Source: a virus (Duplodnaviria > Heunggongvirae > Uroviricota > Caudoviricetes). Taken from it: a DNA stretch of 64,000 nucleotides. The notes beneath the pieces are model-generated. The model had not been told where the DNA came from, did not search any database, and saw nothing but the letters and a program-made list of their open reading frames with translations. The stretch covers positions 64,001 to 128,000 of IMG/VR virus record IMGVR_UViG_3300042988_000374, one strand, 5' to 3'. Made by a program: the position numbers and the translations under genes. Positions 1 to 64,000 of the stretch are shown piece by piece; the first letter of the stretch is position 1; each line of letters starts with the position of its first letter.

Positions 1-837
1 ATTAGCGAAGTAATTATCAATGAAACAATTCAACTGGACGAAGGTGTGGTTGATACCATCAAGCAAAAGTTAAACGGCGTATTGGCTAAAATTCGCCAAG
101 CGTATCCTAATTTTGATGCCGTACTAAATCAGGTCAAAACATATCAACAAGAAATACGGGCTATCGCCAGTCAATTACAATCTGGAACTAAGCCATCTAA
201 GGATGAGTTAATTGCCATGGTTAAACCACTTGCCACTAGAGTGGCCGGCGAGATGAAAACTATGAATGAGGGTAAGTATGACCCTGAAAATCAACCAACT
301 ACTCTCTATACCGCTGGTGATTATTCTAAAGCAAGAAAATCTACAAAAACGGTAACCACTAATAATAAAAAATCAGAAATTAGTAAAGAGACAAAGGAAT
401 TTCTAATATTAATTCTAATGCCATTATACGGTCTACTCTCGTTGATTCTATCATTACGTAATGAAAGTTTTGTACAATTTTTTGTAATGGTATTTGGTGC
501 ATTGTTGGTACTTATATTTTTGGCGGTTGGTGAATCGACAGAACGAAATAAATGGATTCAAGTCAAGAACTTCATTACTGATATTGCAAAAACTCCCGAT
601 GTGAAAAACGCATACACATTTCATAAATTAAGTCAATACCCGTACCATAAGCTATCATACAAAGATAACACACGTCTAGAATATTTACAGAGAATGGGGT
701 TTAAACGAGGTTCATACGAGAATGAATTAGAAAAAATAATGAATGCTATTGAGTCTAGATTTGGTGTATCGAAAGAAGCATTTAAACAAAGCAATTATTA
801 TAAATTCATGATAGACGCCATTGAAAAACAATTATGA
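1..837 (+). CDS. 5'-truncated tagged head/ejection protein with two hydrophobic segments
   Basis: Frame is open from base 1: ISEVIINETIQLDE|GVVDT, matching the MKISEV..LDE N-termini of neighbours. Internal MNE|G site; two TM-like stretches (FLILILMPLYGLLSLILSL, FVQFFVMVFGALLVLIFLAV). Confidence 0.6.
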   Translation: MSEVIINETIQLDEGVVDTIKQKLNGVLAKIRQAYPNFDAVLNQVKTYQQEIRAIASQLQSGTKPSKDELIAMVKPLATRVAGEMKTMNEGKYDPENQPTTLYTAGDYSKARKSTKTVTTNNKKSEISKETKEFLILILMPLYGLLSLILSLRNESFVQFFVMVFGALLVLIFLAVGESTERNKWIQVKNFITDIAKTPDVKNAYTFHKLSQYPYHKLSYKDNTRLEYLQRMGFKRGSYENELEKIMNAIESRFGVSKEAFKQSNYYKFMIDAIEKQL

Positions 838-2306
838 GAGCACAAGAATTTCAACCCCCAACAATCAAAGTCGGCGATGAAGTCATGCTCGGTAAGTTCA
901 AAAATCGCCGGGCAGAAGTCAAAGGCTTTGCTAAAGACAAGAATAATCAACCCGTATTGCAGACCACCAAGGGTGACACCCAACTATTCAAACCTCGTAT
1001 CAGTAAATTGAAGACTGCTACGACCGAGAGTAGACAAGAGGAACTGTCTCGTCTTGTCAAGATGATGACCACTGGGAAAATTCCATATGACCGTGGCATG
1101 CCATTGTTCCAGACTTATACTCAATCTCAACAACACTTACTGGAGTCTCTAGACCAATCAATTGTTGACTTTGTTCAGAATCTTCAGACTCATAGTCCCA
1201 CAGTTAATGACTCGTATTATGCTATTCCCGTGTGGGTAGTTGGTAATCAGGTGTTTGTTCTAGATTGTGAAGGTAATAATCCACCTACGGCACGTGCGAC
1301 CCCAATCATCGTTATAGCTAATAGCAGTGACCGTCTAAAAATCAAAACACCATCAGGTATAGAAACCACATACCCTTGCAATGACCTCAGTGATATGGGT
1401 TATAACACTGTGATTCTTTGTAAGACAGTCGCCGAATATCAAGCTATGGCCACAATGTTCCTGATGAAATTTGATGTCCATCTTCCAGAGATTGCAGAAC
1501 AAGAACTTGATGAAGGCTGGAAAGACTGGGTAGCTGGCGGAGCAATGGCGCTAGGAGCTCTTGGAGCGCACGGAGACGCAAATGCTGGGTCTAAGTATGT
1601 ACAGACGAAAACAAGCGCTGGTGCGCAGGCACCACAAGGAGTGGGCAGTGCTATCAAAGTAGACAAGAGTTACGCTGAACCAACAACTCAAAAAAGTTCA
1701 GCTAATAGTTCTAAATCACTTGCACAACCTGGCAAATTAGCGCAAAATATCAACAGTACATTTAAGAAGATGACGCCCGAGCAAAGTCGTGGTGGTTATA
1801 CACCGCAGCAGCTTAAAGATTATATTCAAGCAGCAGCTACTAGATACTTACCAGCGGATCAGGTGGCGCGATTCATGGGTGAAGTTGCACACGAGACAGC
1901 TAACTTTACTAGTATGGTTGAGCAGAACCCAGAGAAGAATTTGAAGCATTACGCTAAACGCGGTAACCCACTTGGTAATGCGGATATGAACGATGCGCAA
2001 AAGTACATTGGTCGTGGTTATCTTCAAATTACTGGCAAGTGGAACTATCAACATTTTGGTGATAAGATTCGCGTAGGTCTTGGTGATGAGTTAGTCAAAA
2101 ATCCGGATATGGCACTGCGCCCGGACGTTGCTGCTGCACTTGCAGTAGTATACTGGCGTGAGCGTGTGGCACCAAAAATGGACGCTGGTGCATCTAGCAA
2201 GTCAATTGCTACTGCTATCAATGGTAAGAAACCAAAAGGTCTAAAGAGTAGAGAAGCATATACACGTCAAGCGGCCGCTGACTTGAGAAAGAATAAACGA
2301 TCATGA
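834..2306 (+). CDS. Modular virion protein with C-terminal GH19 lysozyme/chitinase-like muralytic domain
   Basis: RFMGEVAHETANF and KYIGRGYLQITGKWNY are GH19 signatures. An ELDE|GWKDWVAGGAMALGALG segment precedes the domain. ATGA overlap with the upstream stop. Confidence 0.85.
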   Translation: MRAQEFQPPTIKVGDEVMLGKFKNRRAEVKGFAKDKNNQPVLQTTKGDTQLFKPRISKLKTATTESRQEELSRLVKMMTTGKIPYDRGMPLFQTYTQSQQHLLESLDQSIVDFVQNLQTHSPTVNDSYYAIPVWVVGNQVFVLDCEGNNPPTARATPIIVIANSSDRLKIKTPSGIETTYPCNDLSDMGYNTVILCKTVAEYQAMATMFLMKFDVHLPEIAEQELDEGWKDWVAGGAMALGALGAHGDANAGSKYVQTKTSAGAQAPQGVGSAIKVDKSYAEPTTQKSSANSSKSLAQPGKLAQNINSTFKKMTPEQSRGGYTPQQLKDYIQAAATRYLPADQVARFMGEVAHETANFTSMVEQNPEKNLKHYAKRGNPLGNADMNDAQKYIGRGYLQITGKWNYQHFGDKIRVGLGDELVKNPDMALRPDVAAALAVVYWRERVAPKMDAGASSKSIATAINGKKPKGLKSREAYTRQAAADLRKNKRS

Positions 2307-4240
2307 GAGCAAAACAGTTTACCCGACCGTCAGAAATAGTTGATGAAGCCAAGATGAATCCTGGTGAGTTTGAGAAGGCGATTCAGTCTGGTCACGAGGC
2401 TGGTGTGCTAGTTGGTTATGAATTTGAGGTTTGTATACCATATGGTACATTTGGTGATGGTGAAGAGGGCGAAGGTGCTATTAATCGGGACTGGATGGCA
2501 GAGTTCTTTGTGAATCACAACTACTTTACTGAAATTACACTTGGTCATATTTCACCAGCAGAGCTAGATTCAGTATTCACATTCAAAGACGAAGCCAACC
2601 CACGATTCAAGACGTTTACCGATGCGACTGATGCCGTCTTACGTGAACGAATTGAAGAAGTTAAGCAAATGTTTTCCGCGTTAGCCGATGACGTGCGCGC
2701 CGAATTAGTAACTGATGCGAAGAACTATTTGAATAAGATTGACCGCTCAAATGAAGTCCGTTATACCACCAACGATGATCTCCATGAAGAATATATGTTT
2801 GCTCGTACACTTACACGCTTTGCGCAGCATCGTAATCGTGAGTTACGTGCTCCTGATATGGGCATTGAACTAGACGATGTGTTCAGAGCTATCTTTGGAA
2901 TGAATAGCGACACTATTGACTCTGACATCAATCACTTTTTTGATTATGACCCAGCTAAAGTGTTTGAAGAACTCCAGTTAGACGACTGGGCAGACAGCGA
3001 CTATGATGACAACAACTCACACTACAGAGCAGGTGCACAATTCTTAGCTGATGTATTACAACACAATTTTGGCACTGATGTCCACATCTTTGATAGCTAT
3101 CATGAGTTTAACAAGAATGCAACTGACTGGTACATCGAGCCTGATGGTAGCTTACGTTCAAATGATGATAGTGATGTAGCACTTGAGATTGTGTCGCCGC
3201 CTTTAGCTGCCAAGGACGCCATCGCAGCTATTACTAAGTTTTATAGTATAGCTCGTCGTTACAGTCTTTACACTAATGATTCAACCGGTCTCCATATTAA
3301 CGTTAGTATACCACGAACACTTGATGTGCTTAAACTAGCCTTATTCTTGGGTGACGCGCACGTGCTACAAATATTCAAACGCGAGAACAATGATTACGCA
3401 GTGTCAATCATGAATCAGTTACAAAGGCGTTTGGAACGTGGTGGCGGTGGTGTTATCAAAGCAGGAACTAAGAATGACGATGGTTCTGTAGAGCAGTCAT
3501 CAACTATTGATTTAAACATGTTGAAAAAGGTAGCAGAAGACATCTCTGGCGGACACACGGTGAGTATCAGTAACAATGGCAACTACATCTCTTTTAGACA
3601 TGCTGGTGATGACTATCTACAAAACAATAAAGACGTGATGGACGTTATCGGTCGCTTTGTTCGCTCTATGATTATCGCTAGTGATCCAGAAGCATATAAA
3701 CAAGACTACTTGAAGAAGTTGTATCAACTAACCGCAGCTTCTGGTGGACACACAAAGCAACTAATAGCATCAGGTGATATCGCACTACAATCACTACAAG
3801 ACATTCGCACAAATGGTGTGCCAACAATCACAGCGTATGTTTACTGTCCATCTGGGCGCGTAGATATTGAACGTTTGAGCAAAAGAATCGCGCAGAATTA
3901 TGCTGGTGAATTCAGCATATCAACAGTAGCAGCATCATCTAAAGCACAATCAGTTTTAGGTTCACGCTCCAAGTCAGTTGGTATCTCGCGAGTGATATCA
4001 GACGCAGCTTCAGATATGTTTTTTGAAGTAGTAATCTATCCAAACGTGTTTAATTTACCTGTGTTCCAGCAGCCACAACCAGATACGATTCAACACGTAG
4101 TTGTAGCTACTGTAGACGACTACGGTTACTATACTGTAGTAAACACACGCGCGGCAATCGATACAAATAAGAGTACACGTGGACTGGTATCAAAATTAAT
4201 ATCTACGTACAAATCTAGCAAAGGTAATAAACCACAATGA
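2303..4240 (+). CDS. COOH-NH2 ligase type 2 (Amidoligase_2-like) paralog A
   Basis: Motifs VGYEFEV, WYIEPDGSL, LEIVSPP, TNDSTGLHINVS, YISFRH. Confidence 0.85.
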   Translation: MRAKQFTRPSEIVDEAKMNPGEFEKAIQSGHEAGVLVGYEFEVCIPYGTFGDGEEGEGAINRDWMAEFFVNHNYFTEITLGHISPAELDSVFTFKDEANPRFKTFTDATDAVLRERIEEVKQMFSALADDVRAELVTDAKNYLNKIDRSNEVRYTTNDDLHEEYMFARTLTRFAQHRNRELRAPDMGIELDDVFRAIFGMNSDTIDSDINHFFDYDPAKVFEELQLDDWADSDYDDNNSHYRAGAQFLADVLQHNFGTDVHIFDSYHEFNKNATDWYIEPDGSLRSNDDSDVALEIVSPPLAAKDAIAAITKFYSIARRYSLYTNDSTGLHINVSIPRTLDVLKLALFLGDAHVLQIFKRENNDYAVSIMNQLQRRLERGGGGVIKAGTKNDDGSVEQSSTIDLNMLKKVAEDISGGHTVSISNNGNYISFRHAGDDYLQNNKDVMDVIGRFVRSMIIASDPEAYKQDYLKKLYQLTAASGGHTKQLIASGDIALQSLQDIRTNGVPTITAYVYCPSGRVDIERLSKRIAQNYAGEFSISTVAASSKAQSVLGSRSKSVGISRVISDAASDMFFEVVIYPNVFNLPVFQQPQPDTIQHVVVATVDDYGYYTVVNTRAAIDTNKSTRGLVSKLISTYKSSKGNKPQ

Positions 4241-6237
4241 GAGCAAAACAATTTACAAGACCAGTCAAAGAAGAAGTGATTGACGAAGTTCGCATGAGCC
4301 CTAGTGCTTTTGCAAGTGCTGCTAAAGAGGGCAGTGAACTCGGTGTACTAGTTGGTTATGAATTTGAGGTTTGTGTACCATCTGATACAGTGCACGACAA
4401 CTTTAGCTCACCTGAACGCGCAGCACCAGAAGTTAGTGCCGAACGCATTGCTGAAACTATGTATGAAGAATCAACATGGGATGCCCATCCTCCTTGGGAA
4501 TTCACACCACTTCGTTTTGATCGTTACTTCAAGTTTAAAGAAGGTAAGTCTAAGTATCCAAACATGGTAGCAGTATATGATGACTGGCGCGAATCAGCAC
4601 TACAAAAAGCTCGTCATCTAATCGCTGAATTACCAGAAGACCTTCGTAATGAAATGAACGTCGAAGCAGAAAAGCTAGTCGATAGTGAACATTATGAGAG
4701 TATGCGTCAGGCGATTGATGACGATGAGTTGTTCTTGGCATTCTGTTTTGGTAAATCTCTGTATCTCAAAGGCAGTAATCGTGAACTAGAGCGCAAGGGT
4801 ATTGATATCTATACTGTTGCAAGGTCTACATACGATGACTTATTTGAAATGGCATTTAGTGAAGACCCAGGTGACGTTGTTCGACAACTCTATGTTTATT
4901 TGGACTTTGATCCAGAAACAGTCTATGACGCATTTGACTTGTCACGCTATGAGCCCGATGACGAAGAAGACGAGTATGACTTTAGTGGTTACAACTCCGG
5001 GTACAAACGCGCTGCTTTTGTTATGAAGGAACCAATTGCTGATGCATTCGGCGCTGATGTAAATATCTTCTCTAACTATCATCAATCAACTAAGAACATG
5101 CATGACTGGTATATCGAACCAGATGGCTCACTTGAACCTAATGATGACGATGAAGCGCTAGAGATAGTATCTCCTCCAATGCCAGCACAGGCCGCAGTTA
5201 AAGCTATCTCTACGTTTTATAGTATCGCTGAGCGATATCAATTATATACCAACAGAAGCACCGGTCTCCATATTAACGTTAGTATACCGAAAACACTTGA
5301 TGTACTTAAATTAGCAGTGTTCTTGGGTGATCAATATGTGTTAAAGTATTTTGGTCGTCAAGACAATAGTTATGCACGAAGCATGATGGCTGCTATGAAG
5401 AGTACGATTAGTGATCGTAGAAAAGTATCTGGCGCGTCACAACCGGCTACTGCTGCTGGTACTTCAGATGGTGAAGGCGGTACTCTAGCTACTACTCAAA
5501 TCGACTATGGCTTGCTGGCTTCAATGGCAAAGAACATCTCTAATCAACACACTATCAGTATCTCTGGTGAATCTGGTAAGTACATCTCATTTAGACACGC
5601 TGGTGGTAACTATCTCAAGGATAAACAAGGCGTAGTAAACGTAGTTGGTAGATTCATTCGCGCTATGATTATCGCTAGTGATCCAAACGCTTATCGTAAC
5701 GAGTATCTGAAGAAAGTATACCAGCTACTTGGCAATAGTATTAATCCATCTCGTAACAATCGCGCAGATGCGTTGAATTACCTACGTGAAAAAGGTGCAC
5801 CAGTTGTGAAGATTGATCTTGTAACTAAGGGCGAAGCTCCTACACCGGAGATGATTATGACTATCGCACGTAACACTGGTCTGTCAGATGGTTCCATTGC
5901 GCACGAAATTGCACCGAACCCAGGTGGCGCAGAGGCAGCTGCTGCTGCAATGATTCGCGTAGTACGTGGTGCCAATGCTCGTGCATGGGTAGACAATTCT
6001 GAAGATGCACACTGGTTCACGGTGGCTCTATATCCAACTGAACAGAATATTGATCGCTTTATTCGTTATCAACCAACTGGTGGTATTCAACGTACGGTAG
6101 CTGGCGGCAGCACTAGTAGTTACTATCTACCGGAGAAGATTCACATCAACTATCTAGACAACAAGTATACAAGAATGCTTCAAGGTCAGTTGATGAGAGC
6201 ACAACGCGCGGCGCGTACAACTGGTGGCACACAATGA
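4237..6237 (+). CDS. COOH-NH2 ligase type 2 (Amidoligase_2-like) paralog B
   Basis: Motifs VGYEFEV, WYIEPDGSL, LEIVSPP, TNRSTGLHINVS, YISFRH. Closest to paralog A, with the same MRAKQFTRP start. Confidence 0.85.
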   Translation: MRAKQFTRPVKEEVIDEVRMSPSAFASAAKEGSELGVLVGYEFEVCVPSDTVHDNFSSPERAAPEVSAERIAETMYEESTWDAHPPWEFTPLRFDRYFKFKEGKSKYPNMVAVYDDWRESALQKARHLIAELPEDLRNEMNVEAEKLVDSEHYESMRQAIDDDELFLAFCFGKSLYLKGSNRELERKGIDIYTVARSTYDDLFEMAFSEDPGDVVRQLYVYLDFDPETVYDAFDLSRYEPDDEEDEYDFSGYNSGYKRAAFVMKEPIADAFGADVNIFSNYHQSTKNMHDWYIEPDGSLEPNDDDEALEIVSPPMPAQAAVKAISTFYSIAERYQLYTNRSTGLHINVSIPKTLDVLKLAVFLGDQYVLKYFGRQDNSYARSMMAAMKSTISDRRKVSGASQPATAAGTSDGEGGTLATTQIDYGLLASMAKNISNQHTISISGESGKYISFRHAGGNYLKDKQGVVNVVGRFIRAMIIASDPNAYRNEYLKKVYQLLGNSINPSRNNRADALNYLREKGAPVVKIDLVTKGEAPTPEMIMTIARNTGLSDGSIAHEIAPNPGGAEAAAAAMIRVVRGANARAWVDNSEDAHWFTVALYPTEQNIDRFIRYQPTGGIQRTVAGGSTSSYYLPEKIHINYLDNKYTRMLQGQLMRAQRAARTTGGTQ

Positions 6238-6758
6238 AGATAAGCGAAGTACTAAACGAAGAAGGCAGGCGCCGTAACTTGTCAATCTATTACTTTGCGT
6301 ACGGTATGCTCACAGATCCGGAGTACATGGGCAAAGTTGATGCAAGAATGGTAGGTCGTGCTACACTCGATGGCTACACGTTAGAGCTATTCTTACACGC
6401 TAACGTACACAAGGGCAGTGGCTCGGTCACTGGCACACTGTGGCAAATCGACAGCGCGATGTTAGCTGACTTAGATCGCACAGAAGGTTACCCAGATTAT
6501 TATACACGCAAAATCGTACCAGTTTACTGTGATGCCACCGACCGTGAGTACCGCGCAGTAATCTATGTAATGACACCAGATAGTCGAGAAGATTCAGCTG
6601 GCCGAGTCCCATCACCACGCTATATTCAAATGATTGCTAACGGCTATCAACACGCTGGAATCTCGTTAAATCAACTGGTAAAAGCTGTGGAATCTAACAA
6701 AAAGAACGCAACTCACACACAATCATCTCATGACGACCCAGAAAACGAATGGTTATGA
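6234..6758 (+). CDS. Gamma-glutamylcyclotransferase (GGCT/AIG2-like)
   Basis: YYFAYG loop, VTGTLWQI, DLDRTEGYPDYYTR with the catalytic Glu, PSPRYIQMIANGY; N-terminal MKISEVLNEE tag. Confidence 0.85.
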   Translation: MKISEVLNEEGRRRNLSIYYFAYGMLTDPEYMGKVDARMVGRATLDGYTLELFLHANVHKGSGSVTGTLWQIDSAMLADLDRTEGYPDYYTRKIVPVYCDATDREYRAVIYVMTPDSREDSAGRVPSPRYIQMIANGYQHAGISLNQLVKAVESNKKNATHTQSSHDDPENEWL

Positions 6759-9421
6759 AGGCTACCGAGATTAAATCTTATGAACTTAGATTCAGTCAGA
6801 CTCCTAGAACCATTCAGACGATAGCTGAACAACTCACCCAGTACTTCAGAGCTACCGGAATCCGTGGTTGGCCCACGTCATCGTCTATATTGAGTACTTA
6901 CTGTGAACGTGTTGCTACTGGTACGCTCCTAGAGAGCGAGACGATGAATGCGCTAGAGCGATTCCAGCGTAATATAGCACAGCTAGACCAGCGTAGTACT
7001 CTGAGAATAACAGTTGGTTCCAAATTATCCGTACTTCAATTTTATCCCCATACCGCACAAAACTTAATCGAAGTCGTTGGTACCATCCCTACAAAGACGA
7101 TTAAAGAGATTCACGCATATATGTATGGTGACACCATAGATAGCATCGAATTCACTGATGGTAGCACGTATCCAGACGCTCAATTCTTAGATAGAGGGCA
7201 AGGTGGTGGTCCACTTGATGGTATTACTACATTATTCTTCGGAGATGCGGCTAGTGCTGATAATGCGCTAACACTTGCATCTATGTATTGCGAGAATCCA
7301 TGGTCCATATCGTCACACAACGTAGAAGTTATCGGTGAATCAACCACGCATAAATACAAGATGAAATTCGAAGATTTTGCCCCAAAACAAACACAGCAAT
7401 TAGATGAAGTCCGTATGGGCGCATCTGACCTAGACAAATTCGCAGCGGAAACAAACGGCGTAATGGCCGGTTTCGAAGCGGAATTATGCTTTCCGGGTCT
7501 ATCAGGTACGTCAACTGAAACAGATTATGACAACCCTGAAGAAGACATGGACCAAGATACCAGACCAGATAGTATTGAAGAGATTTGTGACTTCTTCTAT
7601 GATGGCGACTACAACGGCCGTCGTGAGATTCAGTCACTACGTGAACATCTAAACGAAGTGTACAGTGAATGGCGCTATGAGAGATTATCTGGTGTATGGG
7701 AAGAAGTTAAAGAACAAAAGGTTCGCGAATATATCGAAGAGAATGATTACTCATTCGAAGACGAAGTCCGTGAGTACTTAGAAGATACCCTAGAATTAGA
7801 CAGAGAGCAAGCACAATCAATCATCGATGCCGGTGAAGACTCCGAGATACCAGAACAAGCTGCGCTATTCAAAGAAGCGGCTGACCATGCCAATAACGTG
7901 CTTAATGAATTGACCCAAGAAGCGCTAGATGATCAAAACTACAGTTATGACCGCGCCCGTGAAGAATGGGAAGATGAGTACGCTGATGACGAAGAAGCGG
8001 ATGAAGAATCATGGTTACGTGATCTTGGTGTGCGTTGGATGAGTGAAGTACCATCTGAGTTCAACAATCGTAACGTTAGTATATCATGGCCACACTGGAC
8101 ATATCCAGAATCTGAAAGTGAAGGCGGCTTCAATGAAGATGCTGCTCGTGACTTAGCTAGTGAATTAGCAGACGCACTAGGCGTTAATGTTCGTGCTGGT
8201 AGTGGTTATCATTCAATCAGTCGTCGACCTGGTCTTTGGATCATCGAAGCTGACAGTAGTTTAGAAGCTGATGATAGTGACGACATGCCAGCAGAAATTG
8301 TATCACCGCCTATGCCATTAGCAGAGTGTTTGACACAAATGCAAAAGTTCTTTGAATGGGCAGCATCTCAAGGCGCTTATTCAAATTCAAGTACTGGTCT
8401 ACACGTTGGTGTATCGCTACCTCACGTCGGTGGCAATGTTGACTATTTGAAGTTAGCACTGTTTTTAGGTGATCAACACGTATTACAAGAGTTTGGTCGC
8501 GAATCAAATTACTATGCTCGTAGTGCACTTGAAAAAGTTCAATCTCAAGTACAAAGCATGACTGAAGGTTCTCGCATCGCTGACACACTCAAGGTGCTTC
8601 AACATGGTTTAACAGAATTAGCACAGAAGACATTAAAGACAAATGCAAACGGTTATGGTAAATATACCTCCATCAATCCGAAGGGCGACTATATCGAATT
8701 TAGAAGTATGGGCAATGACTATATGGAAAAGACTGATAAAGTTCTTGAGGTCGTTAAGCGCTATGCTTATGCAATGTATATCGCTGGTCGTCCTGACCTA
8801 CACAAACAAGAGTACTCTAAGAAGCTATACAAGTTGTTGAGTTCAACTGGTGTCAAGATGCCAACTGCTATTGAATTGTTCTCTAACTTCAGTAGTGGTC
8901 AGTTAGACAAAGAATCATTGATTCGTCAAGTTCGCGCAATTCAAAGCAAGCGCCCTGGATTCGACGCAGCTGCACAACAAAAGAGTGCTGGTCTAACTGG
9001 TCCAGAACTAAGTGGTGATAGCTGGTTCGTTCGACCATACAACAACGCTGGTAGTGAAGTTCAACTTCGCGCTGATAGTGCTATTGAAGCTCTTGCTAAA
9101 GCTAAGCAAATGCGCCCAGATATCTTTGGTAACCTGCGAGACAATGAGATTGAAATTCGCGGTAGTAACGGTGACTACACACGTGCGTACACATTGACTC
9201 TTGACAATGGTAGTAGTAACAGCGGTGCTGGTAATGCTGGTAATGCTGGTCGTGAATTCATTGGTTGGAAGATTGTAGACGCAGTGCGCACTATTCACGA
9301 ATTCAGTGGCATTGGTAACAATCAAGCAGACGCTAATGCATTTGCAAGACGCTGGATCGCACAGAACGGTAACAACTTCGCTGTTGTAGGCGAATTGTCG
9401 GTAGTACCTAACTTTAGATAA
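6755..9421 (+). CDS. Fusion of an unnamed N-terminal domain and COOH-NH2 ligase paralog C
   Basis: Start probably at 6755 (MKATEI, ATGA overlap). Ligase motifs AGFEAEL, WIIEADSSL, EIVSPPM, SNSSTGLHVGVS, YIEFRS; large acidic insert. Confidence 0.85.
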   Translation: MKATEIKSYELRFSQTPRTIQTIAEQLTQYFRATGIRGWPTSSSILSTYCERVATGTLLESETMNALERFQRNIAQLDQRSTLRITVGSKLSVLQFYPHTAQNLIEVVGTIPTKTIKEIHAYMYGDTIDSIEFTDGSTYPDAQFLDRGQGGGPLDGITTLFFGDAASADNALTLASMYCENPWSISSHNVEVIGESTTHKYKMKFEDFAPKQTQQLDEVRMGASDLDKFAAETNGVMAGFEAELCFPGLSGTSTETDYDNPEEDMDQDTRPDSIEEICDFFYDGDYNGRREIQSLREHLNEVYSEWRYERLSGVWEEVKEQKVREYIEENDYSFEDEVREYLEDTLELDREQAQSIIDAGEDSEIPEQAALFKEAADHANNVLNELTQEALDDQNYSYDRAREEWEDEYADDEEADEESWLRDLGVRWMSEVPSEFNNRNVSISWPHWTYPESESEGGFNEDAARDLASELADALGVNVRAGSGYHSISRRPGLWIIEADSSLEADDSDDMPAEIVSPPMPLAECLTQMQKFFEWAASQGAYSNSSTGLHVGVSLPHVGGNVDYLKLALFLGDQHVLQEFGRESNYYARSALEKVQSQVQSMTEGSRIADTLKVLQHGLTELAQKTLKTNANGYGKYTSINPKGDYIEFRSMGNDYMEKTDKVLEVVKRYAYAMYIAGRPDLHKQEYSKKLYKLLSSTGVKMPTAIELFSNFSSGQLDKESLIRQVRAIQSKRPGFDAAAQQKSAGLTGPELSGDSWFVRPYNNAGSEVQLRADSAIEALAKAKQMRPDIFGNLRDNEIEIRGSNGDYTRAYTLTLDNGSSNSGAGNAGNAGREFIGWKIVDAVRTIHEFSGIGNNQADANAFARRWIAQNGNNFAVVGELSVVPNFR
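7350..7356 (+). promoter_or_regulatory. Intragenic T4-late-type promoter 4 nt before an in-frame ATG at 7361
   Basis: ATAAATA-CAAG-ATG. The downstream MKFEDFAPKQTQQLDEVRMG mirrors the N-terminus of paralog D. Confidence 0.6.
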
Positions 9422-9426
9422 TCAAC

Positions 9427-11643
9427 ATGAAATTTACTGAATTTGAACCAAAAAAAGTAGAACAGTTAGATGAAGTCCGTATGGGCCCATCAGACTTAGA
9501 TAAGTTTGTTAATAGCGAAGACGCTACTGGCATTCAGGCAGGCTTTGAAGCGGAATTATGCTTCTCAAATCGTGCTGGTGACAATGACGATGGTGAAGTA
9601 GAAGAAGATTACAGCGAAGATGAGCGCGTATCTGATATCCGAGATATTTGCCGATTCTTCTCCAATAACGACTACAACAGCCGTCGTGATGTTGAAAATC
9701 TACGTGAAGAAATGTCAGAGACCTACTACGAATGGCGTGGCGAAAAGATGAGCGATGCTTGGATGGAAGTCGAAGAGTCTGAGGTAGAGTCTTATATCGA
9801 AAACAATGACTACACATTTGAAGATGAAGTCGAAGAATACCTGAGAGACGAGTTAGATTTAAGCGCAGAAAAAATTAAAGAAGTACTAGCAGTTGGTGAC
9901 ACCGTTCGACGTGCTCATAGTATTGCTGCTCGTACTGAATTAGAAAATAATGACCCACGAGTGACAGTTTACTTAGAAGCAGCTGATCATGCCTATGATG
10001 TATTAGCTGACCTTGTCAAAGATGCTATCAATAATCACGACCATAGCTATAGATCAGCTTATGAAGACTGGGAATCAGAACACGAGGACGATAGCGACTG
10101 GGATGAAGATCACTGGTTAGACTCTATCGGTGTTCACTATATGAGTGATGTGACATCACACTTTGGACACGTTACTTGGCCATACTACACATCTAGTAGC
10201 AGCGACGAGGGCGGCTTCAATGAGCACAGCGCAAATATGCTATCTGATAGTATGGCCTCCAAGTTAGGTGTACGTTCACGTGCTAGTTCTGGTTATCATT
10301 CGGCTACCAGATCACCTGGTCTTTGGATCATTGAACCAGATAGTAGTTTAGAAGCTAGTGATCCATATGATATGCCAGCAGAAATTATCTCTCCTCCAAT
10401 GCCGCTACAAGAATGCTTAGAAAAAATGAAGAGATTCTTTGAATGGGCCAAGAGTGAAAAAGCATATTCGAATGAGAGTACCGGTCTGCACGTAGGTGTA
10501 TCGCTACCACGTGTCGGTGGTAATGTTGACTATTTGAAGTTAGCACTGTTCTTAGGTGATCAACACGTGCTAGAAACATTCGGTCGCGAGTGTAACACTT
10601 ATACTCGTTCAGCGTATGAAAAGATTGCTGACCAAGTTAAAACTAATGGTGCAGATAATCGCGTGACTGACACACTTAAAGTGCTTCAACATGGTCTCAC
10701 TGAACTAGCTCAAAAGACACTCAAAACTAATGCTAATGGTTATGGTAAATATACCTCGATTAACCCCAAGGGCGAGTATATTGAATTTAGAAGCATGGGC
10801 AACAATTACATGGAGATGACAGATCAAGTAATTGAAATTGTCAAGCGTTATGCTTATGCCATGCACATTGCCAGTCGTCCAGAATTGCACAAGCAAGAGT
10901 ACTCTAAAAAGCTATACAAGTTGTTAAGTTCAGTTGACAAGAGCGCACCAGTAGATACTATCAAACTATTCTCTGCATTTAGCTCAGGCAGCTTAAATAA
11001 GACCACGCTTGTTAGTATGCTGCGTACCATTCATGCTTCACGCAAGCCAGCCCCTCCTAGTGGCCCTGGCACGTATGAAATGTATCGTATCAGTGATGGA
11101 CGGACAATGTCGGCTGGCGGCAAGGAAGTTCAGTTTAACGCAAACAGTGAAGAAGAAGCTCAGAGTATGATTGCTCATTATGCTCAAGAATACCATTTAG
11201 GTGCACCACAATTATTTGCTGTGCGTTCTGTAGTTAAGCCATCTGGTAAAGCATATCAGATATATCGGAATGACACTGGTAATACATTGACTAGCTTTTT
11301 TGCTGGCAGTGACAGAGAGGCAATTGCTATCATGAATAATCGCGTGGCTAGAATGGCACCAGAAACGCGAGCGCTGTTCTCTATTCGCGTAGAGGGCAGC
11401 AATACTGCACTAGCACACGGCGGTGGAGGTGAAGGTGCTGGTGTACAGGACAGTGATGGTGTTATCTATCGTGTTTATGATACTCGTGATGACTCCAGAA
11501 CTACAATCGGTAGATTCCGCGCTACTCCAGCTAATGCTCAGCGTAACTTCACTGCCTATACACAGGGCGTGACACCGCAATACAGACAGCATTTAGAGTA
11601 TGAAGTTGAAACTCAGAGAGTCGATCCAAATACAGTTGACTAA
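9427..11643 (+). CDS. COOH-NH2 ligase type 2 paralog D with C-terminal repeats
   Basis: Motifs AGFEAEL, WIIEPDSSL, EIISPPM, SNESTGLHVGVS, YIEFRS; three short YxxY..F repeats at the C-terminus. Confidence 0.85.
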   Translation: MKFTEFEPKKVEQLDEVRMGPSDLDKFVNSEDATGIQAGFEAELCFSNRAGDNDDGEVEEDYSEDERVSDIRDICRFFSNNDYNSRRDVENLREEMSETYYEWRGEKMSDAWMEVEESEVESYIENNDYTFEDEVEEYLRDELDLSAEKIKEVLAVGDTVRRAHSIAARTELENNDPRVTVYLEAADHAYDVLADLVKDAINNHDHSYRSAYEDWESEHEDDSDWDEDHWLDSIGVHYMSDVTSHFGHVTWPYYTSSSSDEGGFNEHSANMLSDSMASKLGVRSRASSGYHSATRSPGLWIIEPDSSLEASDPYDMPAEIISPPMPLQECLEKMKRFFEWAKSEKAYSNESTGLHVGVSLPRVGGNVDYLKLALFLGDQHVLETFGRECNTYTRSAYEKIADQVKTNGADNRVTDTLKVLQHGLTELAQKTLKTNANGYGKYTSINPKGEYIEFRSMGNNYMEMTDQVIEIVKRYAYAMHIASRPELHKQEYSKKLYKLLSSVDKSAPVDTIKLFSAFSSGSLNKTTLVSMLRTIHASRKPAPPSGPGTYEMYRISDGRTMSAGGKEVQFNANSEEEAQSMIAHYAQEYHLGAPQLFAVRSVVKPSGKAYQIYRNDTGNTLTSFFAGSDREAIAIMNNRVARMAPETRALFSIRVEGSNTALAHGGGGEGAGVQDSDGVIYRVYDTRDDSRTTIGRFRATPANAQRNFTAYTQGVTPQYRQHLEYEVETQRVDPNTVD

Positions 11644-11664
11644 ACTCTGAACCAGTGATATACT
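11636..11664 (+). promoter_or_regulatory. Sigma70-type promoter, probably leaderless
   Basis: TTGACT-N17-TATACT-N6-ATG(11671); no SD. Confidence 0.7.
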
Positions 11665-11670
11665 ACACAT

Positions 11671-11844
11671 ATGTCTAAAGCACCAGAGTTTAATTTTGAA
11701 GTTGTAACCCAAGAAGATCCAGAAACCGGCGAATTAATTTTGCCGATACCGGCTGAATTGCTGCGTGAGATGGGTTGGAGCGCGGGTGATGAATTATCTT
11801 TTGATCTGGATGACAAAGGACGATGGATTATCAGCAAAAAATGA
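11671..11844 (+). CDS. AbrB/MazE/SpoVT-like small DNA-binding protein (57 aa, missed by ORF track)
   Basis: Translated by hand: [57 protein letters not shown]; the LxLPIPxxL..xGWxxGDxL pattern. Confidence 0.7.
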   Translation: MSKAPEFNFEVVTQEDPETGELILPIPAELLREMGWSAGDELSFDLDDKGRWIISKK

Positions 11845-12215
11845 GTTATCTCTATCATTCACCACTATCAACAAATATCACAACAAGTGTATCAAGCGCT
11901 CAAAGTTACGTAACAGTATCTGGTTCAAATGGTACCAGTACCAACAACTCTGGTATTACTTCACCAAGTATCTATGTACATGGTAAATCAAAGTTTGACG
12001 ATGATGTAACAATCAACGGCAATTTAAAATTAAATGGAATTGATTTAGCTCAGTCACTGAAGCGAATCGAAGAACGACTCCTCTTGCTCACTCCAAATCT
12101 AAGTTTGGAATCTGAATGGGATGAGTTGCGTGAACTTGGCGAACGTTATCGTCAACTGGAACAAGATATGCTGGCAAAATTGGAGCTAGTAGAAATCTTA
12201 AAAAAGAGGTATTAA
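11841..12215 (+). CDS. Hypothetical protein (Ser/Thr-rich N-terminus, coiled-coil C-terminus)
   Basis: ORF; start moved to the ATGA overlap at 11841. Confidence 0.6.
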
Positions 12216-12238
12216 CACACTATGAAAGCAATCAGCTA

Positions 12239-12457
12239 ATGGCTAAAGAAGATATCCTGACTATTGATGGTCAAATTATCGAGGTGCTACCTAACACCAT
12301 GTTCAGAGTAAAGCTACCAGACTTTGATGCGCCATTATTGGCCACGATAAGTGGACGGATGCGCAAAAATAACATCAAAGTATTACTTGGTGATACGGTT
12401 GAGGTGGAATTGTCACCATATGACCTATCTCGTGGTAGAATCTCCAGACGCAGATAA
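12239..12457 (+). CDS. infA: Translation initiation factor IF-1
   Basis: [20 protein letters not shown]...[32 protein letters not shown]. Confidence 0.95.
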
Positions 12458-12461
12458 GCTG

Positions 12462-12468
12462 ATAAATA
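12462..12468 (+). promoter_or_regulatory. T4-late-type promoter
   Basis: ATAAATA 21 nt before ATG 12490, with AGGA SD. Confidence 0.65.
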
Positions 12469-12489
12469 CATACAATAGGATAATATTGT

Positions 12490-12654
12490 ATGAAGATCAG
12501 TGAAGTATTAAACGCTCGGGTAGAAGCCTGGGGCTACGTGTATGATAGACGCGACACACGTGTGATGTGGCGCAGGGAATTCCCATCTGAAGAGGCGGCT
12601 CATGCATGGGCAGACTCTAAGAACGCTACTATCATGGGAATTAAAGCACTATGA
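12490..12654 (+). CDS. 54-aa tagged small protein (missed by ORF track)
   Basis: MKISEVLNARVEAWGYVYDRRDTRVMWRREFPSEEAAHAWADSKNATIMGIKAL; ATGA overlap with the next gene. Confidence 0.7.
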   Translation: MKISEVLNARVEAWGYVYDRRDTRVMWRREFPSEEAAHAWADSKNATIMGIKAL

Positions 12655-13385
12655 AGATTAATGAAGTGCTCGGTGGTCTCCGCAAGTATGAGTTTAATTT
12701 AGCTCTATTTGAGAGTGAGCTAGGACCAATCAATCTCAACAATATTAGTATTACTAAAAATCAACACGTCATTCATTATCTGATGCGTAATTATCCTGGA
12801 TCAGATCCGTTTGCCATATTCAACAATGCAATCGAAAGAAAAATCCATCAGATTGACGGCAGTGCCACAATTATGGAATCAGCGACATTGACTGACGCGC
12901 TTAATGATTACTTTGACAAGTTCAATCAATTTAATACCGGTATAAAGGTTAAACCGGGCGATAAACTAGTAGTGCTCGAATTAGACGCATTTATATTGCT
13001 AGGTAAATCCAACGTGACTTTAGAAGGCTCAATGGTACCACGCACGGTATACTCAGTTAGTGCGCACAATGTTCAATTTACAGATGGTTCCTCGTACCCA
13101 ACTCGTACTGCAAAAATGCCCATGCGCTGGCAGCAAGTTATATTCTTCAAGGACACTGAGGCAGCGCGGCAGTGCGTCACTCTATTTAGATTACTGGAGC
13201 AGCAATCTGGTGTTGTCAGGTTGTCAGTGGGAGTAGACGACACTCTAGAAGAGCACATTGTCAAAGTCAAAGGCGGATACGAACTCCGCTCTAAAAAGGG
13301 CAATAAAAATCTAGGTAAATATCCCACAAGAGCTGGTGCTGAAAAGCGAGAGCGACAAGTTCAATACTTTAAACATGCCAAATAA
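12651..13385 (+). CDS. Tagged modular head protein with the shared unnamed domain and a basic C-terminal module
   Basis: MKINEV start, QFTDGSSYP motif, LEE|HIVKVKGGYELRSKKGNKNLG tail. Confidence 0.6.
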   Translation: MKINEVLGGLRKYEFNLALFESELGPINLNNISITKNQHVIHYLMRNYPGSDPFAIFNNAIERKIHQIDGSATIMESATLTDALNDYFDKFNQFNTGIKVKPGDKLVVLELDAFILLGKSNVTLEGSMVPRTVYSVSAHNVQFTDGSSYPTRTAKMPMRWQQVIFFKDTEAARQCVTLFRLLEQQSGVVRLSVGVDDTLEEHIVKVKGGYELRSKKGNKNLGKYPTRAGAEKRERQVQYFKHAK

Positions 13386-13386
13386 G

Positions 13387-13411
13387 AAAAGGTCACCTAG
13401 AGTGACCTTTT
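13387..13411. terminator. Bidirectional rho-independent terminator
   Basis: AAAAGGTCAC-CTAGA-GTGACCTTTT between convergent genes. Confidence 0.85.
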
Positions 13412-13435
13412 TGTTTAACTAGCTATCTGAAATGC

Positions 13436-13858
13436 TTATTCGATAGTTGATTCCTCTGCTAGTGCAATTGCCAAGAGTTGTTCTGGCGTCATTTGTTTGC
13501 GTGACTGTAGGGAGTCGATAGACAACTTTACTTTAGGAGTCTTTGGTGTACGCTTCTGTTTAGGAGTACGGACAAAGAGTGCTTCGCTGATGAGTGCTTG
13601 GTCAGCTGGCGATTGGAAGTCTGGGTGCGCTTCGAGGAATTTAAGTGCTTCGAGTTTGAGCATAGGATATGGTAATTCAACCATGTCAACACGTTTTGGT
13701 GCTAGTGATAGACCAGTCGCAGTGTGATTAATCTTCTTGGGGTTACTCAGCATCTTAATCATTCGGATTAAATCGGTACCAAATCTCACCTTTTCAACAG
13801 TGATGTCGTTAGTTGAGTGAAGAGTTAAACCAGCTACTGTAAATAGTTTAGAAGTCAT
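13436..13858 (-). CDS. Hypothetical protein
   Basis: 140-aa ORF with AAGGA SD and an upstream TTGACT..TACAAT promoter. Confidence 0.6.
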   Translation of the reverse strand: MTSKLFTVAGLTLHSTNDITVEKVRFGTDLIRMIKMLSNPKKINHTATGLSLAPKRVDMVELPYPMLKLEALKFLEAHPDFQSPADQALISEALFVRTPKQKRTPKTPKVKLSIDSLQSRKQMTPEQLLAIALAEESTIE

Positions 13859-13961
13859 ATAGATTCCTTAAAAGTGCCCGGTGATTGATTAATAGTCGTC
13901 TAGATGCCGGGTCATCTGAACAACTAGAATTGTAACACAAAATGGTTTGGTTAGTCAATGC

Positions 13962-15041
13962 TTACTTAAATAAATTCGTTGGTTGTAACATGGCAGTCTT
14001 TAATCGGTCAAGGATCGCAAGACGCTCCAATTCAAATGGGATTCTTCCACTTTGAAGTGTCTCCAAATCATCCAGGATGCCGAAGGACGCGCCGATGTCA
14101 TGGATATTACAATCACTATGAATTAATGGCAAACAGTCGTGGTGAATCGATTCGATGAATCTATAGACACTAAAGCAATGTTTGTTGTATGATGGCAACA
14201 TATAAGTGAATCGACTCTCTTTAATCAGGTTCAAGTATTTGTCTGCGTCAACATGCGTATTGACATCCGTGTACTCGTTTTTAGTATATACATTTGTCTT
14301 GGCAAATTGAGAGGATAATCGGTCAATCTCACTGGGATAGTGTTCACGGCCACTCTCCTTCAATACGGTATATCCGAATGTGAAGTCGTGCTCTTTTTGT
14401 GAGTAGTCTTCTGGGAAAAGTGGATTAGTTGCGGCGTTTAACCAGCACTGTAAACTATCTAAGCGATGAGCACCATACTGTGGAATATCGTATCCGTGAT
14501 ACAAGAAGTAATTCTGATCTTTAATTGGAGCAACATCTGGATGGAATAAGTCGCAAGACATTTCATTAGGGTCGTATGCTAACTCATGAAGAGGAATTCC
14601 ATACTTGTTGTGCGCTTTGACCAGTGCTAGAATGTTTACTAAGTGTACTCCGCACGATTCAAACTTTAATTGTCCTCTGTCATGTGGGAACACGCCTACA
14701 CGGTTCTCTTTACGTCCTAAATTGCTTCGGTGTAGATCGAGTCCACCGATTATATAGAGTGCATCGTAGTCTTTTAGTGGCAGTACATTGATCGCATTGT
14801 AAACAGCCATCCAATCGCTCATCTCTTTAGCATCGTTTTTATAGAAGTTACCATAATGGTTGTGATATAAACCAATCGACAGCAATCCGTGCGTCTCGGC
14901 TCGCTTTTCTCCCTTGTCGCTATTGCTTGTGAGCATGTCCACCGTGTCATGTGTGTGCTTTAGAATAGTCAGATGCCGGCAGAGATTCTTGCCTTCGCGA
15001 CCATCAATTGCTCTTGTTGTATAGAATATACCTTTTGTCAT
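13962..15041 (-). CDS. GT-B glycosyltransferase resembling T4 DNA beta-glucosyltransferase
   Basis: DYDALYIIG, HDFTFGYTVLKESGRE and SRFTYML..CFSVYRFIESIHHDCLPLI parallel T4 BGT DYDRLIVV, LDVIYGGSFRSGQRE and LRVWETMASDAVMLI (recalled, not aligned computationally). Confidence 0.55.
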   Translation of the reverse strand: MTKGIFYTTRAIDGREGKNLCRHLTILKHTHDTVDMLTSNSDKGEKRAETHGLLSIGLYHNHYGNFYKNDAKEMSDWMAVYNAINVLPLKDYDALYIIGGLDLHRSNLGRKENRVGVFPHDRGQLKFESCGVHLVNILALVKAHNKYGIPLHELAYDPNEMSCDLFHPDVAPIKDQNYFLYHGYDIPQYGAHRLDSLQCWLNAATNPLFPEDYSQKEHDFTFGYTVLKESGREHYPSEIDRLSSQFAKTNVYTKNEYTDVNTHVDADKYLNLIKESRFTYMLPSYNKHCFSVYRFIESIHHDCLPLIHSDCNIHDIGASFGILDDLETLQSGRIPFELERLAILDRLKTAMLQPTNLFK

Positions 15042-15047
15042 AGAAGA

Positions 15048-15092
15048 AGTATAACAGACTTCGTGCTGGTTGTCAATAGTATTTGATAAATA
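15048..15092. promoter_or_regulatory. Back-to-back divergent promoters, both apparently leaderless
   Basis: Minus strand: TTGACA-N17-TATACT-N6-ATG(15041). Plus strand: ATAAATA(15086-92)-TCAT-ATG(15097). Confidence 0.7.
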
Positions 15093-15096
15093 TCAT

Positions 15097-16401
15097 ATGC
15101 GAATATACGAAATTTTAGGCGAAGGTCAACAAAGTTTATGGCAAGATGAAGTTTGGCCATCCGAAATTGGGCCAAGAAAAAAGTCCTACGATAAGCTCAA
15201 TGCGTTTAGAAAGTTCAAGAGTGGTCCAGATCAAGTGCCAGCGAGAGACTTCGGCGACGATGAAGTTCATATAGATAATGCGTCACCAAATAATCACATT
15301 CAATTTCAGAAACAGAATGCTCCTAGAACAGCAGCGACAACTACTAAGATACCAGACATCGCTATAAAAGGTAATGGAATGTTGAGGAAGACTCCTGAGG
15401 AGCAACAACAGCATTTGGACAGAGTTAGACAACTTTACAGCATCATTGGTACACAGGCGATTGAACACAACAAGCAACCTCTATATGCTTATTACGGTGA
15501 TGATACTTTTGGATGCTCAGTCAAAACTGATAACGGCATCAAAATAGGTACTGGGCCATTAAAGGGACCCACTGGCCAATTGGGCTATTTTTTCGACAAT
15601 ATACCAGAAGACGGCTTTGATGTCATTAAAGAAATGATGGTAGACGCCGGATATACCTTTTCAGCGTCGGCCCAAACAAAACTAAGATTCATACCACCGA
15701 CGCAAGATTTAACTAGTATAGCAGATGACTTCTGGAGCATTATTAATAGAGTTGAAGAGTTAGGTGCTGATTTTAAATCTAAGATTACGCCTGCTGGTGC
15801 ATCTTCTGGTGTCGGTAATGGAGCAGGCTCACTTATCACTGGTAAACAGGCACCGTATCAATACTACAAATGGTTAGCATCAAATATATACGAATCCGTC
15901 AAAAACAACACATCATGGGGATTTTCGCGCGGCGGTAGTGACAGTGGCGGCGCATACGATAGATACGATCATCACATCATCATTGGTATTACCAAGGGTG
16001 GATTAGAACAAAAAGCAGCAGGAAGAGAGCCATATCGAGAGCACATTGTACCGTGCGATTTAATTAATCGTATGGCCATTGATATATGTAAACGTAGTCC
16101 TAAGGGCAATGCCCATCGTAATCAAGTGATCATGGAAGTGGCAAAGATGATTCATCGCAATCTCGCAATCGTACTATGCTCATCTAACCCAGAATCTGGA
16201 CCAGACAGAGATAGAGCTAACGACGGTGACCGCGAAAAGATTGATTTTGATAATGGCTTAAAGACAACCATGCCACCTGGGTGGAAGGATGGGGACAGTA
16301 TACTGGCACGTTTTAGTTACTGTGACATACCAGTATACCGAAACATAAAGAATCACCCATCTAATGGTAAACGGTTAACTGAGACTGGTGATTGGGAATA
16401 A
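15097..16401 (+). CDS. Tagged head protein with a possible His-Me-finger (EHIVP) C-terminal domain
   Basis: Start MRIYEILGE|G; YREHIVPCD...NLAIVLC...MPPGWKDGDSILARF. Confidence 0.5.
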   Translation: MRIYEILGEGQQSLWQDEVWPSEIGPRKKSYDKLNAFRKFKSGPDQVPARDFGDDEVHIDNASPNNHIQFQKQNAPRTAATTTKIPDIAIKGNGMLRKTPEEQQQHLDRVRQLYSIIGTQAIEHNKQPLYAYYGDDTFGCSVKTDNGIKIGTGPLKGPTGQLGYFFDNIPEDGFDVIKEMMVDAGYTFSASAQTKLRFIPPTQDLTSIADDFWSIINRVEELGADFKSKITPAGASSGVGNGAGSLITGKQAPYQYYKWLASNIYESVKNNTSWGFSRGGSDSGGAYDRYDHHIIIGITKGGLEQKAAGREPYREHIVPCDLINRMAIDICKRSPKGNAHRNQVIMEVAKMIHRNLAIVLCSSNPESGPDRDRANDGDREKIDFDNGLKTTMPPGWKDGDSILARFSYCDIPVYRNIKNHPSNGKRLTETGDWE

Positions 16402-16402
16402 A

Positions 16403-17092
16403 TTACTTCCCGCTCAACTGCTTGATGCGCTGAAGTTCACCTTCACCAGATTGCTCCAATTCCTTTTTAACTTCACTCTTAGTAGCCGGATCTTTGATAC
16501 ATGTTAGGATGAATGGATATAAACTGGCAGCTGTGACATATCGTTGAATAGTTCGCATGTCGTGTGGCAATTTTAACAAAGAGGAAGGATTCTTGTCAAT
16601 CATTGCGTCAATCTCCTCATCACTCATGCGTCGGTATTGCTCCGTTGCAGCCTCTTCTTTTTCCTTGGTGCGAGAGTCTTCTTCAGCATCGCGCTGACGC
16701 TGAAGCTCCTCTTGACGAGTATATTCTTCCCTCTCGCTACGAACACGCGCACGAATGTCATCAAAGTGTTGCTTGATCTCTTTCTCTGGAATTCCAGAGG
16801 CGCTCGATGGCACACTCCATTTATCCACAAATCTCATGTATCCCAAGACGCTACCATCCTTCGCTTGTTGAGTTTCAAACTCTATAAAGTCGATTGGACT
16901 CACCGAATTACTAGTAGCATAAGTGATCGCCGCAGTCGGCGAATTGAATTCACTCATCCACATTCTTGTTCTTCCATCGTCGTGCATTTCTGAATCTACC
17001 GCCCAAGATTTAACTTGAGGATAGTTCTCACGTGCAAACTTTATGATCTTTGGAGGAGTGATTCTTTTATATGGTAGATAAGATTTGTTCAT
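16403..17092 (-). CDS. Hypothetical protein
   Basis: 229-aa ORF preceded by TATAAATA-GTTA-ATG. Confidence 0.6.
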   Translation of the reverse strand: MNKSYLPYKRITPPKIIKFARENYPQVKSWAVDSEMHDDGRTRMWMSEFNSPTAAITYATSNSVSPIDFIEFETQQAKDGSVLGYMRFVDKWSVPSSASGIPEKEIKQHFDDIRARVRSEREEYTRQEELQRQRDAEEDSRTKEKEEAATEQYRRMSDEEIDAMIDKNPSSLLKLPHDMRTIQRYVTAASLYPFILTCIKDPATKSEVKKELEQSGEGELQRIKQLSGK

Positions 17093-17096
17093 TAAC

Positions 17097-17104
17097 TATT
17101 TATA
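17097..17104 (-). promoter_or_regulatory. T4-late-type promoter, leaderless
   Basis: Perfect TATAAATA 4 nt before ATG 17092. Confidence 0.7.
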
Positions 17105-17293
17105 TCAACCACGCACAATCTGGCGTGAACCAGACCACGCTGGCACTTTAACTGCGCCAAAAGCAGTGAAGTCAAACTTTAATACTGGACTAGCAGATAC
17201 CCATGCGTTAGTAGTGAATCGCTTAGTGTCACCAGTGTGAATCAAACCAGTCTTAGTAGTTTTGATGGTGCCGCCAGTAGAAGATTTAGTCAT
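17105..17293 (-). CDS. Small hypothetical protein
   Basis: Start moved to MTKSSTGGTIKTTKTGLIH with GGAG SD. Confidence 0.55.
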   Translation of the reverse strand: MTKSSTGGTIKTTKTGLIHTGDTKRFTTNAWVSASPVLKFDFTAFGAVKVPAWSGSRQIVRG

Positions 17294-17351
17294 GATATAC
17301 TCCAAAATTGTTGAAGTCTGGAGTATATCACAACCAGCACACGCTGTCAAA

Positions 17352-17870
17352 TTAATGAAGGGTAGGCGGGGTCTTCATACGACTGATATCAAAAGCAGCG
17401 CGTACACTATCACCATCTTCACCAGTACCTTCGTCAAATTGCAAGCCGATTGCTGAGTCATCATGCTCAGTGCCTAGAGGAAAGAGACCAGTAGTGTCGT
17501 CATCTTCATCTTCGTCGTAAATGTCGTCGTGATACTGCATCCAGCAGATTTCCGCAACTTCTTGAAACTGCTCGTTGTAGAGAGTGCCATGAGCGTCGAT
17601 GTAAATACCATCAAACAAACCAGACATCACCACTAAGTCGATGCGTTCGAACAACTCACGCAGAGTTGGTGCACACAATTGAGATAGAAGCGTCAGACCA
17701 GTATTCTGTTCGTCTTCTTTTTGAGCAACGTTCTGATACAAGTTAAATTGAGCAGTGTACTCACCAGTGTGCCAGCGAGTAGCATCAATGATTAGCATTT
17801 CAAATTCAGCTAATTCTGCTACTGGCCATTTTTTAAATGTTTTGTCTTTTGATTTGTCTCGTTTTGACAT
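17352..17870 (-). CDS. Acidic hypothetical protein
   Basis: ORF with SD and an upstream TTGACA-N17-TACAAT. Confidence 0.6.
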   Translation of the reverse strand: MSKRDKSKDKTFKKWPVAELAEFEMLIIDATRWHTGEYTAQFNLYQNVAQKEDEQNTGLTLLSQLCAPTLRELFERIDLVVMSGLFDGIYIDAHGTLYNEQFQEVAEICWMQYHDDIYDEDEDDDTTGLFPLGTEHDDSAIGLQFDEGTGEDGDSVRAAFDISRMKTPPTLH

Positions 17871-17931
17871 CTGGATTCCTTAAGATTGATAAGCAGTCAT
17901 TGTAACAGAATCTAATGATAATGTCAAGTGG

Positions 17932-18222
17932 TTACTGTAACCACATTTTAATGAGTGCGATTGTGTCAATAGTGACTAATAGAGCATAGTTAGCTACCAT
18001 GCCAGTAGAATTGCGTGTCTTAGCGGCCCATGCAAAGATGGCACATTGCGCAATAAAGATTGGATATAAGATCAGGAATGGCGGTGTTGGTACTGTGAGC
18101 ATCATAGTGATACTACAACCGATTGACATGAACCATGCTGCAATCTCCAGAGCACAACGCACACGATTAGAGCGCCAGTCTTCTTTGATCCACTCAATGA
18201 TGTTGAATAATAGTTCGTTCAT
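17932..18222 (-). CDS. Small membrane protein (3 TM)
   Basis: Three hydrophobic segments; GGAGA SD. Confidence 0.65.
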   Translation of the reverse strand: MNELLFNIIEWIKEDWRSNRVRCALEIAAWFMSIGCSITMMLTVPTPPFLILYPIFIAQCAIFAWAAKTRNSTGMVANYALLVTIDTIALIKMWLQ

Positions 18223-18295
18223 GTTGTCTCCATTAAATAACCTCTGTATAGACAGTCTAAGACTGACCAGTGACAGAGGTTTGATTTAGAAGTGA

Positions 18296-18568
18296 TTACT
18301 TCTGGGTTGAACCTTGGTTCACGAATGCGTATAATTTCTCAGCAGTCTCAAGCACTTTGTCAATGCCTGGGAATTCTGGCATTGCTACAGTAGTAACGAT
18401 TTGATTAGTCTTTTCGTCACGTGTAGCAGTCATTTCCCAACCTGCGAATTTTACTTGATAATCTTGCATTACCACGTCTTTTGCCATATTAAGTACGTCA
18501 GCACGAATTTCGTAGCCGTTTTTATTTACTGTCATTGATGGCATTTTTGGTGTGTTAAATTTTGACAT
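18296..18568 (-). CDS. Hypothetical protein
   Basis: ORF with AGGAGA SD. Confidence 0.65.
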   Translation of the reverse strand: MSKFNTPKMPSMTVNKNGYEIRADVLNMAKDVVMQDYQVKFAGWEMTATRDEKTNQIVTTVAMPEFPGIDKVLETAEKLYAFVNQGSTQK

Positions 18569-18647
18569 TTTTATCTCCTGTGTGTATGTCTGTGTTTATA
18601 GTAGCCTATCTACTATGCTTTTATTCTACAACGTAGAATTCTTTTAC

Positions 18648-19220
18648 TCAACTCTTTTGGACAAACGGATTCCATAAATTGGCTAATCGTTGTCTTAAAG
18701 TTGCAATCTCTGCGACTATCTCAGCGCCTTCTTTTAAGTTGTGTGCGTTAGTTTCAAACAAAGTGGGCTCCGGTACCTCGATAGCTGAAGTACGTTCACC
18801 ATCACCGCGATAAATTGGTTTCAAGTTGTTCTTAGTTGCTAGATGCTGAATTGCACGATTGTCCTCGATGCAATTCATCCATACTTCGTGAATCTCAGTG
18901 AACTTAGCCCAGTCTAGCATCTCGTTAATGAGTGAATTACCATAACCTCTTCTCTGATATTCTCTAGACACTGACACTGCTAATTCCCACTTATCACCAT
19001 AACGCGCCATGTGACCCCAGCCAACAGATACACCATCAACAGTTGCGATCCATAATTCATGGTCATCTGGATGATATATCATGCTGAGTATCAATGAGTC
19101 GATATTGTAGTCCGTGGCGCTATAACCAAAACGCGAGTACTTGTCATCTGAATGTAAACTCTTCAAGTGCGCGGCGTACTCACCAAGATGATAGATATCA
19201 GTGTGAGTTACGTTAATCAT
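18648..19220 (-). CDS. GNAT-family acetyltransferase
   Basis: ELAVSVSREYQRRGYGNSLI (motif A) and NCIEDNRAIQHLATK. Confidence 0.85.
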   Translation of the reverse strand: MINVTHTDIYHLGEYAAHLKSLHSDDKYSRFGYSATDYNIDSLILSMIYHPDDHELWIATVDGVSVGWGHMARYGDKWELAVSVSREYQRRGYGNSLINEMLDWAKFTEIHEVWMNCIEDNRAIQHLATKNNLKPIYRGDGERTSAIEVPEPTLFETNAHNLKEGAEIVAEIATLRQRLANLWNPFVQKS

Positions 19221-19372
19221 TACGAGCCTTTGATTCGATTGGTAGCTTTATAAGCCTTGATTTCTTTAATTGCTTCAATGATGTCTGCGCCGCAGCTTCT
19301 TAGCAGTGCCAATAGCGCACCAGCTAGATATACCACAGCGAAGATTGTGAAGCCAGCGAAGACTGCAACCAT
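19220..19372 (-). CDS. 50-aa membrane peptide (missed by ORF track)
   Basis: MVAVFAGFTIFAVVYLAGALLALLRSCG...; TGATG and TAATG overlaps with both neighbours. Confidence 0.6.
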   Translation of the reverse strand: MVAVFAGFTIFAVVYLAGALLALLRSCGADIIEAIKEIKAYKATNRIKGS

Positions 19373-19596
19373 CACTTTGCTCCGAATTTAAAGTTTTTTG
19401 GGTCAGTAGCCACTTTAGCAATAGACACTGCGATACCAGTGAAGTTGTCAACTGCTTGCTTTGTATACTCAGTTTGCGTGTCTACAAACTTGTTAAGGTC
19501 AGCCGCGATATCTTTGTTCAAGACTGTGAGCTTAACCGCCTCTTTTTTGAATGATTGAACGGCATCGATTGTGCCATGTGCGAATAAATTAAACAT
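19372..19596 (-). CDS. Amphipathic helical protein, phasin-like
   Basis: Start moved to MFNLF with AGGAGA SD; IDAVQSFKK..LNKFVDTQTEYTKQAV pattern recalled from phage phasin-like proteins. Confidence 0.4.
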   Translation of the reverse strand: MFNLFAHGTIDAVQSFKKEAVKLTVLNKDIAADLNKFVDTQTEYTKQAVDNFTGIAVSIAKVATDPKNFKFGAK

Positions 19597-19859
19597 TTTT
19601 ATCTCCTGTGTGACTGTTTGTGTAATAGTAGTTTTAAACTGACTACCAACAGTATTTAGCACATTAACTGTGCAAATTTCTATATTTTTCTAGAGCTTTG
19701 GCTCTAGCAATCGCCAGTCTAATACTGACATAATCTGATAGCTCATCACCATCAGTGTCAGGAATAATGCGTGGTCTGCGATAGGCAGTTGCTAATTCTT
19801 CGTCATTGATATCGGTAGGATCATCACCATCAATGACTATTAGTGTTTTGTGTAGCGGG

Positions 19860-20030
19860 TTACTTCTTAGTAACTTTAGCTTTCGAACTTTTTGTACTCG
19901 ACTTGGTGGTCGACTCCTTCTTTGCTTTTTTCTTTGCTAGTTTGATAGCTGGTTTAGCTGGTGGAGTGGTATCAGCAGCATGGGCAGTTACTGCAAAAGC
20001 AGCTAACAATGCGATTAGTAGTTTTTTCAT
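19860..20030 (-). CDS. Secreted Lys-rich small protein
   Basis: MKKLLIALLAAFAVTAHA signal peptide followed by a K/S/T-rich tail. Confidence 0.7.
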   Translation of the reverse strand: MKKLLIALLAAFAVTAHAADTTPPAKPAIKLAKKKAKKESTTKSSTKSSKAKVTKK

Positions 20031-20058
20031 ATTTTTATTTCCTCTTATATACAACGAT

Positions 20059-20472
20059 TTAGCCACGCGATTCGTTGACATCATCTGCGTTTTTTACGTA
20101 ATCCTGCACAGAACCATACAGTAATATCAAGGTAGATACACTGTCATCGTAAATGCGAACTATCATATCACCGGGTCTAAATGACACGTGGTACGGTGAT
20201 GCCATTTTTTTATCTAGCATCAACATGTATTTAGAGTCTTTATACCAAGACTCTTTATCATCCTCAAACTGACAGAATTCAATATCAGCTGTCCTGAATG
20301 CCAGATCGCCTTCGTCTGTTAAGCGTAAACCACCAGATAATCGTGGATTCTTCCACCATCTGTATAGTGCAATTTGAACTTGAGCTTCAGTGTAGTCAGG
20401 CTTCTCTATCGCCAAGATAGCACGAGTGATAGCTAACTTGTCAACTACCATCCGGATATACAGTAGTACCAT
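20059..20472 (-). CDS. Hypothetical protein
   Basis: ORF in an overlapping operon. Confidence 0.6.
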   Translation of the reverse strand: MVLLYIRMVVDKLAITRAILAIEKPDYTEAQVQIALYRWWKNPRLSGGLRLTDEGDLAFRTADIEFCQFEDDKESWYKDSKYMLMLDKKMASPYHVSFRPGDMIVRIYDDSVSTLILLYGSVQDYVKNADDVNESRG

Positions 20473-20737
20473 GTGACAGGAATACTACGCTGAATTTGTC
20501 AGTTTTAAATTGTTTATTTAATTTCCTGCACAAATTTCTGGCATGTCCAGGATTACTAAAGCTGGTCTTTTTATACTTTGGAACACTGTTACTGTCTAAG
20601 TAGTGCTGATTCTTTAAGTTGATAGCTGCTCCTTCATAGAACACTGCCCAGATACCGCTTGCTTCAATAATTTGATCAACGCGATAAGTCTTTTTATCAA
20701 CCATCTCCAAGAGTACTTTACTAGCATTTCTACTCAT
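20441..20737 (-). CDS. Hypothetical protein
   Basis: ORF in an overlapping operon (KYKKTSFSNPGHA motif). Confidence 0.6.
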   Translation of the reverse strand: MSRNASKVLLEMVDKKTYRVDQIIEASGIWAVFYEGAAINLKNQHYLDSNSVPKYKKTSFSNPGHARNLCRKLNKQFKTDKFSVVFLSHGTTVYPDGS

Positions 20738-20934
20738 TTGAATGTGCCTCCAGAGATTACTACACTAGTTGCCTGTGTATAATTGCTCATTTTTGCAGCA
20801 TCAAGTTTATCTACCAGCAGTTTGGCCAAGTCATCCCGTAGATTCTTAGCTTCATTTGCTGATAAGATTAAGTCTTTGCCAGGTCTGGCATCAAGTGCTG
20901 CGACTTTATCAATAAACTGTTTAATTGAACTCAT
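20734..20934 (-). CDS. Hypothetical protein
   Basis: ORF with ATGA overlaps. Confidence 0.6.
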   Translation of the reverse strand: MSSIKQFIDKVAALDARPGKDLILSANEAKNLRDDLAKLLVDKLDAAKMSNYTQATSVVISGGTFK

Positions 20935-21395
20935 ACTGTATTTAGCGCGTCCAACGCTTCACTTAGTGTCCTATAAGGACCATCATACACATAGCGCTGA
21001 ATGTAAAGATACTTTGGTGACAACATAGTTTGCTTCACGTTTTCAACAACAATGTTGAAGTAACCAGCGGCATGGTAACATTTACTGGTAGGAGTCTTTG
21101 TATAAACATGCATCTTTCTGCGCACATCATATACGTTATTGAATGTCTCACTATCGGTGGGCCAGTGTGCGAATGGAATCTCGGCATCTTTATCACTGGT
21201 GACAGGATTCTCAAACACAAGTCGAACATCTTTTTCAATACTTTTAGTAGTGCTGAATGTATGCACCAATCCACCAATAGTCACATTGTAACCAGTGTGA
21301 CTGCTGTTTGCCTCGATATTTCCAATCTTCTTAACGCCATCAGTGATGACCCATAGTTGATTTTTAATAATTGGTTTAGCTATTAAGTTGCTCAT
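20931..21395 (-). CDS. Hypothetical protein
   Basis: ORF in operon. Confidence 0.6.
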   Translation of the reverse strand: MSNLIAKPIIKNQLWVITDGVKKIGNIEANSSHTGYNVTIGGLVHTFSTTKSIEKDVRLVFENPVTSDKDAEIPFAHWPTDSETFNNVYDVRRKMHVYTKTPTSKCYHAAGYFNIVVENVKQTMLSPKYLYIQRYVYDGPYRTLSEALDALNTV

Positions 21396-21924
21396 TTTGT
21401 TCTTTCTTATGCGCGGTAATCGCCTCTGCTAATGCTAGATTAACAAAGTCATTGAACGTCATGTTACGCTCATGCGCCATCTTCATGTATTTTAACAGTT
21501 CCGCGTCATCGAAGTCAATAGCGATTAGTACACCAGTATCGTAATCTTTACCAGCAAAGATTGCCTCAGCTTTTTCAATGTAATCAGCATCTACTTCCAA
21601 GTCGATATAATCAACGTCATCCCATGCCTGATTGCCATTTACTCCGCGCACAATCGCTTCAGCTGTATACAATCGGTGAATCTCGTCACTCGCAAACATA
21701 CGATATGCGCGGTCATTACGCATATCATGGACTTGGACTTCGTATACTTCTTGAGTCTTTGTGTCAAATGTGATAGTAGCAGAATGACCATCGTGATCAC
21801 CATTCCAGTAATCAAGTGAGTATACGTTGCCGCCCCAGCATGTCCAGTGATAATCACTGCCCTCGGTGATCTTATAATCTACCAGCTGTAACCATTGTTG
21901 TAATGTAATCATGTTAATTTCCAA
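21376..21924 (-). CDS. Hypothetical protein
   Basis: ORF in operon. Confidence 0.6.
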   Translation of the reverse strand: MEINMITLQQWLQLVDYKITEGSDYHWTCWGGNVYSLDYWNGDHDGHSATITFDTKTQEVYEVQVHDMRNDRAYRMFASDEIHRLYTAEAIVRGVNGNQAWDDVDYIDLEVDADYIEKAEAIFAGKDYDTGVLIAIDFDDAELLKYMKMAHERNMTFNDFVNLALAEAITAHKKEQNEQLNS

Positions 21925-22150
21925 TCTTCAGTAAGTAAAGTGTTGCCATGTTAGGGTCAAGTTTGACCACATCAGTAGGATATTTGTGTTTCCCACCGGA
22001 TGATCTGCTACCTACGAATTGTACAGTTACCATCTTAGTGTTTAACTTTTTGATAATTGCAATCCGTAGTGAGTTTCTCTCTGATGTCGCCACAACATCA
22101 CCAACCTCTAGAGGTTGTCCCATAATATCATTTTTAATTTCGTCTGTCAT
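21914..22150 (-). CDS. Small SH3/KOW-like hypothetical protein
   Basis: DIMGQPLEVGDVVA beta-barrel-like start. Confidence 0.5.
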   Translation of the reverse strand: MTDEIKNDIMGQPLEVGDVVATSERNSLRIAIIKKLNTKMVTVQFVGSRSSGGKHKYPTDVVKLDPNMATLYLLKIGN

Positions 22151-22158
22151 ATAATCCT

Positions 22159-22476
22159 TTATCTTCCACGACTCATTGAATACGTGTCCGCATATCGTCC
22201 AGAGCCGTTAACTGGTGTTCGCGTCTTCAAGTAGAGTTCTTCAATCTTGCGATACTTCGCCCGCACAGGTACTGGTGCATGACTAGCAAGATAATGAATC
22301 TGACTAAACACGCGAATTTGGTGAACTCGATGCACATCACAGTCACGCAAATATCTCGAACGACTCATCCAATTGAACTCTGCCAGTGAACCACCAGTCT
22401 TGCGTCGATACTGCATAGCTGCTAGTTTATCGAACCCGTGTGGTCTAAATGCCTTATTTTTAATGTTCATTACCAA
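22159..22476 (-). CDS. Basic hypothetical protein
   Basis: ORF in operon. Confidence 0.5.
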   Translation of the reverse strand: MVMNIKNKAFRPHGFDKLAAMQYRRKTGGSLAEFNWMSRSRYLRDCDVHRVHQIRVFSQIHYLASHAPVPVRAKYRKIEELYLKTRTPVNGSGRYADTYSMSRGR

Positions 22477-23086
22477 TTACCTTATTTGATATTACTATTC
22501 GTCTAGCTTCGTAGTTTTTTGAATCACCCCATGGCGCATCTGGTGATCTGATCAACAGATTGTGGAGAGCTAATTTATCAGACAACAACTCAATGTGGTT
22601 CTTTACTCCGCCAGTCGATTCAAAGAAGTTTACCATATACACGTTCAAATTCCTATCAAACGCTTCATCAATTGTTCTGAGCCAGAACCTCTGACCATCC
22701 GCAGTGTGTCGATGGTCAGTCATTACTGCACCATGTATGGGTAATAGCAGGTCAAAGAATACGTGTGATGTTAAATTTCTACTTTCAAATACTCCACGGT
22801 CTCTCCATTGTATCATTTCTTTAACTACTGTGGTGCCTAATAAATTGTAGTACTCTTCTTTCCATTTCATATAGTACAGAACTGTTACTCTATGTGGGTC
22901 CACCATAATGAATCGATTACCATGTTTATATAATTGATTCCCGAGCTGAGTGGTCTCCAGCAACGTACCATTCCTGAGTACGGCAGCGGCTAATTCTTTG
23001 TTATTCTTAGACACGCCAAATCCCATGTCCGGATCTACCGTAACAATGTTCCTTGGCATCTCAGTCATAACAAACTTTTTAGTCAT
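22460..23086 (-). CDS. Hypothetical protein, possibly GNAT-like
   Basis: VMTE|MP near the N-terminus; TDHRHTADGQRFW motif. Confidence 0.45.
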   Translation of the reverse strand: MTKKFVMTEMPRNIVTVDPDMGFGVSKNNKELAAAVLRNGTLLETTQLGNQLYKHGNRFIMVDPHRVTVLYYMKWKEEYYNLLGTTVVKEMIQWRDRGVFESRNLTSHVFFDLLLPIHGAVMTDHRHTADGQRFWLRTIDEAFDRNLNVYMVNFFESTGGVKNHIELLSDKLALHNLLIRSPDAPWGDSKNYEARRIVISNKVIGNEH

Positions 23087-23088
23087 GA

Positions 23089-23289
23089 TTACCAGTTCTC
23101 TTCATCAGTGACCACAATCTTAACAGTGGCTTCGCGTCCGTTTAATTCAGTCACATACTCTAAGTCGAGTGAGTATCCAATACCACTGCTGTTCTCAAAG
23201 TTAATCCAGAAGTTCTGTCTAATATCATTCTCTTTGATAATCTGCGCAATGACGGCAATGTCGGCAGCGTTCATCATAATTCTACTCAT
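23089..23289 (-). CDS. Hypothetical protein
   Basis: Start moved to MSRIMMN with GGAGA SD. Confidence 0.55.
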   Translation of the reverse strand: MSRIMMNAADIAVIAQIIKENDIRQNFWINFENSSGIGYSLDLEYVTELNGREATVKIVVTDEENW

Positions 23290-24296
23290 TTTAATTCTCC
23301 AGTATATGCGCTGTTTAGCCATTTGCCGAAGTGAGTTGCTTGTTCACCAATTTTTGCCAAGTTGTGTTTACCAGCAAATTTTAAGAAGTGGAACCCGACA
23401 TTCTGCACAGGCTCAGTTTTTAGACCTTCACGTATACTAGCATCAACTGCGGCTTTAACATCGTCTGGTTGGGCTTTTAAATCGATTAGGGTGACGTTTC
23501 TGTTGTAGTCGTCTAGTACACGGTGTTCAACGCCATTGTGATCAGTCCAACGATTCATCATCATTGAGTTCCAGTTGAATCCCTTTTCGAATCGATCGGC
23601 AAACGCATCTAACAAACCAATAGTCTTTTTGGTAGCCTTGGTGCGAACACCAGGGTACGCACTAAACACGTTGTCAGATGAATCACCTCTAATGCATTTT
23701 TCAAACAGAATCCATGCTGGGTCACCAAGAGTCTTTGGCTCTTTAGTCTTGCTGTCTTTAATGGGACGATCACGACTGTCAAAGTAACCCTCTAGTGTAA
23801 TGAACTGGTCATTGACGCCGTTGAATTGTTTAACATTTGGTGCAATAAGTTGTAGGAAGTCGGTATCACTGCTGATAATGTAGTGTTCGTCTTCTGGGTG
23901 TAGGTGAATGAATCGTGCGATCAAGTCGTCTGCTTCAGCCGTAGGACAGCGTAGGACAGATACGTTTGTTTTTTCACGTAGATATGTGATCAACTCTTCG
24001 TAAGTTTCCCAGAAGAGAGCATCAAGTGCCAATTCCTCGTCAGTTAAACTAGCACGATTAACTGCGCGATTGGCTTTGTATGGTGTGTAGAAGTCTTTGC
24101 GCCATGAGCGGCCTTCAGTACAAAACACGATGTGACATTCATCACTACCACCAAAGCGACGAATCACGCTTTGAATTGAACTGAAGGTAAGGTGTAAGCT
24201 CATGCCAAGCTTTTCCTCGTCAGTGGACATGCGTGATGCCACGTAACGACTTTTGAAGTACAGGTTAGCCGTATCAATAAGAATATATTTTTTCAT
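23286..24296 (-). CDS. rnh: T4 RNase H-like 5'-3' exonuclease / flap endonuclease
   Basis: ILIDTANL, SWRKDFYTPYKANR, EADDLIA, SSDTDFLQL, IRGDSSDNV. Confidence 0.9.
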   Translation of the reverse strand: MKKYILIDTANLYFKSRYVASRMSTDEEKLGMSLHLTFSSIQSVIRRFGGSDECHIVFCTEGRSWRKDFYTPYKANRAVNRASLTDEELALDALFWETYEELITYLREKTNVSVLRCPTAEADDLIARFIHLHPEDEHYIISSDTDFLQLIAPNVKQFNGVNDQFITLEGYFDSRDRPIKDSKTKEPKTLGDPAWILFEKCIRGDSSDNVFSAYPGVRTKATKKTIGLLDAFADRFEKGFNWNSMMMNRWTDHNGVEHRVLDDYNRNVTLIDLKAQPDDVKAAVDASIREGLKTEPVQNVGFHFLKFAGKHNLAKIGEQATHFGKWLNSAYTGELK

Positions 24297-24302
24297 ACGC
24301 CA

Positions 24303-24331
24303 AGTGTAACATATCTTGGCGTATTTGTCAA
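24303..24331 (-). promoter_or_regulatory. Sigma70-type promoter, leaderless
   Basis: TTGACA-N17-TACACT-N6-ATG(24296). Confidence 0.7.
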
Positions 24332-24337
24332 CAGTTT

Positions 24338-24775
24338 TTAACTGATTTCGGATCTACCGCCACCAAGTGGCTTTCTATTAAGAGGTGGGCGAATATCGTC
24401 ATCACTTCGATTAGCTGGGTCAGCTATCTTTTGCTCATAGACTTCAAGGGCAACATTCCGACATACACTTTGGAACCATCGATCAATCACCACGTCATCA
24501 GTGTCATTTTCATTCTGATGATATCCGGCACGAATCAGCTTGCGTAGGAATGCCGCATTCCAATCCAATTCGAACGCACCGCTATTAATATTTTCAGGGT
24601 CGATATCAACTGAGATAATGGACACCCATGGCTCGTCCTTGGCAGTAGCGGCTTCTTTAGCTGCTTGGCGCGCTTTAGCTTCCAAGTCTTCTTTTGGCTT
24701 GCTAACGCGAGTCTTTTTCTGCTTTTGCGCAACGGCTGGCTTTGGGGCGAATAGGTTTTTTAATTTATTAAACAT
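24338..24775 (-). CDS. Hypothetical protein
   Basis: ORF with FELDWN..F..L..AGY motif. Confidence 0.6.
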   Translation of the reverse strand: MFNKLKNLFAPKPAVAQKQKKTRVSKPKEDLEAKARQAAKEAATAKDEPWVSIISVDIDPENINSGAFELDWNAAFLRKLIRAGYHQNENDTDDVVIDRWFQSVCRNVALEVYEQKIADPANRSDDDIRPPLNRKPLGGGRSEIS

Positions 24776-24815
24776 AGTGGTCTTTCAGTGCAGAAGGGAC
24801 CCGAAGGTCCCTATA

Positions 24816-25403
24816 TCAGAATTCAAACAAATCTGGGTCGTCTGTAATTTCTTTTAACGGACGTGGTAATTTATATACTTTTGTCTTTGTAGGGTCACGC
24901 TTATTTAGCAATGGTAACAAGCCCTTAAAGTCATTTTTGTGTTGTTGGCACAATTCACCTTCAATCCATTCTGCTTGTTCTTCTAGTGTAGCTTCTACTA
25001 GACACTTTCTAAAGTTAGGATTAACAGTCCAGATGCCTACAACGTAGTTGTTACGATTGAGTGCGTCTTCTGGTAATACACCAGCAGCAACTAAACGACG
25101 AACACCTTTAATAAAGTCGGTACCATGATCACTTGCCATGAACTCTGACCAACCTTCTAAGTTTGATACTTGACGAACAATACGCTCACATTGTTGCAAT
25201 TGGTTGATTCGATCATCACTTGGTGCGGTCATGCCTGCTTTGAGGAAGACCATGCGCATTTGATCTCGTGGAACAAAACAAATACCATAAGCGCAGGCTT
25301 TGGTGTTCATCTTCTTTACGATGCTGTAGATTTCATTAGCTTTCTTTAGTTCATTCAAGCGAATTAACTTGTCTGGTTTATATAAATTAATGTTGTTAAA
25401 CAT
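24816..25403 (-). CDS. Hypothetical protein, weakly GIY-YIG-like
   Basis: AYGICF..VFLKAGMT..ERIVRQV pattern. Confidence 0.35.
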   Translation of the reverse strand: MFNNINLYKPDKLIRLNELKKANEIYSIVKKMNTKACAYGICFVPRDQMRMVFLKAGMTAPSDDRINQLQQCERIVRQVSNLEGWSEFMASDHGTDFIKGVRRLVAAGVLPEDALNRNNYVVGIWTVNPNFRKCLVEATLEEQAEWIEGELCQQHKNDFKGLLPLLNKRDPTKTKVYKLPRPLKEITDDPDLFEF

Positions 25404-25482
25404 AGGTTTCCTTCTTTGTTAGTGAGCTGGTAATGTTAGCTCGGTTGGTAAATCTTGTCAAGAGTGGAGACTTCCAATCTCT

Positions 25483-26490
25483 TTATTTTGTCCACTCATC
25501 ATAGAGTTTAAATGACGCTAAGTTTTTTGCTTTGGATTCCACCATGCAATCTGCCCATGACCAATGTGCACGTGCTAAGTCGTTACTAGCTTTGTTCCAC
25601 ATGAAGTCAGAGTGTGCGCGGAGCTTTTGTTTTTTGTGACCAGATTCCATTAGTGCAGCCATTTGGGGCAATACATGGCAGTCATGCCCAACCAAGACAT
25701 CTTCTCTAGACAGGGAGTAATGCATTGTAGGACGAATAGACTTCCAGCTGTCAATGATCCGTGTAATTCTGGCATCTTGAGGATCCATGTAAGACCCTTC
25801 TCGAACCCAATAATGGTGCAGGTCAAGAACAGTAGGTATAATATCGCTAAGACTGAGACAATCATCTAACCCCCATGTGTTTTCTTCATTCTCCACTGTG
25901 ATTACATTCCGTGCTTCTGGTGAGAGTCGTGCGTATGCTTCGCGCATACCTACTGGACCGCGTTTACCAGACACGTGAATGTTGCATTTTGCATCCTGGA
26001 ATGTTTTACCATAACCCATGTACCGCAAAACATCAACGTGATACTCGAATTCAGCAATTGAATTGTTTACGATGTTTGGGTTGTCAGAAGCCAGCACGAC
26101 GAATTGCCCCGGATGCATTGATAAGCGAACATCACGTTCACGAGCAATACTACCAACATCTGCCAAGTGGCGCTCAAGATATTGACGAACATCTGGTAAC
26201 TGCCAATAGTGGCTCCAAGCGTCATGAGTATATGCCGGAAGTACATCGCTTCCGATACGCACCATACGGAGACCTTCATCTAATTCTCCTACTCGCGTTA
26301 CTAGATTTTTGATAGCGGCGATATTAGCTACCATCAAGTCCCATAGTTTCTCTTCAGCTACCGAGCGTGTCTGTCGATTGAGCCATGATATGGTAGTAGT
26401 ACCGATTCTAGTTTCTGGAATCGACACGATGCCTTTTGTTGGATGTGACTCCGACAAGATACAGGCAAAACCAACACGTTTAATGGTCAT
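25483..26490 (-). CDS. uvsE: UV damage endonuclease
   Basis: KRVGFAC, MVRIGSD, RLSMHPGQFVVL, TVENEE, VLDLHH, HYSLSRE, AHSD, DCMVESKAKNLA; ATG start after GGAG SD. Confidence 0.92.
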   Translation of the reverse strand: MTIKRVGFACILSESHPTKGIVSIPETRIGTTTISWLNRQTRSVAEEKLWDLMVANIAAIKNLVTRVGELDEGLRMVRIGSDVLPAYTHDAWSHYWQLPDVRQYLERHLADVGSIARERDVRLSMHPGQFVVLASDNPNIVNNSIAEFEYHVDVLRYMGYGKTFQDAKCNIHVSGKRGPVGMREAYARLSPEARNVITVENEENTWGLDDCLSLSDIIPTVLDLHHYWVREGSYMDPQDARITRIIDSWKSIRPTMHYSLSREDVLVGHDCHVLPQMAALMESGHKKQKLRAHSDFMWNKASNDLARAHWSWADCMVESKAKNLASFKLYDEWTK

Positions 26491-26538
26491 AGTAAACTCC
26501 AAATAAAAGGGATAGTATACTGTATCCCTTTGTAGTTG

Positions 26539-27009
26539 TCAATTCTTTTTTGTATTTTCAGCTTCTGCCACACGCTTGCGTAGAGAGGATGAACTGAATG
26601 AATGGTCACGACTGTTGAAGACACATTTGATTCCGCGATCACTGCCTTCCTTGCGACCGGTAAAGTCTTGGTTCTGGTATTCTACACCAAGGATTCGCAC
26701 ATCAAGTGGCAAGATTAGCATTAAGTCGCGCAGGTCTTGTTCAGTTTGGTATACTACAATTTCATCTACGAATCTACAGGCGCTCAGTTGAATCTGGCGC
26801 TCAACAATACTCTGAATTGGTTTGTTCTTGGTGTCTGGTCGATCAATTGTTGGATCTGTTTGTAAGCCAGCAATTAGGTAATCACAGTGATTCTTTGCTT
26901 CGGCTAACATTGCCATGTGTCCAGCGTGTGGTCCTAAATCAAAGGTACTGAAGGTAATACCGATGACTTTGCCTTCATCTTTTAATTGTTTAATTTTATT
27001 AAATATCAT
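26539..27009 (-). CDS. Cytidylyltransferase (TagD / glycerol-3-phosphate CT-like)
   Basis: TFSTFDLGPHAGH (HxGH), CDYLIAGLQTDP, RDHSFSSSSLR. Confidence 0.85.
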   Translation of the reverse strand: MIFNKIKQLKDEGKVIGITFSTFDLGPHAGHMAMLAEAKNHCDYLIAGLQTDPTIDRPDTKNKPIQSIVERQIQLSACRFVDEIVVYQTEQDLRDLMLILPLDVRILGVEYQNQDFTGRKEGSDRGIKCVFNSRDHSFSSSSLRKRVAEAENTKKN

Positions 27010-27236
27010 TTTGTGAATTTATTTGGATACTCCAAGTGGAACACTTCTACGTGATTCCCTTTAAGGAGTTGAACTGTTTGCTCATTTTGCGCATCAGTTT
27101 CTGTTAAGTACACACCGGTTCCAAGAATAAGCCCATTGACAGTTGCGCCTGTTCCCACAAGACTGAATGAACCAGTACTGCTTTGTTGAACTACGATGTA
27201 CAAATCATGGTGATTTGGTCTGGCAATGGGCTTCAT
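27006..27236 (-). CDS. Hypothetical protein
   Basis: ORF in operon. Confidence 0.55.
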   Translation of the reverse strand: MKPIARPNHHDLYIVVQQSSTGSFSLVGTGATVNGLILGTGVYLTETDAQNEQTVQLLKGNHVEVFHLEYPNKFTK

Positions 27237-27246
27237 TTAGATCACC

Positions 27247-27468
27247 TTATAGCAAGATGCCAAATTTGTAAGCGTCAGCGCCCCATTGGTCTTTCGAGTT
27301 CTTACCAGACATATACTTTGTGAATTGCTGGAACACATAGTTCCGCATATCATAAAGAGTAGCCTCATCATATTTGAAGCCTGAATCCACACAGAATTCT
27401 TTATATAGTTCCAAATCGTTAAAGATTTGACGAACTTTAGGGTTTGGTGCGAATGTAGTTTTTGCCAT
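27247..27468 (-). CDS. Hypothetical protein
   Basis: ORF with AAGGA SD. Confidence 0.6.
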   Translation of the reverse strand: MAKTTFAPNPKVRQIFNDLELYKEFCVDSGFKYDEATLYDMRNYVFQQFTKYMSGKNSKDQWGADAYKFGILL

Positions 27469-27479
27469 TTTATTTCCTT

Positions 27480-27818
27480 TTAAATAGCGGTTGATAGGTT
27501 AGGTTTGTGAGTATGGTACTCTTTAGTAAATGCGACACCGGAGTTGTTGTTGATAACTTGAACTTCGATATCACGCTCTGAATAAAGTTTGATGACTTCA
27601 CGGTAAATGCCGTCAGCTACTTCTTCAAAGTTCTTTGCGGACTGATCAACGGTACTGGCATATGCATTAACTGCCGCCAATACTTCTTCAAAGTTGATTT
27701 CAGTACCCGATTTATTCTCAATAGTGATTTGACTATCGATACTGTTGCCCATGTCTAGACGTAGTGTGTATAGACTACGCGCGGCAGCAATAATTCTGTC
27801 TTGTGTTGTTTGTGTCAT
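27480..27818 (-). CDS. Hypothetical protein
   Basis: Start moved to MTQTTQ at the ATGA overlap. Confidence 0.55.
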   Translation of the reverse strand: MTQTTQDRIIAAARSLYTLRLDMGNSIDSQITIENKSGTEINFEEVLAAVNAYASTVDQSAKNFEEVADGIYREVIKLYSERDIEVQVINNNSGVAFTKEYHTHKPNLSTAI

Positions 27819-28207
27819 AGTAGGCCATCTGGTAAATTTTGGTTGTACTGCTGGCATAATAATACCAGCAGTTCGAATTTCTCTTCCTCACTCTTTAGAG
27901 CATCGTGCGCTTCTTTGAGATTGGGATGCTCAGCTATTAGTTTAGCACGAAGTTGTTCTTCTGTGCGCTTCTGGCGAGTCCATTCAAGGAGAGATTTAGC
28001 ATCATACGATAAATCAACACTGGCAAATGAGCCACCAATAGCTACCCATTGAGAGCCATCGTAGATTTTAAAGTCTTGTGAGTCAAAGTCATATCTAATT
28101 TGGCCCTGCATATGGGCAGACGATGAGTGATTTTTGCTAATGTGGGGGAAGGTATTACCTCCCGTCACTTCAACGTATCCACTACCGGTGTTGATTCCTC
28201 TAATCAT
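27815..28207 (-). CDS. Hypothetical protein
   Basis: GQIRYD..IYDGSQW motif followed by coiled coil. Confidence 0.6.
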   Translation of the reverse strand: MIRGINTGSGYVEVTGGNTFPHISKNHSSSAHMQGQIRYDFDSQDFKIYDGSQWVAIGGSFASVDLSYDAKSLLEWTRQKRTEEQLRAKLIAEHPNLKEAHDALKSEEEKFELLVLLCQQYNQNLPDGLL

Positions 28208-28208
28208 A

Positions 28209-37003: not shown

Positions 37004-37801
37004 TTATTTCTTTGCTTTCTTCTTGGGGATACAATTAGGAACTGGTTTACCATTTTCACCATCTTTCATACCGATTTGAGTGAAGTTCTTCCAGCAGTCT
37101 TCTTTAGCAATGATGTCTTTATCGGCGGGCTTCTTACTTAGTTCAGTATCTTTCTTCTGTCCTTTTTTGAAGACATCTAAGTCGCGCTTCAAGCGTTGAG
37201 CAATCATTTCCTCTGATAGTTCACTCTCATCAACTTTATGCTTCTTGGTATCGTTGTCGAACTCTCGCTTAGTAGCCTTGACGATGCCCCGGAAGCGCTT
37301 GTTACCACGTTCGTAGTCTTTGTCCTTGTCAGCAGTGGATGCATCGGCGCCTGCTGCTTTTTTATAATCAGCTAATGTTTGAGGGCTTAGCTCATTGAGT
37401 TGACTTTCGTTAGTTTGGGGCTGCCACCAGCGGCCTTGACCAAACTCTCTGTCAGCACCTTGCTTTTGCATATCAAATGATCTGCCTGAGGTGGTATACT
37501 TTGCTTTAGCCCATTTACCGGACTTTGTTTGTTTGACGCCGTATTGAGCGGCAGTATCTTCTTGTCCAGCTGGTACATTGTAGAAATACATACCGACTAA
37601 TACTGGACGGTCAGACGGCGCTTGGTATGGGCGCTGTGGTTCTTGACTGTGGCCTTCGTCATTGGCTCCACCGTCTTGACGATACGCTTCTGAATCATGC
37701 TTGCGCATACCATAAGTTGATGCGTACTGATCTCTACCGTAGGCCGCGCGGTTACCTGGCGAGCGATAGTGACCTTCTTTGATAAATTCATATGTTTTCA
37801 T
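37004..37801 (-). CDS. Tagged modular internal head protein
   Basis: MKTYEFIKE resembles the T4 IPII/IPIII capsid-targeting MKTYQEFIAE. Modules are separated by LNE, VDE, LSE and AKE; C-terminal CWKNF..GKPVPNC module. Confidence 0.7.
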   Translation of the reverse strand: MKTYEFIKEGHYRSPGNRAAYGRDQYASTYGMRKHDSEAYRQDGGANDEGHSQEPQRPYQAPSDRPVLVGMYFYNVPAGQEDTAAQYGVKQTKSGKWAKAKYTTSGRSFDMQKQGADREFGQGRWWQPQTNESQLNELSPQTLADYKKAAGADASTADKDKDYERGNKRFRGIVKATKREFDNDTKKHKVDESELSEEMIAQRLKRDLDVFKKGQKKDTELSKKPADKDIIAKEDCWKNFTQIGMKDGENGKPVPNCIPKKKAKK

Positions 37802-37806
37802 ATATG

Positions 37807-37813
37807 TATTTAT
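37807..37813 (-). promoter_or_regulatory. T4-late-type promoter, leaderless
   Basis: ATAAATA-CATAT-ATG(37801). Confidence 0.65.
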
Positions 37814-37836
37814 GCTGAGTGTATCGTGAGATCAAG

Positions 37837-37863
37837 AAGAGCCACTTGATTAGAGTGGCTCTT
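37837..37863 (-). terminator. Rho-independent terminator
   Basis: AAGAGCCACT..AGTGGCTCTT stem downstream of the fibre gene. Confidence 0.75.
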
Positions 37864-37886
37864 GTGTGCTCTGGACTAGAAGGTGA

Positions 37887-40800
37887 TTAGACCCAAGCGC
37901 TGCCGTTAGTAGCGGCAGCAGGGAATCGTACCCAACTGTTAGTAGCAACACATACAAACAAGTTGGCGTTAGCGAATACGAATGTACCGGCAGTGCCTGT
38001 CGAGTCAGTATTTGCCGGTACAGTATTGCCGATACTAATAGTTCCCGCTAATGTAGCATTGGCAACAGTGCCAGTTACACTAGAGCCCTGAATGTTACCG
38101 ATAAAGTTCTCGGCAGTAATATTACCGCCCACGATACTGTTACTGATATTAGCGCTAGACACAGTGATATCGCCGCCAGCAACAGCTAAGCTACCCAATG
38201 TACCAACTGTAGTCAAACTAGATGTCACTACCGCTGAGTTCAGAGTTGTGCCGCCTAATGTATTAGCGTCGATTGCTACTACTGTAGTAGATGCCGTGCC
38301 GTTAGCTACAGCTTTAATAGCACCAGTACTACTGATCGTAGCACCATCAAATTGGCCGTTGCCCTGTAATGTACCAATAACGATGCCGCCGCTACCATCG
38401 CTTCGAATAGCAGTGTCGCCCAAGCGAATAGTACTGTTGCTCAACCAGATGTCTTTGAATCGATTTGTAGATGAACCGATGTCTTTAGTAACGTTACCGG
38501 ATGGCAAGATGTTGCCACCAACTGTTACGTCACCAGTGACATTTAATGTGCCAGTGATGTTAGCGCCAGTTTGAGTAATAGTTGTTACTGATGTGCTATT
38601 ACCGTCGCTAGCAGTCATAGTAATGTTGCCATTAGCAGTAACGATGACGTTACTATTGCCATTAGTTAAGTTTACTGCTGAGTTAGCATTAGCTACGATA
38701 CCAACAACGTTAATCGCAGTTAGATTAGTCAAGCCACTGCCATTGCCACTGAACACGCCGTTGGCATCAGCTAGAGTGATGTTACCAGCAGTAATGTTAC
38801 CAGTGACCGCTAGTGATGTTAAGTTACCAACACTAGTGATGTTCGGTTGAGCATTAGTTGTTAGTGCGCCAGCAACAAAGTTAGCAGATACTAAGTTAGC
38901 ACCAGTCAATTGTGAACCGGCGTTGCTCATAGTGATATTACCATTAGCAGCGATGGTCAATCCTGTTAGTGTGCCAACTGTAGTTAGATTACTTGTTACC
39001 ACTGTTGCCGCTAGAGCAGTGCCAGATAGAGCATTCGCGTCAGCGACGACTGAGTTACCAGATGCCGTGCCACCTAGTGATACACTAGTGGTGTTAGCAA
39101 CGTTACCGTCAGCAGTAGTAGCAGTAACGGTCAACGCACCATTACTAGCAACACCAAGACGAGTATTACCCAAGTGAATTGTACTAGTACTCAACCAGAT
39201 ATCTTTGAAGCGATTAGTTGAGCTACCTAAGTCATATGTGATGTTAGCTGCCGGTACAATATTGCCGATGACTGTTGTAGTGGCGCCGTTAGCATTACCA
39301 TTACTTGTAATAGAGATGATGTTAGCTAGTCCGTTTGAACTTAGATTGATGTCGCCATTTTTTGTGATTAAGATATTACTATTGCCAGCATTCAACGACA
39401 AACTTGTACCGTTACCATTGATAGTACCAACATCTAAGTTGCCACCAATTACTGTCGCGCCTGTGACGTTTGCTGTACCAGTGATATTAGCACCAGTTTG
39501 TGTAACAGTTAGTGCTGATGTGCCATTTGAAGAGTTACCATCGTATGCTTTGATAACAATGTTGCCGTCAGTAGCAATCGCAACATTAGAGTTACCGTTA
39601 GCCAAAGTGCCGACGAAGTTAGCACCAGTTACGTTACCAGTAGCGGTCACGGCATTAGCTGATAGTAATGGTGAATTCACTGCGGTGGTACCCAGGGTGC
39701 CACCAATATTGATATTTGTAGTACCAAGAGTTGAGCCAGTACCCAAATTGACGGTCTTTGTGTTACCATTAGCAGTCACACCTGTTGCGACATTTATTGT
39801 CTGATCAACTGTACTAGTAGCGGCGATGTTGATGTTAGCCGTAGCAATGATGTCGCGACCGAGTGTAATGTCATTAGTTACGTTCAGACCATTCGATACT
39901 GATAGATTGTTACTGAATGTTGCTGCCGTATTAGAGATTGCGAGTGTTGATGTGACGGTGTCACCGCCGCCACCAGTCAATGTTACGTTACCACTTGTAG
40001 CGACATTCACACTACTGTTACCAGCTACTAAGTTACCAGCAACTGCGCCGGTGATTCCTGCTGCGGTGATCGTGCCGGTGATGACTACGTTGTTAGCAAT
40101 CGTAGTTGTTGCTGTTGTACCGTTACTAGTGACAGTGATGATATTGCCATGAGCGTTAGCGCCGATTGATACTGTGTTGTTAGCAGCAGTCAGGAATAGA
40201 TTACCAGTTGAACTAACATTGCCAGCTAATGTGCCAACAACAGTAGCAGTGGTCACCGTGTCTTTAGTGATTGTTGTATTACCAGCACTATTGCCAACCA
40301 ACACTTGAGTTGTAGTATTAACATTGTTAGCAGATATATTAGCAGTTACTGCTAAATTCGCGCCAACTGTAGTATCACCCGAGATGTTTGCTGTACCGGC
40401 GATGTGGGTGTTGGTAGTGCCAAATGTAGCTACTGCCGCATTGTTCACTGATAGTACAACGCTGCTATTAGGGGCATTGGCGGTCACATCATTAAACACA
40501 ACACTGCTGTTGATAGTACTGTCAGTACCAAATAAATTGCCACGATGTGTACCAGTTACATTACCACGTAATGTTTTAACACGTAGATTACCTAGATTGG
40601 CCAGTTTATCAGTATTGATGTCATCTAGGTCGGCGGTGGCAGCATCTGCTCCAAAAAAGAAGTTTCCACTGTTACTAGTTTCAACGCCTTTAGCTACCAT
40701 AACGAATTCACCAGCAGAGTTGTCCCAGCCCATGAATGAATCTAAAGCAGCATTAGCAGTAGTATCAAAGCGATGTAGCATCAAACCTCGATCTTTACCG

Positions 40801-42179
40801 TCGTTAGTTGTTAATGGATTGCCGCCGACGTTACCGGCATTGGCATTGCCATCAGCACCAAGACCAAGCTCAATGATTGGGTCAGTAATAGATGTGCGAG
40901 TAGAATCAATATAAGTGATAGTGCCATCAACTTCTAAACTACCAGTAACTGTTAAGTCGCCGGCAATCCAGGCACTAGCAGTCACTAAACTAGCAACGTT
41001 GGCATTGCCAGCAATTAGATTACTAGTTACATTTAAGTTGCCACTACCGAATGTTACGTTGCTAGTGCCGTTACCAACAAAAAGATTACTGGTGATAGTG
41101 GCAGCATTGGCGCTCACGTTGTTAGTCACATTCACGTTATTGGCAGTCAAATTAGCAGTTACTGTAGCATTAGCGGCAACGTTCAATGTGGTAGCACCAA
41201 CTACACTAGCTGTCACGGTTGTAGGGCTGATAGTTGTATTTGCGTTGCCTGTACCGGCTACACCAACAATAACATTGCCTGGTACTGTTAAATTACCACC
41301 AGCGAAGATGTACTCACTACTACTGCCACTACCGACGCCGGTCAATAGATGGGTGTCGCCAGTCGAGGTCACTGTTGATTTTGAACTCACAACAGGCAAC
41401 TTCAAGTTACCAGCGGTGTCTAGTGTTAAATTAAATGATGCACTATTACCAGAAGATTGCAGAGACACCGCGGTATTATTAGTACTACCAGCAATAGTGA
41501 CAGAGTTAGCAACGTTACCAATAATCTTGGCAGCACCAACAGTTAATACGTTTGCCACACTAGCGATGTTAGGTTGTGTCGCAGTTGCCAATGTACCAGT
41601 AAACAAACTAGCAGATACATTACCAGCAGATACATTACCAGAGATAATAGCCGTAGTAGCGTTCACATTAGCAGCAGTCACATCGGCAGTAGCAACTAAG
41701 TTACCAGCAGTTACGTTACCACTAGCAATAACATTACTAACATTAGTATAGCCACTAACAGTCAAGGTATTACCAGATAGCGCGCCAGTAGCCGTAACGG
41801 TACTACCAGTTAGATTACCATTAATAGTAGTAGCATTCAGATTGCCTTCCAACGTCAATTGTGGCGAACCATTAGGCTGTTCGAATCTAAACTGATAACT
41901 GGCAGCAAAGTCGAGATTAGCATCGGTAAACTGAACCAAACCAGCGCTATAGCCAGCAGGCTTGTTAGTAATGGTACTGATATTTTGAGTAACGTTACTG
42001 TACTCGGTAATCGCACGTTGATTTAATACCTGCTGATTAAATTCAGTAACATACAATTCTTTGTCTGTTTGATATACTGCGATACCACCGTTAGCTGTTG
42101 CCAGAGCAATTGATTTTGCGTCTTCTGACGGTGTTCCAGCTAAGTTTACTACTGTTGAGCTATTGATTGCGTTTGCCAT
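37887..42179 (-). CDS. Long tail-fibre-like structural protein (1430 aa)
   Basis: G/N/A/T-rich GN[IV]T[AG] repeats; duplicated DxGSSTNRFKDIWLS block; C-terminal LFVCVATNSW module. Confidence 0.75.
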   Translation of the reverse strand: MANAINSSTVVNLAGTPSEDAKSIALATANGGIAVYQTDKELYVTEFNQQVLNQRAITEYSNVTQNISTITNKPAGYSAGLVQFTDANLDFAASYQFRFEQPNGSPQLTLEGNLNATTINGNLTGSTVTATGALSGNTLTVSGYTNVSNVIASGNVTAGNLVATADVTAANVNATTAIISGNVSAGNVSASLFTGTLATATQPNIASVANVLTVGAAKIIGNVANSVTIAGSTNNTAVSLQSSGNSASFNLTLDTAGNLKLPVVSSKSTVTSTGDTHLLTGVGSGSSSEYIFAGGNLTVPGNVIVGVAGTGNANTTISPTTVTASVVGATTLNVAANATVTANLTANNVNVTNNVSANAATITSNLFVGNGTSNVTFGSGNLNVTSNLIAGNANVASLVTASAWIAGDLTVTGSLEVDGTITYIDSTRTSITDPIIELGLGADGNANAGNVGGNPLTTNDGKDRGLMLHRFDTTANAALDSFMGWDNSAGEFVMVAKGVETSNSGNFFFGADAATADLDDINTDKLANLGNLRVKTLRGNVTGTHRGNLFGTDSTINSSVVFNDVTANAPNSSVVLSVNNAAVATFGTTNTHIAGTANISGDTTVGANLAVTANISANNVNTTTQVLVGNSAGNTTITKDTVTTATVVGTLAGNVSSTGNLFLTAANNTVSIGANAHGNIITVTSNGTTATTTIANNVVITGTITAAGITGAVAGNLVAGNSSVNVATSGNVTLTGGGGDTVTSTLAISNTAATFSNNLSVSNGLNVTNDITLGRDIIATANINIAATSTVDQTINVATGVTANGNTKTVNLGTGSTLGTTNINIGGTLGTTAVNSPLLSANAVTATGNVTGANFVGTLANGNSNVAIATDGNIVIKAYDGNSSNGTSALTVTQTGANITGTANVTGATVIGGNLDVGTINGNGTSLSLNAGNSNILITKNGDINLSSNGLANIISITSNGNANGATTTVIGNIVPAANITYDLGSSTNRFKDIWLSTSTIHLGNTRLGVASNGALTVTATTADGNVANTTSVSLGGTASGNSVVADANALSGTALAATVVTSNLTTVGTLTGLTIAANGNITMSNAGSQLTGANLVSANFVAGALTTNAQPNITSVGNLTSLAVTGNITAGNITLADANGVFSGNGSGLTNLTAINVVGIVANANSAVNLTNGNSNVIVTANGNITMTASDGNSTSVTTITQTGANITGTLNVTGDVTVGGNILPSGNVTKDIGSSTNRFKDIWLSNSTIRLGDTAIRSDGSGGIVIGTLQGNGQFDGATISSTGAIKAVANGTASTTVVAIDANTLGGTTLNSAVVTSSLTTVGTLGSLAVAGGDITVSSANISNSIVGGNITAENFIGNIQGSSVTGTVANATLAGTISIGNTVPANTDSTGTAGTFVFANANLFVCVATNSWVRFPAAATNGSAWV

Positions 42180-42181
42180 TT

Positions 42182-42385
42182 TTATTCCTTATTCTTTGAT
42201 TTCTTTACGCCAGCTAATGATGGGTTCTTCCAGTCACCCCAATTGCGAGGTGTATCAACCTTTGGAGCCGCTTCTGGAGACTCTTTAACACGTTTTTGGG
42301 TATCGCCAATAGGCATTGCGACGGATGCGACACAACCTGCCGTCATTTCGTCTAGTTTTTGCATTAGTTTTTTTATATCGGACAT
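42182..42385 (-). CDS. Small head-type protein
   Basis: KLDE|MTAGCVASVAMP; late promoter ATAAATA at 42410-42416 plus SD. Confidence 0.6.
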   Translation of the reverse strand: MSDIKKLMQKLDEMTAGCVASVAMPIGDTQKRVKESPEAAPKVDTPRNWGDWKNPSLAGVKKSKNKE

Positions 42386-42415
42386 TACTGGTACCTTGAT
42401 AGATACTAGTATTTA

Positions 42416-43981
42416 TCACTTCCTGAATTTACCGTCAGTCCTGCTCACTTGGGGGCGACCATCACGAGCGATATTGCCAAGGCCCAGCGCAATTGCCGAC
42501 TTTTTCATGGTATCTGGACGCACATCTACCGATAGGGCACGTTCCCATCGTGGATCAGACTTCTCCGACTCACTTGGGATGTAGCCAGAGCATTCGGCCA
42601 GTTGACTTTCATTGAACCGGCGACTAAAGCGCGTAGCAAAACTTTCACCGGGGAAGTCGATTGTCCACCCATCATAAGTGTGATTACCCTTAGCATCATC
42701 AACACACTTCAACATGATATAAGTTAAACCCTCAGAGGCTACTCCGGGCTCCGTTACAAGTTTAAGAATAACTTTTTGGGACTCATACTGGGTGTTGTAA
42801 ATTTCACCAGCAGTTGACATAAACATGGCATGGCCGTCCTTTGTATGTCGAACTTCAGCTATTTCAATTGATTCAATCAGATTGATACCAGCAAGATGAA
42901 CCGCCCTCTGCTGTACCTCTACTATGTCAACAGTCATACCAGCTTTGATCTCTGCTGCAGGTAGCCCTTCACCAAATGCAGCCTCCAGTAATTCATTAAG
43001 CGTGTTTACCTCAGCAGACTCACAAAACTCGAACTTCCTTTTCCAGATGTTTTCATACAATTCTGCGTACAATGGTCCGGACGACATCTCAAGATCCCAG
43101 CAGTGACGCAGAATCTTCTGCCCGTAATCGTGCTGTATTTGTTGGTTATTGTGGTAATCGTCGTAACTAGGCACATCACTGAAGTCAAATTCAGTTTTTT
43201 TTAGATAGCGCTCAAAACTTTCAAAGATGTCACTCACATCCGGTGACACCAGGGGTGCAGTTCCACTCTCTTCATCAATACTGAGTGATTTACCACGTAA
43301 ACGGTCTCGCTTGCGGTATAACTGGTCAACTAGTCCACTTGAACGCAAGGATTTATAAGAAATATTCTCGCTGCTGAATTCACCACCTTTTTCAAGACCA
43401 GCAGCACGATATCGCTTAACCGTATCAATCACCGAGTTAATAGCCTCGAGATTATTGCTTCGTAGAGCCAATCTAGCCACCGCCGCCAGCTTTTCAAACT
43501 TTTGAGCGACATCTGGAGTATCAATTTTAGCAGTCCGCTTTACTGGGAATTTAATCCACTTATCGTCTTTGACACTGTACTCACCAAGGCTGCGAACCAC
43601 ATCGGAGGCATCCTGAATATACAATTCTACGTCTAGACCGCGTACGGTAATCTTGTGCTGCATATTGTAAATTGTCTTTTTGCTGGTAAATAACTCTCTA
43701 TAAACATCACTGTCAGAGATAGCGCTCATGTCCACTAATAAGTGTAGGTCAATGTCACTGTGTGACGTGTAAGTATAGGCAGCATTCGAACCATAAAGTC
43801 TGACATCAACTACTTTAAGGTGACTTAATCCCATGAATTCTTCAAAGTCGGCCGCAATCTCCATCAACTGTGAACGAACGTCCGCCTGTAGTTTGGAGTC
43901 TTTAAACAAGGCCCCATTCAGTTCATCATGGAACTGGACAGCGCTGTCTAGATTGTAGGATTCAATGTCTGATATCTTCAT
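42416..43981 (-). CDS. Tagged Pol-beta-superfamily nucleotidyltransferase fused to the shared unnamed domain
   Basis: LYGSNAAY..SDIDLHL (hG[GS]..DxD) and DVELYIQD; MKISDIE start; TTAAATA-CAGT-ATG. Confidence 0.7.
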   Translation of the reverse strand: MKISDIESYNLDSAVQFHDELNGALFKDSKLQADVRSQLMEIAADFEEFMGLSHLKVVDVRLYGSNAAYTYTSHSDIDLHLLVDMSAISDSDVYRELFTSKKTIYNMQHKITVRGLDVELYIQDASDVVRSLGEYSVKDDKWIKFPVKRTAKIDTPDVAQKFEKLAAVARLALRSNNLEAINSVIDTVKRYRAAGLEKGGEFSSENISYKSLRSSGLVDQLYRKRDRLRGKSLSIDEESGTAPLVSPDVSDIFESFERYLKKTEFDFSDVPSYDDYHNNQQIQHDYGQKILRHCWDLEMSSGPLYAELYENIWKRKFEFCESAEVNTLNELLEAAFGEGLPAAEIKAGMTVDIVEVQQRAVHLAGINLIESIEIAEVRHTKDGHAMFMSTAGEIYNTQYESQKVILKLVTEPGVASEGLTYIMLKCVDDAKGNHTYDGWTIDFPGESFATRFSRRFNESQLAECSGYIPSESEKSDPRWERALSVDVRPDTMKKSAIALGLGNIARDGRPQVSRTDGKFRK

Positions 43982-43988
43982 ACTGTAT

Positions 43989-44849
43989 TTAACCCATCAC
44001 ATCCTTAACGACCCAAAAGTCTCCTGACATAGCACCATTTTGGATAACTCTGTAGTCCATATAGAAGTAACCTCGATCACCCCAGGAGGCACCCCAACTA
44101 TTCTTAACAATGAATCTTCTTGTGGCATCGTCGTATCCAACCAGACAAACAGCGTGACCACCTAGCGGTCTCTCTTTAGCTCCAGGATATGGCATTACAC
44201 CAGTCTTGGCTACCGAGGCACTCAAAAAACTAGGATAGACAAGGAAGCCTACCACAACTGGGAATCCAGCTGATAGCGCAGCTTTTACTGCGTCAAAGTT
44301 AGTGCAGCGCTCATAGCGAGTAATTTTACGTGTTAGGGCGTCGGCATAAGCGGCAGGAGTCGGTTTAACTGACCAGAAGCGTGTGTTGTATGCCCAGAGT
44401 TTTTCCTGCGGTGTCCCCCACTGGTAGCATGCCTTGATGCCATCTCTGATATAAGCACCTGCATCGATTGATACGGTGCCTTCCAGTAGTCGTTCTTGGT
44501 AATAAACAAAAAGTCTACTTAGTTCTGTAGACGCGCCTCGACGTTTTAATAAGACTTCAATCGCACTAGTGATGGCGTGACCAGTGCAGCTGCCGATGTT
44601 GCCCTGATTCTCTACCGGTGTGCAGTATGGACGTAGGTCAATAGAAGCTGGCTTTGGTGCCAGCAGCGGAACACTATAGAGATAGTCTCGGTGATCAGTT
44701 TTATCTGGTGTCCAGTTTAATGAGTAATCGTCTTCCGTGGTATCTGACTCTACCTTAACACGGATGGTCGGAAGCGTCCTAACATTAACTTGAGTTAAAG
44801 CTGGGTCTGAGTGGAGGTCGATGATTTGTTCTGGACGGATGCTCGGCAT
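43989..44849 (-). CDS. Papain-like (C1A) cysteine peptidase
   Basis: QGNIGSCTGHA, GGHAVCLVGYDD, IVKNSWG..WGDRGY; preceded by ATAAATA-CTAG-ATG. Confidence 0.92.
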   Translation of the reverse strand: MPSIRPEQIIDLHSDPALTQVNVRTLPTIRVKVESDTTEDDYSLNWTPDKTDHRDYLYSVPLLAPKPASIDLRPYCTPVENQGNIGSCTGHAITSAIEVLLKRRGASTELSRLFVYYQERLLEGTVSIDAGAYIRDGIKACYQWGTPQEKLWAYNTRFWSVKPTPAAYADALTRKITRYERCTNFDAVKAALSAGFPVVVGFLVYPSFLSASVAKTGVMPYPGAKERPLGGHAVCLVGYDDATRRFIVKNSWGASWGDRGYFYMDYRVIQNGAMSGDFWVVKDVMG

Positions 44850-44875
44850 CTAGTATTTATCGATCCAAAAAGCAA

Positions 44876-44900
44876 AAAAGAGAGCACGAAGCTCTCTTTT
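44876..44900. terminator. Rho-independent terminator
   Basis: AAAAGAGAGC-ACGAA-GCTCTCTTTT. Confidence 0.8.
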
Positions 44901-44932
44901 ATAGTCAACTATAGTCGAATATAGTCATTTGA

Positions 44933-45637
44933 CTAGACGCCAGCCTTTGTCTTATGTTTACATCTGTCACCATGCCATCTGCCATAATTTCCAGTACCAA
45001 TTCCAATAGCCCCACAATGTTCACACGTCCATTGTTGATGCGATGGGTGAGTGCCATTAGCTAGCTGTCTCTTTACTGATTGAGTAAAGACATGCGTTCC
45101 GGCGACTGATCTAGCAAGTTGATAATTTCGCTGAATACCTCCATCTAATAAATGATGTGTGCCATCATCTATTTTCGCTTGCTGAACAGATCGTTGATAT
45201 GAACCATCACCGACCCAAAGATGCTCACCGCTTTTGACTAATCGAGTTTGTGTCTCTGATTGTAATTGGCCGCCAACCCATGGATGTCTACCCTCATCGA
45301 GCAATCTTTGACTTCCTTTTTTGCCGTTTCTACTCTGAACGTCTTTGTTCTGCCAAGGGTGGGTTCCCGCCGCCAGATGTTTTGCTGCTGAAGCTTTGGC
45401 CAGCCTAGACTTCTCTTCTGGACTAATAGCCATTCGCACTGACATAACTAAGCAAGCATCGAAGTCTCCTTGACTATGATGGATATCGTAATGTTGCTGG
45501 ATTGATACTGCCATCAAATTGGATGGGTCATTGTTTGAATGGTCACCATCAATATGATGGATTTCGTATGTCCGGCCATCTTCATCTTTGGGAATAAGGC
45601 CATAGTGTTGTTCATAAATTTTTCTGTAATTTGCCAT
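44933..45637 (-). CDS. Free-standing HNH endonuclease
   Basis: EIHHIDGDHSNNDPSNL..HYDIH; repeats of the GTH[PH]W motif; C-terminal CEHC..HGDRC. Confidence 0.85.
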   Translation of the reverse strand: MANYRKIYEQHYGLIPKDEDGRTYEIHHIDGDHSNNDPSNLMAVSIQQHYDIHHSQGDFDACLVMSVRMAISPEEKSRLAKASAAKHLAAGTHPWQNKDVQSRNGKKGSQRLLDEGRHPWVGGQLQSETQTRLVKSGEHLWVGDGSYQRSVQQAKIDDGTHHLLDGGIQRNYQLARSVAGTHVFTQSVKRQLANGTHPSHQQWTCEHCGAIGIGTGNYGRWHGDRCKHKTKAGV

Positions 45638-45692
45638 ATTCCTGACGATATTCCTTAATTTCCCTGTAACTATTCATATTATACACCAAAAC

Positions 45693-45727
45693 AAAAGGGA
45701 AGTCAAATAATATTTGACTTCCCTTTT
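45693..45727. terminator. Long inverted repeat: terminator that also contains the -35 box of the HNH promoter
   Basis: AAAAGGGAAGTCAAATA/TATTTGACTTCCCTTTT; TTGACT-N17-TATAAT on the minus strand. Confidence 0.7.
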
Positions 45728-45750
45728 TACTCATTCAATTTACTTGATGA

Positions 45751-46695
45751 TTAAACGATTACTTTTCCGTTCTCATCTAGCATCTGAATCTTTCCTTGTG
45801 CTTTCATTTGCTCCAAGTACATTGGACCGAATGAGTTCAACAAGTGATCGTGAGATTCTTGTGCGAAGTTGAAATGTCCAGCGTGGCGGAGGAGGACCCG
45901 ACGGTCTACCCAAATTCTGCCTCCCAAGTCGCGCCAATTAGAACACATCGTCCAATCTTCACTCAGATAGCGGTTCTCGCGTACGGCAGTGTCGAAGTAG
46001 GTAGCTAGATACTGATCGTAGATCGGGTCCAGTCCAATGTCATTTTTATATGGCTTAACAGCTGGATGACTACGCATTTTCTCAAATACATGTCTCTTTA
46101 CCAACAAAAAGCCAGTACCTGCTTTGGATACTTCCTGTAGACCATTCTCACCTTGTTCTGCGCCTTCAAAGCCGTTGACTACCCACTTTAGTGGCATAGT
46201 CTTCATTGGGTACAAGCCAGCGATAACGTCTTTATCGTGATTTAACAGCGCCAAAACCTGCCAGGGTTCCCATCCAATATCGGCGTCCACCTGCATTAAG
46301 TGGGTACTTTCTTTCTGGTGCAAGAATTTAGCTGTTAATGTGTTACGAGCGCGGGAAATGAGTGATTCATTTACCATGGTCTCCAAGGTCCAATCAACGC
46401 CGAGTTGACGGGCTTGATTTGCAAATTTGATGTATGACATGAATGTAGATTCTGTCAACATACCGCCATAACATGGCATCGCAAAGTGCGCTTTAGTGGT
46501 ACGTAGATAGTCCACATTTACTTGAATCTGATTTGGATTTGGCGCTTCTTCAGCTTTAACTTCAGTTTCGCCTTCTGTTGCGATTACACCAGTCTCTGCT
46601 GCTTCACTGGTACCGCCAATTGATGCAGCCTGTGCTGCTTTGTCTGCTAATTCTTGAACTGCGTCAACTGGGATTAATTTATCTTTTTTTGCCAT
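45751..46695 (-). CDS. GT-A fold glycosyltransferase-like protein
   Basis: FAMPCYGG, LISRARN, HLMQVDADIGW (DxD), GTGFLLVKR, YLSEDW. Confidence 0.7.
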   Translation of the reverse strand: MAKKDKLIPVDAVQELADKAAQAASIGGTSEAAETGVIATEGETEVKAEEAPNPNQIQVNVDYLRTTKAHFAMPCYGGMLTESTFMSYIKFANQARQLGVDWTLETMVNESLISRARNTLTAKFLHQKESTHLMQVDADIGWEPWQVLALLNHDKDVIAGLYPMKTMPLKWVVNGFEGAEQGENGLQEVSKAGTGFLLVKRHVFEKMRSHPAVKPYKNDIGLDPIYDQYLATYFDTAVRENRYLSEDWTMCSNWRDLGGRIWVDRRVLLRHAGHFNFAQESHDHLLNSFGPMYLEQMKAQGKIQMLDENGKVIV

Positions 46696-46798
46696 TTAAG
46701 TGCTTCCTTGTTAATGATGACAATATTTAGAGTAAATGTACTCACTCAAAATATTTTTCATCTACCACTAGTGTATCATGATGCGGCGATTTGTCAAT

Positions 46799-46823
46799 AA
46801 AAAAGCGCTAGGATTAGTAGCGC
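46799..46823 (-). terminator. Rho-independent terminator
   Basis: GCGCTA..TAGCGC followed by a T6 run on the minus strand. Confidence 0.7.
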
Positions 46824-46911
46824 CTTAGGAGTCAGTATGTCCAATTTGTCGGTGGTCTATCTATCCTTGGACTGATACTCTAGATTAGTATCGTCACGAG
46901 TGTCGATAACT

Positions 46912-47235
46912 TTAGCTGACTGAGATTGAGTTGATAGTGCCGCCTGTCCACCCAGTGATGTTGACTCGTACCCACGTGTAGTTGCCGTGTAATGTAGCGT
47001 TACCGTGTTGAGCAGTAACTGGTTGAGAAGATACCGGAGCATAGATGCCGATAACATAGATATCACTCCAGTCACTAGCAGTTGGCGTAGCAGCATGAGT
47101 TGCTTGGATCTTTACGGTTGCCTGAATACCTTGACCGAAGTCCCAACTGACTTGATTGAGTGTACCAGTAGGAGCAACTGCCGCACCAATGAGAATGGGC
47201 TGGTGTTCGGTAGATGATAGTAGAGTAACAGACAT
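46912..47235 (-). CDS. Small beta-rich structural protein, paralog 2
   Basis: Start moved to MSVTLL (TAATG overlap); LHGNYTWVRVNITGWTGG. Confidence 0.7.
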   Translation of the reverse strand: MSVTLLSSTEHQPILIGAAVAPTGTLNQVSWDFGQGIQATVKIQATHAATPTASDWSDIYVIGIYAPVSSQPVTAQHGNATLHGNYTWVRVNITGWTGGTINSISVS

Positions 47236-47594
47236 TAGTAACTCGCTGCGATTTGGGCGATTGAACCAGCAGTCCAGCCAGTGATGTTCACACGTAGCCA
47301 GACATAGTTGCCCTGTAAGTTGTAGTAGCCGCTTTGTGCTGGGCCAACGTTTGATGGTGTAGCAGTGATTGTGTACACATCGAACCAGTCCAGTACACCT
47401 GGCACGGTAGCTAGACTTGCTTGAATCTTGACACGGGCATTGAACGAGTTCTGCATGCTCCATGTGATTGTATTTGTATCACGGCCAGCGATATAGTAGC
47501 CAGCAGCCTGAACTTTGTCGCCGACTTTAGATACAGCGGCTGCTCCAGGTGCCCCCGTTGATGGCATGAGAATGACTGTAGTAGTCTGTGCCAT
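47235..47594 (-). CDS. Small beta-rich structural protein, paralog 1
   Basis: VKIQASLA..DWFDVY..LQGNYVWLRVNITGWTAG. Confidence 0.7.
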   Translation of the reverse strand: MAQTTTVILMPSTGAPGAAAVSKVGDKVQAAGYYIAGRDTNTITWSMQNSFNARVKIQASLATVPGVLDWFDVYTITATPSNVGPAQSGYYNLQGNYVWLRVNITGWTAGSIAQIAASY

Positions 47595-47596
47595 GA

Positions 47597-47764
47597 TTAC
47601 GCTCTTGTCACTTCAACAATTACACCAGAACCTGCTAGTTCTGCCGCTACCTGCTCTAAGGCATCACATACATCATTACTGGCAATTACACCAGTGATGT
47701 CTTCTGACTCTTTAACCAATTTACTGAGTTTGATTACTACTACTTCTTCTACGATTTTTGCCAT
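47597..47764 (-). CDS. 55-aa protein (missed by ORF track)
   Basis: MAKIVEEVVVIKLSKLVKE..LEQVAAELAGSGVIVEV; GGAGA SD and ATAAATA at 47783-47789. Confidence 0.7.
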   Translation of the reverse strand: MAKIVEEVVVIKLSKLVKESEDITGVIASNDVCDALEQVAAELAGSGVIVEVTRA

Positions 47765-47808
47765 GATTGTTCTCCAATATAGTATTTATGCCCTCTTATT
47801 GAGCAAAA

Positions 47809-48013
47809 GATATTAATCCTGCGATGAACATTCTGTACTGGGGGCAGCACAAACCGATTCGTCTCTATTTGAGAATCAAATTAGTACCGACGGAGCGTCG
47901 GGAATTAACGCCTGTGGAGATAGAAGTACTCGACGTACCGACTCGCTTGAGTCAGTATTAGAGCTATCGGTGAAGCAGGAAGCCGCGTGGTCTTTAGATT
48001 GGCGGTAGTTCAT
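47809..48013 (+). mobile_element. IS200/IS605 remnant: tnpB 3' end plus omegaRNA/right end
   Basis: Reads DINPAMNILYWG..VPTERRELTPVE (TnpB RuvC-III tail). Then TGAAGCAGGAAGCCGC..TCTTTAGA..GCGGTAGTTCAT, a typical right-end hairpin ending in TCAT. Confidence 0.75.
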
Positions 48014-48717
48014 GCTCGTTTTTGCAATCGATAATGCTTCCTGATATAGGAATCACCAAGATACAAGATGAGCAGCGTAAACATCTCTTCACTATCAAAG
48101 TCGATAAAGTGGTTATTGTGAGACCTGACATAATACCAACCGGTACTGTTGCTGTTTGTCCACAATTTTAAGGCAGCGCAAGGATAGTAATCAGGGTACT
48201 GGGCAAAGAATGACTTTAGGCTAGCTTTAAACTCAGGAGGAGACGACTTATCTTTGAGATACACTCTGTACTGGTGCGCCGGAGTATTTTTGAACTCCAT
48301 GACATCTGGTGTATTTGGTGCAAAGGCTTCCGCTGCTTCAAAGTCCGTGAACTCCATCTTAGCGGCGCGACCTATAAACTTCTCATCATTGGTATAAACT
48401 CTGACTTTTGAGCCAGCATACCAACCATTGTAGGAGATCGAGTGTTCCTTCTTTAGATACTTGTTCTTTAGGTCAATGAGTTTTTTAACTTCACTGTAGT
48501 CTATAGCCAGTAGCGATTCGATATAAGGAGTCGAGCCCTTGTTGTAGAAGTACTGCTGATTAAGCGCCTCTTGAACTCGCAGAACGTATTCGTCTATGGT
48601 GGCTGACTCCCTAATTAGATGCGCGCCTGACATTTCAAACGACACACGGTACTTGTACTTGTTATAGTACAAGGACTGTCGGTGCTCAGATTTTAATTCA
48701 TAAACTGATGATGCCAT
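48010..48717 (-). CDS. Hypothetical protein
   Basis: 235-aa ORF with LYYNKYKYR start motif. Confidence 0.6.
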   Translation of the reverse strand: MASSVYELKSEHRQSLYYNKYKYRVSFEMSGAHLIRESATIDEYVLRVQEALNQQYFYNKGSTPYIESLLAIDYSEVKKLIDLKNKYLKKEHSISYNGWYAGSKVRVYTNDEKFIGRAAKMEFTDFEAAEAFAPNTPDVMEFKNTPAHQYRVYLKDKSSPPEFKASLKSFFAQYPDYYPCAALKLWTNSNSTGWYYVRSHNNHFIDFDSEEMFTLLILYLGDSYIRKHYRLQKRA

Positions 48718-50959
48718 CTTCGCCTACCTTCTTTTTACGGACAGTAGACTTTACTGTAAATTCAATTTGATTATCGACCAACTTTGTGTTGATGGTTGCT
48801 GATTGCAGGCGTTCAAATAAGATGCGCTTAGACAGTGGCACACGAATTAATTCATCGATTTTACGTGCTAGTGGTCTGGCGCCCATCTTGTCATCGTAGC
48901 CTTCTTTTGCTAGATGTTCAATCACATCTTCGCTTAAATTAAGAACGAGATTGTGCTTTGTTTTGAGACTGTCTTTGAGTTCATTGGTGAACTTGAGGAC
49001 TACCTTTTTGATGGCAATAGTGTCTAGCTTATTAAACTTGACAATCTGGTCAATACGGTTACGCAACTCAGGCTTGAAAAACTCTTTGAGTGCTCGGTCA
49101 TCTTCACCGTCTTTTGATTGCTTGCCGAATCCAATGTTGTTGCGTTCACCATCAGCACTGCCTAAGTTAGAGGTCATGATAATGATGGTGTTCTTGGCAT
49201 TCACAGACTTGCCGTTAGTGCCAGTGATTTTGCCTTCATCTAGTAACTGTAGGAACAAGTTGTAAACATCAGGGTGAGCTTTTTCAACTTCGTCAAACAA
49301 CATGATGGCATATGGGTTCTTAGAGAGGTCGTTGATGATTTTGCCACCGCCTAAGTTACCATCTTCATAGCCTACATAGCCAGGAGGCGCACCAATGAGT
49401 GCGGCAACGGAGTGCTTCTCTTGGTACTCGGACATATCGTAGCGTAATAGAGGCATATCTAGATACTCTGACAGTGCTTTTGCACACTCTGTTTTACCAG
49501 TACCTGTTGGACCAGTGAACAAGAATGAAGCAATTGGTTTGTTCTCGTTACCAATGCCCGCTTGACTCACATAGATTCGATCTAGTACAGTATCTACTGC
49601 ACTGTCTTGACCATACAAGCGAGACTTAACGTTGGCTTCAAGGTCGATCATGCGTGACGAATTGTCAGTGCTCATCTTATCAACTGGAATACCAGTAGTC
49701 TTGCATACTTGTTCATTGACAAGAGCTTCGGTGATATGCACACCAGAATTACCAGCTACTCGTTGAACTGCACAAGCACCGTCTAGCAAGTCGATTGATT
49801 TATCAGGATTCTTACGTTCATGTAAGTAACGTGAACTCAATTCAACCGCAGCTTTAATTGCGTCTGCGTCAATAGTAACGTTGTGGAACTCATTCAAACG
49901 TGGAGCTAAGCCAGTTAAGATTTTAACAGTGGTCTCGTCATCTGGTTCATTGATATCAACACGGTAGAAGCGGCGCATTAACGCACGGTCCTTCTCAAAT
50001 GACTCGTAGTACTCTTCCCATGTAGTAGATGCGATAATCTTTAGATTGCCCTTAGTAATAGCAGGCTTGATCATATTGGCAAAGTCCATTGATGAGTTAG
50101 TGCCGCTACCAGCACCGCGCATAGTGTGTGCTTCGTCGATAAAGAGGATTGCTTTTTCTTTAGCGGCAAGGGCAGCAAATACGTCTTTTACTTTTTCTTC
50201 AAAGTCGCCACGATATTTACTACCAGCAAGTAGAGAGCCAATCTCCAAGGAATATACTTCATGGCCTTTTAGGAATTCTGGAGCAGTGCCATCAAAGATG
50301 CGTTGTGCAATGCCCTCAGCAATTTGGGTTTTGCCGACGCCCGCATCGCCCACCATTAAAACGTTGGCTTTAAACTTCTTAGCAAGAATGGTAACAATCT
50401 TGTTTACTTCATCGTCGCGGCCAATCATAGGCTCTAACTTCTTCTGTTGAGCACGTTCAGTTAGATTAATCGTGTGTTCTGCAAGGAGCTCCGATGCACG
50501 ACCAGCTGACATTTTACCAGAAGTGGTACCTGACTTGGCACCAAATACAAATTCCTTCTTTGTAACACCCCACTTTAATAAGAAGTAACTGGCGTGTGAA
50601 TTGGTCTCACTCATGATACTGATATACAAGTCTTCAATATCCATTTGAGTTCTACCAGTAAAGATAACTCGTGCTAGCGCTGTGTTGATTACTCGCTCTA
50701 AGGTAGCAGTGCGCTTTGGATTTACTGGCTTGCCTGGTTGTGGTTCAACAACAATGTGAGTTAATGTTTGCACGTAATTGTCTACATCAGCTGCTAGTGC
50801 AGGGACATCAATGTTGAGATTGTTTAAACGTGATTTAAATGTCTCGTTTGCCAACATACCAAATAAGATATGCTCTAGTGTGACGTACCCATGATTGTAG
50901 CGCTGGGCATACACAATAGATGAATCTACGATTTGTTGAATGTCAGGATTGTTAGTCAT
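48698..50959 (-). CDS. clpA: ClpA-like AAA+ unfoldase
   Basis: Clp N-domain, Walker A motifs GDAGVGKT and GPTGTGKT, IGAPPGYVGY, IGF ClpP-docking loop. Confidence 0.93.
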   Translation of the reverse strand: MTNNPDIQQIVDSSIVYAQRYNHGYVTLEHILFGMLANETFKSRLNNLNIDVPALAADVDNYVQTLTHIVVEPQPGKPVNPKRTATLERVINTALARVIFTGRTQMDIEDLYISIMSETNSHASYFLLKWGVTKKEFVFGAKSGTTSGKMSAGRASELLAEHTINLTERAQQKKLEPMIGRDDEVNKIVTILAKKFKANVLMVGDAGVGKTQIAEGIAQRIFDGTAPEFLKGHEVYSLEIGSLLAGSKYRGDFEEKVKDVFAALAAKEKAILFIDEAHTMRGAGSGTNSSMDFANMIKPAITKGNLKIIASTTWEEYYESFEKDRALMRRFYRVDINEPDDETTVKILTGLAPRLNEFHNVTIDADAIKAAVELSSRYLHERKNPDKSIDLLDGACAVQRVAGNSGVHITEALVNEQVCKTTGIPVDKMSTDNSSRMIDLEANVKSRLYGQDSAVDTVLDRIYVSQAGIGNENKPIASFLFTGPTGTGKTECAKALSEYLDMPLLRYDMSEYQEKHSVAALIGAPPGYVGYEDGNLGGGKIINDLSKNPYAIMLFDEVEKAHPDVYNLFLQLLDEGKITGTNGKSVNAKNTIIIMTSNLGSADGERNNIGFGKQSKDGEDDRALKEFFKPELRNRIDQIVKFNKLDTIAIKKVVLKFTNELKDSLKTKHNLVLNLSEDVIEHLAKEGYDDKMGARPLARKIDELIRVPLSKRILFERLQSATINTKLVDNQIEFTVKSTVRKKKVGEDGIISL

Positions 50960-50962
50960 TTA

Positions 50963-51760
50963 TTAAATTCCCTTTGATTTATTAACTTCTACTTTGATTG
51001 CTTCAAGTAGCTCGTCGCTGATTGTATCAGGTGCTACTCCCTGTAACAAAACAAATTGGTTACCTTTGAAGCCATTTGCTTCTAAGCCGCGGCCTGCTAA
51101 TCTTAGGGAAGCGCCACTGTTTGTCCTTGGCGGCACTGTTGCTTCTAGTTCGTCACCCCAGATTGTGGTAACTTTGATGGTAGTACCAAGGAGGAGTTCA
51201 AACACCGATAGCTTGCGAGTGCAGTATAAGTCTAGTCCACGGCGTTCTAATTCTGGATGTGGACGCACTCTGAATTCAACTTGCAAGATGCCATCTGGCA
51301 TAATACCATCGTAGCGAACATTCTGTCCAGTCTCTACGTTCTTTGGTACATTGATTTGAATTGTTTTTGGTCCTGTTGGGCCTTGAATCTGAACAGTAAC
51401 CGAATCACCAGTTGCAACTTGTTTGAGTGTGACTTCTACCGCAACAGTATAGATCCGTTGGCGCTGCTGGTTGAATTGCCGGAAGATATCATCGAATGGA
51501 TTGCCGCCACCAAAATTGAAATGAAAGTCCCCAAATGGATTTTGACCACCTTGACCGAATGGGCTCGGGTTATCATGTTGTTGCTTTAATTGTGGGTCGC
51601 TTAGATTGCGATATGCTTCCTCAACCTCTTGGAACTTGGCGGTATCTCCTCCTTCGCGATCAGGGTGATACTTAGCTGCCATCTTGCGATATGCTTTTTT
51701 GATTTCTTCTGGAGTGGCGTTGCGCTCTACTCCTAGTGTTTTGTAATAGTCCATAGTCAT
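50963..51760 (-). CDS. dnaJ: DnaJ-family co-chaperone (no Zn finger, CbpA-like)
   Basis: DYYKTLGV..YHPD J-domain, G/F linker and C-terminal domain. Confidence 0.9.
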   Translation of the reverse strand: MTMDYYKTLGVERNATPEEIKKAYRKMAAKYHPDREGGDTAKFQEVEEAYRNLSDPQLKQQHDNPSPFGQGGQNPFGDFHFNFGGGNPFDDIFRQFNQQRQRIYTVAVEVTLKQVATGDSVTVQIQGPTGPKTIQINVPKNVETGQNVRYDGIMPDGILQVEFRVRPHPELERRGLDLYCTRKLSVFELLLGTTIKVTTIWGDELEATVPPRTNSGASLRLAGRGLEANGFKGNQFVLLQGVAPDTISDELLEAIKVEVNKSKGI

Positions 51761-52344
51761 TCTTGTTTGTGTTTACAGTATTTACGGTGATGCTGAACTT
51801 CATTGCTCACGCCGATACCCTCTTTGCCACAATCAACACACTTCCATTTGCGCTGATTCATGTGGGTCCCTGCCTCTAACTGTGCTTGTTGAACGTCTTT
51901 AGACATTGACGTGCCGTCGTCACGCTTGAGGAAGTTATGTTTACCAGCGACCACTGTATCACTCGATACTGAGGTACCGTCTGGTCGTTTTAATAAATGG
52001 TGTGTCTTATTAGCAAGTCGGCGCTGATTACTTGCGGATTGTATCTTGCCTCCAACGAGATTAGCAGTCCCTGCTTCCACTCTCTTATTGTGAGCCAGTT
52101 TTGCTAAGCGTCTTATCTCTTCTGGTGATTTACCCATTCGTTGAGCCATGATAAGACAAGCTCTCACATCACCCTGAGATTCGTGTATGGCGTAGTGTTC
52201 AGCCAATGGTACTGCTTTTAGATTCGAAGGTTCATTATTCGAATGATTGCCATCGATATGATGGACATCATAAGTCCTACCGTTCTCTTCTCTCGGTATT
52301 GGTCCATAATGTTGTTCGTAGATTTGTCTATGTTTAGCACCCAT
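51757..52344 (-). CDS. Free-standing HNH endonuclease
   Basis: DVHHIDGNHSNNEPSNL..HYAIH; paralog of 44933..45637. Confidence 0.85.
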   Translation of the reverse strand: MGAKHRQIYEQHYGPIPREENGRTYDVHHIDGNHSNNEPSNLKAVPLAEHYAIHESQGDVRACLIMAQRMGKSPEEIRRLAKLAHNKRVEAGTANLVGGKIQSASNQRRLANKTHHLLKRPDGTSVSSDTVVAGKHNFLKRDDGTSMSKDVQQAQLEAGTHMNQRKWKCVDCGKEGIGVSNEVQHHRKYCKHKQE

Positions 52345-52396
52345 ATTCTCAAGTGTATCATAGTTTGACTCTAACAGTCAACATAAATGGATGAGC

Positions 52397-52885
52397 TTAT
52401 GCTTTCTCAGCGATCTTCTCTTGTGTTCTGCCGTATGCTGCGATACCTAGAACTGCTCCACATGCAATGTGGAATAATCCTCCACCTTGAATCGTAAGTG
52501 GTTGCCACTGTGAACTGATCTGACCATGAGTTAATGCTTGGAGTATACTCCAGAGTACAGGGAATACGACGAAGTCGCAACTACACGCAACTAGATACAT
52601 CATAGCAAATAATGGTCTCCACCTCTTATTGATGAAATCTCCAAACCAATCATCTGCTTTGATCAATGATTGTGCGCCCTCGTGCATTGCTCCACCACTA
52701 CTCTTGATTATGTCTGCCTGAACTTCAGCTTGGAGCATACCGCGCTGTACTGCTGGTGCAGCACCAAAAGATGCGCCTGCTGGAATAGCATCAACTGTTT
52801 TGTCGGCTGCTAATTGACCCCATGCAGTATCAGTAGTTGCGACTGGAGATAGTGAATCAGATTTTTGTGGTAGTAATGTTGCCAT
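52397..52885 (-). CDS. 3TM holin-like membrane protein
   Basis: RWRPLFAMMY..DFVVFP..WQPLT..GAVLGIAAYGRTQEK. Confidence 0.65.
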   Translation of the reverse strand: MATLLPQKSDSLSPVATTDTAWGQLAADKTVDAIPAGASFGAAPAVQRGMLQAEVQADIIKSSGGAMHEGAQSLIKADDWFGDFINKRWRPLFAMMYLVACSCDFVVFPVLWSILQALTHGQISSQWQPLTIQGGGLFHIACGAVLGIAAYGRTQEKIAEKA

Positions 52886-52927
52886 TTTAGTTCCTTAAAT
52901 AGTCTAGTATTTATCAAAATGGAACGG

Positions 52928-53497
52928 TTAGAGTAGACCAGCTTGGCGCTTTAGAGCCTTGATATCTGGTGAATCATTACACTGAGTTGTAGTCATTGCT
53001 ACACCAGCAATCTCACGCCACTCATTCAATTGTGCGTTAGGATCATTTGGATAAGCCTCGCGGTATTTCTTAGGACTTAGTTCAACACGAGCACGAATGT
53101 ATTCCGCGGTGTTCTCGATCACTTCATCATCAAGACGGATCTCCCAGTCTCGTAGATTTAGTTCAGTGAGTGGTTCTAAGTCGGAGATCATCTCAATGAT
53201 GTTCTCTGGTGAATTACTACGGCGTTTAATCTCGACGAACACCAAGAATTTATCCTTGGTAACTTCACCTGGTGACGTAGATGCGTCCATGACACATTCA
53301 TATCCGCGCTCGAACCAACCTGCCAAGTCAAGAGCAGCTTCTTTGGACTTTACGGAAAAGTCAAGGGTAATACTGGCATCATCTGGGCCAATGTTGGAAG
53401 CATATCGGTCGATGCCAACGATTGGATAAATTTGACGCTTTAGGTCACCTGCTCGGAAGCCTTCGTTTAATAGTTTCTTTGTCATAGTGTCTTCCAT
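52928..53497 (-). CDS. Hypothetical protein
   Basis: LLNE|G near the N-terminus. Confidence 0.55.
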   Translation of the reverse strand: MEDTMTKKLLNEGFRAGDLKRQIYPIVGIDRYASNIGPDDASITLDFSVKSKEAALDLAGWFERGYECVMDASTSPGEVTKDKFLVFVEIKRRSNSPENIIEMISDLEPLTELNLRDWEIRLDDEVIENTAEYIRARVELSPKKYREAYPNDPNAQLNEWREIAGVAMTTTQCNDSPDIKALKRQAGLL

Positions 53498-54129
53498 TAG
53501 AGTGGTGGTAAGCCGCCCATAGCGCCGTTCATGCCGCCTCCCATGCCTCCCATTGGGTCAGCGCCCATGCCTCCCATGGCATCTGCTGTGTCTGAGGTGT
53601 CTTCAGTACCAGATGCGTCGGCATCATCATAGTCTTTTTCATAGGCAGAATCTAAGTCTTCTAGTTCGATAGACTTATCAGCAAGGTCAACGGTACCTTC
53701 TCTAATATCATTCAACAAGGTCTTTGGCACAGTGATGTTGACTAACCAAACATCTCGGTCAATCATCTTTGGGTACTTAGTACCAGCTAGGAAGTCATCT
53801 GGTGTTTTAATTTGAATTGGTGATTTAACTGTGGTCTTTTTAAACTCAACTGTGCAGCCAAGAGTAACTAGGCGTTTGCCACCACGTGGGTCTGGCATAA
53901 GAGACTTTGGCCACATAAACGTAGCTGATACGTCATAGCGATTGACTTCTGGGCCATGAACTAGTTCGCCTAGTCCCCAGTTTTTAAACGTATATAGATC
54001 CGCCTCGTCTAGTACGCGCTCCACGTCAAACAAGACAGCCATAATGCCATCACTAATCATGACGTTATCGATGTTTTTAACGATGTCTAGCCAACCTGGC
54101 GCATCTAATGCAGTGTATTTTTTGCTCAT
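53497..54129 (-). CDS. Hypothetical late protein
   Basis: Preceded by ATAAATA-CTAC-ATG, with a second ATAAATA at 54191-54197. Confidence 0.6.
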   Translation of the reverse strand: MSKKYTALDAPGWLDIVKNIDNVMISDGIMAVLFDVERVLDEADLYTFKNWGLGELVHGPEVNRYDVSATFMWPKSLMPDPRGGKRLVTLGCTVEFKKTTVKSPIQIKTPDDFLAGTKYPKMIDRDVWLVNITVPKTLLNDIREGTVDLADKSIELEDLDSAYEKDYDDADASGTEDTSDTADAMGGMGADPMGGMGGGMNGAMGGLPPL

Positions 54130-54276
54130 GTAGTATTTATCTAGGATTAATAGAGTACACGAATATGTGTTTGTTCCCAGTGGAGCTCAGTATTTATCAC
54201 TTTTTTACACTCCATTAGTAGCATTGTTTAGCTCTCTCCACCTCTTTAAATAGTTTGAGTTCACCAGGAGGTCTGA

Positions 54277-55071
54277 ATGAACGATACAACTAACATCAGG
54301 GAGTTAAAGTTGAGTAGAAAAACAAGTAGCGCTAAGCGCAAAGAGCAAGAGTATTACCCATCACGCAGTCAACGATCAAAGTATGCCGAGCACGAATCAA
54401 ACACGATCAACTTCAATCCACAGAAGCAACGTAAGGCAGTCACCCTGGTACCAAAAACAATCAATCAAGAAGACTATATCATGGCCCTTCAGGACCGGTC
54501 AGTTGATGTGGTAATTGCTGGCGGCCCAGCTGGTACTGGCAAGACATATTTGGCTACTCTAGCAGCTATTCAAGCCTATCGTAATAAAGAGGTAAGTCGC
54601 ATTGTGATTCTTCGACCAGCTGTCTCTATTGAAGGTGAAGAGCATGGCTTCCTACCAGGTGATTTAACTGCTAAGTTAGCTCCTTGGTGCCGCCCAGTAC
54701 TCGATGTCCTACGCGAGTTTTACAACATCAAAGAGATTGAACATATGCTCTCAGAGGAGATTATCGAGTTCGCATCTCTTGGTATGGTTCGGGGAAGGAC
54801 TTTTAAGAATACATGGCTCCTACTTGATGAGTCCCAGAATTCATCACCAACACAGTTAAAGTCTCTCTTAACACGTATTGGTGAAGGCAGTAAGTTTGTA
54901 TTGAATGGTGATATTGACCAGTCAGACAGAATCGACCGTGAGTGCGGACTAGCTGATTTACTAGAGCGAATGGACGAAGCTAACATAAGAGGCGTACAGG
55001 TGTGCCACTTTGATAATCGTGATATTCAGCGTCATAGACTAGTTGGTGAATTCATCAAACTGTATAAATGA
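54277..55071 (+). CDS. phoH: PhoH-like ATPase
   Basis: GPAGTGKT, HGFLPGDL, RGRTF, LLDESQN, GDIDQSD. Confidence 0.93.
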   Translation: MNDTTNIRELKLSRKTSSAKRKEQEYYPSRSQRSKYAEHESNTINFNPQKQRKAVTLVPKTINQEDYIMALQDRSVDVVIAGGPAGTGKTYLATLAAIQAYRNKEVSRIVILRPAVSIEGEEHGFLPGDLTAKLAPWCRPVLDVLREFYNIKEIEHMLSEEIIEFASLGMVRGRTFKNTWLLLDESQNSSPTQLKSLLTRIGEGSKFVLNGDIDQSDRIDRECGLADLLERMDEANIRGVQVCHFDNRDIQRHRLVGEFIKLYK

Positions 55072-55072
55072 C

Positions 55073-55093
55073 AAAAGGGGCACCTGCCCCTTT
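55073..55093. terminator. Bidirectional terminator
   Basis: AAAAGGGGCA-CC-TGCCCCTTT between convergent genes. Confidence 0.65.
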
Positions 55094-55556
55094 ATTGTCC
55101 ACTGTGATATACCATCATCTGCGCAATTTCTGCTGGATCAATTTTAAACAGTGGCGCAACTGCGTCTTGTTTAATATCAATTATCAGCATTTTGTTGCCA
55201 GCACGTGTGATAATCTCACGGTATTTAAACGTCTTTGGGTCTACCACGTATACCCAACCTTGATCCGGATTAATGAATCGCGCATGTGGACTTGGTAGCG
55301 ACACGAAGTAAAGCACGTCAACGTTTCTACACTTGTTGATTTGATTGGCGCGTATGGTAAACCCATTCTCCAAGATATATGGAGTTTGAGTTTTAACTTC
55401 TACAGTAGCGCCGTCGATTATCAGATCCTTCTTACTATCATACGGGTCAATAGCATGAGTAACTACACTGCCATTCATGCTGGCCCAGTTACCCACACAT
55501 ATCTCACCCATTTTACCAAGGCGGAGCTTCTTTTCTTCTGAATCGAGTACTCTCAT
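55092..55556 (-). CDS. Hypothetical protein, PD-(D/E)xK nuclease-like
   Basis: GKMGEIC..KDLIIDGATVEVKTQ. Confidence 0.5.
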   Translation of the reverse strand: MRVLDSEEKKLRLGKMGEICVGNWASMNGSVVTHAIDPYDSKKDLIIDGATVEVKTQTPYILENGFTIRANQINKCRNVDVLYFVSLPSPHARFINPDQGWVYVVDPKTFKYREIITRAGNKMLIIDIKQDAVAPLFKIDPAEIAQMMVYHSGQ

Positions 55557-56149
55557 ACGCCAACAATCATTTCATAAATTTGCTTCCAGTTTTTAACAAC
55601 TGGGATGCTGCCATCGTAGTCGAGATTGTGGCCGTGCTCCATGATCACTGATGTTAATCCGAGATTTTTACCAGTAACCGCATTGTCAACTAGATCCTCT
55701 AGCCAGAATAGACCACTGTCTTTATATTGAGCCAGCGCTGAATCTTTTGGTGCACCAGTATCCAAGAATACAATCTCTTCAAATACAGTTTCACCAAACA
55801 ACTTCTCTAAGTTCATTTTACGAAGACGCTGAGCGTTTTTATTTTTACTCAGTGACGTGATTGCATGGAAGACATAGCCGTGCTCCTCGTGTAAACGACG
55901 AACATAGTGAATGGCATCCCGTAATGGTGGCAAGAAGGCAATGGCAGAACTCTCATTAAATGTCTTAATGAGCTTTAAGCCTTCTTCTTTGCTAATGTCG
56001 TATTGTTTATCGATGCCGTATTTGAATTGGGCGCCTTCTTTACGGACGTGACCTTGTTCTTCCATCCAGCAGTGGAATGGGTAGTCCCACTGAAGCAAGA
56101 TTCCGTCAACGTCTGTAAGAATGATGTTACTGTCCATCTGAACTCTCAT
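55553..56149 (-). CDS. HAD-superfamily 5'(3')-deoxyribonucleotidase-like
   Basis: ILTDVDGIL (DxDG), HAITS, KD, WLED. Confidence 0.8.
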   Translation of the reverse strand: MRVQMDSNIILTDVDGILLQWDYPFHCWMEEQGHVRKEGAQFKYGIDKQYDISKEEGLKLIKTFNESSAIAFLPPLRDAIHYVRRLHEEHGYVFHAITSLSKNKNAQRLRKMNLEKLFGETVFEEIVFLDTGAPKDSALAQYKDSGLFWLEDLVDNAVTGKNLGLTSVIMEHGHNLDYDGSIPVVKNWKQIYEMIVGV

Positions 56150-56426
56150 TTAAGTTAGTTGCTGGTGATTCACTCTCTTGAACTTTTTCTAGTTGCTCAA
56201 TTAAGCTAGGGTAAACTTCTTTGTAATACTCATTGAGTGATTCAAAAGTAGTTGGTACGACTTTGCCCTCGATAACACACTTGTTTACTTTGCGTGTTTT
56301 GTAGTCAATGATTACGTTGACCGATTGCAAGTCGCGTGGCTTAAGGCTCTTGGTAAAGCCAACTTGCTCGGTGATTTCTCCGCCAGGTTGACGGAGATAG
56401 GTGATGAGCAAAAATCTCATTTGCAA
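56127..56426 (-). CDS. Hypothetical protein
   Basis: ORF in operon. Confidence 0.6.
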   Translation of the reverse strand: MQMRFLLITYLRQPGGEITEQVGFTKSLKPRDLQSVNVIIDYKTRKVNKCVIEGKVVPTTFESLNEYYKEVYPSLIEQLEKVQESESPATNLNESSDGQ

Positions 56427-56635
56427 TTCTCCAAATATTGATCAAATTTTGTACAGGCTTCATCAAAAGAGATAGCCCATACTTTAGCGCACATTACGCC
56501 GCCGTCGATAGTCATATCAAACGGAACTAGGCCATTGAATCTGAAGTCCTCCGGCACAGGCGTAGTTACCAAGAACTCATTAAGCATCTTGGCACGATTG
56601 ATAAAGTGGTCACAGATTTCTTTGGCCGTTTCCAT
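56417..56635 (-). CDS. Hypothetical protein
   Basis: ORF in operon. Confidence 0.6.
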   Translation of the reverse strand: METAKEICDHFINRAKMLNEFLVTTPVPEDFRFNGLVPFDMTIDGGVMCAKVWAISFDEACTKFDQYLENCK

Positions 56636-56637
56636 GA

Positions 56638-56835
56638 TTAGGCTGCCTTCTTAGCTTCAGCGCGGGCTGCTTTTTCTACTGTGATTTCAGTGCGTCGAGC
56701 TTTGATCGCTTTAGCCATTTCACCAAGTGCCTTACGAGCGCGAGTGCCAGCAGCCGCATTGCCCTTTTCGAACTTCTCGTGCTCTGCTAAGTATGCTTCT
56801 AAATGTGTGTTGATTTCAGTGTGTGCTTGTGACAT
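56638..56835 (-). CDS. Histone H1-like (Hc1-family) protein
   Basis: EKFEKGNAAAGTRARKAL..K..R.EI; start moved to MSQAH after AAGGAG. Confidence 0.75.
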   Translation of the reverse strand: MSQAHTEINTHLEAYLAEHEKFEKGNAAAGTRARKALGEMAKAIKARRTEITVEKAARAEAKKAA

Positions 56836-56845
56836 AGTGTTCTCC

Positions 56846-57040
56846 TTAATTGTCAATTTCCATAGTGTTCCATTCTTTGATGATTGCAATAACATCATCT
56901 TCAGTTGGACACATTACCTTAGATGTCTTCCAATCGCTTTCACGATCTCGGCCACCTACCTCCACCATCCAACCATTGTCATAACGGTTTATGGTGATAG
57001 ATTCATTTACTTTTGCAAGTTTTGTTAATTTTTTAACCAT
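56846..57040 (-). CDS. Hypothetical protein
   Basis: ORF with AAGGAG SD. Confidence 0.65.
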   Translation of the reverse strand: MVKKLTKLAKVNESITINRYDNGWMVEVGGRDRESDWKTSKVMCPTEDDVIAIIKEWNTMEIDN

Positions 57041-57051
57041 AATAGTCTCCT

Positions 57052-57981
57052 TTATTGATTAAGCTCAATGAGAGTAGCGGCAAGCGCAATCTCTGGTATA
57101 CCTACTAATGGTAGGTTAGCTAGTCCATTGCGAATAGTCACAATAGCAGCGTCTTTTTGTTCTTGAGTTTTACCCCACAGGTCTAAGTTATTGTAACACC
57201 ATGTGTAGATGTTGTCTAGCTGACCTGGATTCATACTCAAGTATTGTAATAAGATTTTACGACCTTCTAATACTTTGCCAGATTTGAATAGTGTGGTTGC
57301 TTCTACCAAGGTCGAATCTTCATCTGATGTGCCAGATTGAACTGATAAGAGAGTACCAGTAGAGCTATTGTTTTGGACCTGATTTAAACATTTACGCAAG
57401 TCAGGATAAGTAGCGCCAACGTAGCTGTCTAGGGTATCAAGATCAAATTCGATGTTCTCAGTGACCAAGACTGTTGCTACACGAGCAGTGAATTCAGTGC
57501 GCTCTGGTTTGCTGATGGTAAATGTCTCACAGCGTGATTTAAGTGCAGGAATAATCTTGTGTGGGTAGTTACAAGTAATCATAAAGCGGGCAACGTTAGC
57601 ATATTGTTCAATCATGCCACGCAGAATTGCCTGCCCTGGTTGGCTCACGTAGTCACCTTCGTCTAGCAACACTACTTTGAATTTACCAAATGGCATTGTT
57701 TGACAGAATGCTTCTACACGTTCGCGAATAAAGTCTACCCCGTTGTCCCTGGACGCATTGATCTCTAATACGTCATATTCTTCGATGCCTAATTCATTGA
57801 CGAGCACTTTAGCTAAGGTTGTTTTACCAGTACCTGGTGCACCAGCAAAGATTACATTAGGACAACTGCCTTCATCGACCCAGCCTTGAACTTGTTTTTG
57901 CTGTCGCTCATCTACGAACACATAGTCCGCGACTAGACGTGGCCGATATTTTTCAGTCCATAATTTATTTTTAAAGCTCAT
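57052..57981 (-). CDS. Clamp loader AAA+ subunit (gp44/RFC-small-like)
   Basis: LWTEKYRP, GAPGTGKTT, EINAS, LLDEGD, ALKSRC, YPDLRKCLN. Confidence 0.92.
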   Translation of the reverse strand: MSFKNKLWTEKYRPRLVADYVFVDERQQKQVQGWVDEGSCPNVIFAGAPGTGKTTLAKVLVNELGIEEYDVLEINASRDNGVDFIRERVEAFCQTMPFGKFKVVLLDEGDYVSQPGQAILRGMIEQYANVARFMITCNYPHKIIPALKSRCETFTISKPERTEFTARVATVLVTENIEFDLDTLDSYVGATYPDLRKCLNQVQNNSSTGTLLSVQSGTSDEDSTLVEATTLFKSGKVLEGRKILLQYLSMNPGQLDNIYTWCYNNLDLWGKTQEQKDAAIVTIRNGLANLPLVGIPEIALAATLIELNQ

Positions 57982-58355
57982 TTACGTAACAACTCCAAAG
58001 TTAAGATTTTTGAGATAGCTTCGCCCATGTTATCACTGTCATTAATGATGTGTAGGCGTTGAGTATAACGGTCAGTATTTTGGTCATAGTGATTGTATTC
58101 CAAGATGTAACCGCCTTCTGCTGGGTGCAGAGTAAAGTTAAGCGAACTTTCTCTGTTGAAGTCAGCACGTTGTGATTTACTAATACCGAGTTGACCTGGT
58201 GAATTGAATTTAATACCGGCCTGTTGTGATAAGCTAAATGCGGATTGGCCCATTGCTACCATAGTTTTTTCTTCCTGTTCTTTATATTGACGATGCTCAG
58301 TTCTGAGTCGAGCTGGATACGAGTATTTTACGATTAAGTCATCAAGCCATTTCAT
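57978..58355 (-). CDS. Hypothetical protein
   Basis: ORF in operon. Confidence 0.55.
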   Translation of the reverse strand: MKWLDDLIVKYSYPARLRTEHRQYKEQEEKTMVAMGQSAFSLSQQAGIKFNSPGQLGISKSQRADFNRESSLNFTLHPAEGGYILEYNHYDQNTDRYTQRLHIINDSDNMGEAISKILTLELLRK

Positions 58356-58461
58356 GGTGTACTGCCTTATATTGTGAGTGTGGATATTGTTCTTGGAGCC
58401 AGGCTAATAGTTCTGGCTCATATGGTAATTTAACTGAGTGATATTTGTTGGTGATGTACAT
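58342..58461 (-). CDS. 39-aa peptide (missed by ORF track)
   Basis: MYITNKYHSVKLPYEPELLAWLQEQYPHSQYKAVHHEMA; TAATG overlap. Confidence 0.55.
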   Translation of the reverse strand: MYITNKYHSVKLPYEPELLAWLQEQYPHSQYKAVHHEMA

Positions 58462-58829
58462 TAGCCACTCACCTTGTCTGAGATAGTCTCATCTTGTGGT
58501 AAATGATCAGAGACCATCATGAGACCAGCTGGATCTACACGACGAAGCATATGTCGACCAGTCTCGTCTTCTACTTCGAGTCCGCGGGTCCAACGTCCAT
58601 GCTCGACCAGAACATAGTCGTCTACTCGAATGTGGTGTTGGTCAGGACCTACGGCATATACTTGTGCCCAGCGTGGGCGAATGCCAGATGATTTGCCGTC
58701 ATCGTTCGGCAAGATGATGTTACCAACAATGCGCTCTCTGAAGTTCATGTCCGCGACGATAACATGGTCACGTAATGGCTTTAACTGCGCTTTGTTGATA
58801 CGATGTGGTTCAAAAGCTAATTTAATCAT
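58461..58829 (-). CDS. groES: GroES-like co-chaperonin
   Basis: LKPLRDHVIV, IILP, AQVYAVGP, VDDYVLV; preceded by TTGTAT-N17-TACAAT-N6-ATG. Confidence 0.8.
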   Translation of the reverse strand: MIKLAFEPHRINKAQLKPLRDHVIVADMNFRERIVGNIILPNDDGKSSGIRPRWAQVYAVGPDQHHIRVDDYVLVEHGRWTRGLEVEDETGRHMLRRVDPAGLMMVSDHLPQDETISDKVSG

Positions 58830-58883
58830 AGTGCTATTGTATCGTGTGGTAGCCGGTGATACAATAGCATTTGGATAAACTGC

Positions 58884-59192
58884 TTATTTTTTGCCTACTG
58901 GCTCTTCGCTGTCGAATTCACTCAGTGCTTCTAATTCAGAATTGGATACGTCTGGTTGAATGGTAGGTGCACCGCGATTAGGACGGGATACTGCACCAGG
59001 ATTAACTGTGGTGCGACCATAGGCTTCATTTACACGGCGAGTACTGTCTTGTACTACACGATTCTCTGAATCTAGGGTATTACCAGCAGCATCTACGTTC
59101 ATGTTACCAACTGCGCGAACATGTTTGTTCTTTGCCAAGAGTGCTGCCATGTCTACTGATTGACCCATTGCTGTTCTGTGATGTGTGCTCAT
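58884..59192 (-). CDS. Hypothetical protein
   Basis: ORF with AAGGA SD. Confidence 0.6.
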   Translation of the reverse strand: MSTHHRTAMGQSVDMAALLAKNKHVRAVGNMNVDAAGNTLDSENRVVQDSTRRVNEAYGRTTVNPGAVSRPNRGAPTIQPDVSNSELEALSEFDSEEPVGKK

Positions 59193-59208
59193 TTTAATTT
59201 CCTTTAAG

Positions 59209-59718
59209 TTAACGGAGGAAGTCTCGGATATCTAAGTCATAATAAAGACTGTCGATTTTGTGGACTCCGATGAGGAACAAGACATAGGAAGCAACTGAGC
59301 TACCACGTCCTACACCCCATACTATGTTATTTACTCTGGCAGTATCAACAAAGAATTTTAAATACTGAAGTAATGGCAGGAGGTCTCTATCTACATAAAG
59401 GAGGAGCTCTTCGCCAACGCGCTGGAGCTGTGCTTCTGTCGTACATTGTTCTAGTAAGAATTGGACAATGTCTAGATTTTTATATTCTTCTGGCATCCAG
59501 ATAGCTGCTTGGTTTTTGTTGTCAAATTCTTCGATGGTCTCTGGTAAATTGAGAGATTCGTAGTGGACGAATTCTGCTGTTGACTCTAGCTCTAAGTGGG
59601 GGTCTACGGTGATTGGAATTTCGGTGACTACTGGTGCGACAAACTCGCGCCCGGACAGCAGAACATCGGTGATGTCTGCTTCACTATAAATGTGGTGTCC
59701 GAATTTGTCTATTTGCAT
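59209..59718 (-). CDS. Stand-alone DnaE (Pol III alpha) fragment
   Basis: RVGEEL..WGVGRGSSVASYVLFLIGVHKID; ends before the catalytic DxD; preceded by TTGCAT-N17-TAGAAT-N6-ATG. Confidence 0.8.
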   Translation of the reverse strand: MQIDKFGHHIYSEADITDVLLSGREFVAPVVTEIPITVDPHLELESTAEFVHYESLNLPETIEEFDNKNQAAIWMPEEYKNLDIVQFLLEQCTTEAQLQRVGEELLLYVDRDLLPLLQYLKFFVDTARVNNIVWGVGRGSSVASYVLFLIGVHKIDSLYYDLDIRDFLR

Positions 59719-59764
59719 CGTGCTATTCTATCAGGGCGGGTGGTAGGATGCAACGTATTTTGGA

Positions 59765-59998
59765 TTAAGAGATGTCGATTTTGCCTTGAATCATATCAGA
59801 AGAGCTTCTGAACATTTCTTCTTGCTTTTTGCCTAATTCTGTACGGTAAGATTGGAGGACCATTTGAATTTGATTTGCCATGGCGTAACGGCCTGTTGAA
59901 CTGGCAAACGCTAGCTTCTTTGTGAGGGAAGCTATGGTATCTGCTAGTTCATCTACGGATTTATCGGCGAGTGAGCCTACTAGTGGGTGGTTGATCAT
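59765..59998 (-). CDS. Hypothetical protein
   Basis: 77-aa coiled-coil ORF. Confidence 0.6.
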   Translation of the reverse strand: MINHPLVGSLADKSVDELADTIASLTKKLAFASSTGRYAMANQIQMVLQSYRTELGKKQEEMFRSSSDMIQGKIDIS

Positions 59999-60002
59999 AG
60001 TA

Positions 60003-62498
60003 TTACCAGCTAGCTAATGATGAGCGTTTCCATGTATTTGTAGCAACGCATACGTAGACATAGTTAGTGTCATATGCGATTTGTCCTGCTACACCCGTTG
60101 AGGTCGCGGTTGGAGGCACTGTGCTGGTTGTGATTAGCTTACCAGTAACATATGTTCCGGTTGCTGTAATATTACCATAGGTGGTAATTACACCGTTCGC
60201 GATAGTCACATTTGATGTACTATTACCTGAGAATAGATTAGCAACACTCATGTTGCCAGTTGCGGTAATGTTACCAGTGACTACGATACTGTTAGCATTC
60301 ACCAAATTAGCAGTAGCTGTGCCCTTTGCGAAGATTTTAGCAGTGGCTGACGATGATATAGTAGTATTAGCCGAAGTTGTAGTACCATTAACAAACGTGA
60401 TGAAGCTAGACCCGCACGTGGCAATGGTCTTGATACCGTCAGCAATTCCAGGTATACCATTTATATTCACGATGTCGTTGATGTTGAATGGCGCATAACC
60501 GATATCAGTAAAGTTAATTGTATATGTGCCAGATGTTGCAAACCAACTAGTAGGAACAATACTTGTACCGATATCAATATTACCACCAATATGCACGTTG
60601 CCGCGCTGAGTTTTTATATTAGCATTACCAGAAGCGATCACATTCGCCGCACTAGTGATATTGGCAGACGTAATAGTAACGTTTGTGGTGGCATTGCCAA
60701 TCATCAGGGATGTGCTAACTGTTGCACTAGGCGAAGACAACAGAGTTGATGCAGTTATGTTTTTACCACTTATGTCTCCACTCGCAACTACTGTAGTGGC
60801 ATTTAATGCTGCCATAGTGGCAGTGCCTACTAAGTTGGTGGTACCATTAACTTTGAAGTTAGTTTTAACTTCTACATCACCGGTAGCAGTTATGTTCTTC
60901 GCACTGATGTTGCCAGTTGACAACGTGATGTTACCATTAGTCAGAGTAATATTGCCATTAGTCGATGTAATATTACCATTCACATCAAATGTACTAGTTC
61001 CAGATGTCCATGTTAGCCCAGAAGCGCTACCCACAGTGGTGCCGGCAGTGTATACAGCGAGTGCGGCCACAGTTCCGGAAGCAACTGTTCCGCTGCCGCC
61101 ACTTCCATTAGTGACTGTTGCCCAGGTGAGCGTGCCGTTGCCATTAGTTTGTAAATATTGCCCCGATGTACCACCATCGATATGCACCGTGGACACCGCT
61201 AATTGAACATTTGCGTTTTTGAGATCGGCTTTACCACTAGCGACAACATCTGCAATTGATAGGGTATTTACAATTTTAATATTATCCGCAGTAATGTTAC
61301 CAGATACACTAAGACCGTTACTTGTCCACGACATCTCGGTTAATCCAGATACCGACGCACCAGTGTTAGAGTAATAGGCTATCTTTCCAATGCCCGCAGA
61401 TACAACAGTTCCGCTACCTGTGCTACCATTACCTGGCGCGTCTGCCCATGTTAGATTACCAGTACCATCAGTTCGTAGATACTGACCTGAATTGCCCCCC
61501 GGTATACTGATGTTACTGACTGAACCAAGTGACATTTTACCAGTAACTGTCAATGCCCCAGAAGCATTAATGTTACCAGTAATATTCGCAACGCCTGTTA
61601 TTGATGCTTTGCCAGATACAATAATATTACCACCGACAGTGATATTTGTGTTGGCGATGATATTCTCGGCGGTAACATCTCTAATAGTTGCAATAGGATA
61701 ATCATACTTGTTAAACATCGATACGATTTCTGGCGCAGTGATGCCGTATGCTTCAGGAGTAGTTTGCCAAATATTTGCAGAACCATCAACATATGATGTA
61801 TGGCATACCCAGATGTTGCCGCCATAATACGCAACGTCACCTTCCATGTCACCAGATTCACCATGTAACACATTGGCGTTAGCAATAACGTCAAATGTTC
61901 GCGCGGCAACCTGCGTAGATTGTCTTGGGCGATTCAATACTGATACCGTAATGTTAGTACCGCAATCACTAGTAATGAACACGAAGTGCAAGTCAGATAC
62001 ACCATATGGTACCAGCACGGCATGGTTAACACTGTCATAACCCTCTAGCGTATCAATACCAATCTTCACGTTAGATGGCAAATAGATTTTTTGACCTTTA
62101 CTAACTTGTAGCTTAACATCAACTTGCTGTTGCTCTGTAGTTGCCCATTTTGTGAACATTAGAGAGATGTTACTCACGACAATACCATGATGAACTTCGC
62201 CTAAGCTAACGTCAATACCAACAGTCCCGCTTAAATTACTTCCCAAGCTGTATGTTAGGCGTCTGGTACCAGTTTGAAGAACATTACTGATAATCCCACC
62301 GTTCATGTCATTGGCCATTGTAGTGCCAGATAGCGCGCCTTTTACCAGCACATTCTTTTGCAAGTCTGCTAATTCAGTTTTTGCAATCTCAATATTGTTT
62401 TTGATACCGGCGAAGTTATCTCTGAAGCCCTGACTCGAATTGTTGACGCCAGGCGATGGATAACTCACGTCGATACTGTTAGTGTTGATACTACTCAT
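60003..62498 (-). CDS. Baseplate/fibre structural protein (831 aa)
   Basis: N-terminal YPSPGVNNSSQGFRDNF; duplicated GG.SGQYL.T.G.G.LTW block; C-terminal YVYVCVATNTWKR; late promoter at 62519-62525. Confidence 0.7.
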   Translation of the reverse strand: MSSINTNSIDVSYPSPGVNNSSQGFRDNFAGIKNNIEIAKTELADLQKNVLVKGALSGTTMANDMNGGIISNVLQTGTRRLTYSLGSNLSGTVGIDVSLGEVHHGIVVSNISLMFTKWATTEQQQVDVKLQVSKGQKIYLPSNVKIGIDTLEGYDSVNHAVLVPYGVSDLHFVFITSDCGTNITVSVLNRPRQSTQVAARTFDVIANANVLHGESGDMEGDVAYYGGNIWVCHTSYVDGSANIWQTTPEAYGITAPEIVSMFNKYDYPIATIRDVTAENIIANTNITVGGNIIVSGKASITGVANITGNINASGALTVTGKMSLGSVSNISIPGGNSGQYLRTDGTGNLTWADAPGNGSTGSGTVVSAGIGKIAYYSNTGASVSGLTEMSWTSNGLSVSGNITADNIKIVNTLSIADVVASGKADLKNANVQLAVSTVHIDGGTSGQYLQTNGNGTLTWATVTNGSGGSGTVASGTVAALAVYTAGTTVGSASGLTWTSGTSTFDVNGNITSTNGNITLTNGNITLSTGNISAKNITATGDVEVKTNFKVNGTTNLVGTATMAALNATTVVASGDISGKNITASTLLSSPSATVSTSLMIGNATTNVTITSANITSAANVIASGNANIKTQRGNVHIGGNIDIGTSIVPTSWFATSGTYTINFTDIGYAPFNINDIVNINGIPGIADGIKTIATCGSSFITFVNGTTTSANTTISSSATAKIFAKGTATANLVNANSIVVTGNITATGNMSVANLFSGNSTSNVTIANGVITTYGNITATGTYVTGKLITTSTVPPTATSTGVAGQIAYDTNYVYVCVATNTWKRSSLASW

Positions 62499-62521
62499 TG
62501 TTGTGTTCCTATATCTAGTAT

Positions 62522-64000
62522 TTATACGGTCGTATTAGCAGTGCCATCAATGTTTTTACCAAACATATCTTTGTAGAAGTAAACATAGCTGTCTCTGCTG
62601 GTATCACTCAATGACGTGCTGATACTAGATGTAATTAGATTGGCAGTGCCATTAGCCGTAGCAACTGTTGCGACATTACCAACGACCATAGTACCATACT
62701 CAACACCATAGAGATTCTGAGTACTGTTACCAGTTAATGTTAGGCGATGCGGGTCTTTAGGTGGTGGAGTTGTCGATGAATCTATATCGTTCACACGCAA
62801 GACAGTGCCAATATAGACATTACTACTATTAACAATGTCTACACCAGCGTATAGCTGTGTGTGGAATGCAGTATTGACACCAGTTATTTGGTCACTGATA
62901 ACGTTAGCGGATATGGTACCGTCTAACTTCTTATAAGTATCCGGAGCAAGTTTAATACCAGAAGATGTACCATTGACTAGTCTAGGTGACATCTCGATAA
63001 TAGTGTATGGAGTATCCGTTTTGAAGGCTCCTACATCCGCATCTAATTTAACACGTTGACCAATGTACAGTCCGTCTGTGCTGTTGATACCAATAGCATC
63101 ACTAGCAGGCGTGAATGACGCAACGTACTTAACCCAAGAATCCGATTGCGCTTGAATGACACCATAAGCGCTGCTCAAACTGCGATCAACCACTAGTCTG
63201 TCCATGGTAAAGTTGATTGAATTTAATTCCAGTGATGAAGCTGCGTTTATCTTCTCTAAGATTGCAGCAGCAGTACCAGGTTTAAGATAGCAAACTACCC
63301 AAGCAGCAGTGTAACCAAGGACTTCACCAGATGCTTGTTGAGATACCATCCAACGTGGCAAGATGTCACTGTTGTCAGCGATTACGCCAAATGCATCTTT
63401 GAATCTGTCACGCATATTTTGAAGAGCGTTTGGATAAACAATACCATCGCTACTAAGTACAGTTTTGTTAATACTATCACCAGCACTATTCACATACGAG
63501 TCAATCACCGGTGAGTAAATTACATCATAGATGTGAGAACCAGAGGTATCGCGACCGATTGCCCATGTGAGTTCACCAAGGGTTAATTGTTTACCATAGT
63601 GATTCTGTGCTAGGGCAGCAACATAAGCGTCATAGAAGGTGTTGGCATATGCCGACTTTACCTTAACACCATAGAGATGCGCGTAACTAATGTGCTTAGA
63701 GATTCCAAAGAATCGATCACGCGGACGATAGACGTTCGTACCAGCTGCTGTGGCTACCGAGTCTAGGAACGTTTTAATCGTGGCTCTTTGTGCCAGTGAT
63801 GGCAACGCTTCAACATATAGATTATCATAGATTGATGTATAGGCAGAGTCTGCTGTAGGCGCAGTGACATATCGCTGATAGGTTGTTAATGTACAAACTC
63901 GTCTTGTGCGTAATTCAGCATACTTATTGTCGTACTGCTCAATGGTAAAGCTCCACTTTTTATATTCACCATCAGCGAGTGCTTGTTCTGAACTTTGGAA
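62522..64000 (-). CDS. 5'-truncated large structural (baseplate wedge-like) protein
   Basis: Frame is open to the window end (..YDNLYVEALPSLAQR..); NHYGKQLTLGEL..IYDVIY, LPRWM, FTMDRLVVD. Confidence 0.6.
   Translation of the reverse strand, partial: FQSSEQALADGEYKKWSFTIEQYDNKYAELRTRRVCTLTTYQRYVTAPTADSAYTSIYDNLYVEALPSLAQRATIKTFLDSVATAAGTNVYRPRDRFFGISKHISYAHLYGVKVKSAYANTFYDAYVAALAQNHYGKQLTLGELTWAIGRDTSGSHIYDVIYSPVIDSYVNSAGDSINKTVLSSDGIVYPNALQNMRDRFKDAFGVIADNSDILPRWMVSQQASGEVLGYTAAWVVCYLKPGTAAAILEKINAASSLELNSINFTMDRLVVDRSLSSAYGVIQAQSDSWVKYVASFTPASDAIGINSTDGLYIGQRVKLDADVGAFKTDTPYTIIEMSPRLVNGTSSGIKLAPDTYKKLDGTISANVISDQITGVNTAFHTQLYAGVDIVNSSNVYIGTVLRVNDIDSSTTPPPKDPHRLTLTGNSTQNLYGVEYGTMVVGNVATVATANGTANLITSSISTSLSDTSRDSYVYFYKDMFGKNIDGTANTTV

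Follow-up and report, generated by a model that had tools for sequence, protein, structure and literature searches.

Genetic organization of the tagged operon

The analysed DNA (a window of 64 kb) is part of a 150-kb contig, which represents approximately 42% of the genome of a large uncultured T4-related phage (a jumbo phage of the T4 superfamily). The ORFs were confirmed at the positions given here. The region 2303-11643 contains four Amidoligase_2 paralogs (ligases A to D) placed around a gamma-glutamyl cyclotransferase of the GGACT/AIG2 type (GGCT). This cluster belongs to a run of eight tagged genes located behind a T4-late-like promoter (GATAAATAC; genome position 63116, just 5' of the window), and neighbouring genes of the operon are joined via ATGA stop/start overlaps.

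The second gene of the operon (1-837, plus strand; its ATG lies 5 nt before the window) encodes a tagged protein of 280 aa starting with MKISEVIINETIQLDE, for which a Pfam search gave no family. A tagged paralog of this product is encoded just 5' of the window (genome positions 63145-63993). The gene at 834-2306 (plus strand), a co-tagged neighbour of the ligase genes with an ATGA overlap at both ends, encodes a GH19 muramidase-like protein of 490 aa (PF00182, phrog_181) with a C-terminal GH19 domain, the tag MRAQEF and an internal ELDE site preceding a hydrophobic segment; its N-terminal site reads VGDE and not [LIV]DE.

The motif ATAAATA(C) occurs 26 times in the contig (19 of these copies lie 4-24 nt before an ATG), and one copy precedes the first gene of the tagged run. 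In a near-complete relative (G001) it is found before the portal gene, the tail-fibre-like genes and both ligase genes. Judging from such motifs, the ligase operon is best explained as a late-transcribed, translationally coupled unit that would encode capsid cargo. Directly 3' of the ligase D stop codon, a sigma-70-like promoter (TTGACT-17-TATACT, extended TG; 11636-11664, plus strand), recognized by consensus match only, may indicate where the late operon stops and a unit under different regulation begins.

Two subtypes of amidoligases

The four ligases, all encoded on the plus strand, represent two deep subtypes, each of which is duplicated in this phage: type 1, comprising ligases A (645 aa; 2303-4240) and B (666 aa; 4237-6237), and type 2, comprising ligases C (6755-9421) and D (738 aa; 9427-11643). 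In the phylogenetic tree A and B (support 98/97) as well as C and D (100/98) are sisters within two deep clades. Identity amounts to 55% between C and D, and to 35% between B and A when the full length is compared.

In profile searches ligases A, C and D exceeded the PF12224 (Amidoligase_2) cut-off of 22 bits (27.9, 33.6 and 26.9 bits, respectively), as did the GGCT that of PF06094; ligase B was below the Pfam reporting level and matched the PHROG amidoligase family phrog_2443. The PF12224 alignment extends over profile positions 17-118 of 245 only, and PF12224 is the precomputed Pfam label on most of 120 homologs. The motifs G.E.E.C, YH, W.IE.D.SL, EI.SPP, STGLH and Y.I.FR are invariant in the four-way alignment, and the same motif residues are invariant across 58 homologs (21-46% identity), whose 24 invariant positions include E40, E42, E279, D281, E295, H331, R360, R432 and R451. 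These acidic, His and Arg residues may correspond to individual residues of glutamine synthetase. Type 1 reads Y.SFR where type 2 reads Y.EFR, and the type-1 site would be altered if the Glu of Y.EFR corresponds to a glutamine synthetase metal ligand. The C-termini are variable and differ between the ligases; that of ligase D consists of short repeated modules. The initial annotation, which described four paralogs with a full motif set, two pairs (A/B and C/D) and variable C-termini, and which proposed the above profile searches as a check, is borne out on these points, and the identity of the ligase and GGCT genes can be regarded as almost certain.

Structural relationships of the ligases

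The AF2 model of ligase A (pLDDT 86.4) contains a catalytic domain of the glutamine synthetase (GS) fold at residues 19-480, with a long, acidic, helical insertion of approximately 190 aa after the first strand, followed by a C-terminal alpha/beta domain (residues ~490-641). In VIA-align comparisons, residues 19-480 matched approximately 50 entries of the GS family, comprising glutamine synthetases as well as gamma-glutamyl-amide synthetases (Z 10.7-12.3, with an rmsd of 3.3-5 A over 180-200 aligned residues), the closest structures including gamma-glutamylmethylamide synthetase and gamma-glutamylating 1-naphthylamine synthetase. The top entries in a Foldseek search of the AFDB clusters were named amidoligase (E 5e-6 to 1e-3), matches in the PDB alone were weak (E 0.07), and the ligase family profile retrieved none of the PDB chains at E <= 1. 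Structure prediction, suggested earlier as a check, has thus yielded a model in which the catalytic domain, with its conserved acidic residues, has a GS-like fold.

With a Z score of ~12, this catalytic fold resembles that of the superfamily of GlnA, GmaS and PuuA-type enzymes, GCS2/YbdK and PafA/Dop, and the conserved acidic, His and Arg residues would be consistent with acyl-phosphate chemistry. Unlike glutamine synthetases, the phage ligases are devoid of an N-terminal beta-grasp domain and carry the ~190-aa insertion. The fold search listed GS-type entries only, a list with which a relationship to PafA is still compatible; the neighbouring small ORFs (54 aa and 130 aa) lack a Pup-like C-terminal motif.

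It could be argued that the four ligases are catalytically dead internal head proteins, i.e. structural or DNA-packing filler that has kept a ligase fold, given the partial coverage of the Pfam profile, the long acidic insertion and the Ser in Y.SFR of type 1. This is very improbable, since all acidic, His and Arg residues predicted to take part in catalysis are kept without exception in 58 homologs and in both subtypes, which is not expected of pseudoenzymes.

The cyclotransferase and its link to the ligases

The GGCT gene (6234-6758, plus strand) encodes a protein of 174 aa, which matches PF06094 (1.7e-16, 61.3 bits; cut-off 22.8), PF13772 (45.7 bits) and phrog_2520 (1.4e-22). The sequence YFAYGML was found at residues 19-25, and Glu84 (DRTEGYP) aligns with the Glu of Bacillus subtilis YkqA (KREGV) in an alignment that includes YtfP, in agreement with the intact catalytic Glu originally ascribed to this protein.

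Among the top 120 homologs, at least 11 are fusions of a GGCT with a ligase and have the layout MRAQDFLAE/AG-GGCT-KDIDE/AAMNP-ligase, i.e. tag-GGCT-[IV]DE-ligase (here and below a slash marks the proposed cut). Such natural 1:1 fusions show that the two enzymes are functionally linked. Tagged GGCT orthologs also adjoin ligases in the relatives L010 and L031. A GGCT lies beside or is fused to a ligase in only 3 of 29 related loci, and in G001, where ligases are present, the sole GGACT gene is untagged and distant. An antagonist (eraser) would account for the 1:1 fusions no better than a coupled or editing pair.

Ligase and GGCT might also act on small molecules, either by gamma-glutamylation of polyamines or other amines, in the manner of PuuA- and GlnA3-type enzymes, or by shifting host metabolism through a cycle converting glutamate and ATP to 5-oxoproline or through breakdown of glutathione-like thiols. 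The closest structures, among them the two amide synthetases named above, point in this direction, the substrates of GGACT-family enzymes are free gamma-glutamylamines, and 1:1 fusions fit a coupled two-step pathway. We nevertheless consider such a role quite unlikely, as we would not expect a few injected enzyme molecules to shift large metabolite pools, and the two deep subtypes, the large variable C-terminal domains and the effector-like fusions look macromolecule-directed.

An N-terminal tag with a predicted cleavage site

The N-terminus of every product of the run conforms to the pattern M-[KR]-x-x-[EQ]-[FVI], with [LIV]-x-E after it. These tags match the capsid-targeting sequence (CTS) of T4, represented by the N-terminus MKTYQEFIAE of IPII and IPIII, together with the L/I-x-E site of the prohead protease gp21. 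It is known that gp21 cuts after L/I-x-E and that the CTS loads diverse proteins (PMC9026906, PMC3012670). A tag and/or a [LIV]DE-type site, initially reported for all five genes of the cluster, was seen in each product: MRAKQFTRPSEIVDE/AKM in ligase A, MRAKQFTRPVKEEVIDE/VRM in ligase B, MKFTEFEPKKVEQLDE/VRM in ligase D and MKISEVLNE/EG in the GGCT, so that the proposed sites read [LIV]DE/[AV][KR]M in the ligases and LNE/E in the GGCT.

In ligase C an N-terminal domain of ~200 aa, paralogous to the product of 12651-13385 (P0130; E 7e-8), is followed by QLDE/VRM and then by the ligase domain. The gene was originally called at 6749-9421; its start is most likely ATG 6755, because this codon forms an ATGA overlap with the GGCT stop codon, as at the four preceding junctions. 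The N-terminus would therefore be MKATEI, giving the protein its own tag besides the internal MKFEDF...QLDE. An internal late-promoter-like motif (ATAAATAC; 7350-7408, plus strand) is placed 4 nt before the in-frame ATG 7361, from which a second tag-bearing isoform of ligase C, beginning MKFEDFAPKQTQQLDE/VRM, would be produced.

Enrichment of the tag (pattern M[RK]xx[EDQ][FLVIW]) was analysed in ORFs located up to 10 kb from ligase genes in 29 related viral contigs. It starts 105 of 679 ORFs, compared with 12 of 3519 internal Met positions (p 8e-72); the genome-wide figure for a 98%-complete relative is 11 of 448 (p 3e-14). A Glu at position 9, a residue outside the selection pattern, is present in 58 of the 105 tagged ORFs against a background of 6% (p 1e-41). 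The codons of the tag vary synonymously and a promoter is directly upstream in only 31 of 131 tagged ORFs; therefore, the signal acts at the peptide level. In fusion proteins [LIV]DE is kept exactly at the domain junctions. Conservation extends to the residues after the proposed cut ([AV][KR]M.P), which in the model are packed against the domain, so [LIV]DE could instead be a structural element of the ligase and not a protease site.

A different view, which appears unlikely to us, is that the late enzymes act in the producing cell, where they may modify virion proteins or the envelope before lysis, and are not functional cargo; the shared N-terminus would then serve translation, localization or export. 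The operon does include a gene for a GH19 muramidase and is preceded by a holin-like gene whose product has a transmembrane segment, and in the GH19 orthologs of L010 and L031 a twin-arginine-like signal is located immediately after the tag, which also fits export in the producing cell. Moreover, the distance of 4-6 nt between several late promoters and the ATG points to leaderless mRNAs, whose N-terminal codons could matter. However, the tag is kept in translationally coupled, promoterless genes and its codons vary synonymously, the position-9 Glu after L/I/V fits only a peptide-level protease site, and fusion proteins have [LIV]DE precisely where their domains meet.

Head proteins of related phages and virion proteomics

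Neither gp21 nor gp23 was found in the 150-kb fragment (42% complete), and we therefore infer the prohead protease of this phage from its relatives, whose ligases are only 26-46% identical. Peptidase_S77 was above the cut-off in three of five large relatives (G001, G003 and G004; 1e-25 to 1e-29) and gp23 in four of the five (1e-98 in the same three). In the capsid protein of these three relatives, L-A-E immediately precedes the conserved mature N-terminus; the corresponding sequence of T4 gp23 is L-T-E/A.

The only cultured homolog with usable virion proteomics is gp196 of Agrobacterium phage Atu_ph07 (hhalign probability 99.9, E 2e-37 against the ligase family; PF12224 30 bits). Its N-terminus is MRWQDISSKKLTE/LKM, and its gene resides in the head module, at a distance of two genes from that of the portal protein. 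The virion ESI-MS/MS table lists gp196 with 14 unique peptides (30% coverage; PMC6102473 Table S5), a count equal to that of the tail fibres (PMC6102473). The particles were PEG-purified and the list includes non-structural proteins, e.g. topoisomerase IV subunit A (PMC6102473), so gp196 could be a carry-over, as action in the producing cell would imply; the number of its peptides and the location of its gene in the head module speak against this. The idea of head cargo, put forward in the initial annotation, has gained support from the T4-like CTS and gp21 site, the late-type promoter, the gp21-type protease of relatives and the presence of gp196 in a virion proteome, and we consider packaging of the tagged enzymes in the virion likely.

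Proposed mode of action

We infer a course of events leading from cleavage and ejection to the glutamate donor, its acceptor and the role of the GGCT. The CTS-like N-terminal peptide M-[KR]-x-x-[EQ]-[FVI] would bring each product into the prohead core, where a gp21-type prohead protease would cut after [LIV]-x-E, leaving the mature enzymes in the head, from which they would exit together with the DNA. In the ATP-containing cytoplasm of the host, the type 1 and type 2 ligases may convert a carboxylate to an acyl-phosphate and couple it to acceptor amines; the gamma-carboxylate of glutamate would be the most probable donor group. Gamma-glutamyl-amine bonds may be the site of action of the GGACT-type cyclotransferase, which would cooperate with the type-1 ligase and release 5-oxoproline, thereby editing or reversing the mark. 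The whole chain, from late operon and tagged head cargo to ejection and gamma-glutamyl ligation with GGCT, seems to us slightly better than evenly probable, and gamma-glutamyl chemistry on host targets, for which the initial annotation named proteins, the cell wall and defence factors, is a tentative proposal, as is the view of the ligases and the GGCT as writers and eraser.

Comparison with known systems

The pairing of Amidoligase_2 with AIG2/GGCT, mentioned in the initial annotation for operons of phiEco32/LUZ24-type phages, is described in print (PMC5498523, PMC3890496). The podovirus phiEco32/LUZ24/RIO-1 cassette (Iyer et al. 2009, Mol Biosyst 5:1636; Hardies et al. 2013, both as cited in PMC5498523) shares with our cluster this linkage and a predicted gamma-glutamyl amide chemistry. 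It additionally contains a class-II glutamine amidotransferase, an ATP-grasp protein and a PF14395 ligase, and consists of early, single-copy genes devoid of a capsid tag, whereas four ligases of two subtypes, late promoters and tags are found here. The absence of glutamine amidotransferase and ATP-grasp genes, first noted for the window, extends to the whole 150-kb contig (42% of the genome), in which GATase_6 (PF13522), ATP-grasp_4 (PF13535) and COOH-NH2_lig (PF14395) gave no match, the PF14395 result being weak, as the control of this profile gave no match either.

The cassette has been interpreted as serving peptidoglycan modification (PMC5498523). The ligases and GGCT, delivered or made late, might similarly act on peptidoglycan precursors or stem peptides, e.g. 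through the addition or removal of gamma-linked residues, rather than modify host proteins. They would thereby alter the surface of the cell or assist the co-tagged wall hydrolases, which here and in relatives comprise GH19, Phage_lysozyme2+LysM and SleB-like Hydrolase_2 proteins. We regard this as improbable: the partner genes are missing from the 150-kb contig, the cassette is placed among early genes while our operon has late-type promoters and tags, and a role of the cassette in peptidoglycan modification is no more than a hypothesis. Furthermore, GGCT requires a free alpha-amino group on the gamma-glutamyl residue, and the D-isoglutamate of peptidoglycan lacks one.

The 1500-2080-aa multi-domain proteins of relatives, in which a Pol-beta-nucleotidyltransferase-like domain is combined with a ligase and other domains, resemble the polyvalent proteins described for phages and for conjugative elements (Iyer et al. 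2017, PMC5512222). These large proteins presumably accompany the DNA on delivery and are cleaved into fragments. Amidoligase and GGCT domains are not mentioned in the polyvalent-protein paper (PMC5512222). The domains in the window are mostly separate genes, and their processing would be carried out by the head protease at [LIV]DE and not by embedded peptidases.

The internal proteins of T4 (IPI, IPII and IPIII) and Alt are CTS-tagged or propeptide-bearing, gp21-processed head cargo that is ejected. The T4 sequence MKTYQEFIAE has its counterparts here in MKTYEFIKE, MRATEFLAE and MKISEVLNE, all ending in L/I-x-E; in both cases diverse, unrelated cargo has only the tag in common, late expression is predicted here from promoter motifs, and the gp21/gp23 head system exists in the lineage, as judged from relatives. 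In contrast to T4, the predicted cargo of this phage comprises wall hydrolases, a cyclotransferase and GS-fold ligases of considerable size (58-100 kDa), the ligase tag is extended to 15-17 residues, and the tagged genes are arranged in long coupled operons and also encode multi-domain polyproteins, which have [LIV]DE sites in their interior. T4 Alt, which is injected and modifies host proteins, sets a precedent.

Composition of the amidoligase operon

The operon is encoded on the plus strand and contains a muramidase-like GH19 gene (834-2306; Pfam GH19), the amidoligase genes ligA (2303-4240) and ligB (4237-6237), a gene for a 174-aa GGACT/AIG2-type gamma-glutamyl cyclotransferase (GGCT; 6234-6758), and two further amidoligase genes, ligC (6749-9421 as an ORF) and ligD (9427-11643). 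Each of the first five junctions in this run is an ATGA stop/start overlap, and because of this rule we place the start of ligC at ATG 6755 and not at 6749. The source contig, an IMG/VR viral contig of which the window covers bases 64001-128000, has a length of 149,889 bp and is 42% complete according to CheckV, therefore the phage genome should comprise about 350 kb.

The gene content and motifs of the operon were as described in the initial annotation. Pfam profile PF12224 matched LigA, LigC and LigD above threshold, LigB matched a PHROG amidoligase family and shares 35% identity with LigA along its full length, and the 174-aa protein matched GGACT plus AIG2_2. The full set of ligase motifs ascribed to the four paralogs was common to all of them in a four-way alignment, and its residues were invariant among 58 aligned sequences at 21-46% identity. 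The catalytic Glu of the GGCT is likewise intact: the protein retains YFAYGML and Glu84, which was aligned with the Glu of YkqA. The C-terminal tails, the N-terminal domain of LigC and several tagged neighbours matched no Pfam family.

Structure prediction, proposed at the time of the initial annotation, yielded an AlphaFold model of LigA (pLDDT 86.4) with a glutamine-synthetase-like fold. Residues 19-480 of this model align with glutamine synthetases and gamma-glutamyl-amide synthetases (VIA-align, Z 11-12), as do AFDB clusters named amidoligase with the model. Since a Foldseek search against the PDB alone gave weak matches (E about 0.07) and the ligase family profile matched no PDB sequence at E <= 1, the fold was assigned from VIA-align and AFDB.

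A maximum-likelihood tree separated the ligases into two deep clades (100/100 support). The suggested pairing of the paralogs was confirmed, with LigA and LigB being sisters in one clade (type 1) and LigC and LigD in the other (type 2). On about ten related contigs the two types are represented by one ligase each; taken together with the tree, this indicates that the ancestral unit was a heterotypic pair, duplicated here to 2+2. Among 8,000 candidates scored, 443 homologs were found at E <= 0.001, nearly all of them unnamed metagenomic proteins, and the only cultured phages with a homolog detectable by tblastn were Atu_ph07 and RsoM2USA. Megablast of the 9.3-kb operon region against 50,697 phage records gave no match, and these ligases are discussed neither in the polyvalent-protein paper nor in the jumbo-phage comparative paper. 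A Pup-like small substrate was sought among the neighbouring small ORFs, and none was seen.

A probable capsid-targeting tag on the operon products

In phage T4, proteins reach the prohead core by means of a 10-residue capsid-targeting sequence, which the prohead protease gp21 cleaves off behind L/I-x-E (PMC9026906, PMC3012670, PMC10229621). The N-terminus of T4 IPII and IPIII is MKTYQEFIAE. The N-termini encoded in the operon (a slash marks the putative gp21-type cleavage site) bore out the proposal that all five ligase and GGCT genes carry such a tag and/or site: MRAKQFTRPSEIVDE/AKM in LigA, MRAKQFTRPVKEEVIDE/VRM in LigB, MKFTEFEPKKVEQLDE/VRM in LigD and MKISEVLNE/EG in the GGCT, while LigC starts with MKATEI from its revised start and has an internal tag and site, MKFEDFAPKQTQQLDE/VRM. 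The GH19 protein begins with MRAQEF, and the products of the two genes preceding it with MKI[KS]EVI...IQLDE/G.

The pattern M[RK]xx[EDQ][FLVIW] starts 105 of the 679 distinct ORFs lying within 10 kb of ligase genes on 29 related contigs, compared with 12/3519 internal Met positions (p 8e-72) and 11/448 ORFs across a near-complete relative (p 3e-14). A Glu residue at position 9, outside the pattern used for selection, was present in 58 of the 105 tagged ORFs versus a 6% background (p 1e-41). Among 131 pooled tagged ORFs, the conserved positions are encoded by varying synonymous codons and a promoter lies directly upstream in only 31; since the coupled genes of the present operon are tagged as well, the signal is a peptide and not an RNA element. 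Phage PA5oct was dropped as a calibration set, as it gave 3 pattern matches versus 3 in the reversed control, i.e. no enrichment; one of these is a small head-module protein, detected by MS, whose gene adjoins the portal gene.

Other tagged proteins of the ligase islands include a tail-lysozyme protein with LysM, a SleB-like hydrolase and a GNAT acetyltransferase. Judged by their N-termini, three further products of the window are candidate additional head cargo: MRIYEILGE/G (15097-16401, plus strand) and MKTYEFIKE/G (37004-37801, minus strand), both encoded directly behind an ATAAATA motif, and MKISEIINE/G (35953-36561, minus strand); the latter two matched no Pfam family.

A recurrent tagged family, MRATEFL[AT]E/[GA]ATP[VI]L[FY]HY...ILKDG.F, often adjoins the ligases (L005:11941-12594, L005:12594-14708, L009:7463-8341, L020:11845-12723 and L024:8377-9270 of the related contigs) and is in some cases joined to LysM and a tail-lysozyme domain; its N-terminal domain, which has no Pfam match, may be another enzyme. 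In two GH19 orthologs (L031:15688-16362 and L010:17024-17668) the tag is followed by a twin-arginine-like signal, MRANEFVTE/DMSRRGFLGALGAGAMAASGVAQA, and in the GH19 proteins of the window and of contig L014 a hydrophobic segment follows an [LIV]DE site. Such segments may point to export, either following delivery or while still in the producing cell.

Head protease, capsid protein and presence of a homolog in virions

Neither gp21 nor the capsid protein gp23 was found in the window's own contig, which is 42% complete. Peptidase_S77, the gp21 family, was matched above the family cut-off in three large relatives (354, 244 and 228 kb; 1e-25 to 1e-29), and gp23 in four of five (three at about 1e-98). 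In the 354-kb relative, the capsid protein shares 65-70% identity with its counterparts from PA5oct, Vibrio phage 2.275.O and Rak2-like coliphages, which places the lineage in jumbo-phage subgroup 2.2 of Iyer et al. 2021. Directly before its conserved mature N-terminus this capsid protein has L-A-E, where T4 gp23 has L-T-E/A.

The Atu_ph07 homolog AUZ94978.1 (501 aa, 57.9 kDa) is encoded two genes from the portal gene and begins with MRWQDISSKKLTE/LKM. It matched the ligase family profile with an hhalign probability of 99.9 (E 2e-37) and PF12224 at 30 bits. This protein is gp196, its numbering having been checked against gp195 (993 bp) and gp198 (portal, 1755 bp). In the virion ESI-MS/MS table gp196 is represented by 14 unique peptides with 30.2% coverage (PMC6102473 Table S5), and it was left as a hypothetical protein by the authors of that study (PMC6102473). 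Between gp196 and the portal gene lies gp197 (Atu_ph07 157531-160068; 846 aa), which starts with MATEFELE, has no Pfam family and was likewise detected in virions, with 15 peptides.

Comparative and statistical evidence, together with published proteomic data, supports the proposal that the ligases and the GGCT are packaged in the virion as T4-type capsid cargo, the virion detection being that of the homolog gp196.

Late-type promoters and neighbouring genes

The motif ATAAATA(C), which we take to resemble the T4 late promoter TATAAATA, occurs as [GC]ATAAATAC in 26 copies in the whole contig, 19 of them 4-24 nt before an ATG. Examples are found at 7350-7356, 12462-12468 and 15086-15092; copies on the minus strand closely precede the ATGs at 37801, 44849, 54129 and 62498. 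One copy precedes the first gene of the tagged run and another the internal start of ligC; in the 354-kb relative, copies lie in front of the two ligase genes, the portal gene and tail-fibre-like genes. The spacings form two classes, one of 16-24 nt that holds a Shine-Dalgarno-like AGGA/GGAG, and one of 4-6 nt, which suggests leaderless or near-leaderless mRNAs.

Right after ligD, the region 11636-11720 (plus strand) contains a strong sigma-70-like promoter, TTGACT-17-TATACT with TG, followed by a small ORF that starts MSKAPEFNFEVV...LPIPAELLREMGW and looks AbrB/MazE-like by eye. A 54-aa gene (12490-12654, plus strand; MKISEVLN...) behind a late-type promoter resembles the short repeated modules of the LigD tail, and the adjacent 244-aa gene (12651-13385, plus strand; MKINEVLGG...) encodes a paralog of the LigC N-terminal domain (E 7e-8, shared FTDGS[ST]YP).

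Fused architectures and the role of the cyclotransferase

Among the top 120 homologs, at least 11 combine the tag, GGCT, an [IV]DE site and a type-1 ligase in one polypeptide, e.g. MRAQDFLAE/AG...KDIDE/AAMNP.... A GGCT-ligase fusion also occurs on contig L013, and tagged GGCT genes adjoin ligases on L010 and L031. GGACT genes located elsewhere in four large relatives were rejected as ligase partners, being untagged and of another subtype. Relatives (L023, L010, L025, L029 and L030) also encode proteins of 1485-2082 aa that contain a nucleotidyltransferase-like domain, then LDE/VKM, then a type-2 ligase. The N-terminal domain of these proteins is 44% identical to the first 236 residues of the product of 42416-43981 (minus strand); the cleavage-like site LSIDE stands at the end of the domain. 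The window protein has 520 aa and matched phrog_36119 and, faintly, Pol-beta nucleotidyltransferases.

Such architectures would fit polyproteins cut at [LIV]DE by the head protease. The GGCT fusions further indicate that cyclotransferase and type-1 ligase would act jointly and in equal amounts. It is possible that the two form a writer/eraser pair; an editing or otherwise coupled pair fits the 1:1 fusion at least as well.

Discussion

The chemistry and targets of these enzymes are what we infer. Glutamate is our best guess for the carboxylate donor, because the close structural neighbours all activate the gamma-carboxylate of glutamate and because the partner enzyme family cleaves gamma-glutamyl-amine bonds. 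It is rather unlikely, taken as a whole, that T4-superfamily jumbo phages inject, along with their DNA, a matched set of one type-1 and one type-2 GS-fold ligase, often with a GGACT-type cyclotransferase, which write and proofread a new amide mark (e.g. gamma-glutamyl-lysine) on host proteins within seconds of entry; factors of defence, transcription or translation would be among the targets.

The rival explanations weighed were action in the producing cell, small-molecule chemistry, dead enzymes, and modification of cell-wall precursors. The last has a precedent in the podovirus amidoligase cassette (phiEco32, LUZ24, RIO-1 and others), guessed to modify peptidoglycan (PMC5498523). However, that cassette sits among early genes, and its extra enzymes (GATase, ATP-grasp, PF14395 ligase) were not found in our contig, which is 42% complete; the reported lack of glutamine amidotransferase and ATP-grasp genes held across the contig.

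In these phages, the nine-residue tag with L/I-x-E at its end points to a large range of mostly uncharacterised cargo, such as wall hydrolases, a GNAT acetyltransferase and nucleotidyltransferase-like domains, and it could serve to list candidate injected effectors straight from metagenomes. Atu_ph07 growing on Agrobacterium tumefaciens C58 offers a tractable test system.

Phage amidoligase-GGCT modules have reportedly been known from genomes since 2009, and to our knowledge no substrate has been identified for them. What is new with respect to the literature is that this known pairing is recast as T4-type capsid cargo. Tags on a whole clade of these ligases, late-type promoters and the presence of gp196 in virions place the family at entry, with ejection presumed. 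Virion-delivered enzymes, e.g. T4 Alt, are among the first weapons of a phage; if the injected mark is real, these ligases would constitute a post-translational modification system comparable to T4 Alt, with a new chemistry.
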